Shown: positions 1 through 42,891 of the stretch, one piece after another
How the letters are laid out: the number at the start of each line of letters is the position of its first letter
Numbering within the stretch: the first letter of the stretch is position 1
Virus record (IMG/VR): IMGVR_UViG_644736362_000006
Source of the DNA: a virus
Taxonomy: Duplodnaviria > Heunggongvirae > Uroviricota > Caudoviricetes
DNA: 42,891 nt
Reading direction: 5' to 3' (one strand)
Program-made: the position numbers and the translations under genes
Notes under the pieces: model-generated
Told to the model about the DNA's origin: nothing
What the model saw: the letters and a program-made list of their open reading frames with translations, nothing else
Database searches by the model: none

Positions 1-591
1 TTATACGGCTTTTTTTACCTCCTGTGGTTCCTGTGAAGGTACTACAACACTTTCCTGTTCATGAATCCCATACTTTGACAAAATCTCTTTGCGTTTTTCT
101 TCAGGTAATGCATCTAGCATCATCAACGTCTGAATACTTTGCTGTGAAAATCCTATAAAGCTGTAAAGTTTCTGTTCATTAAATACAAGAGGCATTAACG
201 CCAACAACCCCCCTTTACTTAAAAGTTTCAGTGCCTTGCGTGCTTCATCTGGTTCCAGCTCTTCAATCATATTGATTAAGGTTGTGGTTAATTTGTTTAT
301 CAGTTCCGAAGAATCCTGTTTCTCATTGGCTTGAGCACCAGTATCCGGTGTGGATAACCCCAAGTGCGCAATAACTTGCTCTCGTTCTTTGGTGGGCATC
401 GACATCACATCGTATTCAACAGCTTTCCCCCCCTTGACACCTTCCTTTTTTTGCTTCGTCCAGCCTTGAACATTTGCTCGATAGTGAACACCAGCAACAG
501 ATCCAGGCATACCATCAGCAGCCATAATTTCTTGCGGCGAACACCAAATTGACTTTTCAGTATTATTCTTTTCTATAAAGTTACTTTTCAA
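1..591 (-). CDS. c: Phage Mu repressor c, complete 196 aa (stop codon at 1-3); codon 47 is Gln
   Basis: Minus-strand ORF translation MKSNFIEKNNTEKSIWCSPQEIMAADGMPG... recognised as Mu Repc; gene is divergent from ner as in the Mu left end. Confidence 0.9.
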   Translation of the reverse strand: MKSNFIEKNNTEKSIWCSPQEIMAADGMPGSVAGVHYRANVQGWTKQKKEGVKGGKAVEYDVMSMPTKEREQVIAHLGLSTPDTGAQANEKQDSSELINKLTTTLINMIEELEPDEARKALKLLSKGGLLALMPLVFNEQKLYSFIGFSQQSIQTLMMLDALPEEKRKEILSKYGIHEQESVVVPSQEPQEVKKAV

Positions 592-760
592 AATTTAAAC
601 TCCTTATTTATCAACGCGTTAATCAGTAATCAAAGGAATTTACCAAAAAGCAGCTTTACAAAAAGCTTTTCAGTAATTATCTTTTTAGTAAGCTAGCTAA
701 GTTTTTACACTTAGTTAAATTGCTAACTTTATAGATTACAAAACTTAGGAGGGTTTTTAA
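592..760. promoter_or_regulatory. Mu early operator/promoter region (O1-O3 with Pe and Pc, IHF site) between divergent c and ner
   Basis: AT-rich 170 bp divergent intergenic region between c and ner, with palindromic agctttacaaaaagctttt element; individual operator boundaries not resolved. Confidence 0.6.
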
Positions 761-988
761 ATGTGTTCCAACGAAAAGGCCCGTGATTGGCATCGTGCGG
801 ATGTGATTGCGGGACTTAAGAAAAGAAAGCTCTCTTTATCAGCTCTTTCCCGGCAGTTTGGTTATGCGCCAACTACATTAGCTAATGCGCTAGAACGACA
901 CTGGCCAAAGGGTGAGCAGATTATTGCTAACGCCTTAGAAACTAAACCGGAAGTAATCTGGCCTAGCCGATATCAAGCAGGTGAATAA
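761..988 (+). CDS. ner: Phage Mu Ner, early lytic regulator, 75 aa
   Basis: ORF translation [48 protein letters not shown]... recognised as Mu Ner. Confidence 0.92.
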
Positions 989-989
989 C

Positions 990-2798
990 ATGGAACTTTG
1001 GGTATCACCGAAAGAGTGTGCGAATCTTCCTGGTTTGCCGAAAACATCGGCTGGTGTGATTTATGTTGCTAAAAAGCAAGGATGGCAAAACCGCACTAGA
1101 GCAGGTGTCAAAGGTGGTAAAGCAATTGAATACAATGCGAACTCTTTACCTGTTGAAGCGAAAGCGGCGTTATTGCTGAGACAAGGAGAGATTGAAACAA
1201 GCCTGGGGTATTTTGAAATCGCCCGCCCCACGCTGGAAGCCCATGATTATGATCGTGAGGCACTGTGGAGCAAATGGGATAACGCCAGCGATTCCCAGCG
1301 CAGACTTGCTGAAAAATGGTTGCCTGCGGTTCAGGCTGCAGACGAAATGCTGAACCAGGGGATTTCAACGAAAACGGCTTTTGCGACCGTTGCAGGGCAT
1401 TACCAGGTCAGCGCATCCACTTTGCGGGACAAGTATTACCAGGTACAGAAGTTTGCGAAGCCTGACTGGGCGGCTGCACTTGTTGATGGACGTGGAGCAT
1501 CCCGTCGCAATGTTCACAAAAGTGAATTTGACGAGGATGCCTGGCAGTTTCTGATTGCAGATTATCTGCGACCGGAAAAACCCGCTTTCCGCAAATGTTA
1601 TGAGCGTCTGGAACTGGCAGCCCGCGAGCATGGCTGGAGTATTCCCTCCCGTGCCACGGCCTTTCGCCGGATTCAGCAACTGGACGAGGCAATGGTTGTT
1701 GCCTGTCGTGAAGGTGAACATGCACTGATGCATCTGATACCGGCACAGCAGCGAACTGTGGAACACCTGGACGCCATGCAGTGGATCAACGGCGACGGTT
1801 ATCTGCATAACGTCTTTGTACGCTGGTTTAACGGTGATGTGATCCGTCCGAAAACATGGTTCTGGCAGGATGTGAAAACCCGAAAAATTCTGGGCTGGCG
1901 CTGCGATGTGAGCGAGAACATTGATTCAATTCGCCTCTCGTTCATGGATGTTGTGACTCGCTACGGTATCCCGGAGGATTTTCACATCACCATTGATAAC
2001 ACCCGTGGTGCTGCGAATAAATGGCTGACGGGAGGCGCGCCCAATCGCTACCGCTTTAAGGTAAAAGAGGACGATCCAAAAGGACTGTTTTTACTGATGG
2101 GGGCGAAAATGCACTGGACAAGCGTTGTTGCCGGTAAAGGCTGGGGCCAGGCAAAACCTGTTGAACGTGCTTTCGGTGTTGGTGGGCTTGAGGAATACGT
2201 TGATAAGCATCCGGCACTGGCTGGCGCATATACGGGGCCAAATCCGTAGGCAAAACCTGATAACTATGGCGACCGCGCTGTTGATGCAGAGCTGTTTCTG
2301 AAAACCCTTGCCGAAGGTGTGGCGATGTTCAATGCCAGAACAGGCCGTGAAACAGAAATGTGCGGGGGCAAACTCTCGTTTGATGATGTTTTCGAGCGTG
2401 AATACGCCAGAACGATTGTGCGTAAGCCAACCGAAGAACAAAAACGGATGCTGTTACTGCCTGCCGAGGCGGTGAACGTTTCACGCAAAGGCGAGTTTAC
2501 GCTTAAAGTTGGCGGCTCCCTTAAAGGCGCGAAAAACGTTTATTACAACATGGCATTAATGAATGCCGGCGTGAAAAAAGTTGTGGTCAGGTTTGATCCG
2601 CAGCAGCTACACAGCACGGTTTATTGCTACACCCTGGACGGTCGGTTTATCTGTGAAGCGGAATGTCTGGCACCTGTTGCATTTAATGATGCTGCGGCAG
2701 GCCGTGAATATCGCCGCCGCCAGAAACAACTGAAATCTGCGACGAAAGCAGCCATTAAGGCGCAGAAACAAATGGACGCGCTGGAAGTTGCTGAACTG
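990..2798 (+). pseudogene. A: Phage Mu transposase A, 3'-truncated (A') and interrupted by an in-frame TAG at 2247-2249 (codon 420); lacks the C-terminal domain
   Basis: ATG at 990 gives [32 protein letters not shown]...; the 422-aa and 220-aa track ORFs are in the same frame separated only by TAG; Mu-like reading stops near 2796 where antisense lambda ea22 begins. Confidence 0.85.
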
Positions 2799-3209
2799 CT
2801 GCCGCAGAAACTCTTCCAGGTCACCAGTGCAGTGCTTGATAACAGGAGTCTTCCCAGGATGGCGAACAACAAGAAACTGGTTTCCGTCTTCACGGACTTC
2901 GTTGCTTTCCAGTTTAGCAATACGCTTACTCCCATCCGAGATAACACCTTCGTAATACTCACGCTGCTCGTTGAGTTTTGATTTTGCTGTTTCAAGCTCA
3001 ACACGCAGTTTCCCTACTGTTAGCGCAATATCCTCGTTCTCCTGGTCGCGGCGTTTGATGTATTGCTGGTTTCTTTCCCGTTCATCCAGCAGTTCCAGCA
3101 CAATCGATGGTGTTACCAATTCATGGAAAAGGTCTGCGTCAAATCCCCAGTCGTCATGCATTGCCTGCTCTGCCGCTTCACGCAGTGCCTGAGAGTTAAT
3201 TTCGCTCAC
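2797..3209 (-). CDS. ea22: Lambda Ea22, N-terminal about 138 codons only (3'-truncated at the Mu A' junction)
   Basis: Minus ORF begins [28 protein letters not shown]...; expected stop for a 182-aa Ea22 near 2661 is missing and the ORF runs into antisense Mu A. Confidence 0.7.
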
Positions 3210-3427
3210 TTCGAACCTCTCTGTTTACTGATAAGTTCCAGATCCTCCTGGCAACTTGCACAAGTCCGACAACCCTGAACGACCAGGCGTCTTCGTTCAT
3301 CTATCGGATCGCCACACTCACAACAATGAGTGGCAGATATAGCCTGGTGGTTCAGGCGGCGCATTTTTATTGCTGTGTTGCGCTGTAATTCTTCTATTTC
3401 TGATGCTGAATCAATGATGTCTGCCAT
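3206..3427 (-). CDS. Lambda Orf73, TraR/DksA-like C4 zinc-finger protein, 73 aa
   Basis: ORF with CxxC...CxxC spacing (CCECGDPIDERRRLVVQGCRTCASCQ); position immediately upstream of ea22. Confidence 0.75.
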   Translation of the reverse strand: MADIIDSASEIEELQRNTAIKMRRLNHQAISATHCCECGDPIDERRRLVVQGCRTCASCQEDLELISKQRGSK

Positions 3428-3652
3428 CTTTCATTAATCCCTGAACTGTTGGTTAATACGCTTGAGGGTGAATGCGAATAATAAAAAAGGAGCCTGTAGC
3501 TCCCTGATGATTTTGCTTTTCATGTTCATCGTTCCTTAAAGACGCCGTTTAACATGCCGATTGCCAGGCTTAAATGAGTCGGTGTGAATCCCATCAGCGT
3601 TACCGTTTCGCGGTGCTTCTTCAGTACGCTACGGCAAATGTCATCGACGTTT

Positions 3653-3838
3653 TTATCCGGAAACTGCTGTCTGGCTTTTTTTGATTTCAGAATTAGCCTG
3701 ACGGGCAATGCTGCGAAGGGCGTTTTCCTGCTGAGGTGTCATTGAACAAGTCCCATGTCGGCAAGCATAAGCACACAGAATATGAAGCCCGCTGCCAGAA
3801 AAATGCATTCCGTGGTTGTCATACCTGGTCTCTCTCAT
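3653..3838 (-). CDS. Lambda Orf61
   Basis: 61-aa ORF in expected position and orientation between ea22 and exo. Confidence 0.7.
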   Translation of the reverse strand: MRETRYDNHGMHFSGSGLHILCAYACRHGTCSMTPQQENALRSIARQANSEIKKSQTAVSG

Positions 3839-4010
3839 CTGCTTCTGCTTTCGCCACCATCATTTCCAGCTTTTGTGAAAGGGATGCGGCTAACGTATGA
3901 AATTCTTCGTCTGTTTCTACTGGTATTGGCACAAACCTGATTCCAATTTGAGCAAGGCTATGTGCCATCTCGATACTCGTTCTTAACTCAACAGAAGATG
4001 CTTTGTGCAT
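3819..4010 (-). CDS. Lambda Orf63
   Basis: 63-aa [26 protein letters not shown]... overlapping orf61 and orf60a as in lambda. Confidence 0.75.
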   Translation of the reverse strand: MHKASSVELRTSIEMAHSLAQIGIRFVPIPVETDEEFHTLAASLSQKLEMMVAKAEADERDQV

Positions 4011-4165
4011 ACAGCCCCTCGTTTATTATTTATCTCCTCAGCCAGCCGCTGTGCTTTCAGTGGATTTCGGATAACAGAAAGGCCGGGAAATACCCAGCCT
4101 CGCTTTGTAACGGAGTAGACGAAAGTGATTGCGCCTACCCGGATATTATCGTGAGGATGCGTCAT
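3983..4165 (-). CDS. Lambda Orf60a
   Basis: 60-aa ORF from the second Met of the track ORF, start overlapping the exo stop. Confidence 0.7.
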
Positions 4166-4842
4166 CGCCATTGCTCCCCAAATACAAAACCAATTTCAGC
4201 CAGTGCCTCGTCCATTTTTTCGATGAACTCCGGCACGATCTCGTCAAAACTCGCCATGTACTTTTCATCCCGCTCAATCACGACATAATGCAGGCCTTCA
4301 CGCTTCATACGCGGGTCATAGTTGGCAAAGTACCAGGCATTTTTTCGCGTCACCCACATGCTGTACTGCACCTGGGCCATGTAAGCTGACTTTATGGCCT
4401 CGAAACCACCGAGCCGGAACTTCATGAAATCCCGGGAGGTAAACGGGCATTTCAGTTCAAGGCCGTTGCCGTCACTGCATAAACCATCGGGAGAGCAGGC
4501 GGTACGCATACTTTCGTCGCGATAGATGATCGGGGATTCAGTAACATTCACGCCGGAAGTGAATTCAAACAGGGTTCTGGCGTCGTTCTCGTACTGTTTT
4601 CCCCAGGCCAGTGCTTTAGCGTTAACTTCCGGAGCCACACCGGTGCAAACCTCAGCAAGCAGGGTGTGGAAGTAGGACATTTTCATGTCAGGCCACTTCT
4701 TTCCGGAGCGGGGTTTTGCTATCACGTTGTGAACTTCTGAAGCGGTGATGACGCCGAGCCGTAATTTGTGCCACGCATCATCCCCCTGTTCGACAGCTCT
4801 CACATCGATCCCGGTACGCTGCAGGATAATGTCCGGTGTCAT
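4162..4842 (-). CDS. exo: Lambda exonuclease (Red alpha), 226 aa
   Basis: [68 protein letters not shown]... recognised as lambda Exo. Confidence 0.97.
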
Positions 4843-5624
4843 GCTGCCACCTTCTGCTCTGCGGCTTTCTGTTTCAGGAATCCAAGAGCTTTTACTGCTT
4901 CGGCCTGTGTCAGTTCTGACGATGCACGAATGTCGCGGCGAAATATCTGGGAACAGAGCGGCAATAAGTCGTCATCCCATGTTTTATCCAGGGCGATCAG
5001 CAGAGTGTTAATCTCCTGCATGGTTTCATCGTTAACCGGAGTGATGTCGCGTTCCGGCTGACGTTCTGCAGTGTATGCAGTATTTTCGACAATGCGCTCG
5101 GCTTCATCCTTGTCATAGATACCAGCAAATCCGAAGGCCAGACGGGCACACTGAATCATGGCTTTATGACGTAACATCCGTTTGGGATGCGACTGCCACG
5201 GCCCCGTGATTTCTCTGCCTTCGCGAGTTTTGAATGGTTCGCGGCGGCATTCATCCATCCATTCGGTAACGCAGATCGGATGATTACGGTCCTTGCGGTA
5301 AATCCGGCATGTACAGGATTCATTGTCCTGCTCAAAGTCCATGCCATCAAACTGCTGGTTTTCATTGATGATGCGGGACCAGCCATCAACGCCCACCACC
5401 GGAACGATGCCATTCTGCTTATCAGGAAAGGCGTAAATTTCTTTCGTCCACGGATTAAGGCCGTACTGGTTGGCAACGATCAGTAATGCGATGAACTGCG
5501 CATCGCTGGCATCACCTTTAAATGCCGTCTGGCGAAGAGTGGTGATCAGTTCCTGTGGGTCGACAGAATCCATGCCGACACGTTCAGCCAGCTTCCCAGC
5601 CAGCGTTGCGAGTGCAGTACTCAT
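4839..5624 (-). CDS. bet: Lambda Bet (Red beta) single-strand annealing protein, 261 aa
   Basis: [69 protein letters not shown]... recognised as lambda Bet. Confidence 0.97.
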
Positions 5625-5629
5625 TCGTT

Positions 5630-6046
5630 TTATACCTCTGAATCAATATCAACCTGGTGGTGAGCAATGGTTTCAACCATGTACCGGATGTGTTCTGCCA
5701 TGCGCTCCTGAAACTCAACATCGTCATCAAACGCACGGGTAATGGATTTTTTGCTGGCCCCGTGGCGTTGCAAATGATCGATGCATAGCGATTCAAACAG
5801 GTGCTGGGGCAGGCCTTTTTCCATGTCGTCTGCCAGTTCTGCCTCTTTCTCTTCACGGGCGAGCTGCTGGTAGTGACGCGCCCAGCTCTGAGCCTCAAGA
5901 CGATCCTGAATGTAATAAGCGTTCATGGCTGAACTCCTGAAATAGCTGTGAAAATATCGCCCGCGAAATGCCGGGCTGATTAGGAAAACAGGAAAGGGGG
6001 TTAGTGAATGCTTTTGCTTGATCTCAGTTTCAGTATTAATATCCAT
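5630..6046 (-). CDS. gam: Lambda Gam, RecBCD inhibitor, 138 aa
   Basis: [90 protein letters not shown]... recognised as lambda Gam. Confidence 0.97.
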
Positions 6047-6144
6047 TTTTTATAAGCGTCGACGGCTTCACGAAACATCTTTTCATCGCCAATAAAAGTG
6101 GCGATAGTGAATTTAGTCTGGATAGCCATAAGTGTTTGATCCAT
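6001..6144 (-). CDS. kil: Lambda Kil, 47 aa
   Basis: Internal Met of track ORF 6001..6270 gives [47 protein letters not shown]. Confidence 0.85.
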
Positions 6145-6277
6145 TCTTTGGGACTCCTGGCTGATTAAGTATGTCGATAAGGCGTTTCCATCCGTCACGT
6201 AATTTACGGGTGATTCGTTCAAGTAAAGATTCGGAAGGGCAGCCAGCAACAGGCCACCCTGCAATGGCATATTGCAT
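6113..6277 (-). CDS. cIII: Lambda CIII, 54 aa (below the ORF-track length cutoff)
   Basis: Reverse complement from 6277 reads ATGCAATATGCCATTGCAGGGTGGCCT... = [54 protein letters not shown], stop at 6113-6115. Confidence 0.9.
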   Translation of the reverse strand: MQYAIAGWPVAGCPSESLLERITRKLRDGWKRLIDILNQPGVPKNGSNTYGYPD

Positions 6278-6334
6278 GGTGTGCTCCTTATTTATACATA
6301 ACGAAAAACGCCTCGACCTGCAGGGGGGGGGGGG

Positions 6335-6560
6335 CGCTGAGGTCTGCCTCGTGAAGAAGGTGTTGCTGACTCATACCAGGCCTGAATCGCCCCATCATCC
6401 AGCCAGAAAGTGAGGGAGCCACGGTTGATGAGAGCTTTGTTGTAGGTGGACCAGTTGGTGATTTTGAACTTTTGCTTTGCCACGGAACGGTCTGCGTTGT
6501 CGGGAAGATGCGTGATCTGATCCTTCAACTCAGCAAAAGTTCGATTTATTCAACAAAGCC
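6335..6560 (-). mobile_element. IS903 end fragment: terminal inverted repeat (6543-6560) plus first ~65 codons of the transposase, truncated at the G tail
   Basis: Reverse complement of 6543-6560 is ggctttgttgaataaatc; minus ORF MKDQITHLPDNADRSVAKQKFKITNWSTYNKALINRGSLTFWLDDGAIQAWYE then runs into poly-G. Confidence 0.8.
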
Positions 6561-6620
6561 GCCGTCCCGTCAAGTCAGCGTAATGCTCTGCCAGTGTTAC
6601 AACCAATTAACCAATTCTGA

Positions 6621-7436
6621 TTAGAAAAACTCATCGAGCATCAAATGAAACTGCAATTTATTCATATCAGGATTATCAATACCATATTTTTGAAAAAGCC
6701 GTTTCTGTAATGAAGGAGAAAACTCACCGAGGCAGTTCCATAGGATGGCAAGATCCTGGTATCGGTCTGCGATTCCGACTCGTCCAACATCAATACAACC
6801 TATTAATTTCCCCTCGTCAAAAATAAGGTTATCAAGTGAGAAATCACCATGAGTGACGACTGAATCCGGTGAGAATGGCAAAAGCTTATGCATTTCTTTC
6901 CAGACTTGTTCAACAGGCCAGCCATTACGCTCGTCATCAAAATCACTCGCATCAACCAAACCGTTATTCATTCGTGATTGCGCCTGAGCGAGACGAAATA
7001 CGCGATCGCTGTTAAAAGGACAATTACAAACAGGAATCGAATGCAACCGGCGCAGGAACACTGCCAGCGCATCAACAATATTTTCACCTGAATCAGGATA
7101 TTCTTCTAATACCTGGAATGCTGTTTTCCCGGGGATCGCAGTGGTGAGTAACCATGCATCATCAGGAGTACGGATAAAATGCTTGATGGTCGGAAGAGGC
7201 ATAAATTCCGTCAGCCAGTTTAGTCTGACCATCTCATCTGTAACATCATTGGCAACGCTACCTTTGCCATGTTTCAGAAACAACTCTGGCGCATCGGGCT
7301 TCCCATACAATCGATAGATTGTCGCACCTGATTGCCCGACATTATCGCGAGCCCATTTATACCCATATAAATCAGCATCCATGTTGGAATTTAATCGCGG
7401 CCTCGAGCAAGACGTTTCCCGTTGAATATGGCTCAT
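6621..7436 (-). CDS. aph(3')-Ia: Aminoglycoside 3'-phosphotransferase APH(3')-Ia (kanamycin/neomycin resistance, Tn903 type), 271 aa
   Basis: ORF MSHIQRETSCSRPRLNSNMDADLYGYKWARDNVGQSGATIYRLYGKPDAPELFLKHGKGSVANDVTDEMVRLNWLTEFMPLPTIKHF... recognised as APH(3')-Ia. Confidence 0.97.
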   Translation of the reverse strand: MSHIQRETSCSRPRLNSNMDADLYGYKWARDNVGQSGATIYRLYGKPDAPELFLKHGKGSVANDVTDEMVRLNWLTEFMPLPTIKHFIRTPDDAWLLTTAIPGKTAFQVLEEYPDSGENIVDALAVFLRRLHSIPVCNCPFNSDRVFRLAQAQSRMNNGLVDASDFDDERNGWPVEQVWKEMHKLLPFSPDSVVTHGDFSLDNLIFDEGKLIGCIDVGRVGIADRYQDLAILWNCLGEFSPSLQKRLFQKYGIDNPDMNKLQFHLMLDEFF

Positions 7437-7599
7437 AACACCCCTTGTATTACTGTTTATGTAAGCAGACAGTTTTATTGTTCATGATGATATATTTTTA
7501 TCTTGTGCAATGTAACATCAGAGATTTTGAGACACAACGTGGCTTTCCCCCCCCCCTGCAGGTCGAGTGAAGCGTTATTGGTATGCGGTAAAACCGCAC

Positions 7600-7968
7600 T
7601 CAGGCGGCCTTGATAGTCATATCATCTGAATCAAATATTCCTGATGTATCGATATCGGTAATTCTTATTCCTTCGCTACCATCCATTGGAGGCCATCCTT
7701 CCTGACCATTTCCATCATTCCAGTCGAACTCACACACAACACCATATGCATTTAAGTCGCTTGAAATTGCTATAAGCAGAGCATGTTGCGCCAGCATGAT
7801 TAATACAGCATTTAATACAGAGCCGTGTTTATTGAGTCGGTATTCAGAGTCTGACCAGAAATTATTAATCTGGTGAAGTTTTTCCTCTGTCATTACGTCA
7901 TGGTCGATTTCAATTTCTATTGATGCTTTCCAGTCGTAATCAATGATGTATTTTTTGATGTTTGACAT
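7600..7968 (-). CDS. ea10: Lambda Ea10, 122 aa
   Basis: ORF MSNIKKYIIDYDWKASIEIEIDHDVMTEEKLHQINNFWSDSEYRLNKHGSVLNAVLIMLAQ... recognised as lambda Ea10. Confidence 0.9.
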   Translation of the reverse strand: MSNIKKYIIDYDWKASIEIEIDHDVMTEEKLHQINNFWSDSEYRLNKHGSVLNAVLIMLAQHALLIAISSDLNAYGVVCEFDWNDGNGQEGWPPMDGSEGIRITDIDTSGIFDSDDMTIKAA

Positions 7969-8150
7969 CTGTTCATATCCTCACAGATAAAAAATCGCCC
8001 TCACACTGGAGGGCAAAGAAGATTTCCAATAATCAGAACAAGTCGGCTCCTGTTTAGTTACGAGCGACATTGCTCCGTGTATTCACTCGTTGGAATGAAT
8101 ACACAGTGCAGTGTTTATTCTGTTATTTATGCCAAAAATAAAGGCCACTA

Positions 8151-8351
8151 TCAGGCAGCTTTGTTGTTCTGTTTACCAAGTTCTCTGGCAATCATTGCCG
8201 TCGTTCGTATTGCCCATTTATCGACATATTTCCCATCTTCCATTACAGGAAACATTTCTTCAGGCTTAACCATGCATTCCGATTGCAGCTTGCATCCATT
8301 GCATCGCTTGAATTGTCCACACCATTGATTTTTATCAATAGTCGTAGTCAT
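8151..8351 (-). CDS. ral: Lambda Ral, restriction alleviation, 66 aa
   Basis: ORF MTTTIDKNQWCGQFKRCNGCKLQSECMVKPEEMFPVMEDGKYVDKWAIRTTAMIARELGKQNNKAA. Confidence 0.92.
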   Translation of the reverse strand: MTTTIDKNQWCGQFKRCNGCKLQSECMVKPEEMFPVMEDGKYVDKWAIRTTAMIARELGKQNNKAA

Positions 8352-8545
8352 ACGGATAGTCCTGGTATTGTTCCATCACATCCTGAGGATGCTCTTCGAA
8401 CTCTTCAAATTCTTCTTCCATATATCACCTTAAATAGTGGATTGCGGTAGTAAAGATTGTGCCTGTCTTTTAACCACATCAGGCTCGGTGGTTCTCGTGT
8501 ACCCCTACAGCGAGAAATCGGATAAACTATTACAACCCCTACAGT

Positions 8546-9100
8546 TTGATGAGTATAGAAATGGATCCACTCGTTATTCTCGGACGAGTGTTCAGTAATG
8601 AACCTCTGGAGAGAACCATGTATATGATCGTTATCTGGGTTGGACTTCTGCTTTTAAGCCCAGATAACTGGCCTGAATATGTTAATGAGAGAATCGGTAT
8701 TCCTCATGTGTGGCATGTTTTCGTCTTTGCTCTTGCATTTTCGCTAGCAATTAATGTGCATCGATTATCAGCTATTGCCAGCGCCAGATATAAGCGATTT
8801 AAGCTAAGAAAACGCATTAAGATGCAAAACGATAAAGTGCGATCAGTAATTCAAAACCTTACAGAAGAGCAATCTATGGTTTTGTGCGCAGCCCTTAATG
8901 AAGGCAGGAAGTATGTGGTTACATCAAAACAATTCCCATACATTAGTGAGTTGATTGAGCTTGGTGTGTTGAACAAAACTTTTTCCCGATGGAATGGGAA
9001 GCATATATTATTCCCTATTGAGGATATTTACTGGACTGAATTAGTTGCCAGCTATGATCCATATAATATTGAGATAAAGCCAAGGCCAATATCTAAGTAA
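8546..9100 (+). CDS. sieB: Lambda SieB, superinfection exclusion protein
   Basis: ORF MMSIEMDPLVILGRVFSNEPLERTMYMIVIWVGLLLLSPDNWPEYVNERIGIPHVWHVFVFALAF..., on the strand opposite N as in lambda. Confidence 0.9.
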   Translation: MMSIEMDPLVILGRVFSNEPLERTMYMIVIWVGLLLLSPDNWPEYVNERIGIPHVWHVFVFALAFSLAINVHRLSAIASARYKRFKLRKRIKMQNDKVRSVIQNLTEEQSMVLCAALNEGRKYVVTSKQFPYISELIELGVLNKTFSRWNGKHILFPIEDIYWTELVASYDPYNIEIKPRPISK

Positions 9101-9424
9101 CTAGATAAGAGGAATCGATTTTCCCTTAATTTTCTGGCGTCCACTGCATGTTATGCCGCGTTCGCCAGGCTTGCTGTACCATGTGCGCTGATTCTTGCGC
9201 TCAATACGTTGCAGGTTGCTTTCAATCTGTTTGTGGTATTCAGCCAGCACTGTAAGGTCTATCGGATTTAGTGCGCTTTCTACTCGTGATTTCGGTTTGC
9301 GATTCAGCGAGAGAATAGGGCGGTTAACTGGTTTTGCGCTTACCCCAACCAACAGGGGATTTGCTGCTTTCCATTGAGCCTGTTTCTCTGCGCGACGTTC
9401 GCGGCGGCGTGTTTGTGCATCCAT
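9101..9424 (-). CDS. N: Lambda N antiterminator, 107 aa
   Basis: Internal Met of track ORF gives MDAQTRRRERRAEKQAQWKAANPLLVGVSAKPVNRPILSLNRKPKSRVESALNPIDLTVLAEYHKQIESNLQRIERKNQRTWYSKPGERGITCSGRQKIKGKSIPLI. Confidence 0.95.
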   Translation of the reverse strand: MDAQTRRRERRAEKQAQWKAANPLLVGVSAKPVNRPILSLNRKPKSRVESALNPIDLTVLAEYHKQIESNLQRIERKNQRTWYSKPGERGITCSGRQKIKGKSIPLI

Positions 9425-9574
9425 CTGGATTCTCCTGTCAGTTAGCTTTGGTGGTGTGTGGCAGTTGTAGTCCTGAACGAAAACCCCCCGCGATTGGCAC
9501 ATTGGCAGCTAATCCGGAATCGCACTTACGGCCAATGCTTCGTTTCGTATCACACACCCCAAAGCCTTCTGCTT

Positions 9575-9614
9575 TGAATGCTGCCCTTCTTCAGGGCTTA
9601 ATTTTTAAGAGCGT
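9575..9614 (-). promoter_or_regulatory. nutL (boxA and boxB) N-utilisation site
   Basis: Minus strand contains boxB hairpin gccctgaagaagggc (9578-9594) and boxA cgctcttaa (9606-9614). Confidence 0.85.
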
Positions 9615-9645
9615 CACCTTCATGGTGGTCAGTGCGTCCTGCTGA

Positions 9646-9715
9646 TGTGCTCAGTATCACCGCCAGTGGTATTTATGTCAACACCGCCAGAGATAATTTA
9701 TCACCGCAGATGGTT
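9646..9715 (-). promoter_or_regulatory. pL promoter with operators oL1 (9655-9671), oL2 (9679-9695), oL3 (9699-9715)
   Basis: 17-bp operator sequences tatcaccgccagtggta, caacaccgccagagata, tatcaccgcagatggtt; -35 TTGACA and -10 GATACT on minus strand. Confidence 0.9.
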
Positions 9716-9888
9716 ATCTGTATGTTTTTTATATGAATTTATTTTTTGCAGGGGGGCATTGTTTGGTAGGTGAGAGATCTGAATTGCTATGTTTAGTGAG
9801 TTGTATCTATTTATTTTTCAATAAATACAATTGGTTATGTGTTTTGGGGGCGATCGTGAGGCAAAGAAAACCCGGCGCTGAGGCCGGG

Positions 9889-10323
9889 TTATTCTTGTTC
9901 TCTGGTCAAATTATATAGTTGGAAAACAAGGATGCATATATGAATGAACGATGCAGAGGCAATGCCGATGGCGATAGTGGGTATCATGTAGCCGCTTATG
10001 CTGGAAAGAAGCAATAACCCGCAGAAAAACAAAGCTCCAAGCTCAACAAAACTAAGGGCATAGACAATAACTACCGATGTCATATACCCATACTCTCTAA
10101 TCTTGGCCAGTCGGCGCGTTCTGCTTCCGATTAGAAACGTCAAGGCAGCAATCAGGATTGCAATCATGGTTCCTGCATATGATGACAATGTCGCCCCAAG
10201 ACCATCTCTATGAGCTGAAAAAGAAACACCAGGAATGTAGTGGCGGAAAAGGAGATAGCAAATGCTTACGATAACGTAAGGAATTATTACTATGTAAACA
10301 CCAGGCATGATTCTGTTCCGCAT
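9889..10323 (-). CDS. rexB: Lambda RexB, 144 aa membrane protein
   Basis: ORF MRNRIMPGVYIVIIPYVIVSICYLLFRHYIPGVSFSAHRDGLGATLSSYAGTMIAILIAALTF... Confidence 0.95.
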   Translation of the reverse strand: MRNRIMPGVYIVIIPYVIVSICYLLFRHYIPGVSFSAHRDGLGATLSSYAGTMIAILIAALTFLIGSRTRRLAKIREYGYMTSVVIVYALSFVELGALFFCGLLLLSSISGYMIPTIAIGIASASFIHICILVFQLYNLTREQE

Positions 10324-10338
10324 AATTACTCCTGATAA

Positions 10339-11178
10339 TTAATCCTTAACTTTGCCCACCTGCCTTTTAAAACATTCCAGTATATCACTTTTCATTCTTG
10401 CGTAGCAATATGCCATCTCTTCAGCTATCTCAGCATTGGTGACCTTGTTCAGAGGCGCTGAGAGATGGCCTTTTTCTGATAGATAATGTTCTGTTAAAAT
10501 ATCTCCGGCCTCATCTTTTGCCCGCAGGCTAATGTCTGAAAATTGAGGTGACGGGTTAAAAATAATATCCTTGGCAACCTTTTTTATATCCCTTTTAAAT
10601 TTTGGCTTAATGACTATATCCAATGAGTCAAAAAGCTCCCCTTCAATATCTGTTGCCCCTAAGACCTTTAATATATCGCCAAATACAGGTAGCTTGGCTT
10701 CTACCTTCACCGTTGTTCGGCCGATGAAATGCATATGCATAACATCGTCTTTGGTGGTTCCCCTCATCAGTGGCTCTATCTGAACGCGCTCTCCACTGCT
10801 TAATGACATTCCTTTCCCGATTAAAAAATCTGTCAGATCGGATGTGGTCGGCCCGAAAACAGTTCTGGCAAAACCAATGGTGTCGCCTTCAACAAACAAA
10901 AAAGATGGGAATCCCAATGATTCGTCATCTGCGAGGCTGTTCTTAATATCTTCAACTGAAGCTTTAGAGCGATTTATCTTCTGAACCAGACTCTTGTCAT
11001 TTGTTTTGGTAAAGAGAAAAGTTTTTCCATCGATTTTATGAATATACAAATAATTGGAGCCAACCTGCAGGTGATGATTATCAGCCAGCAGAGAATTAAG
11101 GAAAACAGACAGGTTTATTGAGCGCTTATCTTTCCCTTTATTTTTGCTGCGGTAAGTCGCATAAAAACCATTCTTCAT
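10339..11178 (-). CDS. rexA: Lambda RexA, 279 aa
   Basis: ORF MKNGFYATYRSKNKGKDKRSINLSVFLNSLLADNHHLQVGSNYLYIHKIDGKTFLFTKTNDKSLVQKINRSKASVEDIKN... Confidence 0.95.
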   Translation of the reverse strand: MKNGFYATYRSKNKGKDKRSINLSVFLNSLLADNHHLQVGSNYLYIHKIDGKTFLFTKTNDKSLVQKINRSKASVEDIKNSLADDESLGFPSFLFVEGDTIGFARTVFGPTTSDLTDFLIGKGMSLSSGERVQIEPLMRGTTKDDVMHMHFIGRTTVKVEAKLPVFGDILKVLGATDIEGELFDSLDIVIKPKFKRDIKKVAKDIIFNPSPQFSDISLRAKDEAGDILTEHYLSEKGHLSAPLNKVTNAEIAEEMAYCYARMKSDILECFKRQVGKVKD

Positions 11179-11290
11179 AATTCAATCCATTTACTATGTT
11201 ATGTTCTGAGGGGAGTGAAAATTCCCCTAATTCGATGAAGATTCTTGCTCAATTGTTATCAGCTATGCGCCGACCAGAACACCTTGCCGA

Positions 11291-12007
<717 letters not shown>

Positions 12008-12014
12008 TTAAATC

Positions 12015-12090
12015 TATCACCGCAAGGGATAAATATCTAACACCGTGCGTGTTGACTATTTTACCTCTGGCGGTGATAATGGTTGCATGT
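12015..12090. promoter_or_regulatory. oR3-oR2-oR1 operators with divergent pRM and pR promoters
   Basis: tatcaccgcaagggata (12015-12031), taacaccgtgcgtgttg (12038-12054), tacctctggcggtgata (12062-12078); pR -35 ttgact and -10 gataat. Confidence 0.92.
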
Positions 12091-12095
12091 ACTAA

Positions 12096-12305
<210 letters not shown>

Positions 12306-12312
12306 ATAACCC

Positions 12313-12344
12313 CGCTCTTACACATTCCAGCCCTGAAAAAGGGC
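12313..12344 (+). promoter_or_regulatory. nutR (boxA cgctctta, boxB gccctgaaaaagggc)
   Basis: boxA at 12313-12320 and boxB hairpin at 12330-12344 immediately downstream of cro. Confidence 0.88.
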
Positions 12345-12404
12345 ATCAAATTAAACCACACCTATGGTGTATGCATTTATTTGCATACATTCAATCAATT
12401 GTTA

Positions 12405-12445
12405 TCTAAGGAAATACTTACATATGGTTCGTGCAAACAAACGCA
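12405..12445 (-). promoter_or_regulatory. pRE promoter with CII binding site (TTGC-N6-TTGC) overlapping the cII start
   Basis: Minus strand ttgcgtttgtttgc at 12432-12445, inside the first cII codons. Confidence 0.7.
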
Positions 12446-12717
12446 ACGAGGCTCTACGAATCGAGAGTGCGTTGCTTAACAAAATCGCAATGCTTGGAAC
12501 TGAGAAGACAGCGGAAGCTGTGGGCGTTGATAAGTCGCAGATCAGCAGGTGGAAGAGGGACTGGATTCCAAAGTTCTCAATGCTGCTTGCTGTTCTTGAA
12601 TGGGGGGTCGTTGACGACGACATGGCTCGATTGGCGCGACAAGTTGCTGCGATTCTCACCAATAAAAAACGCCCGGCGGCAACCGAGCGTTCTGAACAAA
12701 TCCAGATGGAGTTCTGA
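12424..12717 (+). CDS. cII: Lambda CII transcriptional activator, 97 aa
   Basis: Internal Met of track ORF gives MVRANKRNEALRIESALLNKIAMLGTEKTAEAVGVDKSQISRWKRDWIPKFSMLLAVLEWGVVDDDMARLARQVAAILTNKKRPAATERSEQIQMEF. Confidence 0.95.
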   Translation: MVRANKRNEALRIESALLNKIAMLGTEKTAEAVGVDKSQISRWKRDWIPKFSMLLAVLEWGVVDDDMARLARQVAAILTNKKRPAATERSEQIQMEF

Positions 12718-12739
12718 GGTCATTACTGGATCTATCAAC
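12663..12739 (-). ncRNA. oop: oop antisense RNA (about 77 nt) ending at the to terminator
   Basis: Minus-strand GC hairpin followed by T run (reverse complement of aataaaaaacgcccggcggcaacc at 12661-12684), located between cII 3' end and O start; ends placed from remembered lambda coordinates. Confidence 0.6.
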
Positions 12740-12749
12740 AGGAGTCATT

Positions 12750-13649
12750 ATGACAAATACAGCAAAAATACTCAACTTCGGCAGAGGTAACTTTGCCGGA
12801 CAGGAGCGTAATGTGGCAGATCTCGATGATGGTTACGCCAGACTATCAAATATGCTGCTTGAGGCTTATTCGGGCGCAGATCTGACCAAGCGACAGTTTA
12901 AAGTGCTGCTTGCCATTCTGCGTAAAACCTATGGGTGGAATAAACCAATGGACAGAATCACCGATTCTCAACTTAGCGAGATTACAAAGTTACCTGTCAA
13001 ACGGTGCAATGAAGCCAAGTTAGAACTCGTCAGAATGAATATTATCAAGCAGCAAGGCGGCATGTTTGGACCAAATAAAAACATCTCAGAATGGTGCATC
13101 CCTCAAAACGAGGGAAAATCCCCTAAAACGAGGGATAAAACATCCCTCAAATTGGGGGATTGCTATCCCTCAAAACAGGGGGACACAAAAGACACTATTA
13201 CAAAAGAAAAAAGAAAAGATTATTCGTCAGAGAATTCTGGCGAATCCTCTGACCAGCCAGAAAACGACCTTTCTGTGGTGAAACCGGATGCTGCAATTCA
13301 GAGCGGCAGCAAGTGGGGGACAGCAGAAGACCTGACCGCCGCAGAGTGGATGTTTGACATGGTGAAGACTATCGCACCATCAGCCAGAAAACCGAATTTT
13401 GCTGGGTGGGCTAACGATATCCGCCTGATGCGTGAACGTGACGGACGTAACCACCGCGACATGTGTGTGCTGTTCCGCTGGGCATGCCAGGACAACTTCT
13501 GGTCCGGTAACGTGCTGAGCCCGGCCAAACTCCGCGATAAGTGGACCCAACTCGAAATCAACCGTAACAAGCAACAGGCAGGCGTGACAGCCAGCAAACC
13601 AAAACTCGACCTGACAAACACAGACTGGATTTACGGGGTGGATCTATGA
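12750..13649 (+). CDS. O: Lambda O replication initiator, 299 aa
   Basis: ORF MTNTAKILNFGRGNFAGQERNVADLDDGYARLSNMLLEAYSGADLTKRQFKVLLAILRKTYGWNKPMDRITDSQLSEITKLPVKRCNEAK... Confidence 0.97.
   Translation: MTNTAKILNFGRGNFAGQERNVADLDDGYARLSNMLLEAYSGADLTKRQFKVLLAILRKTYGWNKPMDRITDSQLSEITKLPVKRCNEAKLELVRMNIIKQQGGMFGPNKNISEWCIPQNEGKSPKTRDKTSLKLGDCYPSKQGDTKDTITKEKRKDYSSENSGESSDQPENDLSVVKPDAAIQSGSKWGTAEDLTAAEWMFDMVKTIAPSARKPNFAGWANDIRLMRERDGRNHRDMCVLFRWACQDNFWSGNVLSPAKLRDKWTQLEINRNKQQAGVTASKPKLDLTNTDWIYGVDL
13098..13230. other. ori lambda: four ~19-bp O-binding iterons followed by an AT-rich unwinding region
   Basis: Repeats catccctcaaaacgaggga / aatcccctaaaacgagggat / catccctcaaattgggggat / tatccctcaaaacaggggga, then A-rich tract aaaagaaaaaagaaaag. 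Confidence 0.9.
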
Positions 13650-14347
13650 AAAACATCGCCGCACAGATGGTTAACTTTGACCGTGAGCAGATGCGTCGGA
13701 TCGCCAACAACATGCCGGAACAGTACGACGAAAAGCCGCAGGTACAGCAGGTAGCGCAGATCATCAACGGTGTGTTCAGCCAGTTACTGGCAACTTTCCC
13801 GGCGAGCCTGGCTAACCGTGACCAGAACGAAGTGAACGAAATCCGTCGCCAGTGGGTTCTGGCTTTTCGGGAAAACGGGATCACCACGATGGAACAGGTT
13901 AACGCAGGAATGCGCGTAGCCCGTCGGCAGAATCGACCATTTCTGCCATCACCCGGGCAGTTTGTTGCATGGTGCCGGGAAGAAGCATCCGTTACCGCCG
14001 GACTGCCAAACGTCAGCGAGCTGGTTGATATGGTTTACGAGTATTGCCGGAAGCGAGGCCTGTATCCGGATGCGGAGTCTTATCCGTGGAAATCAAACGC
14101 GCACTACTGGCTGGTTACCAACCTGTATCAGAACATGCGGGCCAATGCGCTTACTGATGCGGAATTACGCCGTAAGGCCGCAGATGAGCTTGTCCATATG
14201 ACTGCGAGAATTAACCGTGGTGAGGCGATCCCTGAACCAGTAAAACAACTTCCTGTCATGGGCGGTAGACCTCTAAATCGTGCACAGGCTCTGGCGAAGA
14301 TCGCAGAAATCAAAGCTAAGTTCGGACTGAAAGGAGCAAGTGTATGA
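13646..14347 (+). CDS. P: Lambda P helicase loader, 233 aa
   Basis: ORF MKNIAAQMVNFDREQMRRIANNMPEQYDEKPQVQQVAQIINGVFSQLLATFPASLANRDQNEVNEIRRQWVLAFRENGITTMEQVN... Confidence 0.97.
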   Translation: MKNIAAQMVNFDREQMRRIANNMPEQYDEKPQVQQVAQIINGVFSQLLATFPASLANRDQNEVNEIRRQWVLAFRENGITTMEQVNAGMRVARRQNRPFLPSPGQFVAWCREEASVTAGLPNVSELVDMVYEYCRKRGLYPDAESYPWKSNAHYWLVTNLYQNMRANALTDAELRRKAADELVHMTARINRGEAIPEPVKQLPVMGGRPLNRAQALAKIAEIKAKFGLKGASV

Positions 14348-14634
14348 CGGGCAAAGAGGCAATTATTCATTACCTGGGGACGCATAATAGCTTCTGTGCG
14401 CCGGACGTTGCCGCGCTAACAGGCGCAACAGTAACCAGCATAAATCAGGCCGCGGCTAAAATGGCACGGGCAGGTCTTCTGGTTATCGAAGGTAAGGTCT
14501 GGCGAACGGTGTATTACCGGTTTGCTACCAGGGAAGAACGGGAAGGAAAGATGAGCACGAACCTGGTTTTTAAGGAGTGTCGCCAGAGTGCCGCGATGAA
14601 ACGGGTATTGGCGGTATATGGAGTTAAAAGATGA
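14344..14634 (+). CDS. ren: Lambda Ren, 96 aa
   Basis: ORF MTGKEAIIHYLGTHNSFCAPDVAALTGATVTSINQAAAKMARAGLLVIEGKVWRTVYYRFATREEREGK... Confidence 0.92.
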   Translation: MTGKEAIIHYLGTHNSFCAPDVAALTGATVTSINQAAAKMARAGLLVIEGKVWRTVYYRFATREEREGKMSTNLVFKECRQSAAMKRVLAVYGVKR

Positions 14635-14707
14635 CCATCTACATTACTGAGCTAATAACAGGCCTGCTGGTAATCGCAGGCCTTTTTATTTGGGGGAGAG
14701 GGAAGTC

Positions 14708-15148
14708 ATGAAAAAACTAACCTTTGAAATTCGATCTCCAGCACATCAGCAAAACGCTATTCACGCAGTACAGCAAATCCTTCCAGACCCAACCAAACCA
14801 ATCGTAGTAACCATTCAGGAACGCAACCGCAGCTTAGACCAAAACAGGAAGCTATGGGCCTGCTTAGGTGACGTCTCTCGTCAGGTTGAATGGCATGGTC
14901 GCTGGCTGGATGCAGAAAGCTGGAAGTGTGTGTTTACCGCAGCATTAAAGCAGCAGGATGTTGTTCCTAACCTTGCCGGGAATGGCTTTGTGGTAATAGG
15001 CCAGTCAACCAGCAGGATGCGTGTAGGCGAATTTGCGGAGCTATTAGAGCTTATACAGGCATTCGGTACAGAGCGTGGCGTTAAGTGGTCAGACGAAGCG
15101 AGACTGGCTCTGGAGTGGAAAGCGAGATGGGGAGACAGGGCTGCATGA
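14708..15148 (+). CDS. ninB: Lambda NinB (Orf recombination mediator), 146 aa
   Basis: Internal Met gives MKKLTFEIRSPAHQQNAIHAVQQILPDPTKPIVVTIQERNRSLDQNRKLWACLGDV... Confidence 0.92.
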   Translation: MKKLTFEIRSPAHQQNAIHAVQQILPDPTKPIVVTIQERNRSLDQNRKLWACLGDVSRQVEWHGRWLDAESWKCVFTAALKQQDVVPNLAGNGFVVIGQSTSRMRVGEFAELLELIQAFGTERGVKWSDEARLALEWKARWGDRAA

Positions 15149-16017
15149 TAAATGTCGTTAGTTTCTCCGGTGGCAGGACGTCAGCATATTTGCTCTGGCT
15201 AATGGAGCAAAAGCGACGGGCAGGTAAAGACGTGCATTACGTTTTCATGGATACAGGTTGTGAACATCCAATGACATATCGGTTTGTCAGGGAAGTTGTG
15301 AAGTTCTGGGATATACCGCTCACCGTATTGCAGGTTGATATCAACCCGGAGCTTGGACAGCCAAATGGTTATACGGTATGGGAACCAAAGGATATTCAGA
15401 CGCGAATGCCTGTTCTGAAGCCATTTATCGATATGGTAAAGAAATATGGCACTCCATACGTCGGCGGCGCGTTCTGCACTGACAGATTAAAACTCGTTCC
15501 CTTCACCAAATACTGTGATGACCATTTCGGGCGAGGGAATTACACCACGTGGATTGGCATCAGAGCTGATGAACCGAAGCGGCTAAAGCCAAAGCCTGGA
15601 ATCAGATATCTTGCTGAACTGTCAGACTTTGAGAAGGAAGATATCCTCGCATGGTGGAAGCAACAACCATTCGATTTGCAAATACCGGAACATCTCGGTA
15701 ACTGCATATTCTGCATTAAAAAATCAACGCAAAAAATCGGACTTGCCTGCAAAGATGAGGAGGGATTGCAGCGTGTTTTTAATGAGGTCATCACGGGATC
15801 CCATGTGCGTGACGGACATCGGGAAACGCCAAAGGAGATTATGTACCGAGGAAGAATGTCGCTGGACGGTATCGCGAAAATGTATTCAGAAAATGATTAT
15901 CAAGCCCTGTATCAGGACATGGTACGAGCTAAAAGATTCGATACCGGCTCTTGTTCTGAGTCATGCGAAATATTTGGAGGGCAGCTTGATTTCGACTTCG
16001 GGAGGGAAGCTGCATGA
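15145..16017 (+). CDS. ninC: Lambda NinC, 290 aa
   Basis: Internal Met gives [65 protein letters not shown]... Confidence 0.92.
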
Positions 16018-16187
16018 TGCGATGTTATCGGTGCGGTGAATGCAAAGAAGATAACCGCTTCCGACCAAATCAACCTTACTGGAATCGATGGTGTCTCCGG
16101 TGTGAAAGAACACCAACAGGGGTGTTACCACTACCGCAGGAAAAGGAGGACGTGTGGCGAGACAGCGACGAAGTATCACCGACATAA
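16014..16187 (+). CDS. ninD: Lambda NinD, 57 aa cysteine-rich protein (below ORF-track cutoff)
   Basis: Manual translation from ATG at 16014: [57 protein letters not shown], stop at 16185-16187. Confidence 0.8.
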
Positions 16188-16336
16188 TCTGCGAAAACTG
16201 CAAATACCTTCCAACGAAACGCACCAGAAATAAACCCAAGCCAATCCCAAAAGAATCTGACGTAAAAACCTTCAACTACACGGCTCACCTGTGGGATATC
16301 CGGTGGCTAAGACGTCGTGCGAGGAAAACAAGGTGA
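16154..16336 (+). CDS. ninE: Lambda NinE, 60 aa
   Basis: [63 protein letters not shown]. Confidence 0.85.
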
Positions 16337-16503
16337 TTGACCAAAATCGAAGTTACGAACAAGAAAGCGTCGAGCGAGCTTTAACGTGCGCTAACTGCGG
16401 TCAGAAGCTGCATGTGCTGGAAGTTCACGTGTGTGAGCACTGCTGCGCAGAACTGATGAGCGATCCGAATAGCTCGATGCACGAGGAAGAAGATGATGGC
16501 TAA
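16333..16503 (+). CDS. ninF: Lambda NinF; start uncertain (GTG at 16333 overlapping the ninE stop, or upstream ATG at 16291)
   Basis: Cysteine-rich ORF ...[55 protein letters not shown]. Confidence 0.7.
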
Positions 16504-17107
16504 ACCAGCGCGAAGACGATGTAAAAACGATGAATGCCGGGAATGGTTTCACCCTGCATTCGCTAATCAGTGGTGGTGCTCTCCAGAGTGTGGAACCAAG
16601 ATAGCACTCGAACGACGAAGTAAAGAACGCGAAAAAGCGGAAAAAGCAGCAGAGAAGAAACGACGACGAGAGGAGCAGAAACAGAAAGATAAACTTAAGA
16701 TTCGAAAACTCGCCTTAAAGCCCCGCAGTTACTGGATTAAACAAGCCCAACAAGCCGTAAACGCCTTCATCAGAGAAAGAGACCGCGACTTACCATGTAT
16801 CTCGTGCGGAACGCTCACGTCTGCTCAGTGGGATGCCGGACATTACCGGACAACTGCTGCGGCACCTCAACTCCGATTTAATGAACGCAATATTCACAAG
16901 CAATGCGTGGTGTGCAACCAGCACAAAAGCGGAAATCTCGTTCCGTATCGCGTCGAACTGATTAGCCGCATCGGGCAGGAAGCAGTAGACGAAATCGAAT
17001 CAAACCATAACCGCCATCGCTGGACTATCGAAGAGTGCAAGGCGATCAAGGCAGAGTACCAACAGAAACTCAAAGACCTGCGAAATAGCAGAAGTGAGGC
17101 CGCATGA
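16493..17107 (+). CDS. ninG: Lambda NinG (Rap), 204 aa
   Basis: [70 protein letters not shown]... Confidence 0.92.
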
Positions 17108-17310
17108 CGTTCTCAGTAAAAACCATTCCAGACATGCTCGTTGAAGCATACGGAAATCAGACAGAAGTAGCACGCAGACTGAAATGTAGTCGCGGTACGG
17201 TCAGAAAATACGTTGATGATAAAGACGGGAAAATGCACGCCATCGTCAACGACGTTCTCATGGTTCATCGCGGATGGAGTGAAAGAGATGCGCTATTACG
17301 AAAAAATTGA
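17104..17310 (+). CDS. ninH: Lambda NinH, 68 aa
   Basis: [71 protein letters not shown]. Confidence 0.9.
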
Positions 17311-17953
17311 TGGCAGCAAATACCGAAATATTTGGGTAGTTGGCGATCTGCACGGATGCTACACGAACCTGATGAACAAACTGGATACGATTGGATTCGA
17401 CAACAAAAAAGACCTGCTTATCTCGGTGGGCGATTTGGTTGATCGTGGTGCAGAGAACGTTGAATGCCTGGAATTAATCACATTCCCCTGGTTCAGAGCT
17501 GTACGTGGAAACCATGAGCAAATGATGATTGATGGCTTATCAGAGCGTGGAAACGTTAATCACTGGCTGCTTAATGGCGGTGGCTGGTTCTTTAATCTCG
17601 ATTACGACAAAGAAATTCTGGCTAAAGCTCTTGCCCATAAAGCAGATGAACTTCCGTTAATCATCGAACTGGTGAGCAAAGATAAAAAATATGTTATCTG
17701 CCACGCCGATTATCCCTTTGACGAATACGAGTTTGGAAAGCCAGTTGATCATCAGCAGGTAATCTGGAACCGCGAACGAATCAGCAACTCACAAAACGGG
17801 ATCGTGAAAGAAATCAAAGGCGCGGACACGTTCATCTTTGGTCATACGCCAGCAGTGAAACCACTCAAGTTTGCCAACCAAATGTATATCGATACCGGCG
17901 CAGTGTTCTGCGGAAACCTAACATTGATTCAGGTACAGGGAGAAGGCGCATGA
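17288..17953 (+). CDS. ninI: Lambda NinI Ser/Thr protein phosphatase, 221 aa
   Basis: Internal Met gives [63 protein letters not shown]... with GDLHG and GNHE phosphoesterase motifs. Confidence 0.92.
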
Positions 17954-18573
17954 GACTCGAAAGCGTAGCTAAATTTCATTCGCCAAAAAGCCCGATGATG
18001 AGCGACTCACCACGGGCCACGGCTTCTGACTCTCTTTCCGGTACTGATGTGATGGCTGCTATGGGGATGGCGCAATCACAAGCCGGATTCGGTATGGCTG
18101 CATTCTGCGGTAAGCACGAACTCAGCCAGAACGACAAACAAAAGGCTATCAACTATCTGATGCAATTTGCACACAAGGTATCGGGGAAATACCGTGGTGT
18201 GGCAAAGCTTGAAGGAAATACTAAGGCAAAGGTACTGCAAGTGCTCGCAACATTCGCTTATGCGGATTATTGCCGTAGTGCCGCGACGCCGGGGGCAAGA
18301 TGCAGAGATTGCCATGGTACAGGCCGTGCGGTTGATATTGCCAAAACAGAGCTGTGGGGGAGAGTTGTCGAGAAAGAGTGCGGAAGATGCAAAGGCGTCG
18401 GCTATTCAAGGATGCCAGCAAGCGCAGCATATCGCGCTGTGACGATGCTAATCCCAAACCTTACCCAACCCACCTGGTCACGCACTGTTAAGCCGCTGTA
18501 TGACGCTCTGGTGGTGCAATGCCACAAAGAAGAGTCAATCGCAGACAACATTTTGAATGCGGTCACACGTTAG
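17950..18573 (+). CDS. Q: Lambda Q late antiterminator, 207 aa
   Basis: [89 protein letters not shown]... Confidence 0.97.
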
Positions 18574-18615
18574 CAGCATGATTGCCACGGATGGCAACAT
18601 ATTAACGGCATGATA

Positions 18616-18644
18616 TTGACTTATTGAATAAAATTGGGTAAATT
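18616..18644 (+). promoter_or_regulatory. pR' late promoter (-35 ttgact, 17-bp spacer, -10 taaatt) with overlapping qut site
   Basis: ttgact at 18616-18621 and taaatt at 18639-18644, directly downstream of Q. Confidence 0.8.
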
Positions 18645-18651
18645 TGACTCA

Positions 18652-18845
18652 ACGATGGGTTAATTCGCTCGTTGTGGTAGTGAGATGAAAAGAGGCGGCG
18701 CTTACTACCGATTCCGCCTAGTTGGTCACTTCGACGTATCGTCTGGAACTCCAACCATCGCAGGCAGAGAGGTCTGCAAAATGCAATCCCGAAACAGTTC
18801 GCAGGTAATAGTTAGAGCCTGCATAACGGTTTCGGGATTTTTTAT
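18652..18845 (+). ncRNA. Lambda 6S RNA (short pR' transcript terminated at tR')
   Basis: Interval from the predicted pR' start to the tR' hairpin, about 194 nt; start placed from remembered lambda coordinates. Confidence 0.65.
18788..18845 (+). terminator. tR' intrinsic terminator
   Basis: Stem cccgaaac...gtttcggg followed by attttttat. Confidence 0.85.
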
Positions 18846-19249
18846 ATCTGCACAACAGGTAAGAGCATTGAGTCGATAATCGTGAAGAGTCGGCGAGCCT
18901 GGTTAGCCAGTGCTCTTTCCGTTGTGCTGAATTAAGCGAATACCGGAAGCAGAACCGGATCACCAAATGCGTACAGGCGTCATCGCCGCCCAGCAACAGC
19001 ACAACCCAAACTGAGCCGTAGCCACTGTCTGTCCTGAATTCATTAGTAATAGTTACGCTGCGGCCTTTTACACATGACCTTCGTGAAAGCGGGTGGCAGG
19101 AGGTCGCGCTAACAACCTCCTGCCGTTTTGCCCGTGCATATCGGTCACGAACAAATCTGATTACTAAACACAGTAGCCTGGATTTGTTCTATCAGTAATC
19201 GACCTTATTCCTAATTAAATAGAGCAAATCCCCTTATTGGGGGTAAGAC

Positions 19250-19573
19250 ATGAAGATGCCAGAAAAACATGACCTGTTGGCCGCCATTCTCGCGGCAAAG
19301 GAACAAGGCATCGGGGCAATCCTTGCGTTTGCAATGGCGTACCTTCGCGGCAGATATAATGGCGGTGCGTTTACAAAAACAGTAATCGACGCAACGATGT
19401 GCGCCATTATCGCCTGGTTCATTCGTGACCTTCTCGACTTCGCCGGACTAAGTAGCAATCTCGCTTATATAACGAGCGTGTTTATCGGCTACATCGGTAC
19501 TGACTCGATTGGTTCGCTTATCAAACGCTTCGCTGCTAAAAAAGCCGGAGTAGAAGATGGTAGAAATCAATAA
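19250..19573 (+). CDS. S: Lambda S holin/antiholin (S107, with S105 start at Met3); Trp56 intact, so not the Sam7 amber
   Basis: [110 protein letters not shown]. Confidence 0.97.
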
Positions 19574-20033
19574 TCAACGTAAGGCGTTCCTCGATATGCT
19601 GGCGTGGTCGGAGGGAACTGATAACGGACGTCAGAAAACCAGAAATCATGGTTATGACGTCATTGTAGGCGGAGAGCTATTCACTGATTACTCCGATCAC
19701 CCTCGCAAACTTGTCACGCTAAACCCAAAACTCAAATCAACAGGCGCCGGACGCTACCAGCTTCTTTCCCGTTGGTGGGATGCCTACCGCAAGCAGCTTG
19801 GCCTGAAAGACTTCTCTCCGAAAAGTCAGGACGCTGTGGCATTGCAGCAGATTAAGGAGCGTGGCGCTTTACCTATGATTGATCGTGGTGATATCCGTCA
19901 GGCAATCGACCGTTGCAGCAATATCTGGGCTTCACTGCCGGGCGCTGGTTATGGTCAGTTCGAGCATAAGGCTGACAGCCTGATTGCAAAATTCAAAGAA
20001 GCGGGCGGAACGGTCAGAGAGATTGATGTATGA
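19557..20033 (+). CDS. R: Lambda R endolysin (lytic transglycosylase), 158 aa
   Basis: [71 protein letters not shown]... Confidence 0.97.
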
Positions 20034-20491
20034 GCAGAGTCACCGCGATTATCTCCGCTCTGGTTATCTGCATCATCGTCTGCCTGTCATGGGCTGTTAA
20101 TCATTACCGTGATAACGCCATTACCTACAAAGCCCAGCGCGACAAAAATGCCAGAGAACTGAAGCTGGCGAACGCGGCAATTACTGACATGCAGATGCGT
20201 CAGCGTGATGTTGCTGCGCTCGATGCAAAATACACGAAGGAGTTAGCTGATGCTAAAGCTGAAAATGATGCTCTGCGTGATGATGTTGCCGCTGGTCGTC
20301 GTCGGTTGCACATCAAAGCAGTCTGTCAGTCAGTGCGTGAAGCCACCACCGCCTCCGGCGTGGATAATGCAGCCTCCCCCCGACTGGCAGACACCGCTGA
20401 ACGGGATTATTTCACCCTCAGAGAGAGGCTGATCACTATGCAAAAACAACTGGAAGGAACCCAGAAGTATATTAATGAGCAGTGCAGATAG
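20030..20491 (+). CDS. Rz: Lambda Rz i-spanin, 153 aa
   Basis: [83 protein letters not shown]... Confidence 0.95.
20250..20432 (+). CDS. Rz1: Lambda Rz1 o-spanin lipoprotein, embedded in the +1 frame of Rz, 60 aa
   Basis: [63 protein letters not shown] with lipobox and Pro-rich tail, entirely inside Rz. Confidence 0.92.
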
Positions 20492-20522
20492 AGTTGCCCA
20501 TATCGATGGGCAACTCATGCAA

Positions 20523-20816
20523 TTATTGTGAGCAATACACACGCGCTTCCAGCGGAGTATAAATGCCTAAAGTAATAAAACCGAGCAATCCATTTACGAA
20601 TGTTTGCTGGGTTTCTGTTTTAACAACATTTTCTGCGCCGCCACAAATTTTGGCTGCATCGACAGTTTTCTTCTGCCCAATTCCAGAAACGAAGAAATGA
20701 TGGGTGATGGTTTCCTTTGGTGCTACTGCTGCCGGTTTGTTTTGAACAGTAAACGTCTGTTGAGCACATCCTGTAATAAGCAGGGCCAGCGCAGTAGCGA
20801 GTAGCATTTTTTTCAT
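20523..20816 (-). CDS. bor: Lambda Bor lipoprotein (serum-resistance lysogenic-conversion gene), 97 aa
   Basis: ORF MKKMLLATALALLITGCAQQTFTVQNKPAAVAPKETITHHFFVSGIGQKKTVDAAKICGGAENVVKTETQQTFVNGLLGFITLGIYTPLEARVYCSQ. Confidence 0.95.
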   Translation of the reverse strand: MKKMLLATALALLITGCAQQTFTVQNKPAAVAPKETITHHFFVSGIGQKKTVDAAKICGGAENVVKTETQQTFVNGLLGFITLGIYTPLEARVYCSQ

Positions 20817-21105
20817 GGTGTTATTCCCGATGCTTTTTGAAGTTCGCAGAATCGTATGTGTAGAAAATTAAACAAACCCTAAACAATGAGTTGAAATTTC
20901 ATATTGTTAATATTTATTAATGTATGTCAGGTGCGATGAATCGTCATTGTATTCCCGGATTAACTATGTCCACAGCCCTGACGGGGAACTTCTCTGCGGG
21001 AGTGTCCGGGAATAATTAAAACGATGCACACAGGGTTTAGCGCGTACATGTATTGTATTATGCCAACACCCCGGTGCTGACACGGAAGAAACCGGACGTT
21101 ATGAT

Positions 21106-21639
21106 TTAGCGTGGAAAGATTTGTGTAGTGTTCTGAATGCTCTCAGTAAATAGTAATGAATTATCAAAGGTATAGTAATATCTTTTATGTTCGTGGATAT
21201 TTGTAATCCATCGGAAAACTCCTGCTTTAGCAAGATTTTCCCTGTATTGCTGAAATGTGATTTCTCTTGATTTCAACCTATCATAGGACGTTTCTATAAG
21301 ATGCGTATTTCTTGAGAATTTAACATTTACAACCTTTTTAAGTCCTTTTATTAACACGGTGTTATCGTTTTCTAACACAATGTGAATATTATCTGTGGCT
21401 AGATAGTAAATATAATGTGAGACATTGTGACGTTTTAGTTCAGAATAAAACAATTCACAGTTTAAATCTTTTCGCACTTGATCGAATATTTCTTTAAAAA
21501 TGGCAACCTGAGCCATTGGTAAAACCTTCCATGTGATACGAGGGCGCGTAGTTTGCATTATCGTTTTTATCGCTTCAATCTGGTCTGACCTCTTTGTGTT
21601 TTGTTGATGATTTATGTCAAATATTAGGAATGTTTTCAA
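21106..21639 (-). CDS. Lambda right-end hypothetical protein (lambdap78-like), 177 aa
   Basis: AT-rich ORF in the expected position between bor and cos. Confidence 0.7.
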
Positions 21640-21801
21640 TTAATAGTATTGGTTGCGTAACAAAGTGCGGTCCTGCTGGCATTCTGGAGGGAAATACAAC
21701 CGACAGATGTATGTAAGGCCAACGTGCTCAAACCTTCATACAGAAAGATTTGAAGTAATATTTTAACCGCTAGATGAAGAGCAAGCGCATGGAGCGACAA
21801 A

Positions 21802-22008
21802 ATGAATAAAGAACAATCTGCTGATGATCCCTCCGTGGATCTGATTCGTGTAAAAAATATGCTTAATAGCACCATTTCTATGAGTTACCCTGATGTTGTA
21901 ATTGCATGTATAGAACATAAGGTGTCTCTGGAAGCATTCAGGGCAATTGAGGCAGCGTTGGTGAAGCACGATAATAATATGAAGGATTATTCCCTGGTGG
22001 TTGACTGA
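21802..22008 (+). CDS. Lambda right-end hypothetical protein (lambdap79-like), 68 aa
   Basis: Small ORF in the expected position upstream of cos. Confidence 0.6.
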
Positions 22009-22529
22009 TCACCATAACTGCTAATCATTCAAACTACTTAACCTGTGACAGAGCCAACACGCAGTCTGTCACTGTCAGGAAAGTGGTAAAACTGCAACTC
22101 AATTACTGCAATGCCCTCGTAATTAAGTGAATTTACAATATCGTCCTGTTCGGAGGGAAGAACGCGGGATGTTCATTCTTCATCACTTTTAATTGATGTA
22201 TATGCTCTCTTTTCTGACGTTAGCCTCCGACGGCAGGCTTCAATGACCCAGGCTGAGAAATTCCCGGACCCTTTTTGCTCAAGAGCGATGTTAATTTGTT
22301 CAATCATTTGGTTAGGAAAGCGGATGTTGCGGGTTGTTGTTCTGCGGGTTCTGTTCTTAGTTGACATGAGGTTGCCCCGTATTCAGTGTCGCTGATTTGT
22401 ATTGTCTGAAGTTGTTTTTACGTTAAGTTGATGCAGATCAATTAATACGATACCTGCGTCATAATTGATTATTTGACGTGGTTTGATGGCGTAGATGCAC
22501 GTTGTGACATGTAGATGATAATTATTATC

Positions 22530-22750
22530 ATTTTGTGGGTCCTTTCCGGCGATCCGACAGGTTACGGGGCGGCGACCTCGCGGGTTTTCGCTATTTATGA
22601 AAATTTTCCGGTTTAAGGTGTTTCCGTTCTTCTTCGTCATAACTTAATGTTTTTATTTAAAATACCCTCTGAAAAGAAAGGAAACGACAGGTGCTGAAAG
22701 CGAGCTTTTTGGCCTCTGTCGTTTCCTTTCTCTGTTTTTGTCCGTGGAAT
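22530..22750. other. Joined cos site: cosQ, cosN (12-nt cohesive-end sequence gggcggcgacct at 22567-22578) and cosB
   Basis: Lambda right-end sequence ...gatccgacaggttacg is directly followed by left-end gggcggcgacctcgcgggttttcgctatttatgaaaattttccgg. Confidence 0.95.
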
Positions 22751-22755
22751 GAACA

Positions 22756-23275
22756 ATGGAAGTCAACAAAAAGCAGCTGGCTGACATTTTCGGTGCGAGT
22801 ATCCGTACCATTCAGAACTGGCAGGAACAGGGAATGCCCGTTCTGCGAGGCGGTGGCAAGGGTAATGAGGTGCTTTATGACTCTGCCGCCGTCATAAAAT
22901 GGTATGCCGAAAGGGATGCTGAAATTGAGAACGAAAAGCTGCGCCGGGAGGTTGAAGAACTGCGGCAGGCCAGCGAGGCAGATCTCCAGCCAGGAACTAT
23001 TGAGTACGAACGCCATCGACTTACGCGTGCGCAGGCCGACGCACAGGAACTGAAGAATGCCAGAGACTCCGCTGAAGTGGTGGAAACCGCATTCTGTACT
23101 TTCGTGCTGTCGCGGATCGCAGGTGAAATTGCCAGTATTCTCGACGGGCTCCCCCTGTCGGTGCAGCGGCGTTTTCCGGAACTGGAAAACCGACATGTTG
23201 ATTTCCTGAAACGGGATATCATCAAAGCCATGAACAAAGCAGCCGCGCTGGATGAACTGATACCGGGGTTGCTGA

Positions 23276-23301
<26 letters not shown>
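22756..23301 (+). CDS. Nu1: Lambda terminase small subunit Nu1, 181 aa
   Basis: ORF MEVNKKQLADIFGASIRTIQNWQEQGMPVLRGGGKGNEVLYDSAAVIKWYAERDAEIENEKLRREVEEL... Confidence 0.97.
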
Positions 23302-26982
<3,681 letters not shown>

Positions 26983-27002
<20 letters not shown>

Positions 27003-28302
27003 TCTCCCGCATATTGCCAGCATGGCCTTTAATGAGCCGCTGATGCTTGAACCCGCCTATGCGCGGGTTTTCTTTTGTGCGCTTGCAGGCCAGCTTGGGA
27101 TCAGCAGCCTGACGGATGCGGTGTCCGGCGACAGCCTGACTGCCCAGGAGGCACTCGCGACGCTGGCATTATCCGGTGATGATGACGGACCACGACAGGC
27201 CCGCAGTTATCAGGTCATGAACGGCATCGCCGTGCTGCCGGTGTCCGGCACGCTGGTCAGCCGGACGCGGGCGCTGCAGCCGTACTCGGGGATGACCGGT
27301 TACAACGGCATTATCGCCCGTCTGCAACAGGCTGCCAGCGATCCGATGGTGGACGGCATTCTGCTCGATATGGACACGCCCGGCGGGATGGTGGCGGGGG
27401 CATTTGACTGCGCTGACATCATCGCCCGTGTGCGTGACATAAAACCGGTATGGGCGCTTGCCAACGACATGAACTGCAGTGCAGGTCAGTTGCTTGCCAG
27501 TGCCGCCTCCCGGCGTCTGGTCACGCAGACCGCCCGGACAGGCTCCATCGGCGTCATGATGGCTCACAGTAATTACGGTGCTGCGCTGGAGAAACAGGGT
27601 GTGGAAATCACGCTGATTTACAGCGGCAGCCATAAGGTGGATGGCAACCCCTACAGCCATCTTCCGGATGACGTCCGGGAGACACTGCAGTCCCGGATGG
27701 ACGCAACCCGCCAGATGTTTGCGCAGAAGGTGTCGGCATATACCGGCCTGTCCGTGCAGGTTGTGCTGGATACCGAGGCTGCAGTGTACAGCGGTCAGGA
27801 GGCCATTGATGCCGGACTGGCTGATGAACTTGTTAACAGCACCGATGCGATCACCGTCATGCGTGATGCACTGGATGCACGTAAATCCCGTCTCTCAGGA
27901 GGGCGAATGACCAAAGAGACTCAATCAACAACTGTTTCAGCCACTGCTTCGCAGGCTGACGTTACTGACGTGGTGCCAGCGACGGAGGGCGAGAACGCCA
28001 GCGCGGCGCAGCCGGACGTGAACGCGCAGATCACCGCAGCGGTTGCGGCAGAAAACAGCCGCATTATGGGGATCCTCAACTGTGAGGAGGCTCACGGACG
28101 CGAAGAACAGGCACGCGTGCTGGCAGAAACCCCCGGTATGACCGTGAAAACGGCCCGCCGCATTCTGGCCGCAGCACCACAGAGTGCACAGGCGCGCAGT
28201 GACACTGCGCTGGATCGTCTGATGCAGGGGGCACCGGCACCGCTGGCTGCAGGTAACCCGGCATCTGATGCCGTTAACGATTTGCTGAACACACCAGTGT
28301 AA
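26983..28302 (+). CDS. C: Lambda C capsid assembly protease, 439 aa, GTG start
   Basis: From GTG at 26983: (V)TAELRNLPHIASMAFNEPLMLEPAYARVFFCALAGQLGISSLTDAVSGDSLTAQEALATLALSGDDDGPRQ... Confidence 0.92.
27697..28302 (+). CDS. Nu3: Lambda Nu3 scaffold protein, in-frame internal start within C
   Basis: ATG at 27697 in the C frame (MDATRQMFAQKVSAYTGLSVQ...) sharing the C stop codon. Confidence 0.8.
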   Translation: MDATRQMFAQKVSAYTGLSVQVVLDTEAAVYSGQEAIDAGLADELVNSTDAITVMRDALDARKSRLSGGRMTKETQSTTVSATASQADVTDVVPATEGENASAAQPDVNAQITAAVAAENSRIMGILNCEEAHGREEQARVLAETPGMTVKTARRILAAAPQSAQARSDTALDRLMQGAPAPLAAGNPASDAVNDLLNTPV

Positions 28303-28311
28303 GGGATGTTT

Positions 28312-28644
28312 ATGACGAGCAAAGAAACCTTTACCCATTACCAGCCGCAGGGCAACAGTGACCCGGCTCATACCGCAACCGCGCCCGGCGGATTGAGTGC
28401 GAAAGCGCCTGCAATGACCCCGCTGATGCTGGACACCTCCAGCCGTAAGCTGGTTGCGTGGGATGGCACCACCGACGGTGCTGCCGTTGGCATTCTTGCG
28501 GTTGCTGCTGACCAGACCAGCACCACGCTGACGTTCTACAAGTCCGGCACGTTCCGTTATGAGGATGTGCTCTGGCCGGAGGCTGCCAGCGACGAGACGA
28601 AAAAACGGACCGCGTTTGCCGGAACGGCAATCAGCATCGTTTAA
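28312..28644 (+). CDS. D: Lambda D head decoration protein, 110 aa
   Basis: Internal Met gives [110 protein letters not shown]. Confidence 0.95.
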
Positions 28645-28699
28645 CTTTACCCTTCATCACTAAAGGCCGCCTGTGCGGCTTTTTTTACGGGATTTTTTT

Positions 28700-29725
28700 A
28701 TGTCGATGTACACAACCGCCCAACTGCTGGCGGCAAATGAGCAGAAATTTAAGTTTGATCCGCTGTTTCTGCGTCTCTTTTTCCGTGAGAGCTATCCCTT
28801 CACCACGGAGAAAGTCTATCTCTCACAAATTCCGGGACTGGTAAACATGGCGCTGTACGTTTCGCCGATTGTTTCCGGTGAGGTTATCCGTTCCCGTGGC
28901 GGCTCCACCTCTGAATTTACGCCGGGATATGTCAAGCCGAAGCATGAAGTGAATCCGCAGATGACCCTGCGTCGCCTGCCGGATGAAGATCCGCAGAATC
29001 TGGCGGACCCGGCTTACCGCCGCCGTCGCATCATCATGCAGAACATGCGTGACGAAGAGCTGGCCATTGCTCAGGTCGAAGAGATGCAGGCAGTTTCTGC
29101 CGTGCTTAAGGGCAAATACACCATGACCGGTGAAGCCTTCGATCCGGTTGAGGTGGATATGGGCCGCAGTGAGGAGAATAACATCACGCAGTCCGGCGGC
29201 ACGGAGTGGAGCAAGCGTGACAAGTCCACGTATGACCCGACCGACGATATCGAAGCCTACGCGCTGAACGCCAGCGGTGTGGTGAATATCATCGTGTTCG
29301 ATCCGAAAGGCTGGGCGCTGTTCCGTTCCTTCAAAGCCGTCAAGGAGAAGCTGGATACCCGTCGTGGCTCTAATTCCGAGCTGGAGACAGCGGTGAAAGA
29401 CCTGGGCAAAGCGGTGTCCTATAAGGGGATGTATGGCGATGTGGCCATCGTCGTGTATTCCGGACAGTACGTGGAAAACGGCGTCAAAAAGAACTTCCTG
29501 CCGGACAACACGATGGTGCTGGGGAACACTCAGGCACGCGGTCTGCGCACCTATGGCTGCATTCAGGATGCGGACGCACAGCGCGAAGGCATTAACGCCT
29601 CTGCCCGTTACCCGAAAAACTGGGTGACCACCGGCGATCCGGCGCGTGAGTTCACCATGATTCAGTCAGCACCGCTGATGCTGCTGGCTGACCCTGATGA
29701 GTTCGTGTCCGTACAACTGGCGTAA
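28700..29725 (+). CDS. E: Lambda E major capsid protein, 341 aa
   Basis: Internal Met gives MSMYTTAQLLAANEQKFKFDPLFLRLFFRESYPFTTEKVYLSQIPGLVNMALYVSPIVSGEVIRSRGGSTSEFTPGYV... Confidence 0.97.
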   Translation: MSMYTTAQLLAANEQKFKFDPLFLRLFFRESYPFTTEKVYLSQIPGLVNMALYVSPIVSGEVIRSRGGSTSEFTPGYVKPKHEVNPQMTLRRLPDEDPQNLADPAYRRRRIIMQNMRDEELAIAQVEEMQAVSAVLKGKYTMTGEAFDPVEVDMGRSEENNITQSGGTEWSKRDKSTYDPTDDIEAYALNASGVVNIIVFDPKGWALFRSFKAVKEKLDTRRGSNSELETAVKDLGKAVSYKGMYGDVAIVVYSGQYVENGVKKNFLPDNTMVLGNTQARGLRTYGCIQDADAQREGINASARYPKNWVTTGDPAREFTMIQSAPLMLLADPDEFVSVQLA

Positions 29726-29766
29726 TCATGGCCCTTCGGGGCCATTGTTTCTCTGTGGAGGAGTCC

Positions 29767-30165
29767 ATGACGAAAGATGAACTGATTGCCCGTCTCCGCT
29801 CGCTGGGTGAACAACTGAACCGTGATGTCAGCCTGACGGGGACGAAAGAAGAACTGGCGCTCCGTGTGGCAGAGCTGAAAGAGGAGCTTGATGACACGGA
29901 TGAAACTGCCGGTCAGGACACCCCTCTCAGCCGGGAAAATGTGCTGACCGGACATGAAAATGAGGTGGGATCAGCGCAGCCGGATACCGTGATTCTGGAT
30001 ACGTCTGAACTGGTCACGGTCGTGGCACTGGTGAAGCTGCATACTGATGCACTTCACGCCACGCGGGATGAACCTGTGGCATTTGTGCTGCCGGGAACGG
30101 CGTTTCGTGTCTCTGCCGGTGTGGCAGCCGAAATGACAGAGCGCGGCCTGGCCAGAATGCAATAA
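29767..30165 (+). CDS. FI: Lambda FI DNA-packaging protein, 132 aa
   Basis: Internal Met gives MTKDELIARLRSLGEQLNRDVSLTGTKEELALRVAELKEELDDTDETAGQDTPLSRENVLTGHENEVGSAQPDTVILDTSELVTVVALVKLH... Confidence 0.92.
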   Translation: MTKDELIARLRSLGEQLNRDVSLTGTKEELALRVAELKEELDDTDETAGQDTPLSRENVLTGHENEVGSAQPDTVILDTSELVTVVALVKLHTDALHATRDEPVAFVLPGTAFRVSAGVAAEMTERGLARMQ

Positions 30166-30176
30166 CGGGAGGCGCT

Positions 30177-30530
30177 GTGGCTGATTTCGATAACCTGTTC
30201 GATGCTGCCATTGCCCGCGCCGATGAAACGATACGCGGGTACATGGGAACGTCAGCCACCATTACATCCGGTGAGCAGTCAGGTGCGGTGATACGTGGTG
30301 TTTTTGATGACCCTGAAAATATCAGCTATGCCGGACAGGGCGTGCGCGTTGAAGGCTCCAGCCCGTCCCTGTTTGTCCGGACTGATGAGGTGCGGCAGCT
30401 GCGGCGTGGAGACACGCTGACCATCGGTGAGGAAAATTTCTGGGTAGATCGGGTTTCGCCGGATGATGGCGGAAGTTGTCATCTCTGGCTTGGACGGGGC
30501 GTACCGCCTGCCGTTAACCGTCGCCGCTGA
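30177..30530 (+). CDS. FII: Lambda FII head-tail connector, 117 aa
   Basis: ORF MADFDNLFDAAIARADETIRGYMGTSATITSGEQSGAVIRGVFDDPENISYAGQGVRVEGSSPSLFVRTDEVRQLRRGDTLTIGEENFWV... Confidence 0.95.
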   Translation: MADFDNLFDAAIARADETIRGYMGTSATITSGEQSGAVIRGVFDDPENISYAGQGVRVEGSSPSLFVRTDEVRQLRRGDTLTIGEENFWVDRVSPDDGGSCHLWLGRGVPPAVNRRR

Positions 30531-30541
30531 AAGGGGGATGT

Positions 30542-31120
30542 ATGGCCATAAAAGGTCTTGAGCAGGCCGTTGAAAACCTCAGCCGTATCAGCAAAACGGC
30601 GGTGCCTGGTGCCGCCGCAATGGCCATTAACCGCGTTGCTTCATCCGCGATATCGCAGTCGGCGTCACAGGTTGCCCGTGAGACAAAGGTACGCCGGAAA
30701 CTGGTAAAGGAAAGGGCCAGGCTGAAAAGGGCCACGGTCAAAAATCCGCAGGCCAGAATCAAAGTTAACCGGGGGGATTTGCCCGTAATCAAGCTGGGTA
30801 ATGCGCGGGTTGTCCTTTCGCGCCGCAGGCGTCGTAAAAAGGGGCAGCGTTCATCCCTGAAAGGTGGCGGCAGCGTGCTTGTGGTGGGTAACCGTCGTAT
30901 TCCCGGCGCGTTTATTCAGCAACTGAAAAATGGCCGGTGGCATGTCATGCAGCGTGTGGCTGGGAAAAACCGTTACCCCATTGATGTGGTGAAAATCCCG
31001 ATGGCGGTGCCGCTGACCACGGCGTTTAAACAAAATATTGAGCGGATACGGCGTGAACGTCTTCCGAAAGAGCTGGGCTATGCGCTGCAGCATCAACTGA
31101 GGATGGTAATAAAGCGATGA
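30542..31120 (+). CDS. Z: Lambda Z tail completion protein, 192 aa
   Basis: ORF MAIKGLEQAVENLSRISKTAVPGAAAMAINRVASSAISQSASQVARETKVRRKLVKERARLKRATVKNPQARIKVNRGDLPVIKLG... Confidence 0.95.
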   Translation: MAIKGLEQAVENLSRISKTAVPGAAAMAINRVASSAISQSASQVARETKVRRKLVKERARLKRATVKNPQARIKVNRGDLPVIKLGNARVVLSRRRRRKKGQRSSLKGGGSVLVVGNRRIPGAFIQQLKNGRWHVMQRVAGKNRYPIDVVKIPMAVPLTTAFKQNIERIRRERLPKELGYALQHQLRMVIKR

Positions 31121-31512
31121 AACATACTGAACTCCGTGCAGCCGTACTGGATGCACTGGAGAAGCATGACACCGGGGCGACGTTTTTTGATGGTCGCCCC
31201 GCTGTTTTTGATGAGGCGGATTTTCCGGCAGTTGCCGTTTATCTCACCGGCGCTGAATACACGGGCGAAGAGCTGGACAGCGATACCTGGCAGGCGGAGC
31301 TGCATATCGAAGTTTTCCTGCCTGCTCAGGTGCCGGATTCAGAGCTGGATGCGTGGATGGAGTCCCGGATTTATCCGGTGATGAGCGATATCCCGGCACT
31401 GTCAGATTTGATCACCAGTATGGTGGCCAGCGGCTATGACTACCGGCGCGACGATGATGCGGGCTTGTGGAGTTCAGCCGATCTGACTTATGTCATTACC
31501 TATGAAATGTGA
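31117..31512 (+). CDS. U: Lambda U tail terminator, 131 aa
   Basis: [94 protein letters not shown]... Confidence 0.95.
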
Positions 31513-31519
31513 GGACGCT

Positions 31520-32260
31520 ATGCCTGTACCAAATCCTACAATGCCGGTGAAAGGTGCCGGGACCACCCTGTGGGTTTATAAGGGGAGCGGTGACCCTTAC
31601 GCGAATCCGCTTTCAGACGTTGACTGGTCGCGTCTGGCAAAAGTTAAAGACCTGACGCCCGGCGAACTGACCGCTGAGTCCTATGACGACAGCTATCTCG
31701 ATGATGAAGATGCAGACTGGACTGCGACCGGGCAGGGGCAGAAATCTGCCGGAGATACCAGCTTCACGCTGGCGTGGATGCCCGGAGAGCAGGGGCAGCA
31801 GGCGCTGCTGGCGTGGTTTAATGAAGGCGATACCCGTGCCTATAAAATCCGCTTCCCGAACGGCACGGTCGATGTGTTCCGTGGCTGGGTCAGCAGTATC
31901 GGTAAGGCGGTGACGGCGAAGGAAGTGATCACCCGCACGGTGAAAGTCACCAATGTGGGACGTCCGTCGATGGCAGAAGATCGCAGCACGGTAACAGCGG
32001 CAACCGGCATGACCGTGACGCCTGCCAGCACCTCGGTGGTGAAAGGGCAGAGCACCACGCTGACCGTGGCCTTCCAGCCGGAGGGCGTAACCGACAAGAG
32101 CTTTCGTGCGGTGTCTGCGGATAAAACAAAAGCCACCGTGTCGGTCAGTGGTATGACCATCACCGTGAACGGCGTTGCTGCAGGCAAGGTCAACATTCCG
32201 GTTGTATCCGGTAATGGTGAGTTTGCTGCGGTTGCAGAAATTACCGTCACCGCCAGTTAA
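31520..32260 (+). CDS. V: Lambda V major tail tube protein, 246 aa
   Basis: Internal Met gives [89 protein letters not shown]... Confidence 0.95.
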
Positions 32261-32275
32261 TCCGGAGAGTCAGCG

Positions 32276-32698
32276 ATGTTCCTGAAAACCGAATCATTTG
32301 AACATAACGGTGTGACCGTCACGCTTTCTGAACTGTCAGCCCTGCAGCGCATTGAGCATCTCGCCCTGATGAAACGGCAGGCAGAACAGGCGGAGTCAGA
32401 CAGCAACCGGAAGTTTACTGTGGAAGACGCCATCAGAACCGGCGCGTTTCTGGTGGCGATGTCCCTGTGGCATAACCATCCGCAGAAGACGCAGATGCCG
32501 TCCATGAATGAAGCCGTTAAACAGATTGAGCAGGAAGTGCTTACCACCTGGCCCACGGAGGCAATTTCTCATGCTGAAAACGTGGTGTACCGACTGTCTG
32601 GTATGTATGAGTTTGTGGTGAATAATGCCCCTGAACAGACAGAGGACGCCGGGCCCGCAGAGCCTGTTTCTGCGGGAAAGTGTTCGACGGTGAGCTGA
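32276..32698 (+). CDS. G: Lambda G tail assembly chaperone, 140 aa
   Basis: ORF MFLKTESFEHNGVTVTLSELSALQRIEHLALMKRQAEQAESDSNRKFTVEDAIRTGAFLVAMSLWHNHPQKTQMPSMNEAVKQIEQEV... Confidence 0.95.
   Translation: MFLKTESFEHNGVTVTLSELSALQRIEHLALMKRQAEQAESDSNRKFTVEDAIRTGAFLVAMSLWHNHPQKTQMPSMNEAVKQIEQEVLTTWPTEAISHAENVVYRLSGMYEFVVNNAPEQTEDAGPAEPVSAGKCSTVS
32674..32680 (+). promoter_or_regulatory. GGGAAAG slippery heptamer for the programmed -1 frameshift producing the G-T fusion
   Basis: gggaaag at 32674-32680 near the 3' end of G, with T open in the -1 frame from 32680. Confidence 0.85.
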
Positions 32699-33114
32699 GT
32701 TTTGCCCTGAAACTGGCGCGTGAGATGGGGCGACCCGACTGGCGTGCCATGCTTGCCGGGATGTCATCCACGGAGTATGCCGACTGGCACCGCTTTTACA
32801 ATACCCATTATTTTCATGATGTTCTGCTGGATATGCACTTTTCCGGGCTGACGTACACCGTGCTCAGCCTGTTTTTCAGCGATCCGGATATGCATCCGCT
32901 GGATTTCAGTCTGCTGAACCGGCGCGAGGCTGACGAAGAGCCTGAAGATGATGTGCTGATGCAGAAAGCGGCAGGGCTTGCCGGAGGTGTCCGCTTTGGC
33001 CCGGACGGGAATGAAGTTATCCCCGCTTCCCCGGATGTGGCGGACATGACGGAGGATGACGTAATGCTGATGACAGTATCAGAAGGGATCGCAGGAGGAG
33101 TCCGGTATGGCTGA
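32680..33114 (+). CDS. T: Lambda T (expressed only as the G-T frameshift fusion), 144 codons
   Basis: ORF MFDGELSFALKLAREMGRPDWRAMLAGMSSTEYADWHRFYNTHYFHDVLLDMHFSGLTYTVLSLFFSDPDMHPLDFSLLNRREADEEPEDD... Confidence 0.9.
   Translation: MFDGELSFALKLAREMGRPDWRAMLAGMSSTEYADWHRFYNTHYFHDVLLDMHFSGLTYTVLSLFFSDPDMHPLDFSLLNRREADEEPEDDVLMQKAAGLAGGVRFGPDGNEVIPASPDVADMTEDDVMLMTVSEGIAGGVRYG

Positions 33115-42891: not shown

Follow-up and report, generated by a model that had tools for sequence, protein, structure and literature searches.

A probable cts62 allele (Gln47) of the Mu repressor gene c in the Mu arm of a λplacMu55 prophage

The repressor of bacteriophage Mu, the product of gene c, binds operators in the c-ner region; it thereby silences the early promoter and competes with the MuA transposase for the enhancer. 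A number of cts, sts and vir alleles are known for this gene. Among the thermosensitive ones, cts62 is reportedly the substitution R47Q, cts25 D43G and cts71 M28I, assignments said to go back to Vogel et al. (1991 and 1996). The λplacMu phages are transposable λ phages for the construction of lacZ fusions. As reportedly described by Bremer, Silhavy and Weinstock in 1984/1985, they comprise the c end of Mu with cIts62, ner and A, a kanamycin-resistance determinant (kan) between cIII and ssb, and a lac segment adjoining the S end of Mu. The Gln47 allele and its phenotype have long been known, as has the λplacMu vector, and all have served as standard genetic tools since the 1970s and 1980s.

The window, i.e. 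the whole analysed stretch of 42,891 nucleotides, begins with a c gene whose origin can be assigned from sequence comparisons with high confidence. It is very probably the Mu repressor gene with a single G to A transition in the coding strand (window position 452), which changes Arg47 (CGA) to Gln (CAA), and represents the allele of Mu cts62 and of the constructs built from it, here placed within a λplacMu55 prophage.

Gene c and its codon 47

The c gene occupies positions 1..591 on the minus strand. Its open reading frame of 196 codons starts with TTG at position 591, ends with a stop codon at positions 1-3, and its translation begins with MKSNFIEKNNTEKSIWCSPQEIMAADGMPGSVAGVHYRANVQGWTKQKKEG... 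The gene is 100 % identical to positions 339-929 of AF083977, annotated as 'repressor protein c', and the first 1000 positions of the window are 100 % identical to positions 339-1338 of this complete Mu genome (AF083977/NC_000929). The gene is that of Mu itself and not a repressor gene of the D108/SfMu type. The NCBI name of the identical Gln47 protein is 'MULTISPECIES: MerR family transcriptional regulator [Pseudomonadota]'.

Codon 47 lies at positions 451..453 on the minus strand, where it is read from 453 to 451 as CAA (ttg on the plus strand), so the first-pass annotation was correct as written in placing a Gln codon here. The mutated base is position 452, T on the plus strand and A in the codon. 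The numbering refers to the 196-residue form of AF083977 (CDS 339..929) and agrees with that of the PDB construct, in which repressor residues 13-81 are numbered 1-69 in the chain. In V01464 and M64097 a shorter CDS of 174 residues is annotated, and the same position is there residue 25.

Residues 13-81 near the N-terminus form a winged-helix domain that binds DNA, and within it residue 47 is a position at which Arg is strongly conserved. This position belongs to the motif G-W-x-[KR]-R-x-[KR]-x-G-V-K-G, common to the repressor and the enhancer-binding domain of MuA. The N-terminal domain of the window c product matched the PDB entries 1G4D (E = 2.4e-41) and 1TNS (E = 2.9e-12), and PF02316 (HTH_Tnp_Mu_1) is the precomputed Pfam family for the protein identical to it. 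No NCBIfam model matched either c or the MuA fragment encoded in the window.

The c-ner intergenic control region, the site of repressor action with the operators and divergent promoters, extends over positions 592..760. Its sequence is identical to the reference and its features were placed by transferring the coordinates of the AF083977 annotation. The ribosome-binding site of c (Mu 938-942) falls at window positions 600-604, and the early-promoter features (Mu 991-1028 and 1063-1101) at 653-690 and 725-763, respectively.

Arg47 in non-engineered Mu and the name of the allele

The GenBank records of Mu (AF083977/NC_000929, V01464 and M64097) all encode Gln47 and carry no note on it, which could be taken to mean that Gln47 is the wild-type sequence of Mu or a neutral natural polymorphism. 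However, NC_000929 has been labelled 'Mu cts62' (PMC4406740), and the GenBank records apparently carry Gln47 because they were derived from Mu cts62. The alignment to Mu c proposed in the first-pass annotation gave two kinds of answer. Against the GenBank records it yielded zero differences in c and was uninformative since these records are themselves cts62; for this reason their use as the wild type was rejected. Against the non-engineered Mu prophages it yielded one difference, at codon 47. The label 'C-62' in M64097 was considered as a pointer to cts62 and rejected, as it is the name of a 62-codon open reading frame on the plus strand (window 364-552).

The non-engineered prophages represent two independent lineages, one of E. 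coli W and B-766 and the other of S17-1 and ST18 (RP4-2-Tc::Mu). In the latter, Mu adjoins a disrupted MFS transporter gene, while E. coli W has been reported as a carrier of a Mu prophage (PMC3032704). Over window positions 1-2808 exactly two bases differ from the prophages of E. coli W and S17-1, at 452 and 2247, both T in the window and C in the prophages. The first makes codon 47 of c CAA (Gln) in the window vs CGA (Arg) in the prophages, and the second makes codon 420 of the MuA gene TAG (amber) vs CAG. The base equivalent to position 452 is C in all four strains, E. coli W, B-766, S17-1 and ST18. Two differences in 2808 bases, one of them a missense change at a conserved Arg and the other a nonsense change in the transposase gene, are more than a chance pattern. 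Both are G:C to A:T transitions with presumably drastic effects, and they resemble selected laboratory mutations rather than drift.

Arginine at this position, encoded by CGG, was also found in the prophage of E. coli MIN10, more diverged with 18 differences from the window, and in Yersinia phage vB_YpM_3. The solved DNA-binding domain of the Mu repressor (PDB 1G4D/1QPM) has Arg47 and is otherwise identical to the window protein over residues 13-81. When 5.8 billion protein clusters formed at 90 % identity were searched, Gln47 was limited to the exact laboratory sequence and two variants 99 % identical to it. All 18 other homologues covering the position, with 41-98 % identity, had Arg, so that Arg occurs in every repressor homologue outside the laboratory cluster of 99-100 % identity. 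Among 61 aligned proteins, representatives of clusters formed at 50 % identity, Arg was present at the aligned position in 52.

Gln was present there in four of the 61, all distant relatives and two of them MuA-like transposases of about 660 aa, and these could speak for Gln47 as a natural variant. P0067, P0083 and P0070 are distant relatives with a natural Gln at the position aligned to residue 47 (W-x-K-Q-Q). The occurrence of natural Gln in a few distant relatives indicates that this residue is tolerated in them and that the fold as such can accommodate it.

The exact Gln47 protein was found on 91 contigs, and codon 47 was CAA in all nine genomic contexts that were read. Whether a context was engineered was judged from its gene content and not from the records. 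The nine comprised the λplacMu prophage of BW2952, two contigs with lacZYA and a Tn5-type aph adjoining c (MudJ-like), three contigs on which an IncP-type plasmid backbone (TraX, TrbM, KfrB) encloses c, a 3.2-Mb contig with a similar IncP-type/c fragment, a unit of c and ner in a derivative of E. coli W and one complete Mu early region. These mostly engineered-looking surroundings fit a laboratory allele that has been spread by genetic tools. The E. coli W derivative, CP104206.1, gave two matches, one of them a full-length Mu region. The separate unit at 4230957-4243547, located beside flagellar genes, contains the Gln47 c gene and ner without A, and it is presumably an engineered mini-Mu integration.

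The view that Gln47 is wild-type or a neutral polymorphism, although it finds the residue in every GenBank Mu record and in a few distant relatives, is thus very unlikely in the face of the 'Mu cts62' description of the reference, the Arg codons of the non-engineered prophages and Mu-like phages, the Arg of the PDB construct and of the homologues, and the mostly engineered-looking contexts of the exact protein. The first-pass annotation had given Arg47 as the wild-type residue and had proposed a CGA to CAA transition; both are borne out, by the CGA codon of the W/B-766 and S17-1/ST18 prophages and the Arg of 1G4D/1QPM in the first case, and in the second by this transition being the sole difference in c. 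It had also named Gln47 in wild-type Mu c as a finding that would overturn its reading, and the non-engineered prophages carry Arg47.

A sequencing or assembly error at position 452 could likewise account for a single-base difference from the non-engineered prophages. Its probability is negligible, as the same base is present in the independent records V01464, M64097, AF083977 and BW2952 and in eight further contigs from different projects. Finally, the repressor might carry another temperature-sensitive or virulent allele (a different cts mutation, or a C-terminal frameshift or truncation of the sts or vir type), Gln47 being incidental, but this explanation is refuted by the one-difference comparison: codon 47 is the sole difference between this c gene and the alleles of E. 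coli W and S17-1, there is no second change, and the C-terminus is full length and identical to theirs.

The single Arg47 to Gln transition is therefore left as the lesion of this c gene. Its identification with cts62 follows if the 'Mu cts62' label of NC_000929 is right and the non-engineered prophages are not thermoinducible: since c of NC_000929 differs from c of these prophages solely at codon 47, the cts62 lesion would then be that base. The equation of R47Q with cts62 in the first-pass annotation is supported indirectly by this label together with the single difference. A full-text literature search, with the primary allele papers outside its coverage, found no statement of the cts62 substitution.

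The reference genome of Mu thus seems to carry the cts62 mutation unannotated, and a sequence with Arg47, for instance that of the E. coli W prophage or of PDB 1G4D, is the one to choose for comparisons with 'wild-type Mu'. We consider it somewhat probable that the CAA47 base is a one-nucleotide marker of laboratory-derived Mu DNA in general. If so, a CAA in place of CGA or CGG at this codon would serve in genomes and metagenomes as a sign of engineered or contaminating DNA, and the RefSeq Mu reference would be silently spreading a mutant repressor as the wild type.

The prophage surrounding c

Beyond the control region the window contains Mu ner (positions 761..988, plus strand), a 75-aa open reading frame equal to AF083977 1099-1326, and then the first 419 codons of the transposase gene A (990..2249, plus strand). 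The A reading frame is ended by the amber codon TAG at 2247-2249, which is CAG in AF083977 as well as in the W and S17-1 prophages. BW2952 has a gene call of 419 residues at the place of this fragment. The amber codon 420 is probably the A amber mutation of the λplacMu series, which may be Aam1093; no paper placing the codon of Aam1093 was found in the literature search. The remaining, truncated A' sequence extends over 2250..2808 (plus strand) and ends at about codon 607 of 663, window 1-2808 corresponding in blastn to Mu 339-3146.

The novel joint between Mu and λ lies at positions 2799..2808. The ten bases CTGCCGCAGA are common to Mu 3137-3146 and to λ 29985-29994, located inside λ ea22, and both the MuA gene (at about codon 607) and ea22 are cut short by the joint. 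Illegitimate recombination or a deletion mediated by microhomology seems a likelier origin for it than a ligation of restriction sites. The open reading frame that fuses A' to λ (2319-2981) has 220 aa in the window vs 218 aa in the gene call for this region in BW2952. An exact-product look-up of the fusion product gave no match, and no record with the joint was found in the RefSeq collection of complete E. coli genomes.

From the joint onwards the sequence is that of λ. The segment at 2799..6316 corresponds to λ 29985-33502 (ea22' through exo, bet, gam, kil and cIII) with 99.97 % identity. It is followed at 6317..7562 on the minus strand by a kanamycin-resistance cassette of 1246 bp, with PstI sites and G/C homopolymer tails. 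Its open reading frame at 6621-7436 encodes an APH(3')-Ia of the Tn903 type (649.9 bits with the NCBIfam model NF051474 vs a cut-off of 625). The cassette interrupts λ at 33498-33502, an XhoI site, between cIII (33299-33463) and ea10 (33536-33904). At its left junction CTCGA is followed directly by CCTGCAGGGGG..., and at its right junction ...CCCCCTGCAGG is followed directly by TCGAG, to give hybrid sites CTCGAC and GTCGAG with TCGA overlaps. The cassette is presumably a pUC4K-type SalI fragment inserted into the unique XhoI site of λ, between cIII and ea10 (ssb).

On the other side of the cassette, positions 7563..22566 correspond to λ 33499-48502 (ea10, N, rexBA, cI+, cro, O, P, the nin region, Q, S+, R, Rz, bor and the right cos end). 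In λ cI the stretches ALLAKIL and SPELRTF are wild type, and S is without an amber codon. Positions 22567..42565 on the plus strand correspond to λ 1-19998 (nu1 through J, lom and the start of orf-401). The 5' part of lacA, encoding galactoside O-acetyltransferase, is joined directly to λ 19998 inside orf-401 and occupies the last 326 bases of the window (42566..42891, minus strand) as the start of the λplacMu lac segment. It encodes the N-terminal 108 residues of LacA and matched NCBIfam NF007076 at profile positions 3-110 of 203 (E = 3.9e-71).

The λ backbone shows some further departures from the reference. In window 21049-22550 (λ 46985-48486) 28 SNPs are clustered, so that the identity to NC_001416, DE3 and K-12 λ is 98.3 %, and the same stretch is 99.9 % identical to the ybcV-ybcW-ylcI region of the K-12 cryptic prophage DLP12. 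This points to a patch at the right end of λ that was seemingly acquired by recombination with the host cryptic prophage during the history of the phage. Single-base indels relative to NC_001416 are present at window 22704, 36832 and 37452 (λ 138, 14267 and 14886, respectively). Those near λ 14267 and 14886 flank gene K, whose open reading frame (36698-37441) encodes 247 aa vs 199 aa of the reference K. The three indels may be either corrections of the old reference or real strain differences.

The exact c protein led to E. coli BW2952 (CP001396.1), which is 100 % identical to the window over positions 1-6591, the range of the comparison. In BW2952 an intact Mu attL of 338 bp (Mu 1-338) lies directly to the left of the point where the window starts and is followed by malG. 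The strain has been described as MC4100 malG::λplacMu55 Φ(malG::lacZ), kanamycin resistant (PMC3708739). At one end of the λ genome in the window the c end of Mu, comprising c, ner and A sequences, points outward, the arrangement that characterizes λplacMu phages. A full Mu prophage, a mini-Mu or MudJ element and RP4::Mu were rejected as contexts of this c gene, as the Mu homology ends at position 2808 and λ follows.

The window starts exactly at the stop codon of c and ends exactly at the ATG of lacA (MPMTERIRAG...), and it was seemingly cut at gene boundaries. The Mu attL as well as the lacY-lacZ-Mu S end are situated outside it. Since the lacZ end and the S end of Mu are not covered, the window alone is equally compatible with the protein-fusion and operon-fusion types of the phage.

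The suggestion that this DNA is a laboratory derivative of Mu cts62 can be retained in one part: it is a laboratory construct with a cts62-type c gene, marked by λ, kan and lacA'. It is not a derivative of Mu but λplacMu55, a nearly complete λ genome with a c-end fragment of Mu. In annotation the window should be classed as an engineered λplacMu55 fusion prophage like that of BW2952, and neither as a natural Mu nor as a natural λ prophage. Natural variation should not be read into its Mu/λ joint, the amber codon in A, the kan cassette or lacA'.

Role of the allele and comparison with known systems

In accordance with established Mu biology, the Gln47 repressor would bind the c-ner operators at 30-37 °C and shut off the early promoter. 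At about 42 °C it would lose DNA binding, and in an intact Mu cts62 prophage this would turn on ner, A and B and lead to lytic transposition. Here the gene lies in that arm of a λplacMu55 prophage which carries the c end of Mu, in the order attL-c-ner-A', λ with kan, and lacA onwards, inserted in malG of BW2952 (a derivative of MC4100) or present in an identical construct. MuA is inactivated twice in it, by the amber mutation at codon 420 and by the truncation at about codon 607, where it joins λ ea22, with the loss of the sequence beyond approximately residue 606, and MuB is absent. Heating would then probably derepress solely ner and two inactive A fragments. With MuA doubly defective and MuB absent, the heat-sensitive allele, inherited from the Mu cts62 parent, appears to be a passenger with no bearing on the stability of the insertion, and the insertion itself would be stable. 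A helper phage providing MuA and MuB is used in making such fusions, which matches a defective A and a missing B.

Four described systems are close to this locus. The c gene of Mu cts62 (AF083977) does not differ from that of the window in any base, codon 47 (CAA) included, whereas of the Mu cts62 genome the window contains only positions 339-3146, joined to λ instead of to the remaining Mu sequence. The repressor WP_000840061.1 of the E. coli W and S17-1 prophages has 195 of 196 residues in common with the window protein and differs in Arg47 (CGA) vs Gln47 (CAA). The enhancer-binding domain Iα of MuA (PDB 1TNS/1TNT) is a homologous winged-helix with Arg at the position aligned to residue 47, but it belongs to a transposase paralogue of about 40 % identity and not to a repressor. 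The λplacMu55 prophage of BW2952 has the same gene order as the window, c, ner, the 419-aa A fragment, the second A fragment and the λ genes. The kan cassette between cIII and ea10 and the lac segment beyond the J side of λ are likewise shared with λplacMu55; of the Mu sequence, BW2952 carries positions 1-3146 and the window 339-3146.

What the first reader, a model, noticed from the sequence alone, without database searches (positions are those of the whole stretch)
2247..2249. In-frame amber (TAG) codon inside Mu transposase A
The two track ORFs 981..2249 and 2319..2981 are in the same frame and separated only by TAG at 2247-2249. Protein-like translation continues straight through (…[25 protein letters not shown]…). 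This is the signature of a nonsense allele, as used for conditionally transposition-defective Mu derivatives, rather than a natural gene boundary. With the 3' truncation it makes A doubly defective unless an amber suppressor is present.
Basis: partly seen in the sequence, partly recalled or inferred. Interest (0 to 1): 0.45.

Follow-up and report, generated by a model that had tools for sequence, protein, structure and literature searches.

The report
Engineered amber stop in Mu transposase
The in-frame TAG is a real single-base nonsense mutation (Gln420 to amber) in the phage Mu transposase gene carried by a laboratory lambda-placMu gene-fusion prophage in E. coli strain BW2952; it is a known kind of deliberate disabling allele and is ordinary.

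Summary
Confirmed and explained; nothing new. TAG at 2247-2249 is codon 420 of Mu gene A (ATG at 990). Over the window's 2,808 bases of Mu DNA, the only difference from reference Mu is C->T at 2247 (CAG Gln -> TAG). Mu, an E. coli W Mu-like prophage, D108 and a Yersinia Mu-like phage all have Gln there.

The window is a kanamycin-resistant lambda-placMu prophage: Mu c/ner/A', then lambda ea22 through cos to J/lom with a Tn903 kan cassette between cIII and ssb, then 'lacA. It is identical to CP001396.1, E. coli BW2952 = MC4100 malG::lambda-placMu55. Four other sequencing runs and one metagenome contig of the same lineage also carry TAG, so it is not a sequencing error.

The amber leaves a 419-aa fragment. 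It keeps the DNA-binding domains and the DDE triad but loses the end of the catalytic core, domain II-beta and domain III-alpha, which transpososome assembly needs. That makes the fusion prophage immobile in a suppressor-free host.

The 3' truncation after Gln606 removes only domain III-beta, which is dispensable in vitro.

That the allele is the classical Aam1093 rests on my memory of the lambda-placMu papers, which I could not read.

The parts
1..591 (-). Mu c repressor gene (196 codons, TTG start at 589-591). Codon 47 (window 451-453) is Gln, which fits the temperature-sensitive cts62 allele.
   Evidence: Identical to AF083977 Mu_1. The only difference from the E. coli W Mu-like prophage repressor is R47->Q. 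That cts62 = R47Q is recalled, not tested.
761..988 (+). Mu ner gene (75 codons), immediately upstream of A.
   Evidence: 100% identical to Mu_2.
990..2249 (+). Mu A codons 1-419 plus the amber stop. The translated product is a 419-aa, 47.4-kDa fragment carrying domains I-alpha/beta/gamma and the DDE residues D269, D336 and E392.
   Evidence: The exact 419-aa product is called on CP001396.1 and in five other datasets.
2247..2249 (+). The amber codon: TAG in place of wild-type CAG (Gln420). It is a C->T transition at window 2247 = Mu nt 2585 = BW2952 genome position 4133784.
   Evidence: Gln is present in four natural relatives.
2250..2807 (+). Mu A codons 421-606 (end of II-alpha, II-beta, III-alpha). 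Untranslated unless the amber is suppressed.
2799..2808 (.). Mu/lambda novel joint with 10-bp microhomology CTGCCGCAGA (Mu 3137-3146 / lambda 29985-29994). It truncates A after Gln606 and so deletes domain III-beta.
2808..2981 (+). 57 codons of lambda ea22 antisense plus TGA, which would form the C-terminal tail of a suppressed A' fusion (663 aa in total).
6317..7562 (-). Tn903 aph(3')-Ia kanamycin-resistance cassette with G/C tails and PstI sites. It sits in the lambda XhoI site between cIII and ea10(ssb) and marks the kan-carrying lambda-placMu series.
   Evidence: Pfam APH.
2809..42565 (+). Lambda genome permuted through cos: lambda 29985-48502 then 1-19998, interrupted by the kan cassette. 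cI857 and Sam7 are absent.
42566..42891 (-). 5' part of lacA, the start of the lacA-lacY-lacZ block that continues beyond the window towards the Mu S end and the malG fusion joint.
   Evidence: I recognised the sequence as lacA; no database comparison was run on it. The layout agrees with the BW2952 genotype in PMC3708739.

Best explanation
The TAG is a laboratory nonsense allele, Gln420->amber, of the phage Mu transposase gene A. It sits in the Mu c-end segment of the gene-fusion phage lambda-placMu55, integrated in malG of E. coli BW2952, and is most likely the classical Aam1093 allele.

Mechanism. In a suppressor-free host, translation of A stops after residue 419. The fragment keeps the enhancer- and end-binding domains and the DDE triad. 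It lacks the last ~54 residues of the catalytic core, the II-beta barrel and domain III-alpha, which are needed to assemble the transposase tetramer and bind target DNA. The prophage, flanked by Mu ends, therefore cannot transpose again and the malG-lacZ fusion stays put.

The phage can be inserted in the first place either with Mu A (and B) supplied from a helper phage or in an amber-suppressor host. supE would restore Gln and give back the parental A' protein.

Shown here: the base change, its uniqueness, the construct, the strain, the domain loss and the confirmation by independent reads. Inferred: loss of transposition, which follows from published domain requirements. Recalled only: that lambda-placMu55 was built with Aam1093 and is used with helper lambda-pMu507.
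For: Only one base differs from reference Mu in 2,808 nt, and it converts CAG to TAG at codon 420. Gln420 and a full-length ORF are present in Mu, the E. coli W prophage, D108 and Yersinia phage YpM_3.

The window has the lambda-placMu architecture with kan between cIII and ssb. It is identical to CP001396.1 with 0 mismatches in 8,249 nt. The gene lies at 4132527-4133786, and the two published BW2952 sequencing errors are reproduced with all four flanking distances.

BW2952 = MC4100 malG::lambda-placMu55 and is KanR (PMC3708739). TAG is present in the DRR002031/50/57/64 assemblies and in JGI 3300001149. Re-sequencing of a descendant listed no error in A.

Pfam shows DDE_2 cut at 163/221 and Mu-transpos_C lost. 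Domain roles come from PMC3362531 and PMC5357137. Aam1093 is an integration-defective A amber kept in Su+ hosts (PMC3325207). A CAG->TAG change is a GC->AT transition, the kind of change I recall chemical mutagens giving in classical amber collections. A random substitution gives an in-frame amber in only 1.0% of cases.
Against: The original lambda-placMu papers (Bremer et al. 1984, 1985) and the BW2952 genome paper are not in the held library, so 'lambda-placMu55 carries Aam1093' is from memory. No published nucleotide position for Aam1093 was found. No independent lambda-placMu lysogen at another insertion site, and no sequenced Mu Aam1093 phage, was found to show the same base change outside the BW2952 lineage. 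Transposition deficiency was not measured.
Confidence: 0.88

Rival explanations
1. A spontaneous nonsense mutation arose in the lambda-placMu stock or in the BW2952 lineage after construction, perhaps favoured because it stabilises the fusion. On this view it is not a deliberately introduced Aam allele.
For: All datasets with the TAG share the same malG junction, so they are one lineage. No independent copy of the phage could be examined. The design of lambda-placMu55 could not be read in the library.
Against: It is the only change in 2.8 kb of Mu DNA, and only 1.0% of random substitutions would give an in-frame amber. Amber specifically is what the classical suppressible Mu A alleles are (PMC3325207). 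From memory, the '5' members of the lambda-placMu series are the Aam1093 derivatives.
Confidence: 0.09
2. A sequencing or assembly error in the deposited genome. The real sequence would be CAG and A' would be an uninterrupted 663-codon fusion ORF.
For: The BW2952 deposit does contain errors, two of them inside this prophage.
Against: Those errors are single-base insertions in intergenic DNA, and none is in A. Four separately assembled sequencing runs and one metagenome contig all read TAG. Strains mapped to BW2952 in PMC4986956 reported no variant in A.
Confidence: 0.01
3. A natural feature: either a real gene boundary giving two separate proteins, or programmed stop-codon read-through in Mu-like transposases.
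For: An ORF with a GTG start at 2319 follows in the same frame.
Against: Wild-type Mu and its relatives have CAG and a single 662-663-codon gene. The wild-type 41-mer hits Mu and SfMu while the TAG 41-mer hits nothing in phages, plasmids or 5,426 E. coli genomes. The stop falls inside the DDE_2 domain. None of the in-frame start codons downstream has an obvious Shine-Dalgarno sequence before it.
Confidence: 0.01

Closest known systems
Mu Aam1093, the classical amber allele of Mu transposase gene A
   Same: It is an amber codon in A, in a Mu cts62 background, used to block integration and transposition unless a suppressor or helper is present (PMC3325207: Aam1093 is integration-defective and kept in a Su+ strain). 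The GC->AT transition is typical of mutagen-derived ambers.
   Different: Identity with Aam1093 is not demonstrated here. No published coordinate for Aam1093 was found, and the assignment rests on my recollection of the lambda-placMu55 genotype.
lambda-placMu fusion phages (Bremer, Silhavy, Weinstock 1984/1985), kan-carrying members lambda-placMu53/55 and 9/15
   Same: The Mu c end carries c(ts), ner and A. The whole lambda genome lies between Mu ends. kan lies between cIII and ssb, and lac genes abut the far end. The prophage is inserted in malG of an MC4100 derivative (PMC3708739).
   Different: The Mu S end and lacZ joint lie outside the window, so operon-fusion versus protein-fusion type was not checked. 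The A gene here is truncated at codon 606 by an illegitimate Mu/lambda joint, and the right lambda arm carries a DLP12-derived patch.
Conditionally transposition-defective Mu d derivatives with amber mutations in the transposition genes (for example Mu d1-8 of Hughes and Roth; recalled)
   Same: The same strategy: a nonsense mutation makes a Mu-ended fusion element immobile in sup0 hosts and mobile in suppressor hosts.
   Different: Those are Mu d(Ap lac) elements used mainly in Salmonella. Their alleles were not compared here.
MuA 77-605, the C-terminally truncated transposase used for the transpososome crystal structure (PDB 4FCY)
   Same: The Mu/lambda joint leaves residues 1-606, almost exactly the boundary of the crystallised, catalytically competent protein (PMC5357137).
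   Different: Here the truncated protein would carry a 57-aa unrelated tail. Because of the amber, it is not made at all in a sup0 host.

Membership tests
Phage Mu transposase MuA (Pfam DDE_2 family) | Domain order HTH_Tnp_Mu_1, HTH_Tnp_Mu_2, DDE_2, Mu-transpos_C | tested here: met
   all four are found across the two halves. DDE_2 is split by the stop at profile position 163/221.
Phage Mu transposase MuA (Pfam DDE_2 family) | Catalytic triad D269, D336, E392 | tested here: met
   all three are present, upstream of the amber. Residue numbers are from PMC3362531.
Phage Mu transposase MuA (Pfam DDE_2 family) | Uninterrupted full-length ORF of about 663 codons, including domain III-beta | tested here: not met
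   stop at codon 420, and Mu sequence ends after codon 606. It is a disabled derivative of the gene, not an intact member.
Amber (suppressible nonsense) allele | TAG derived by one base change from a sense codon of the wild-type gene, with the frame otherwise intact | tested here: met
   CAG->TAG, with no other change in 2,808 nt. The frame stays open to 2979.
Amber (suppressible nonsense) allele | Function restored in supE/supF hosts and absent in sup0 hosts | not testable with these tools
   This needs genetics. The window holds no tRNA gene, and the published MC4100 genotype lists no suppressor (PMC3708739, PMC6071977).
Mu Aam1093 specifically | The same nucleotide change as in the reference Aam1093 phage | not testable with these tools
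   No Aam1093 sequence or coordinate exists in the collections or library.
lambda-placMu (kan) prophage | Mu c end (c, ner, A) joined to lambda, the lambda genome permuted through cos, kan between cIII and ssb, and lac genes at the far end | tested here: met
lambda-placMu (kan) prophage | Mu attL at the host junction | tested here: met
   Mu nt 1 (TGTATTGATTCACTTG...) abuts host DNA 337 bases left of the window in CP001396.1. The upstream neighbours are BPD_transp_1 (malG remnant), an MFS sugar transporter, PsiE, YjbT and YjbH.
lambda-placMu (kan) prophage | Mu S end next to promoterless lacZ | not tested
   It lies beyond the right end of the window.

The most novel reading that the evidence does not exclude
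The window may give the first explicit nucleotide-level definition of the widely used Aam1093 allele (MuA Q420am, Mu nt 2585 C->T). When the cts62 repressor is inactivated, the stable 47-kDa N-terminal fragment, which has all the DNA-binding domains and the DDE triad but no assembly domain, could occupy Mu ends and operators as a dominant-negative factor and not as a simple null.
Probability: 0.2. Interest if true: 0.15.

Novelty: already known. Interest (0 to 1): 0.07.

Why it matters
It matters only for bookkeeping. It explains why annotation pipelines split Mu A into two ORFs in BW2952 and MC4100-derived reference genomes, and it shows that the split is a deliberate genetic-tool feature, not a pseudogene of biological interest. 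It gives a concrete coordinate for the disabling mutation (Q420am, BW2952 position 4133784). It also clarifies that the C-terminal truncation at residue 606 is not the inactivating lesion. Anyone using BW2952 as a mapping reference should treat the whole 4.13-4.18 Mb insert as an engineered construct.

Tried and rejected
1. I tried to read Bremer et al. 1984/1985, Lin et al. 1992 and the BW2952 genome paper, and none is held. The Aam1093 attribution therefore stays a recollection.
2. I searched the library for 'Aam1093', 'am1093' and placMu55/15/53/pMu507. This gave only strain-table mentions and one functional description of Aam1093, with no coordinates.
3. I looked for the Mu/lambda joint or the TAG allele in 5,426 complete E. 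coli genomes, phages, plasmids, GTDB representatives, JGI metagenomes and IMG/VR. The only hit was one IMG/VR contig, which turned out to be the same malG insertion. No independent lysogen was available to separate 'allele of the phage stock' from 'mutation in this lineage'.
4. NC_012759 is not in the annotated collections. Identity with BW2952 was established through the published error table and through the look-up of encoding contigs.
5. I considered downstream re-initiation producing a C-terminal fragment. The in-frame starts at 2319, 2325 and further on have no convincing Shine-Dalgarno sequence, and such a fragment would lack the DDE triad, so I rejected this as functionally irrelevant.
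6. The protein is 100% identical to MuA apart from the stop, and solved structures exist.

Full report
**Observation**

The triplet at window 2247-2249 is TAG. It lies in the frame that starts at the ATG at 990, directly after the ner gene (761-988). Translating 990-2984 gives one internal stop at codon 420 and a terminal TGA at 2979-2981. Pfam places HTH_Tnp_Mu_1, HTH_Tnp_Mu_2 and the first 163 of 221 positions of DDE_2 in the upstream piece. The rest of DDE_2 and Mu-transpos_C fall in the downstream piece. One gene is therefore cut by one stop.

**Comparison with wild type**

Megablast against phage records matches window 600-2808 to phage Mu (AF083977, NC_000929) at essentially 100%. A base-by-base comparison of window 1-2808 with Mu 339-3146 finds exactly one difference. 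Window 2247 is T where Mu nt 2585 is C, which turns CAG (Gln420) into TAG.

Mu, the Mu-like prophage of E. coli W, D108 and Yersinia phage vB_YpM_3 all have Gln at this position and uninterrupted 662-663-codon genes. A 41-mer centred on the T, chosen so that every 28-base seed must include it, hits nothing in 5,426 complete E. coli genomes, 50,697 phage records or 72,556 plasmids. The wild-type 41-mer hits Mu and SfMu at 100%. Of the 8,424 possible single substitutions in this Mu segment, only 86 (1.0%) create an in-frame amber in A.

**What the window is**

- Mu identity stops at 2808. From 2799 the sequence is lambda, starting at lambda 29985 inside ea22 on the opposite strand. The 10 shared bases CTGCCGCAGA at the joint indicate illegitimate recombination and not a cloning site.
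- Lambda then runs to cos (window 22566) and on from lambda 1 to 19998 (window 42565).
- A 1,246-bp Tn903 aph(3')-Ia cassette with G/C tails and PstI sites sits in the lambda XhoI site between cIII and ea10/ssb, at window 6317-7562.
- The last 326 bases are the 5' part of lacA on the minus strand (my reading of the sequence).
- cI857 and Sam7 are absent.

This layout is a kanamycin-resistant lambda-placMu prophage, a lambda that integrates through Mu ends to make lacZ fusions.

**Which strain**

A paper that re-sequenced a BW2952 descendant lists two single-base errors of the deposited BW2952 genome inside its prophage, at 4139083 (extra T) and 4168988 (extra C) (PMC3708739 Table S1). The window has T at 7546 and C at 37451, exactly 29,905 bases apart. 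All four quoted distances to flanking genes (54, 164, 10, 291) are reproduced.

The look-up of the exact 419-aa product then returned CP001396.1 (GCA_000022345.1) at 4132527-4133786. That locus is identical to the window over 8,249 bases. BW2952 is MC4100 malG::lambda-placMu55 Phi(malG::lacZ) and is kanamycin resistant. To the left of the window, Mu nt 1 abuts the malG remnant, followed by an MFS sugar transporter, PsiE, YjbT and YjbH.

**Is the TAG real?**

The same 419-aa product and the same TAG occur in Logan assemblies of four separate runs (DRR002031, 002050, 002057, 002064) and in a JGI/IMG-VR contig (3300001149). All share the malG::Mu junction, so they are independent reads of the same lineage. 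They probably include the BW2952 chemostat isolates deposited in DDBJ as DRA000563, although that link is not proven. The published error list for BW2952 has no entry in A. A sequencing error is excluded.

**Consequence for the protein**

Published domain maps give the following roles (PMC3362531):

| Subdomain | Role |
|---|---|
| II-alpha | contains the DDE triad (D269, D336, E392) |
| II-beta and III-alpha | non-specific DNA binding and structural transitions |
| III-beta | interaction with MuB and ClpX |

[quoted passage not shown] The crystallised transpososome protein is MuA 77-605.

The amber fragment (419 aa, 47.4 kDa) keeps the DNA-binding domains and the triad. It lacks the end of II-alpha, all of II-beta and III-alpha. 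It should therefore bind Mu DNA but be unable to assemble or catalyse transposition; this is inference from the published requirements.

The truncation at Gln606 removes only III-beta. Deleting that domain reduced but did not abolish activity in vivo, and this construct has no MuB gene to interact with anyway. With supE suppression the product would be the parental A' (606 Mu residues plus a 57-residue lambda-antisense tail, 663 aa), which I infer is the working transposase of the A+ lambda-placMu phages.

**Allele name**

Aam1093 is documented in the library as an integration-defective A amber maintained in a Su+ strain (PMC3325207). That lambda-placMu55 is the Aam1093 derivative of lambda-placMu53, normally delivered with helper lambda-pMu507, is my recollection of Bremer, Silhavy and Weinstock (1985). 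The paper is not held, and no coordinate for Aam1093 was found.

Because every TAG-bearing dataset belongs to one lineage, a spontaneous mutation in that lineage cannot be formally excluded. I give it about 9%. The 1% chance figure, the amber identity and the known design of the phage series all argue for the engineered allele.

**Host suppressor**

The window contains no tRNA gene. The MC4100 genotype as published lists no suppressor (PMC3708739 Table 4; PMC6071977). The rest of the genome could not be read here.

**Verdict**

This is a known laboratory tool allele in a known laboratory strain. It has no novelty and very low interest beyond annotation hygiene.

Noticed in passing
window 451-453 (minus strand, c repressor codon 47): Codon 47 of the Mu repressor is CAA (Gln). 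The natural Mu-like prophage of E. coli W has Arg there as its only difference in 196 residues. This fits the temperature-sensitive cts62 allele (R47Q, from memory). The reference Mu genome AF083977 also has Gln47, so the reference itself looks like a cts62 phage.
   Followed up: partly
window 2799-2808: The Mu A / lambda ea22 joint has a 10-bp microhomology (CTGCCGCAGA) and no restriction site. The phage's Mu-lambda fusion therefore arose by illegitimate recombination in vivo. It cuts MuA after Gln606, the III-alpha/III-beta domain boundary.
   Followed up: yes
window 21049-22550 (lambda 46985-48486): A cluster of 29 SNPs relative to reference lambda. The segment is 99.9% identical to the DLP12 cryptic prophage region ybcV-ybcW-ylcI of E. 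coli K-12, against 98.3% to lambda. The phage's right arm was therefore patched by recombination with DLP12.
   Followed up: yes
window 7546 and 37451: These two bases (an extra T at the kan cassette edge, and an extra C ten bases after lambda K that frameshifts tail gene I) are published sequencing errors of the BW2952 deposit (PMC3708739 Table S1). The apparent truncation of lambda I in this window is an artefact.
   Followed up: yes
window 6317-7562: The Tn903 aph(3')-Ia cassette has homopolymer G/C tails, PstI sites and SalI/XhoI hybrid ends (pUC4K-type cassette). It lies in the lambda XhoI site between cIII and ea10(ssb).
   Followed up: yes
window 22703 (lambda 138), 36832 (lambda 14266): There is a one-base deletion and a one-base insertion relative to J02459, plus scattered SNPs at lambda 53, 10028, 10236, 11842, 13252, 16900, 31016, 34934 and 45618. 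These are probably lambda stock polymorphisms or errors in the old reference. None was examined further.
   Followed up: no
L008 / L012 (JGI 3300001149, IMGVR_UViG_3300001149_000060): A 'metagenome' and 'viral' contig in public collections is simply the malG::lambda-placMu55 junction of the BW2952 laboratory strain. An engineered construct is catalogued there as an uncultivated viral genome.
   Followed up: partly

Follow-up and report, generated by a model that had tools for sequence, protein, structure and literature searches.

Segments of the window

The window (the whole stretch of 42,891 nucleotides that we analysed, IMG/VR virus record IMGVR_UViG_644736362_000006) carries a segment of phage Mu at its left end, a lambda backbone interrupted by a kanamycin cassette, and a part of lacA at its right end (Table 1). 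When the window was compared by BLAST with the Mu reference (NC_000929), positions 1–2808 aligned with Mu 339–3146 with one mismatch, and the comparison with the lambda reference (NC_001416) aligned positions 2799–6316 with lambda 29985–33502, also with one mismatch. Lambda 19999–29984 is absent, which removes the b region together with attP, int, xis and ea8.5 as well as the 3′-terminal part of ea22. Without attP, int and xis, such a lambda has only the Mu ends or homology as routes of integration. The deletion would also free the room that allows lac, Mu and kan to fit within the lambda packaging limit.

Table 1. Features of the window, with positions counted from its first letter.
Feature	Position	Strand	Description	Evidence
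Mu repressor gene c	1–591	-	196-residue ORF, identical to Mu 339–929	
Mu ner	761–988	+	identical to Mu 1099–1326	
Mu A′	990–2807	+	codons 1–606 of 663, interrupted by an amber codon at 2247–2249	alignment, Pfam
Amber codon in A	2247–2249	+	TAG at MuA codon 420 (wild type CAG), C to T at 2247	
Antisense Mu A, after Ea22 residue 137	2607–2798	-	63 nonsense codons and stop (2607–2609)	
Mu/lambda joint	2799–2808		10 bases, CTGCCGCAGA, common to Mu 3137–3146 and lambda 29985–29994	base-by-base comparison
Lambda ea22′	2799–3209	-	codons 1–137 of 182	Pfam Ead_Ea22, alignment
Antisense ea22, in frame after MuA Q606	2808–2981	+	57 nonsense codons and stop (2979–2981)	
Lambda backbone	2799–42565	+	prophage-permuted, lambda 29985–48502 then 1–19998	BLAST
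Kanamycin cassette	6317–7562	-	APH(3′)-Ia of Tn903, in the lambda XhoI site (33498)	
Lambda right arm beyond the cassette	7563–22566		lambda 33499–48502	BLAST
Lambda left arm	22567–42565		lambda 1–19998	BLAST
Lambda 19998/lacA′ joint and 5′ part of lacA	42559–42891	-	7 bp shared, CGTAACG, at 42559–42565	

The Mu segment holds the early genes c and ner and a 3′-truncated A, and no Mu B gene is present in the phage. Residue 47 of the repressor (window 451–453) is a glutamine, which we take to be cts62 (R47Q), a thermosensitive allele; the same base stands in the Mu reference record.

The kanamycin cassette is an insert of 1246 bp at lambda 33498–33502, between cIII (which ends at 33463) and ea10 (which starts at 33536), and its 271-residue APH(3′)-Ia product is 100% identical to that of the Tn903 gene. 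At its ends lie hybrid XhoI/SalI sites (CTCGAC and GTCGAG), PstI sites and G/C homopolymer tails, which are presumably the hallmarks of a pUC4K cassette. A kanamycin cassette with hybrid XhoI/SalI ends implies that the element was engineered, and the boundary of the cassette is an unambiguous in vitro joint.

At the right end, the final 326 bases (42566–42891) are the 5′ part of lacA in antisense orientation and are 100% identical to lacA of K-12. The seven bases shared by lambda and lacA′ belong to a 25-bp patch in which the identity is about 76%. We assume that this boundary was inherited from phages of the λplac5 type, and the joint probably dates from the original λplac phage.

Some departures from reference lambda were seen in the backbone. 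Most of the right-arm mismatches (29 of the 31) fall within window 21049–22550 (lambda 46985–48486), the last 1.5 kb before cos, where the divergence from lambda is about 1.7% and the identity to the recombinant phages PhiR29_1 and PhiR29_2 is 99.4%; the pattern suggests that this segment may have been gained from another lambdoid phage or prophage during the history of the strain. Isolated differences occur at window 3830 (lambda 31016, T to C, orf61/orf63), window 8998 (lambda 34934, A to G, sieB) and window 19682 (lambda 45618, T to C, R). The lambda cI and S genes agree with the reference record.

The ten-base joint and the genes that it truncates

A megablast search of window 2300–3300 against a phage collection split the query cleanly between the two parents: query 1–509 matched Mu 2638–3146 (gene A) and query 500–1001 matched lambda 29985–30486 (ea22), both at 100%. 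Base-by-base comparison gave the same picture, with Mu identity up to window 2808, lambda identity from 2799 on, and no filler or unassigned bases between the two alignments. The crossover point lies somewhere inside the 10-bp microhomology at 2799–2808. In the list of open reading frames, a rightward frame (2319–2981) and a leftward frame (3209–2607) overlap near 2800.

The initial annotation, made from the letters and the reading frames, had placed a junction of Mu A and lambda ea22 at 2780–2810 and had proposed alignment to both genes as the check. The alignments confirm the junction and narrow the breakpoint to the shared bases. The two readings had been judged to meet around 2796, which is near the joint but lies 3 bases to the left of the ambiguous interval. 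As to the two arrangements named there as contrary to such a junction, Mu A is not intact through 2981, its wild-type identity ending at Q606, and no third sequence is interposed between Mu and lambda, whose alignments overlap by 10 bases. The proposed pair of convergent genes, each truncated at its 3′ end, is likewise borne out by both nucleotide and protein alignments.

By protein comparison, MuA is wild type through Q606 of its 663 residues, apart from the amber at codon 420, and Pfam recognises HTH_Tnp_Mu_1, HTH_Tnp_Mu_2, DDE_2 and Mu-transpos_C in the truncated product. Beyond Q606 the frame continues into a nonsense tail that reads KLFQVT...LTLLVEF*. The complete fusion frame (990–2981) has 663 codons, 606 from Mu and 57 of nonsense, which by coincidence is the length of wild-type MuA, so that a protein gel would be blind to the truncation if the amber were read through. 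A homologue search of a protein database with the 220-residue C-terminal frame of A′ gave no match covering the fusion tail. MuA had been described in the initial annotation as protein-like to about codon 603 and as lacking its C-terminal domain, with antisense nonsense beyond the joint; the truncation and the antisense tail (57 codons of ea22) are as described, and only the last wild-type residue shifts, to Q606.

The position of this truncation can be read against what is known of the structure of the transposase. Subdomain IIIα ends at about residue 604; subdomain IIIβ (the last ~60 residues) is the part through which MuA interacts with MuB and ClpX, and some assays do not require it (PMC3362531). 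The crystallised core construct (residues 77–605; PDB ID: 4FCY) stops at P605, one residue before the joint. Judged by these boundaries, the joint would cut away IIIβ almost exactly and keep the DNA-binding and catalytic domains together with IIIα. The transposase would thus be left without its module for interaction with MuB and ClpX and with a 57-residue nonsense tail in addition, and the likely functional cost of the loss of IIIβ is that of the MuB and ClpX contacts.

Across the 2808 bases, the sequence departs from reference Mu only in the amber at codon 420. Because this codon lies upstream of the joint, the fusion tail is untranslated in a suppressor-free host.

On the other strand, the Ea22 frame opens at 3209 and keeps the wild-type sequence for the first 137 of its 182 residues; the last 45 codons and the stop have been deleted. 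The suggestion that Ea22 lacks its own stop and runs on as antisense of Mu A holds, the run being 63 codons long; the truncation had been put at about codon 138, which is right as to the place, with 137 as the exact last wild-type residue. A scan for promoter and terminator signals around the joint found none above those in shuffled sequences. Transcription from the Mu early promoter would enter ea22 in antisense, and transcription from lambda pL would enter A in antisense and c in sense. The Mu A sequence also contains a 9-nt perfect inverted repeat at 2692–2700 and 2799–2807 (CTGCGGCAG / CTGCCGCAG), the right arm of which falls on the microhomology; chance alone would give about 0.3 repeats of this kind in 400 nt, and it is probably meaningless.

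Relation to the λplacMu phages

An exact scan for a 36-nt sequence spanning the joint found a single IMG/VR contig (L003), which matches the window at 100% over 9355 bp. Its positions 1–586 extend the window leftward with Mu 1–338 and 248 bp of malG, and the prophage boundary in this contig is an intact Mu left end inside malG, not attB. The element thus reaches 338 bp to the left of the window, to the Mu terminus; on the right, the window ends inside lacA and the element would go on from there into lacY, lacZ and a Mu S end. Both edges of the window are gene-call boundaries: it starts on the left at the stop codon of Mu c and ends on the right at an internal ATG of lacA, 6 nt inside the MG1655 start, and it looks like a provirus call that was trimmed to genes.

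The E. coli strain BW2952 is a kanamycin resistant MC4100 malG::λplacMu55 (PMC3708739), and its genome (NC_012759) is described with a λplacMu insertion (PMC4986956). The malG insertion of λplacMu55 in BW2952 is bounded by the Mu left end, as is the one seen here, and we found no difference between them at the level of genotype and gene arrangement. More generally, λplacMu55 and the element in the window have in common a lambda immλ backbone, a Mu c end that carries c, ner and A, and presumably an amber in A; they further share the kan gene between cIII and ea10 and a lac segment attached beyond lom to the lambda left arm. According to Bremer et al. (1984, 1985), λplacMu reportedly carries the Mu c end (cIts62, ner, A), with the Mu S end beside lac (a promoterless lacZ–lacY) at the other end of the prophage, and the kan derivatives of 1985 are said to have the kan gene between cIII and ssb (ea10). 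Descriptions of these phages reportedly speak of “the A gene”, which in the sequence here is truncated at codon 606; it is a minor historical point that in this fusion tool, which has been widely used, the “A gene” ends at the IIIα/IIIβ boundary.

The λplacMu55 type is presumably the one that is described with the Aam1093 allele and that depends on the helper λpMu507. Aam1093 is an integration-defective amber (PMC3325207), and the amber at codon 420 fits this allele. An amber at this position would inactivate A altogether and so stabilise the insertions; in a host without a suppressor the prophage would be dead for transposition, and a helper would have to supply both A and B. From the match of genotypes, we infer that the phage is λplacMu55.

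Very probably, then, the joint represents the seam on the right of the Mu/lac substitution in λplacMu, made by breaking and joining at a microhomology and carried by a prophage that arose through Mu transposition into malG of E. coli K-12. The joint is already known by way of λplacMu and is not a natural hybrid. The initial annotation had called it novel, which is correct with respect to the wild-type phages but not with respect to this known engineered family.

Formation of the joint and related systems

An overlap of this length is rarely met by chance. For a random joint of Mu and lambda, the probability of an overlap of at least 10 nt is about 8e-6 when calculated analytically and 6e-6 in a simulation of 2 million joints between Mu 1–5500 and lambda 27000–33000. 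The same two regions share 28 10-mers, with 31 expected, and as this is the chance rate the 10-mer in question is not conserved or special; the crossover took one of the short identities on offer. No six-base restriction site falls within the shared 10-mer, whose sites are limited to GCNGC, CCGC and degenerate ones, and the identity continues past each of these. Neither breakpoint has a transposase or site-specific recombinase site: on the Mu side the end of the phage is 3.1 kb away, and on the lambda side the att core is 2.25 kb away. Both boundaries of the substitution bear the microhomology signature expected of illegitimate recombination, of 10 bp at Mu/lambda and 7 bp at lambda/lacA′.

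Because a 10-base overlap has a chance of only ~7e-6 and no six-base restriction site is present, we favour an origin in vivo, and the seam was most likely made by illegitimate recombination dependent on short homology. Through the references given in PMC2621351, this process is known as a RecA-independent one that produces spontaneous deletions and λbio transducing phages. A break-join of Mu A with lambda ea22 at a chance identity of 10 bp would be an instance of it, and the event would have tied Mu attL, c, ner and A′ to the lambda early-left arm while removing lambda 19999–29984. The most likely setting would be aberrant excision from a lysogen in which a lambda–lac prophage lay beside the Mu c end, with selection for a plaque-forming phage of packageable size.

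As an alternative, a restriction fragment bearing the Mu c end could have been ligated in vitro with an arm of lambda, but we consider this improbable. The same element does have an undoubted in vitro joint, that of the kan cassette with its hybrid XhoI/SalI ends, and sites for enzymes of the Fnu4HI type (GCNGC) as well as CCGC lie inside the shared 10-mer. Against this, a six-base cloning site is not present at the joint, and ligation at a site of 4–5 bp predicts identity over that site only, so that the extra bases (at least 5) would be a coincidence of ~1e-3, the 10-bp overlap as a whole having a P of ~7e-6. Partial digests with frequent cutters would also be impractical for a lambda recombinant of 49 kb.

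It is very hard to credit that the joint comes from a natural Mu–lambda recombinant phage or prophage mosaic, even though joints of temperate phages at short homologies are common and both parents infect E. coli. The parental segments are nearly those of the laboratory references (one mismatch in each), they are accompanied by a kan cassette in the style of pUC4K and by lacA of K-12, and the amber in A fits a laboratory allele, presumably Aam1093. Moreover, a search of 5,426 complete E. coli genomes, a set without NC_012759, gave no record with the joint, and exact-pattern scans for the 36-nt sequence found it neither in 185,579 species-representative genomes nor in the JGI metagenome contigs. 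Such rarity is expected, because the construct is confined to a few laboratory strains.

A rearrangement by the Mu transposase, or by lambda Int at a secondary att site, has next to no likelihood. Both enzymes are able to rearrange DNA and would have been at hand in the ancestral lysogens, but the transposase would have left an endpoint at a Mu end, whereas the breakpoint is internal (Mu 3137–3146) and Mu base 1 is intact in L003; Int, for its part, uses the attP core (lambda 27724–27738), which is deleted here and lies 2.25 kb from the breakpoint.

The joint was also recovered in a contig of 1734 bp (L005, from the independent run DRR002064) that was the one match of an exact-protein look-up of Logan with the Ea22′ fusion frame; it spans the joint and is 99.9% identical to window 4165–2434. 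Since both L003 and this contig carry the same joint, it is not an assembly artefact. A chimera of Mu and lambda reads is accordingly most implausible: ten shared bases could in principle mislead an assembler working with short k-mers, but a 10-bp repeat is far below the k-mer sizes of assemblers, the joint is found in three separate assemblies (the window, L003 and L005), and the arrangement as a whole fits a published construct.

If the joint is indeed the seam of λplacMu, its consequences would extend to other phages of the series. We lean towards the view that the A+ phages λplacMu1, 9, 50 and 53 share it, and that they transpose an element of ~49 kb in vivo with a MuA that lacks IIIβ, the MuB contact and the C-terminal ClpX tag and that bears the 57-residue tail. 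If true, this would be an unrecognised demonstration in vivo that IIIβ is dispensable for conservative Mu integration, and it would account for the low intrinsic frequency of the A+ λplacMu phages and for their stimulation by an A+B+ helper. As regards annotation, an engineered construct stands inside public genome and viral-contig collections and needs to be flagged, lest the joint be taken for phage mosaicism or for a natural variant of the transposase.

A similar picture emerges for the λbio and λgal specialised transducing phages (studied by Ikeda and co-workers, as cited in PMC2621351), which arise by aberrant excision of a prophage and in which lambda is joined to adjacent non-lambda DNA; the joints likewise have a microhomology of ~10 bp, no filler and a position off the att core, and they are of the RecA-independent type. 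The λbio substitution removes int–xis and the adjacent early-left genes, as the one described here does. The difference lies in the neighbouring DNA, which is bio or gal in those phages and the end of a Mu prophage in this case. The truncated transposase also has a counterpart among the MuA proteins studied in vitro (residues 77–605, PDB ID: 4FCY, and the IIIβ deletions), which end within one residue of the IIIα/IIIβ boundary, as here. Those proteins differ from the MuA of the window in that the cut here is accidental, is followed by 57 unrelated residues, and is preceded by an amber at codon 420.

Follow-up and report, generated by a model that had tools for sequence, protein, structure and literature searches.

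Authentic lambda exclusion and host-interaction genes in what is almost certainly an engineered placMu-type lacZ-fusion phage

Introduction

Fusion phages of the lambda placMu type that carry a kanamycin marker go back to Bremer, Silhavy, Weisemann and Weinstock (1984) and Bremer, Silhavy and Weinstock (1985); the latter reportedly placed the kan gene of these phages between cIII and ssb. Derivatives with an amber mutation in the A gene were made for stabilising the fusions. As published tools these phages appear in the reference list of PMC7315737, and a kanamycin-resistant strain which carries one of them, E. coli BW2952 (MC4100 malG::lambda placMu55), has been sequenced (PMC3708739).

Here we analyse IMG/VR virus record IMGVR_UViG_644736362_000006, a stretch of 42,891 nucleotides which in the following we call the window. 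An initial annotation had singled out the span 3206-11178 as a cluster of host-interaction and exclusion genes of phage lambda. We find that this span almost certainly comprises the left (pL) arm of authentic lambda together with its immunity region, set in prophage order inside an engineered lambda placMu-type lacZ-fusion phage.

Layout of the window

Both ends of the window are foreign to lambda:

1-2808, plus strand: c-end of phage Mu, equal to Mu 339-3146 with one mismatch
1-591, minus strand: Mu c repressor, in the Mu c-end
761-988, plus strand: Mu ner, in the Mu c-end
From 990, plus strand: Mu A', with an amber codon at 2247 and truncated at its 3' end
42566-42891, minus strand: lacA', the N-terminal ~111 codons, reading towards lambda and joined to lambda 19998 inside stf/orf-401

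The order is Mu c-ner-A' (1-2808), lambda 29985-48502, cos, lambda 1-19998 and lacA'. The matches to lambda form kilobase-scale blocks of 99.8-100% identity (E = 0), which is far above chance. Lambda 19999-29984 is absent, and with it the 3' part of stf, tfa, ea47/31/59, att, int, xis, ea8.5 and the 3' end of ea22; the b region is gone as well. Mu c-ner-A'(amber) stands in place of att-int-xis-ea8.5 and the 3' end of ea22, and lacA' stands in place of the b region, starting inside stf. lacA' matches the NCBIfam model of galactoside O-acetyltransferase at positions 3-119 of 203. Of the lac genes lacA' alone lies inside the window; lacY and the promoterless lacZ (or 'lacZ) that a placMu phage should have next to a Mu S end would be found past the right edge.

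The amber codon in Mu A is a CAG to TAG change at codon 420, presumably A am1093. Mu and lambda are joined within a 10-bp microhomology (CTGCCGCAGA, 2799-2808). The initial annotation had weighed lambda itself against a mosaic lambdoid prophage. Neither fits: what the window contains is a lambda-Mu-lac hybrid made in the laboratory, without att, int and xis. Insertion of such a phage would proceed by helper-assisted Mu transposition and not by Int.

In the tail gene I an additional G at window position 37452 causes a frameshift. This copy may therefore not form plaques, unless the extra G is a sequencing error. A search of the window for hidden RNA genes with Rfam returned the cIII thermoregulator only, and no tRNAs were found.

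The lambda genes of the span

The span and the genes named together with it contain the following lambda features:

3206-3427, minus strand: orf73, a TraR/DksA-family C4 zinc-finger protein of 73 aa, 0 nt differences from lambda 30392-30613
3653-6277, minus strand: orf61, orf63, orf60a, exo, bet, gam, kil and cIII (distal pL operon), identical to lambda except for orf63 N61D
6232-6290, minus strand: cIII mRNA thermoregulator (Rfam RF01804)
7600-7968, minus strand: ea10 (ssb), DUF2528 (Pfam, E = 1.8e-47), identical to lambda
8151-8351, minus strand: ral, restriction alleviation, 66 aa, identical to lambda
8546-9100, plus strand: sieB, superinfection exclusion B, 184 aa, protein identical to lambda
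9101-9502, minus strand: N antiterminator, identical to lambda
9653-9681, minus strand: pL promoter, TTGACA-17-GATACT, region identical to lambda
9889-10323, minus strand: rexB, 144 aa, identical to lambda
10339-11178, minus strand: rexA, 279 aa, identical to lambda
11291-12004, minus strand: cI repressor, head of the cI-rexA-rexB operon, identical to the reference
20523-20816, minus strand: bor lipoprotein, 97 aa, 0 nt differences from lambda, outside the DLP12 patch (see below)
41532-42152, plus strand: lom, outer-membrane beta-barrel protein of 206 aa, exact DNA match to lambda 18965-19585

All seven genes named by the initial annotation (orf73, ral, sieB, rexB, rexA, bor and lom) lie where it had placed them, in canonical order, and their translations are identical to those of NC_001416. 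The annotation had proposed a protein alignment of each reading frame to lambda, in which divergence would speak for a mosaic prophage; we carried it out and found no divergence in any of them. Its view that these are well-described lambda genes and that none is novel is also borne out by the family models. RexA matches Pfam PF15969 with 327 bits and the PADLOC RexA model with E = 9e-110, and RexB the corresponding Pfam and PADLOC models with 305 bits and E = 8.6e-61, respectively. SieB scores 103.5 bits (PF14163), Bor 105 bits (Lambda_Bor, PF06291), Ral 162.5 bits over model positions 1-66 of 66 (PF11058) and Lom 182 bits over positions 1-199 of 199 (Ail_Lom, PF06316). For Orf73 the Pfam model zf-dskA_traR (PF01258) gives 34.8 bits, which is above its cut-off (24.9), and the TraR family model TIGR02419 gives 54.7 bits, slightly below its cut-off of 59.7; the cysteines of the zinc finger form two CxxC pairs (CCEC and CRTC). 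Orf73 also gave a marginal match to a PADLOC restriction-enzyme model, with E = 0.0099 and without any stretch that passed, which we regard as noise. The PADLOC search recovered RexA and RexB only, and SieB, Ral, Ea10, Bor and Lom gave no match; for SieB this is due to the content of that library.

By megablast 84% of the span is covered by lambda in two pieces, and in this lambda part only two nucleotides differ from the reference. The change T>C at lambda 31016 causes N61D in orf63 and is silent in orf61, and A>G at 34934 does not alter SieB. Lambda isolate PV340536 has both changes. In the cI operon rexB follows directly downstream of rexA in the same orientation, and sieB is found between ral and N in opposite orientation to pL. 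At the positions of cI857, ind1 and Sam7 the window equals the reference record; the first two, lambda 37742 and 37589, both read C, and the mature repressor has Ala as residue 66. The cIII thermoregulator is intact at full length (59/59; 88.5 bits, gathering score 50) and lies 26 nt from the joint with the insertion described next.

The kanamycin cassette

The initial annotation read 3206-11178 as lambda genes throughout. This holds for the lambda genes themselves, which are authentic, but 16% of the range is an engineered Tn903 aph(3')-Ia cassette which had gone unmentioned:

6317-7562 (1246 bp), no strand assigned: kan cassette, a pUC4K-type Tn903 fragment, non-lambda DNA at the lambda XhoI site
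6330-6528, minus strand: remnant of the N-terminal part of the IS903 transposase, within the cassette
6621-7436, minus strand: aph(3')-Ia, aminoglycoside 3'-phosphotransferase of 271 aa (NCBIfam and Pfam)

The annotation had taken the named lambda genes for the nearest to accessory functions that the window has, yet the kanamycin-resistance gene is the most obvious accessory cargo. The protein reaches 649.9 bits with NCBIfam NF051474 (allele-level cut-off 625, full length 271/271) and E = 5.9e-32 with the Pfam APH model. The cassette sits between cIII (6113-6277) and ea10 (7600-7968), more precisely between lambda 33502 and 33499, the TCGA overhang being common to both sides. Its ends read CTCGAC-CTGCAG-G12 and C10-CTGCAG-GTCGAG; the sole lambda XhoI site (33498) has thus been turned into two SalI/XhoI hybrids, CTCGAC and GTCGAG, next to PstI sites and the G12 and C10 tails. 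Internal XhoI and HindIII sites are present as well. We presume that pUC4K itself (Vieira and Messing 1982) was the source.

Over 1213 bp the cassette is 100% identical to the aph(3')-Ia regions of many plasmids, among which NC_007293 includes the vector-type ends, and the plasmid matches annotate IS903 where the transposase remnant sits. Of the IS5-family transposase model only positions 1-41 are matched by the open reading frame 6292-6528 (36.6 bits, cut-off 140), which is thus truncated. A promoter-like site for aph is found at 7516-7487 on the minus strand. The gene reads in the same direction as pL, and between aph and cIII we found no terminator-like hairpin. Expressed from its own promoter, aph(3')-Ia would serve as the selectable marker of the construct.

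A DLP12-type patch across cos

About 1.6 kb of the window (21049-22619) is sequence of the K-12 cryptic prophage DLP12 and spans cos. In lambda coordinates the patch runs from 46985 through cos to base 53, and the tract at 46985-48502 diverges by 2% from lambda. Within the patch the window agrees with DLP12 at each of the 30 sites where lambda and DLP12 differ. We also considered whether bor might be borD of DLP12 and rejected this, as all informative sites up to 21017 are those of lambda.

Discussion

The strongest competitor of the engineered fusion phage is the assumption that the true element is plain lambda and that the arrangement of Mu, lambda, kan and lac arose by an assembly chimera or vector contamination. 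Lambda, DLP12 and lac are repeats able to mislead a short-read assembly, the DLP12-like patch and the additional G in gene I could be consensus errors, and some sequencing errors have been described for the BW2952 genome (PMC3708739). Against this, the joint of Mu A' and ea22' recurs without mismatch in a 1.7-kb contig of the independent read set DRR002064, which also contains the T>C change at lambda 31016, and the assembly of these reads encodes the chimeric Ea22'-Mu protein specific to the joint with the same flanking genes. Moreover, the joints of the kan cassette obey an exact restriction-site logic, and in its overall size and layout the window is a coherent, packageable phage in line with the published design. 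We therefore hold the chimera to be very improbable. The Mu/lambda joint was found in no complete E. coli genome of the searched collection, which is without BW2952 (NC_012759), and an exact-match scan with one genome per species gave none; in these searches the DRR002064 contig is its only occurrence.

A natural mosaic lambdoid prophage with diverged or exchanged accessory genes would account for the presence of non-lambda DNA and for the 2%-divergent tract. Yet no named gene diverges, the proteins being 100% identical, and the divergent tract is K-12's own DLP12 at all informative sites. What is not lambda consists of Mu, lacA and a cloning cassette whose polylinker sites and homopolymer tails are signs of construction in vitro. 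The restriction-site hybrid joints and the 100% identity of the proteins refute this natural origin, to which we give practically no credence. Just as little is to be said for a wild-type lambda lysogen hit by a natural Tn903 transposition, since, although aph(3')-Ia and a remnant of the IS903 transposase are present, the latter is down to ~41 codons, att, int and xis are missing, Mu and lac flank the phage, and the joint sequences already refute it: at its ends the insert has, instead of IS903 terminal repeats, PstI sites, G/C tails and SalI/XhoI hybrids that lie exactly at the lambda XhoI site.

Taking the window as an engineered placMu-type phage, we suggest the following picture of its gene activity. 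In the repressed prophage pRM would transcribe cI-rexA-rexB, as is established for lambda, and sieB, bor and lom would each be expressed from their own promoter; ral and orf73 belong to the pL operon and should yield product only upon induction or infection. RexA would sense an infecting phage, whereupon the membrane channel RexB would open and the infection, for example by T4 rII, would be aborted. Since both proteins are identical to those of lambda, they should depolarise the membrane and so exclude T4 rII and phages like it. SieB would abort some superinfecting lambdoid phages, Ral could ease type I restriction of unmodified DNA, Bor would confer serum resistance and Lom would be an Ail-like adhesin. 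For Rex, SieB, Ral, Bor and Lom we deduce these probable activities from protein identity to lambda and from the literature. Orf73 of lambda, identical in sequence, was shown experimentally to bind RNA polymerase and to inhibit rRNA promoters without ppGpp (PMC9239242). Here too it would bind RNA polymerase like TraR and shut down rRNA and ribosomal-protein promoters.

One could go further and speculate that read-through from aph leads to low-level expression of cIII-kil-gam-bet-exo-orf73 despite the cI-repressed pL, that together with Rex, SieB, Bor and Lom this makes the physiology of placMu fusion strains, BW2952 among them, less neutral than assumed, and that the DLP12 patch over cos reflects a real recombination between prophage and cryptic prophage. 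We consider this combined scenario unlikely.

The window should be labelled as a laboratory construct, that is, a placMu-type lacZ-fusion phage with a kan marker, and not as a natural prophage. Surveys of the accessory or defence genes of prophages should leave its resistance and defence genes out of the natural cargo. Users of such fusion strains should be aware that rexAB, sieB, bor, lom and aph(3')-Ia come with the insert and are predicted to be active. The genes are known genes in a known laboratory construct, and there is no new biology in them.

Compared with lambda (NC_001416/J02459 and the isolates KT232076, LC730321 and PV340536), lambda 29985-48502 and 1-19998 and their gene order are kept, whereas the lack of 19999-29984, the kan cassette at XhoI 33498, the DLP12-type patch and the additional G in gene I set the window apart. 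DLP12 (ybcV-ybcW-ylcI-cos-nohD) is alike in the sequence of the patch, but the flanks here, bor on one side and nu1 on the other, are lambda-type; the exchange was thus limited to the patch. From the pUC4K cassette, the presumed source, no difference was detected: both consist of Tn903 aph(3')-Ia with G/C tails at the ends, set within PstI and SalI sites, and both have internal XhoI and HindIII sites. The assignment to the placMu type is made from the part of the construct inside the window, lacZ and the Mu S end being expected outside it, and the numbered derivative may be either a protein or an operon fusion. With the lambda placMu kan phages the window shares the Mu c-end (c, ner, A) adjoining the early-left region of lambda, lac DNA on the J-lom side, a kan gene between cIII and ea10 (ssb) and the lack of an Int system. 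Finally, as in the stabilised placMu derivatives, Mu A carries an amber mutation.

Results

The initial annotation had left a choice between lambda itself and a mosaic lambdoid prophage. Neither fits the window, which is an engineered lambda-Mu-lac hybrid, a setting that the annotation passed over. Mapped on lambda, the whole window is divided as follows.

Layout of the window (lambda coordinates from NC_001416)
1-2798: non-lambda
2799-6316: lambda 29985-33502
6317-7562: non-lambda
7563-22566: lambda 33499-48502
22567-42565: lambda 1-19998, joined through cos
42566-42891: non-lambda

Lambda 19999-29984 is absent, and with it the b region, attP, int, xis and ea8.5. At the left end, window 1-2808 corresponds to phage Mu 339-3146 and departs from it at one base, the CAG>TAG change that creates an amber at codon 420 of gene A (window 2247). 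Gene A is truncated at Mu 3146, and its joint with lambda 29985 falls in a 10-bp microhomology (CTGCCGCAGA). As a result of this joint ea22 is cut, retaining the first 137 of its 182 codons and losing the C-terminal domain, and continues as a chimeric reading frame into antisense Mu sequence.

Reading frames at the Mu end
1-591, minus: Mu c repressor
761-988, plus: Mu ner
from 990: Mu gene A
2607-3209, minus: chimeric Ea22'-Mu open reading frame, 200 aa

The identical chimera with its neighbouring genes recurs without mismatch in the independent read set DRR002064; thus the Mu/lambda joint is genuine and was not created by this assembly.

At the other end the last lambda base is 19998; it falls within the side tail fibre gene stf (orf-401), of which 116 of 401 codons are retained. 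Joined to it is lacA' (about the first 111 codons, minus strand), which starts at the window edge and reads towards lambda. Truncated stf and lacA' together take up window 42217-42891.

Megablast against lambda covers 84% of 3206-11178, in two pieces. Within these coordinates, and absent from the initial annotation, lies a 1246-bp non-lambda insert (6317-7562). It has 100% identity to Tn903 aph(3')-Ia sequences carried by many plasmids. Its aph(3')-Ia reading frame (6621-7436, minus strand) scores 649.9 bits with the allele-level NCBIfam model for APH(3')-Ia (cut-off 625) and is adjoined by an IS903 transposase stub of about 41 codons. The insert ends read CTCGAC CTGCAG G12 ... C10 CTGCAG GTCGAG, that is, SalI/XhoI hybrid joints, PstI sites and homopolymer tails, and the insert sits exactly at the single XhoI site of lambda (33498) with the TCGA overhang on both sides. 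Transposition is ruled out as its origin by the joints, PstI sites, tails and exact position. The insert is the product of an in vitro ligation of a pUC4K-type SalI kan cassette.

The cassette is intergenic, between cIII (6113-6277) and ea10/ssb (7600-7968), and leaves the cIII thermoregulator (Rfam RF01804, 6232-6290) complete. A promoter-like site belonging to aph(3')-Ia lies at 7516-7487, and expression from it would confer kanamycin resistance as a selectable marker. The gene is co-oriented with pL, and a simple scan saw no terminator-like hairpin between it and cIII; it is therefore conceivable, as a speculation, that some aph(3')-Ia transcription reads through into cIII-kil-gam.

The lambda genes proposed for host interaction and exclusion are found where they had been placed, according to the list of open reading frames and a base-by-base comparison with NC_001416.

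Lambda genes of host interaction and exclusion
3206-3427, minus: orf73
8151-8351, minus: ral
8546-9100, plus: sieB
9889-10323, minus: rexB
10339-11178, minus: rexA
20523-20816, minus: bor
41532-42152, plus: lom

For each of the seven, the encoded protein shows 100% identity to its lambda counterpart, and the same is true of the products of exo, bet, gam, kil, cIII, ea10, N, cI and cro. Pfam matches above the curated cut-offs (zf-dskA_traR, Ral, SieB, RexB, RexA, Lambda_Bor, Ail_Lom) and PADLOC matches for RexA and RexB agree with the claim that these are well-described lambda genes, none of them novel. Since the named proteins do not diverge from lambda, the core of the initial annotation stands.

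Only two bases in the lambda part of 3206-11178 differ from NC_001416: lambda 31016 T>C (N61D in orf63, silent in orf61) and 34934 A>G (silent in sieB). Both are common to the sequenced lambda isolate PV340536, and the first is also present in the independent read-set contig; they are differences of the usual kind that separates laboratory stocks of lambda from the Sanger reference. From N through cro there is no base change. Likewise cI (11291-12004) and S (19250-19573) do not depart from the reference record; lambda positions 37589 and 37742 are C and 45352 is G, so the phage lacks the cI857, ind1 and Sam7 alleles.

Elsewhere, window 19682 (lambda 45618) differs by a base that is silent in R, and single bases differ in tail genes at window 32593, 32801, 34407, 35817 and 39467 (lambda 10028, 10236, 11842, 13252 and 16900). 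An additional G at window 36832 (lambda 14266/7), common to the lambda isolate KT232076, lengthens K to a 247-aa reading frame (36698-37441) and may be a correction of the old reference rather than a mutation. The same may possibly be true of the deletion of lambda G138 (window 22703/22704), which is also seen in DLP12, a cryptic prophage of E. coli K-12. A further G at window 37452, relative to both NC_001416 and KT232076, puts gene I (tail assembly) out of frame after codon 38. If this is not a sequencing error, the mutation is a real one that inactivates the gene, and the prophage would be defective.

Window 21049-22619 (about 1.6 kb; lambda 46985-48502 and through cos to base 53) agrees with DLP12 at all 30 informative sites and has lambda-type flanks on both sides. 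The corresponding DLP12 region is ybcV-ybcW-ylcI; bor lies outside the patch. Either recombination with the cryptic prophage of the host or an assembly consensus error accounts for it, and unless it is the latter, the patch is the only naturally arising mosaic feature of the window.

Discussion

The regulatory DNA is intact, including pL (TTGACA-17-GATACT, 9681-9653). In a repressed lambda prophage cI-rexA-rexB is transcribed from pRM. By established lambda biology, RexA would sense an infecting phage and activate the membrane channel RexB, and the resulting depolarisation of the cell would abort infection by T4 rII and similar phages. Certain superinfecting lambdoid phages are aborted by SieB, whose gene is transcribed in the direction opposite to pL. 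Both bor and lom are on in the lysogen, where they change the cell surface and confer serum resistance and adhesion. The N-dependent transcript from pL includes ral and orf73, and with Ral the balance at type I enzymes moves from restriction towards modification. In the manner of TraR, lambda Orf73 binds RNA polymerase; it inhibits rRNA and ribosomal-protein promoters and increases the burst size (PMC9239242). Given identical proteins, Rex, SieB, Bor, Lom and Ral would be expected to play their established lambda roles here.

In the placMu kan phages the kan gene reportedly lies between cIII and ssb, and A-amber derivatives of placMu phages are also reported. The window has kan in this position, and it shares with this family the c-end of Mu (c, ner and a defective A), a lambda part devoid of Int and lac DNA on the J-lom side. 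Its layout follows the design that Bremer, Silhavy and Weinstock gave their lambda placMu kan fusion phages. Their 1984 lambda placMu paper is cited in PMC7315737. The genes, the gene order, the cassette and the construct are all already known. PMC3708739 describes the sequenced, kanamycin-resistant strain BW2952 as MC4100 malG::lambda placMu55, and the phage of the window is likely the one carried by this strain.

Follow-up and report, generated by a model that had tools for sequence, protein, structure and literature searches.

A homopolymer-flanked Tn903 kanamycin-resistance cassette in the single XhoI site of a lambda placMu phage

The window analysed here, a stretch of 42,891 nucleotides recorded in IMG/VR as virus IMGVR_UViG_644736362_000006, carries a kanamycin-resistance insert in the non-coding gap between the lambda genes ea10 and cIII. 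Both neighboring genes are intact and on the minus strand. The cIII gene (positions 6113-6277) shows zero differences from lambda. The insertion is 36 bp away from the cIII start codon and, on its other side, 33 bp away from the stop codon of ea10 (ssb; 7600-7968).

The core of the insert, 1213 bp at positions 6334-7546, matches the interior of Tn903 on pRK2013 (NZ_OQ536579.1) at 100% identity and corresponds there to positions 2501-3713 of the Tn903 locus (L007). It contains aph(3')-Ia, encoding a kanamycin/neomycin phosphotransferase of 271 amino acids, at 6621-7436 on the minus strand, codirectional with the lambda pL operon. The reading frame scored 649.9 bits against the NCBIfam model NF051474 for APH(3')-Ia (cutoff 625), and the gene is annotated at the same coordinates as WP_000018329.1. 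Together with its upstream region, aph makes up the unique central region of Tn903, which spans 980 bp at 6561-7540 on the minus strand and is 100% identical to L007 2728-3707. On pRK2013, Tn903 has two complete IS903 copies of 1057 bp in inverted orientation (L007 1671-2727 and 3708-4764), whereas the window holds the inner-end remnant of one copy, 227 bp at 6334-6560 on the minus strand (L007 2501-2727). Of the second copy only GGCTTT (7541-7546) is left, the opening 6 bp of its inverted repeat. The larger remnant includes the first approximately 65 transposase codons and, at 6543-6560, a terminal inverted repeat of 18 bp, and an ORF of 78 amino acids at 6292-6528 (minus strand) encodes an IS5-family transposase N-terminus. 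Since the transposase is non-functional and only one end is complete, the cassette cannot move as Tn903. Past GGCTTT, Tn903 continues with gttgaataaatcg and the window with a C tract, and the identity to Tn903 stops exactly at the start of the G and C tracts on the two sides. The left end point within Tn903 is aGCGCt, a HaeII-type site. An earlier, sequence-only reading of this DNA had described the payload as aph(3')-Ia plus an IS903 end fragment, in agreement with the NCBIfam match and with the 227 bp and 6 bp left of the IS903 copies.

Outside the Tn903 segment, the insert is bordered by homopolymer tracts and restriction sites. On the left, an XhoI/SalI hybrid junction, CTCGAC (6312-6317), takes its C and TCGA from the lambda XhoI site at 33498 and its last C from the SalI end of the cassette; it is followed by a PstI site, CTGCAG, of the cassette polylinker (6318-6323) and by a dG tract of 10 G (6324-6333), which extends to a run of 12 G when the G of the PstI site and the first G of Tn903 are included. 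By direct reading there are eleven G at 6324-6334, of which G 6334 is the first base of Tn903. On the right, a dC tract of 9 C (7547-7555; 10 C with the C of the PstI site) is followed by the second polylinker PstI site, CTGCAG (7556-7561), and by the SalI/XhoI hybrid junction GTCGAG (7562-7567), within which the match to lambda resumes at 7563 (lambda 33499). Both PstI sites were read directly, and every detail of the boundaries proposed from the letters, ctcgac-ctgcag-G11 and C9-ctgcag-gtcgag, was found in place. The 12-bp linkers on the two sides, CTCGACCTGCAG and CTGCAGGTCGAG, are exact reverse complements of each other, and the insert measures 1250 bp between the SalI-equivalent ends and 1238 bp as a PstI fragment. 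Cloning into a PstI site by dG/dC tailing characteristically leaves such G and C homopolymers beside regenerated PstI sites. The hexamers CTCGAC and GTCGAG are both common, occurring seven and five times in the window; the arrangement at the junctions is not due to chance, because here the half-sites flank 1213 bp of 100% Tn903 sequence at the one place where lambda is expected to have CTCGAG.

Comparison of the whole window with lambda J02459 by blastn gave three collinear blocks, window 2799-6316 (lambda 29985-33502), 7563-22566 (lambda 33499-48502), and 22567-42565 (lambda 1-19998). On the left of the insert the lambda match thus ends at 6316, and the two blocks adjoining the insert overlap by TCGA, lambda 33499-33502. 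CTCGAG, the XhoI sequence, occurs only once in lambda, at 33498, between cIII (lambda 33299-33463) and ea10 (lambda 33536-33904), in line with the position given in the sequence-only reading. Deletion of 6313-7562 (1250 bp) gives back CTCGAG in its exact lambda context. The presence of TCGA on both sides is accounted for by the joining of ends cut by SalI (G^TCGAC) and by XhoI (C^TCGAG), and is not a target duplication. The half-sites, the repeated TCGA, and the restored lambda sequence altogether uphold the proposal that a SalI fragment was inserted into an XhoI site. The opposite arrangement, an XhoI-cut insert in a SalI site, was rejected based on the lambda sequence at this position, which is CTCGAG and not GTCGAC; moreover, the lambda SalI sites (32745 and 33244) are intact at window 5559 and 6058, indicating that the SalI fragment entered the XhoI site and not the reverse. 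The only XhoI site remaining in the window is at 7402-7407, inside the cassette and upstream in the aph coding region, so that the engineered phage keeps one XhoI site at a moved position.

The same cassette, with the tails and the PstI/SalI linkers, is present as dam::kan in E. coli K-12 ER3413, where it differs from the insert by one extra C over 1254 bases and is flanked by GATCC-GTCGAC-CTGCAG-G12 on one side and C11-TGCAG-GTCGAC-GGATC on the other. The kanamycin cassette of Salmonella phage SopEPhi (AY319521), annotated as 'kanamycin resistance cassette that replaces sopE', is 99.3% identical, with the same ends and tails and two extra C. The identity of the 1213 bp with Tn903 of pRK2013, and of the tailed cassette with dam::kan of ER3413 except for one C, bears out the assignment of the insert to the laboratory Tn903 kan cassettes. 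The G tract is constant at 12 in the window, ER3413, and SopEPhi cassettes, and the C tract varies among the three, with 10, 11, and 12 C, respectively, when the PstI C is counted, the tract here being one to two bases shorter than in the other two copies. This variation in C-tract length could reflect slippage or homopolymer sequencing error. In ER2796/ER3413 (dam::kan) and in SopEPhi (sopE::aphT), the tailed cassette serves likewise as a selectable marker in a gene or prophage; the insertions in ER3413 and SopEPhi were made with other polylinker sites and keep the BamHI-side linker, whereas here SalI ends were joined to an intergenic XhoI site.

The plasmid pUC4K, reportedly described by Vieira and Messing in 1982, carries a Tn903 fragment that was dG/dC-tailed into the PstI site of a symmetric EcoRI-BamHI-SalI-PstI polylinker. 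The symmetric BamHI-SalI-PstI order around the cassette is, by established knowledge, that of pUC4K. As judged from its identity to such cassettes in laboratory strains and from the textbook polylinker, the insert is of the pUC4K type: it shares with the pUC4K cassette the 1213-bp Tn903 segment, the G and C tracts beside PstI, and the SalI position directly outside PstI, and differs in that the SalI sites are here SalI/XhoI hybrids. The SalI and PstI fragments of pUC4K, which we take to be about 1252 bp and 1240 bp, are 2 bp longer than those measured here, and this shortfall fits the homopolymer-length variation between copies.

Beyond the cassette, the window is not plain lambda but a hybrid of lambda, phage Mu, and the lac operon. 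Positions 1-2808 (plus strand) are 100% identical to the c-end segment of Mu, bases 339-3146 of AF083977, and contain the c repressor gene, cut by the edge of the window, ner, and a transposase A gene truncated at the 3' end. This segment joins lambda at 29985 via a shared 10-bp microhomology, CTGCCGCAGA. Lambda 19999-29984, including the b region, attP, int, and xis, is missing between window 2798/2799 and 42565/42566; without att-int-xis, the prophage has no integration or excision by the lambda pathway, and its integration depends on Mu transposition. At the other end of the window, 'lacA of E. coli K-12 (42566-42891, minus strand) is joined to lambda 19998, which lies inside stf/orf-401, via a shared CGTAACG, and this joint is a lambda plac5-type junction. 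An apparent divergence of lacA, suggested by the 98.6% identity at the window end, was discarded after inspection of the junction region (42559-42891), all mismatches being in the lambda part and lacA being 100% identical to K-12. The strand of lacA fits a lac operon that enters lambda leftward from outside the window; lacY, lacZ, and the Mu S end would lie past the window edge. Both cI and S show zero differences from the lambda reference, indicating lambda immunity and neither cI857 nor Sam7.

These features altogether identify the phage as a transposable lambda placMu fusion phage. The lambda placMu kan phages (placMu9, 15, 51, 53, and 55) were described by Bremer, Silhavy and Weinstock in J Bacteriol in 1985, in a paper whose abstract reportedly places kan between cIII and ssb (= ea10). 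The window agrees with these phages in the Mu c end with c, ner, and A beside lambda, in the absence of att-int-xis, in the position of kan between cIII and ea10 (ssb), and in lambda immunity; lacA beyond J-lom fits their lac operon, and nothing conflicting was found. The operon-fusion and protein-fusion types of placMu are told apart by the lacZ joint and the Mu S end, both of which lie outside the window. The earlier description as an engineered phage was therefore borne out; it had not recognized the lambda-Mu-lac context, which extends that description without contradicting it.

Apart from the engineered joints, the lambda part of the window shows further differences from J02459. Twenty-eight of the 31 substitutions in the right arm fall in window 21049-22550 (lambda 46985-48486, between bor and cos), a block 99.9% identical to ybcV-ybcW-ylcI of the K-12 cryptic prophage DLP12; this patch of approximately 1.5 kb near cos was evidently gained through homologous recombination with the host, and it may or may not have been present in the original placMu phage stock. 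A few substitutions fall outside the patch, and scattered single-base changes are seen, for example, at window 3830, 8998, 19682, 32593, 32801, 34407, 35817, and 39467. Three single-base indels were detected, a deleted G at lambda 138 and inserted Gs at lambda 14266/14267 and 14886 (window 22704, 36832, and 37452), of which at least the first two are probably among the known differences between the 1982 reference and resequenced lambda stocks.

A scan of IMG/VR with a 26-mer covering the left junction gave a single contig, IMGVR_UViG_3300001149_000060 (L008). Positions 587-9941 of this contig are identical to window 1-9355, with 0 mismatches over 9355 bp and the same junction. The contig in addition supplies Mu bases 1-338, the Mu c end starting with TGTATTGATTCAC at its base 249, and its leftmost 248 bp are 100% identical to malG on the minus strand. 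The Mu end thus abuts malG and not attB. Because malG is on the minus strand, the 5' end of the gene has to be located past the lac end of the prophage, and this placement is the arrangement that a malG-lacZ fusion requires. The strain BW2952 is MC4100 malG::lambda placMu55 Φ(malG::lacZ) (PMC3708739), and a lambda placMu prophage is contained in its genome (BWG_; PMC4986956). The IMG/VR contig is laboratory-strain DNA with the malG::lambda placMu arrangement of BW2952 that was entered as an uncultivated viral genome with a resistance gene, and BW2952 or another malG::lambda placMu55 strain is the probable source of the window itself. The insert junctions were found in none of the phage, plasmid, and complete E. 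coli genome collections and in none of the GTDB species representatives; the E. coli collection searched did not include BW2952 (NC_012759.1), which would explain the absence of the junctions from the E. coli genomes listed.

From the site structure, the Tn903 content, and the vector context, the insert is almost certainly a pUC4K-type SalI cassette that was ligated in vitro into the XhoI site (lambda 33498) of a lambda placMu phage, a man-made marker in a construct already described and not a natural event. A Tn903 piece, consisting of aph(3')-Ia with 227 bp and 6 bp of IS903, was dG/dC-tailed into the PstI site of a symmetric BamHI-SalI-PstI polylinker; the cassette was then cut out with SalI and ligated into XhoI-cut phage DNA, the two enzymes leaving compatible TCGA overhangs, and ligation destroyed both sites, leaving CTCGAC and GTCGAG. 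The order of parts in the recipient would have been Mu c end (c, ner, A'), lambda without att-int-xis, lac operon, and Mu S end, and in such a phage a kan marker would render Mu-mediated insertions of the phage selectable as kanamycin-resistant lysogens with any Lac phenotype.

The same sequence bears on three other explanations. Natural acquisition, in which Tn903 or IS903 transposed between cIII and ea10 and later decayed, would account for the genuine Tn903 sequence with an IS903 end and an intact 18-bp inverted repeat, and natural plasmids widely carry aph(3')-Ia together with IS903; the central 980 bp and the adjacent IS903 inner end are indeed 100% identical to those of natural Tn903 on pRK2013. 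However, the two IS903 copies, each 1057 bp when complete, are reduced to 227 bp and 6 bp, and the transposase to approximately 65 codons. Transposition of Tn903/IS903 makes 9-bp target duplications, and a search for flanking direct repeats of 4-12 bp at the insert edges gave none, TCGA alone being repeated on the two sides. On either side of the Tn903 part, moreover, a homopolymer (G or C), a PstI site, and a SalI half-site mirror each other perfectly in inverted orientation, the insert sits exactly in the only XhoI site of lambda, and the same artificial ends occur in unrelated laboratory constructs. With both complete IS903 copies and the 9-bp duplication absent, the marker had rightly been taken as a selectable one, and natural acquisition has a practically negligible probability. 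An artefact of assembly or sequencing, a chimeric contig of lambda with vector or cassette reads, might be considered from the absence of the junctions from all annotated records of the phage, plasmid, and complete E. coli genome collections and from the different homopolymer lengths of the cassette copies. Against this, both junctions are symmetric and chemically sensible and restore lambda exactly, the Mu c end, lac, and the deleted att-int form a coherent known vector, and the independently deposited IMG/VR contig is identical throughout the cassette and over the surrounding 9.3 kb, making such an artefact highly improbable.

The remaining explanation concerns the donor alone: the SalI fragment might have come from a derivative of pUC4K, an intermediate clone, or another plasmid with the same tailed Tn903 piece in a symmetric polylinker of the pUC7 type. 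Any plasmid with this cassette would give the same product, in which only the PstI and SalI half-sites, the tails, and Tn903 are visible. On the other side, the tailed Tn903 fragment with PstI-SalI-BamHI-EcoRI flanks originates, by established knowledge, from pUC4K, and dam::kan of ER3413 has the matching BamHI-SalI-PstI order. A different donor has a slight chance, and would change only the provenance and neither the nature of the feature nor the mechanism of its insertion. The ultimate source of the cassette would appear to be pUC4K itself.

In the repressed prophage, aph is likely expressed from its own Tn903 promoter. One candidate sigma-70 promoter for aph, GTTACA-18 nt-TATCAT, is located at 7487-7516 on the minus strand by consensus match; promoter-like sites are no more numerous in the region than expected from shuffled sequence, and the candidate is suggestive only. 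A scan of the 343 bp downstream from the aph stop codon to cIII detected no terminator-like site. In lytic growth, N-antiterminated transcription from pL would read through the co-oriented cassette, and the cIII-kil-gam-red functions would be retained. Since aph is codirectional with the pL operon and a terminator-like site before cIII was not found, read-through from the aph promoter is possible in the prophage as well. We consider it rather unlikely that constitutive read-through of this kind gives low-level expression of cIII-kil-gam-bet-exo in the repressed prophage, in which case the marker would not be phenotypically silent. If true, such read-through would have subtle effects on recombination, cell division, or the activity of FtsH, and would concern many lambda placMu kan strains, for instance, BW2952 and H1717.

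This virus record is thus laboratory-engineered DNA, and neither its resistance gene and IS903 fragment nor its Mu and lac segments should be taken as acquired by a phage through horizontal transfer in nature. The public IMG/VR collection contains the same engineered sequence, and DNA of a laboratory strain can pass there as an environmental phage carrying a resistance gene. Engineered sequences should be flagged, including those in viral metagenome collections.
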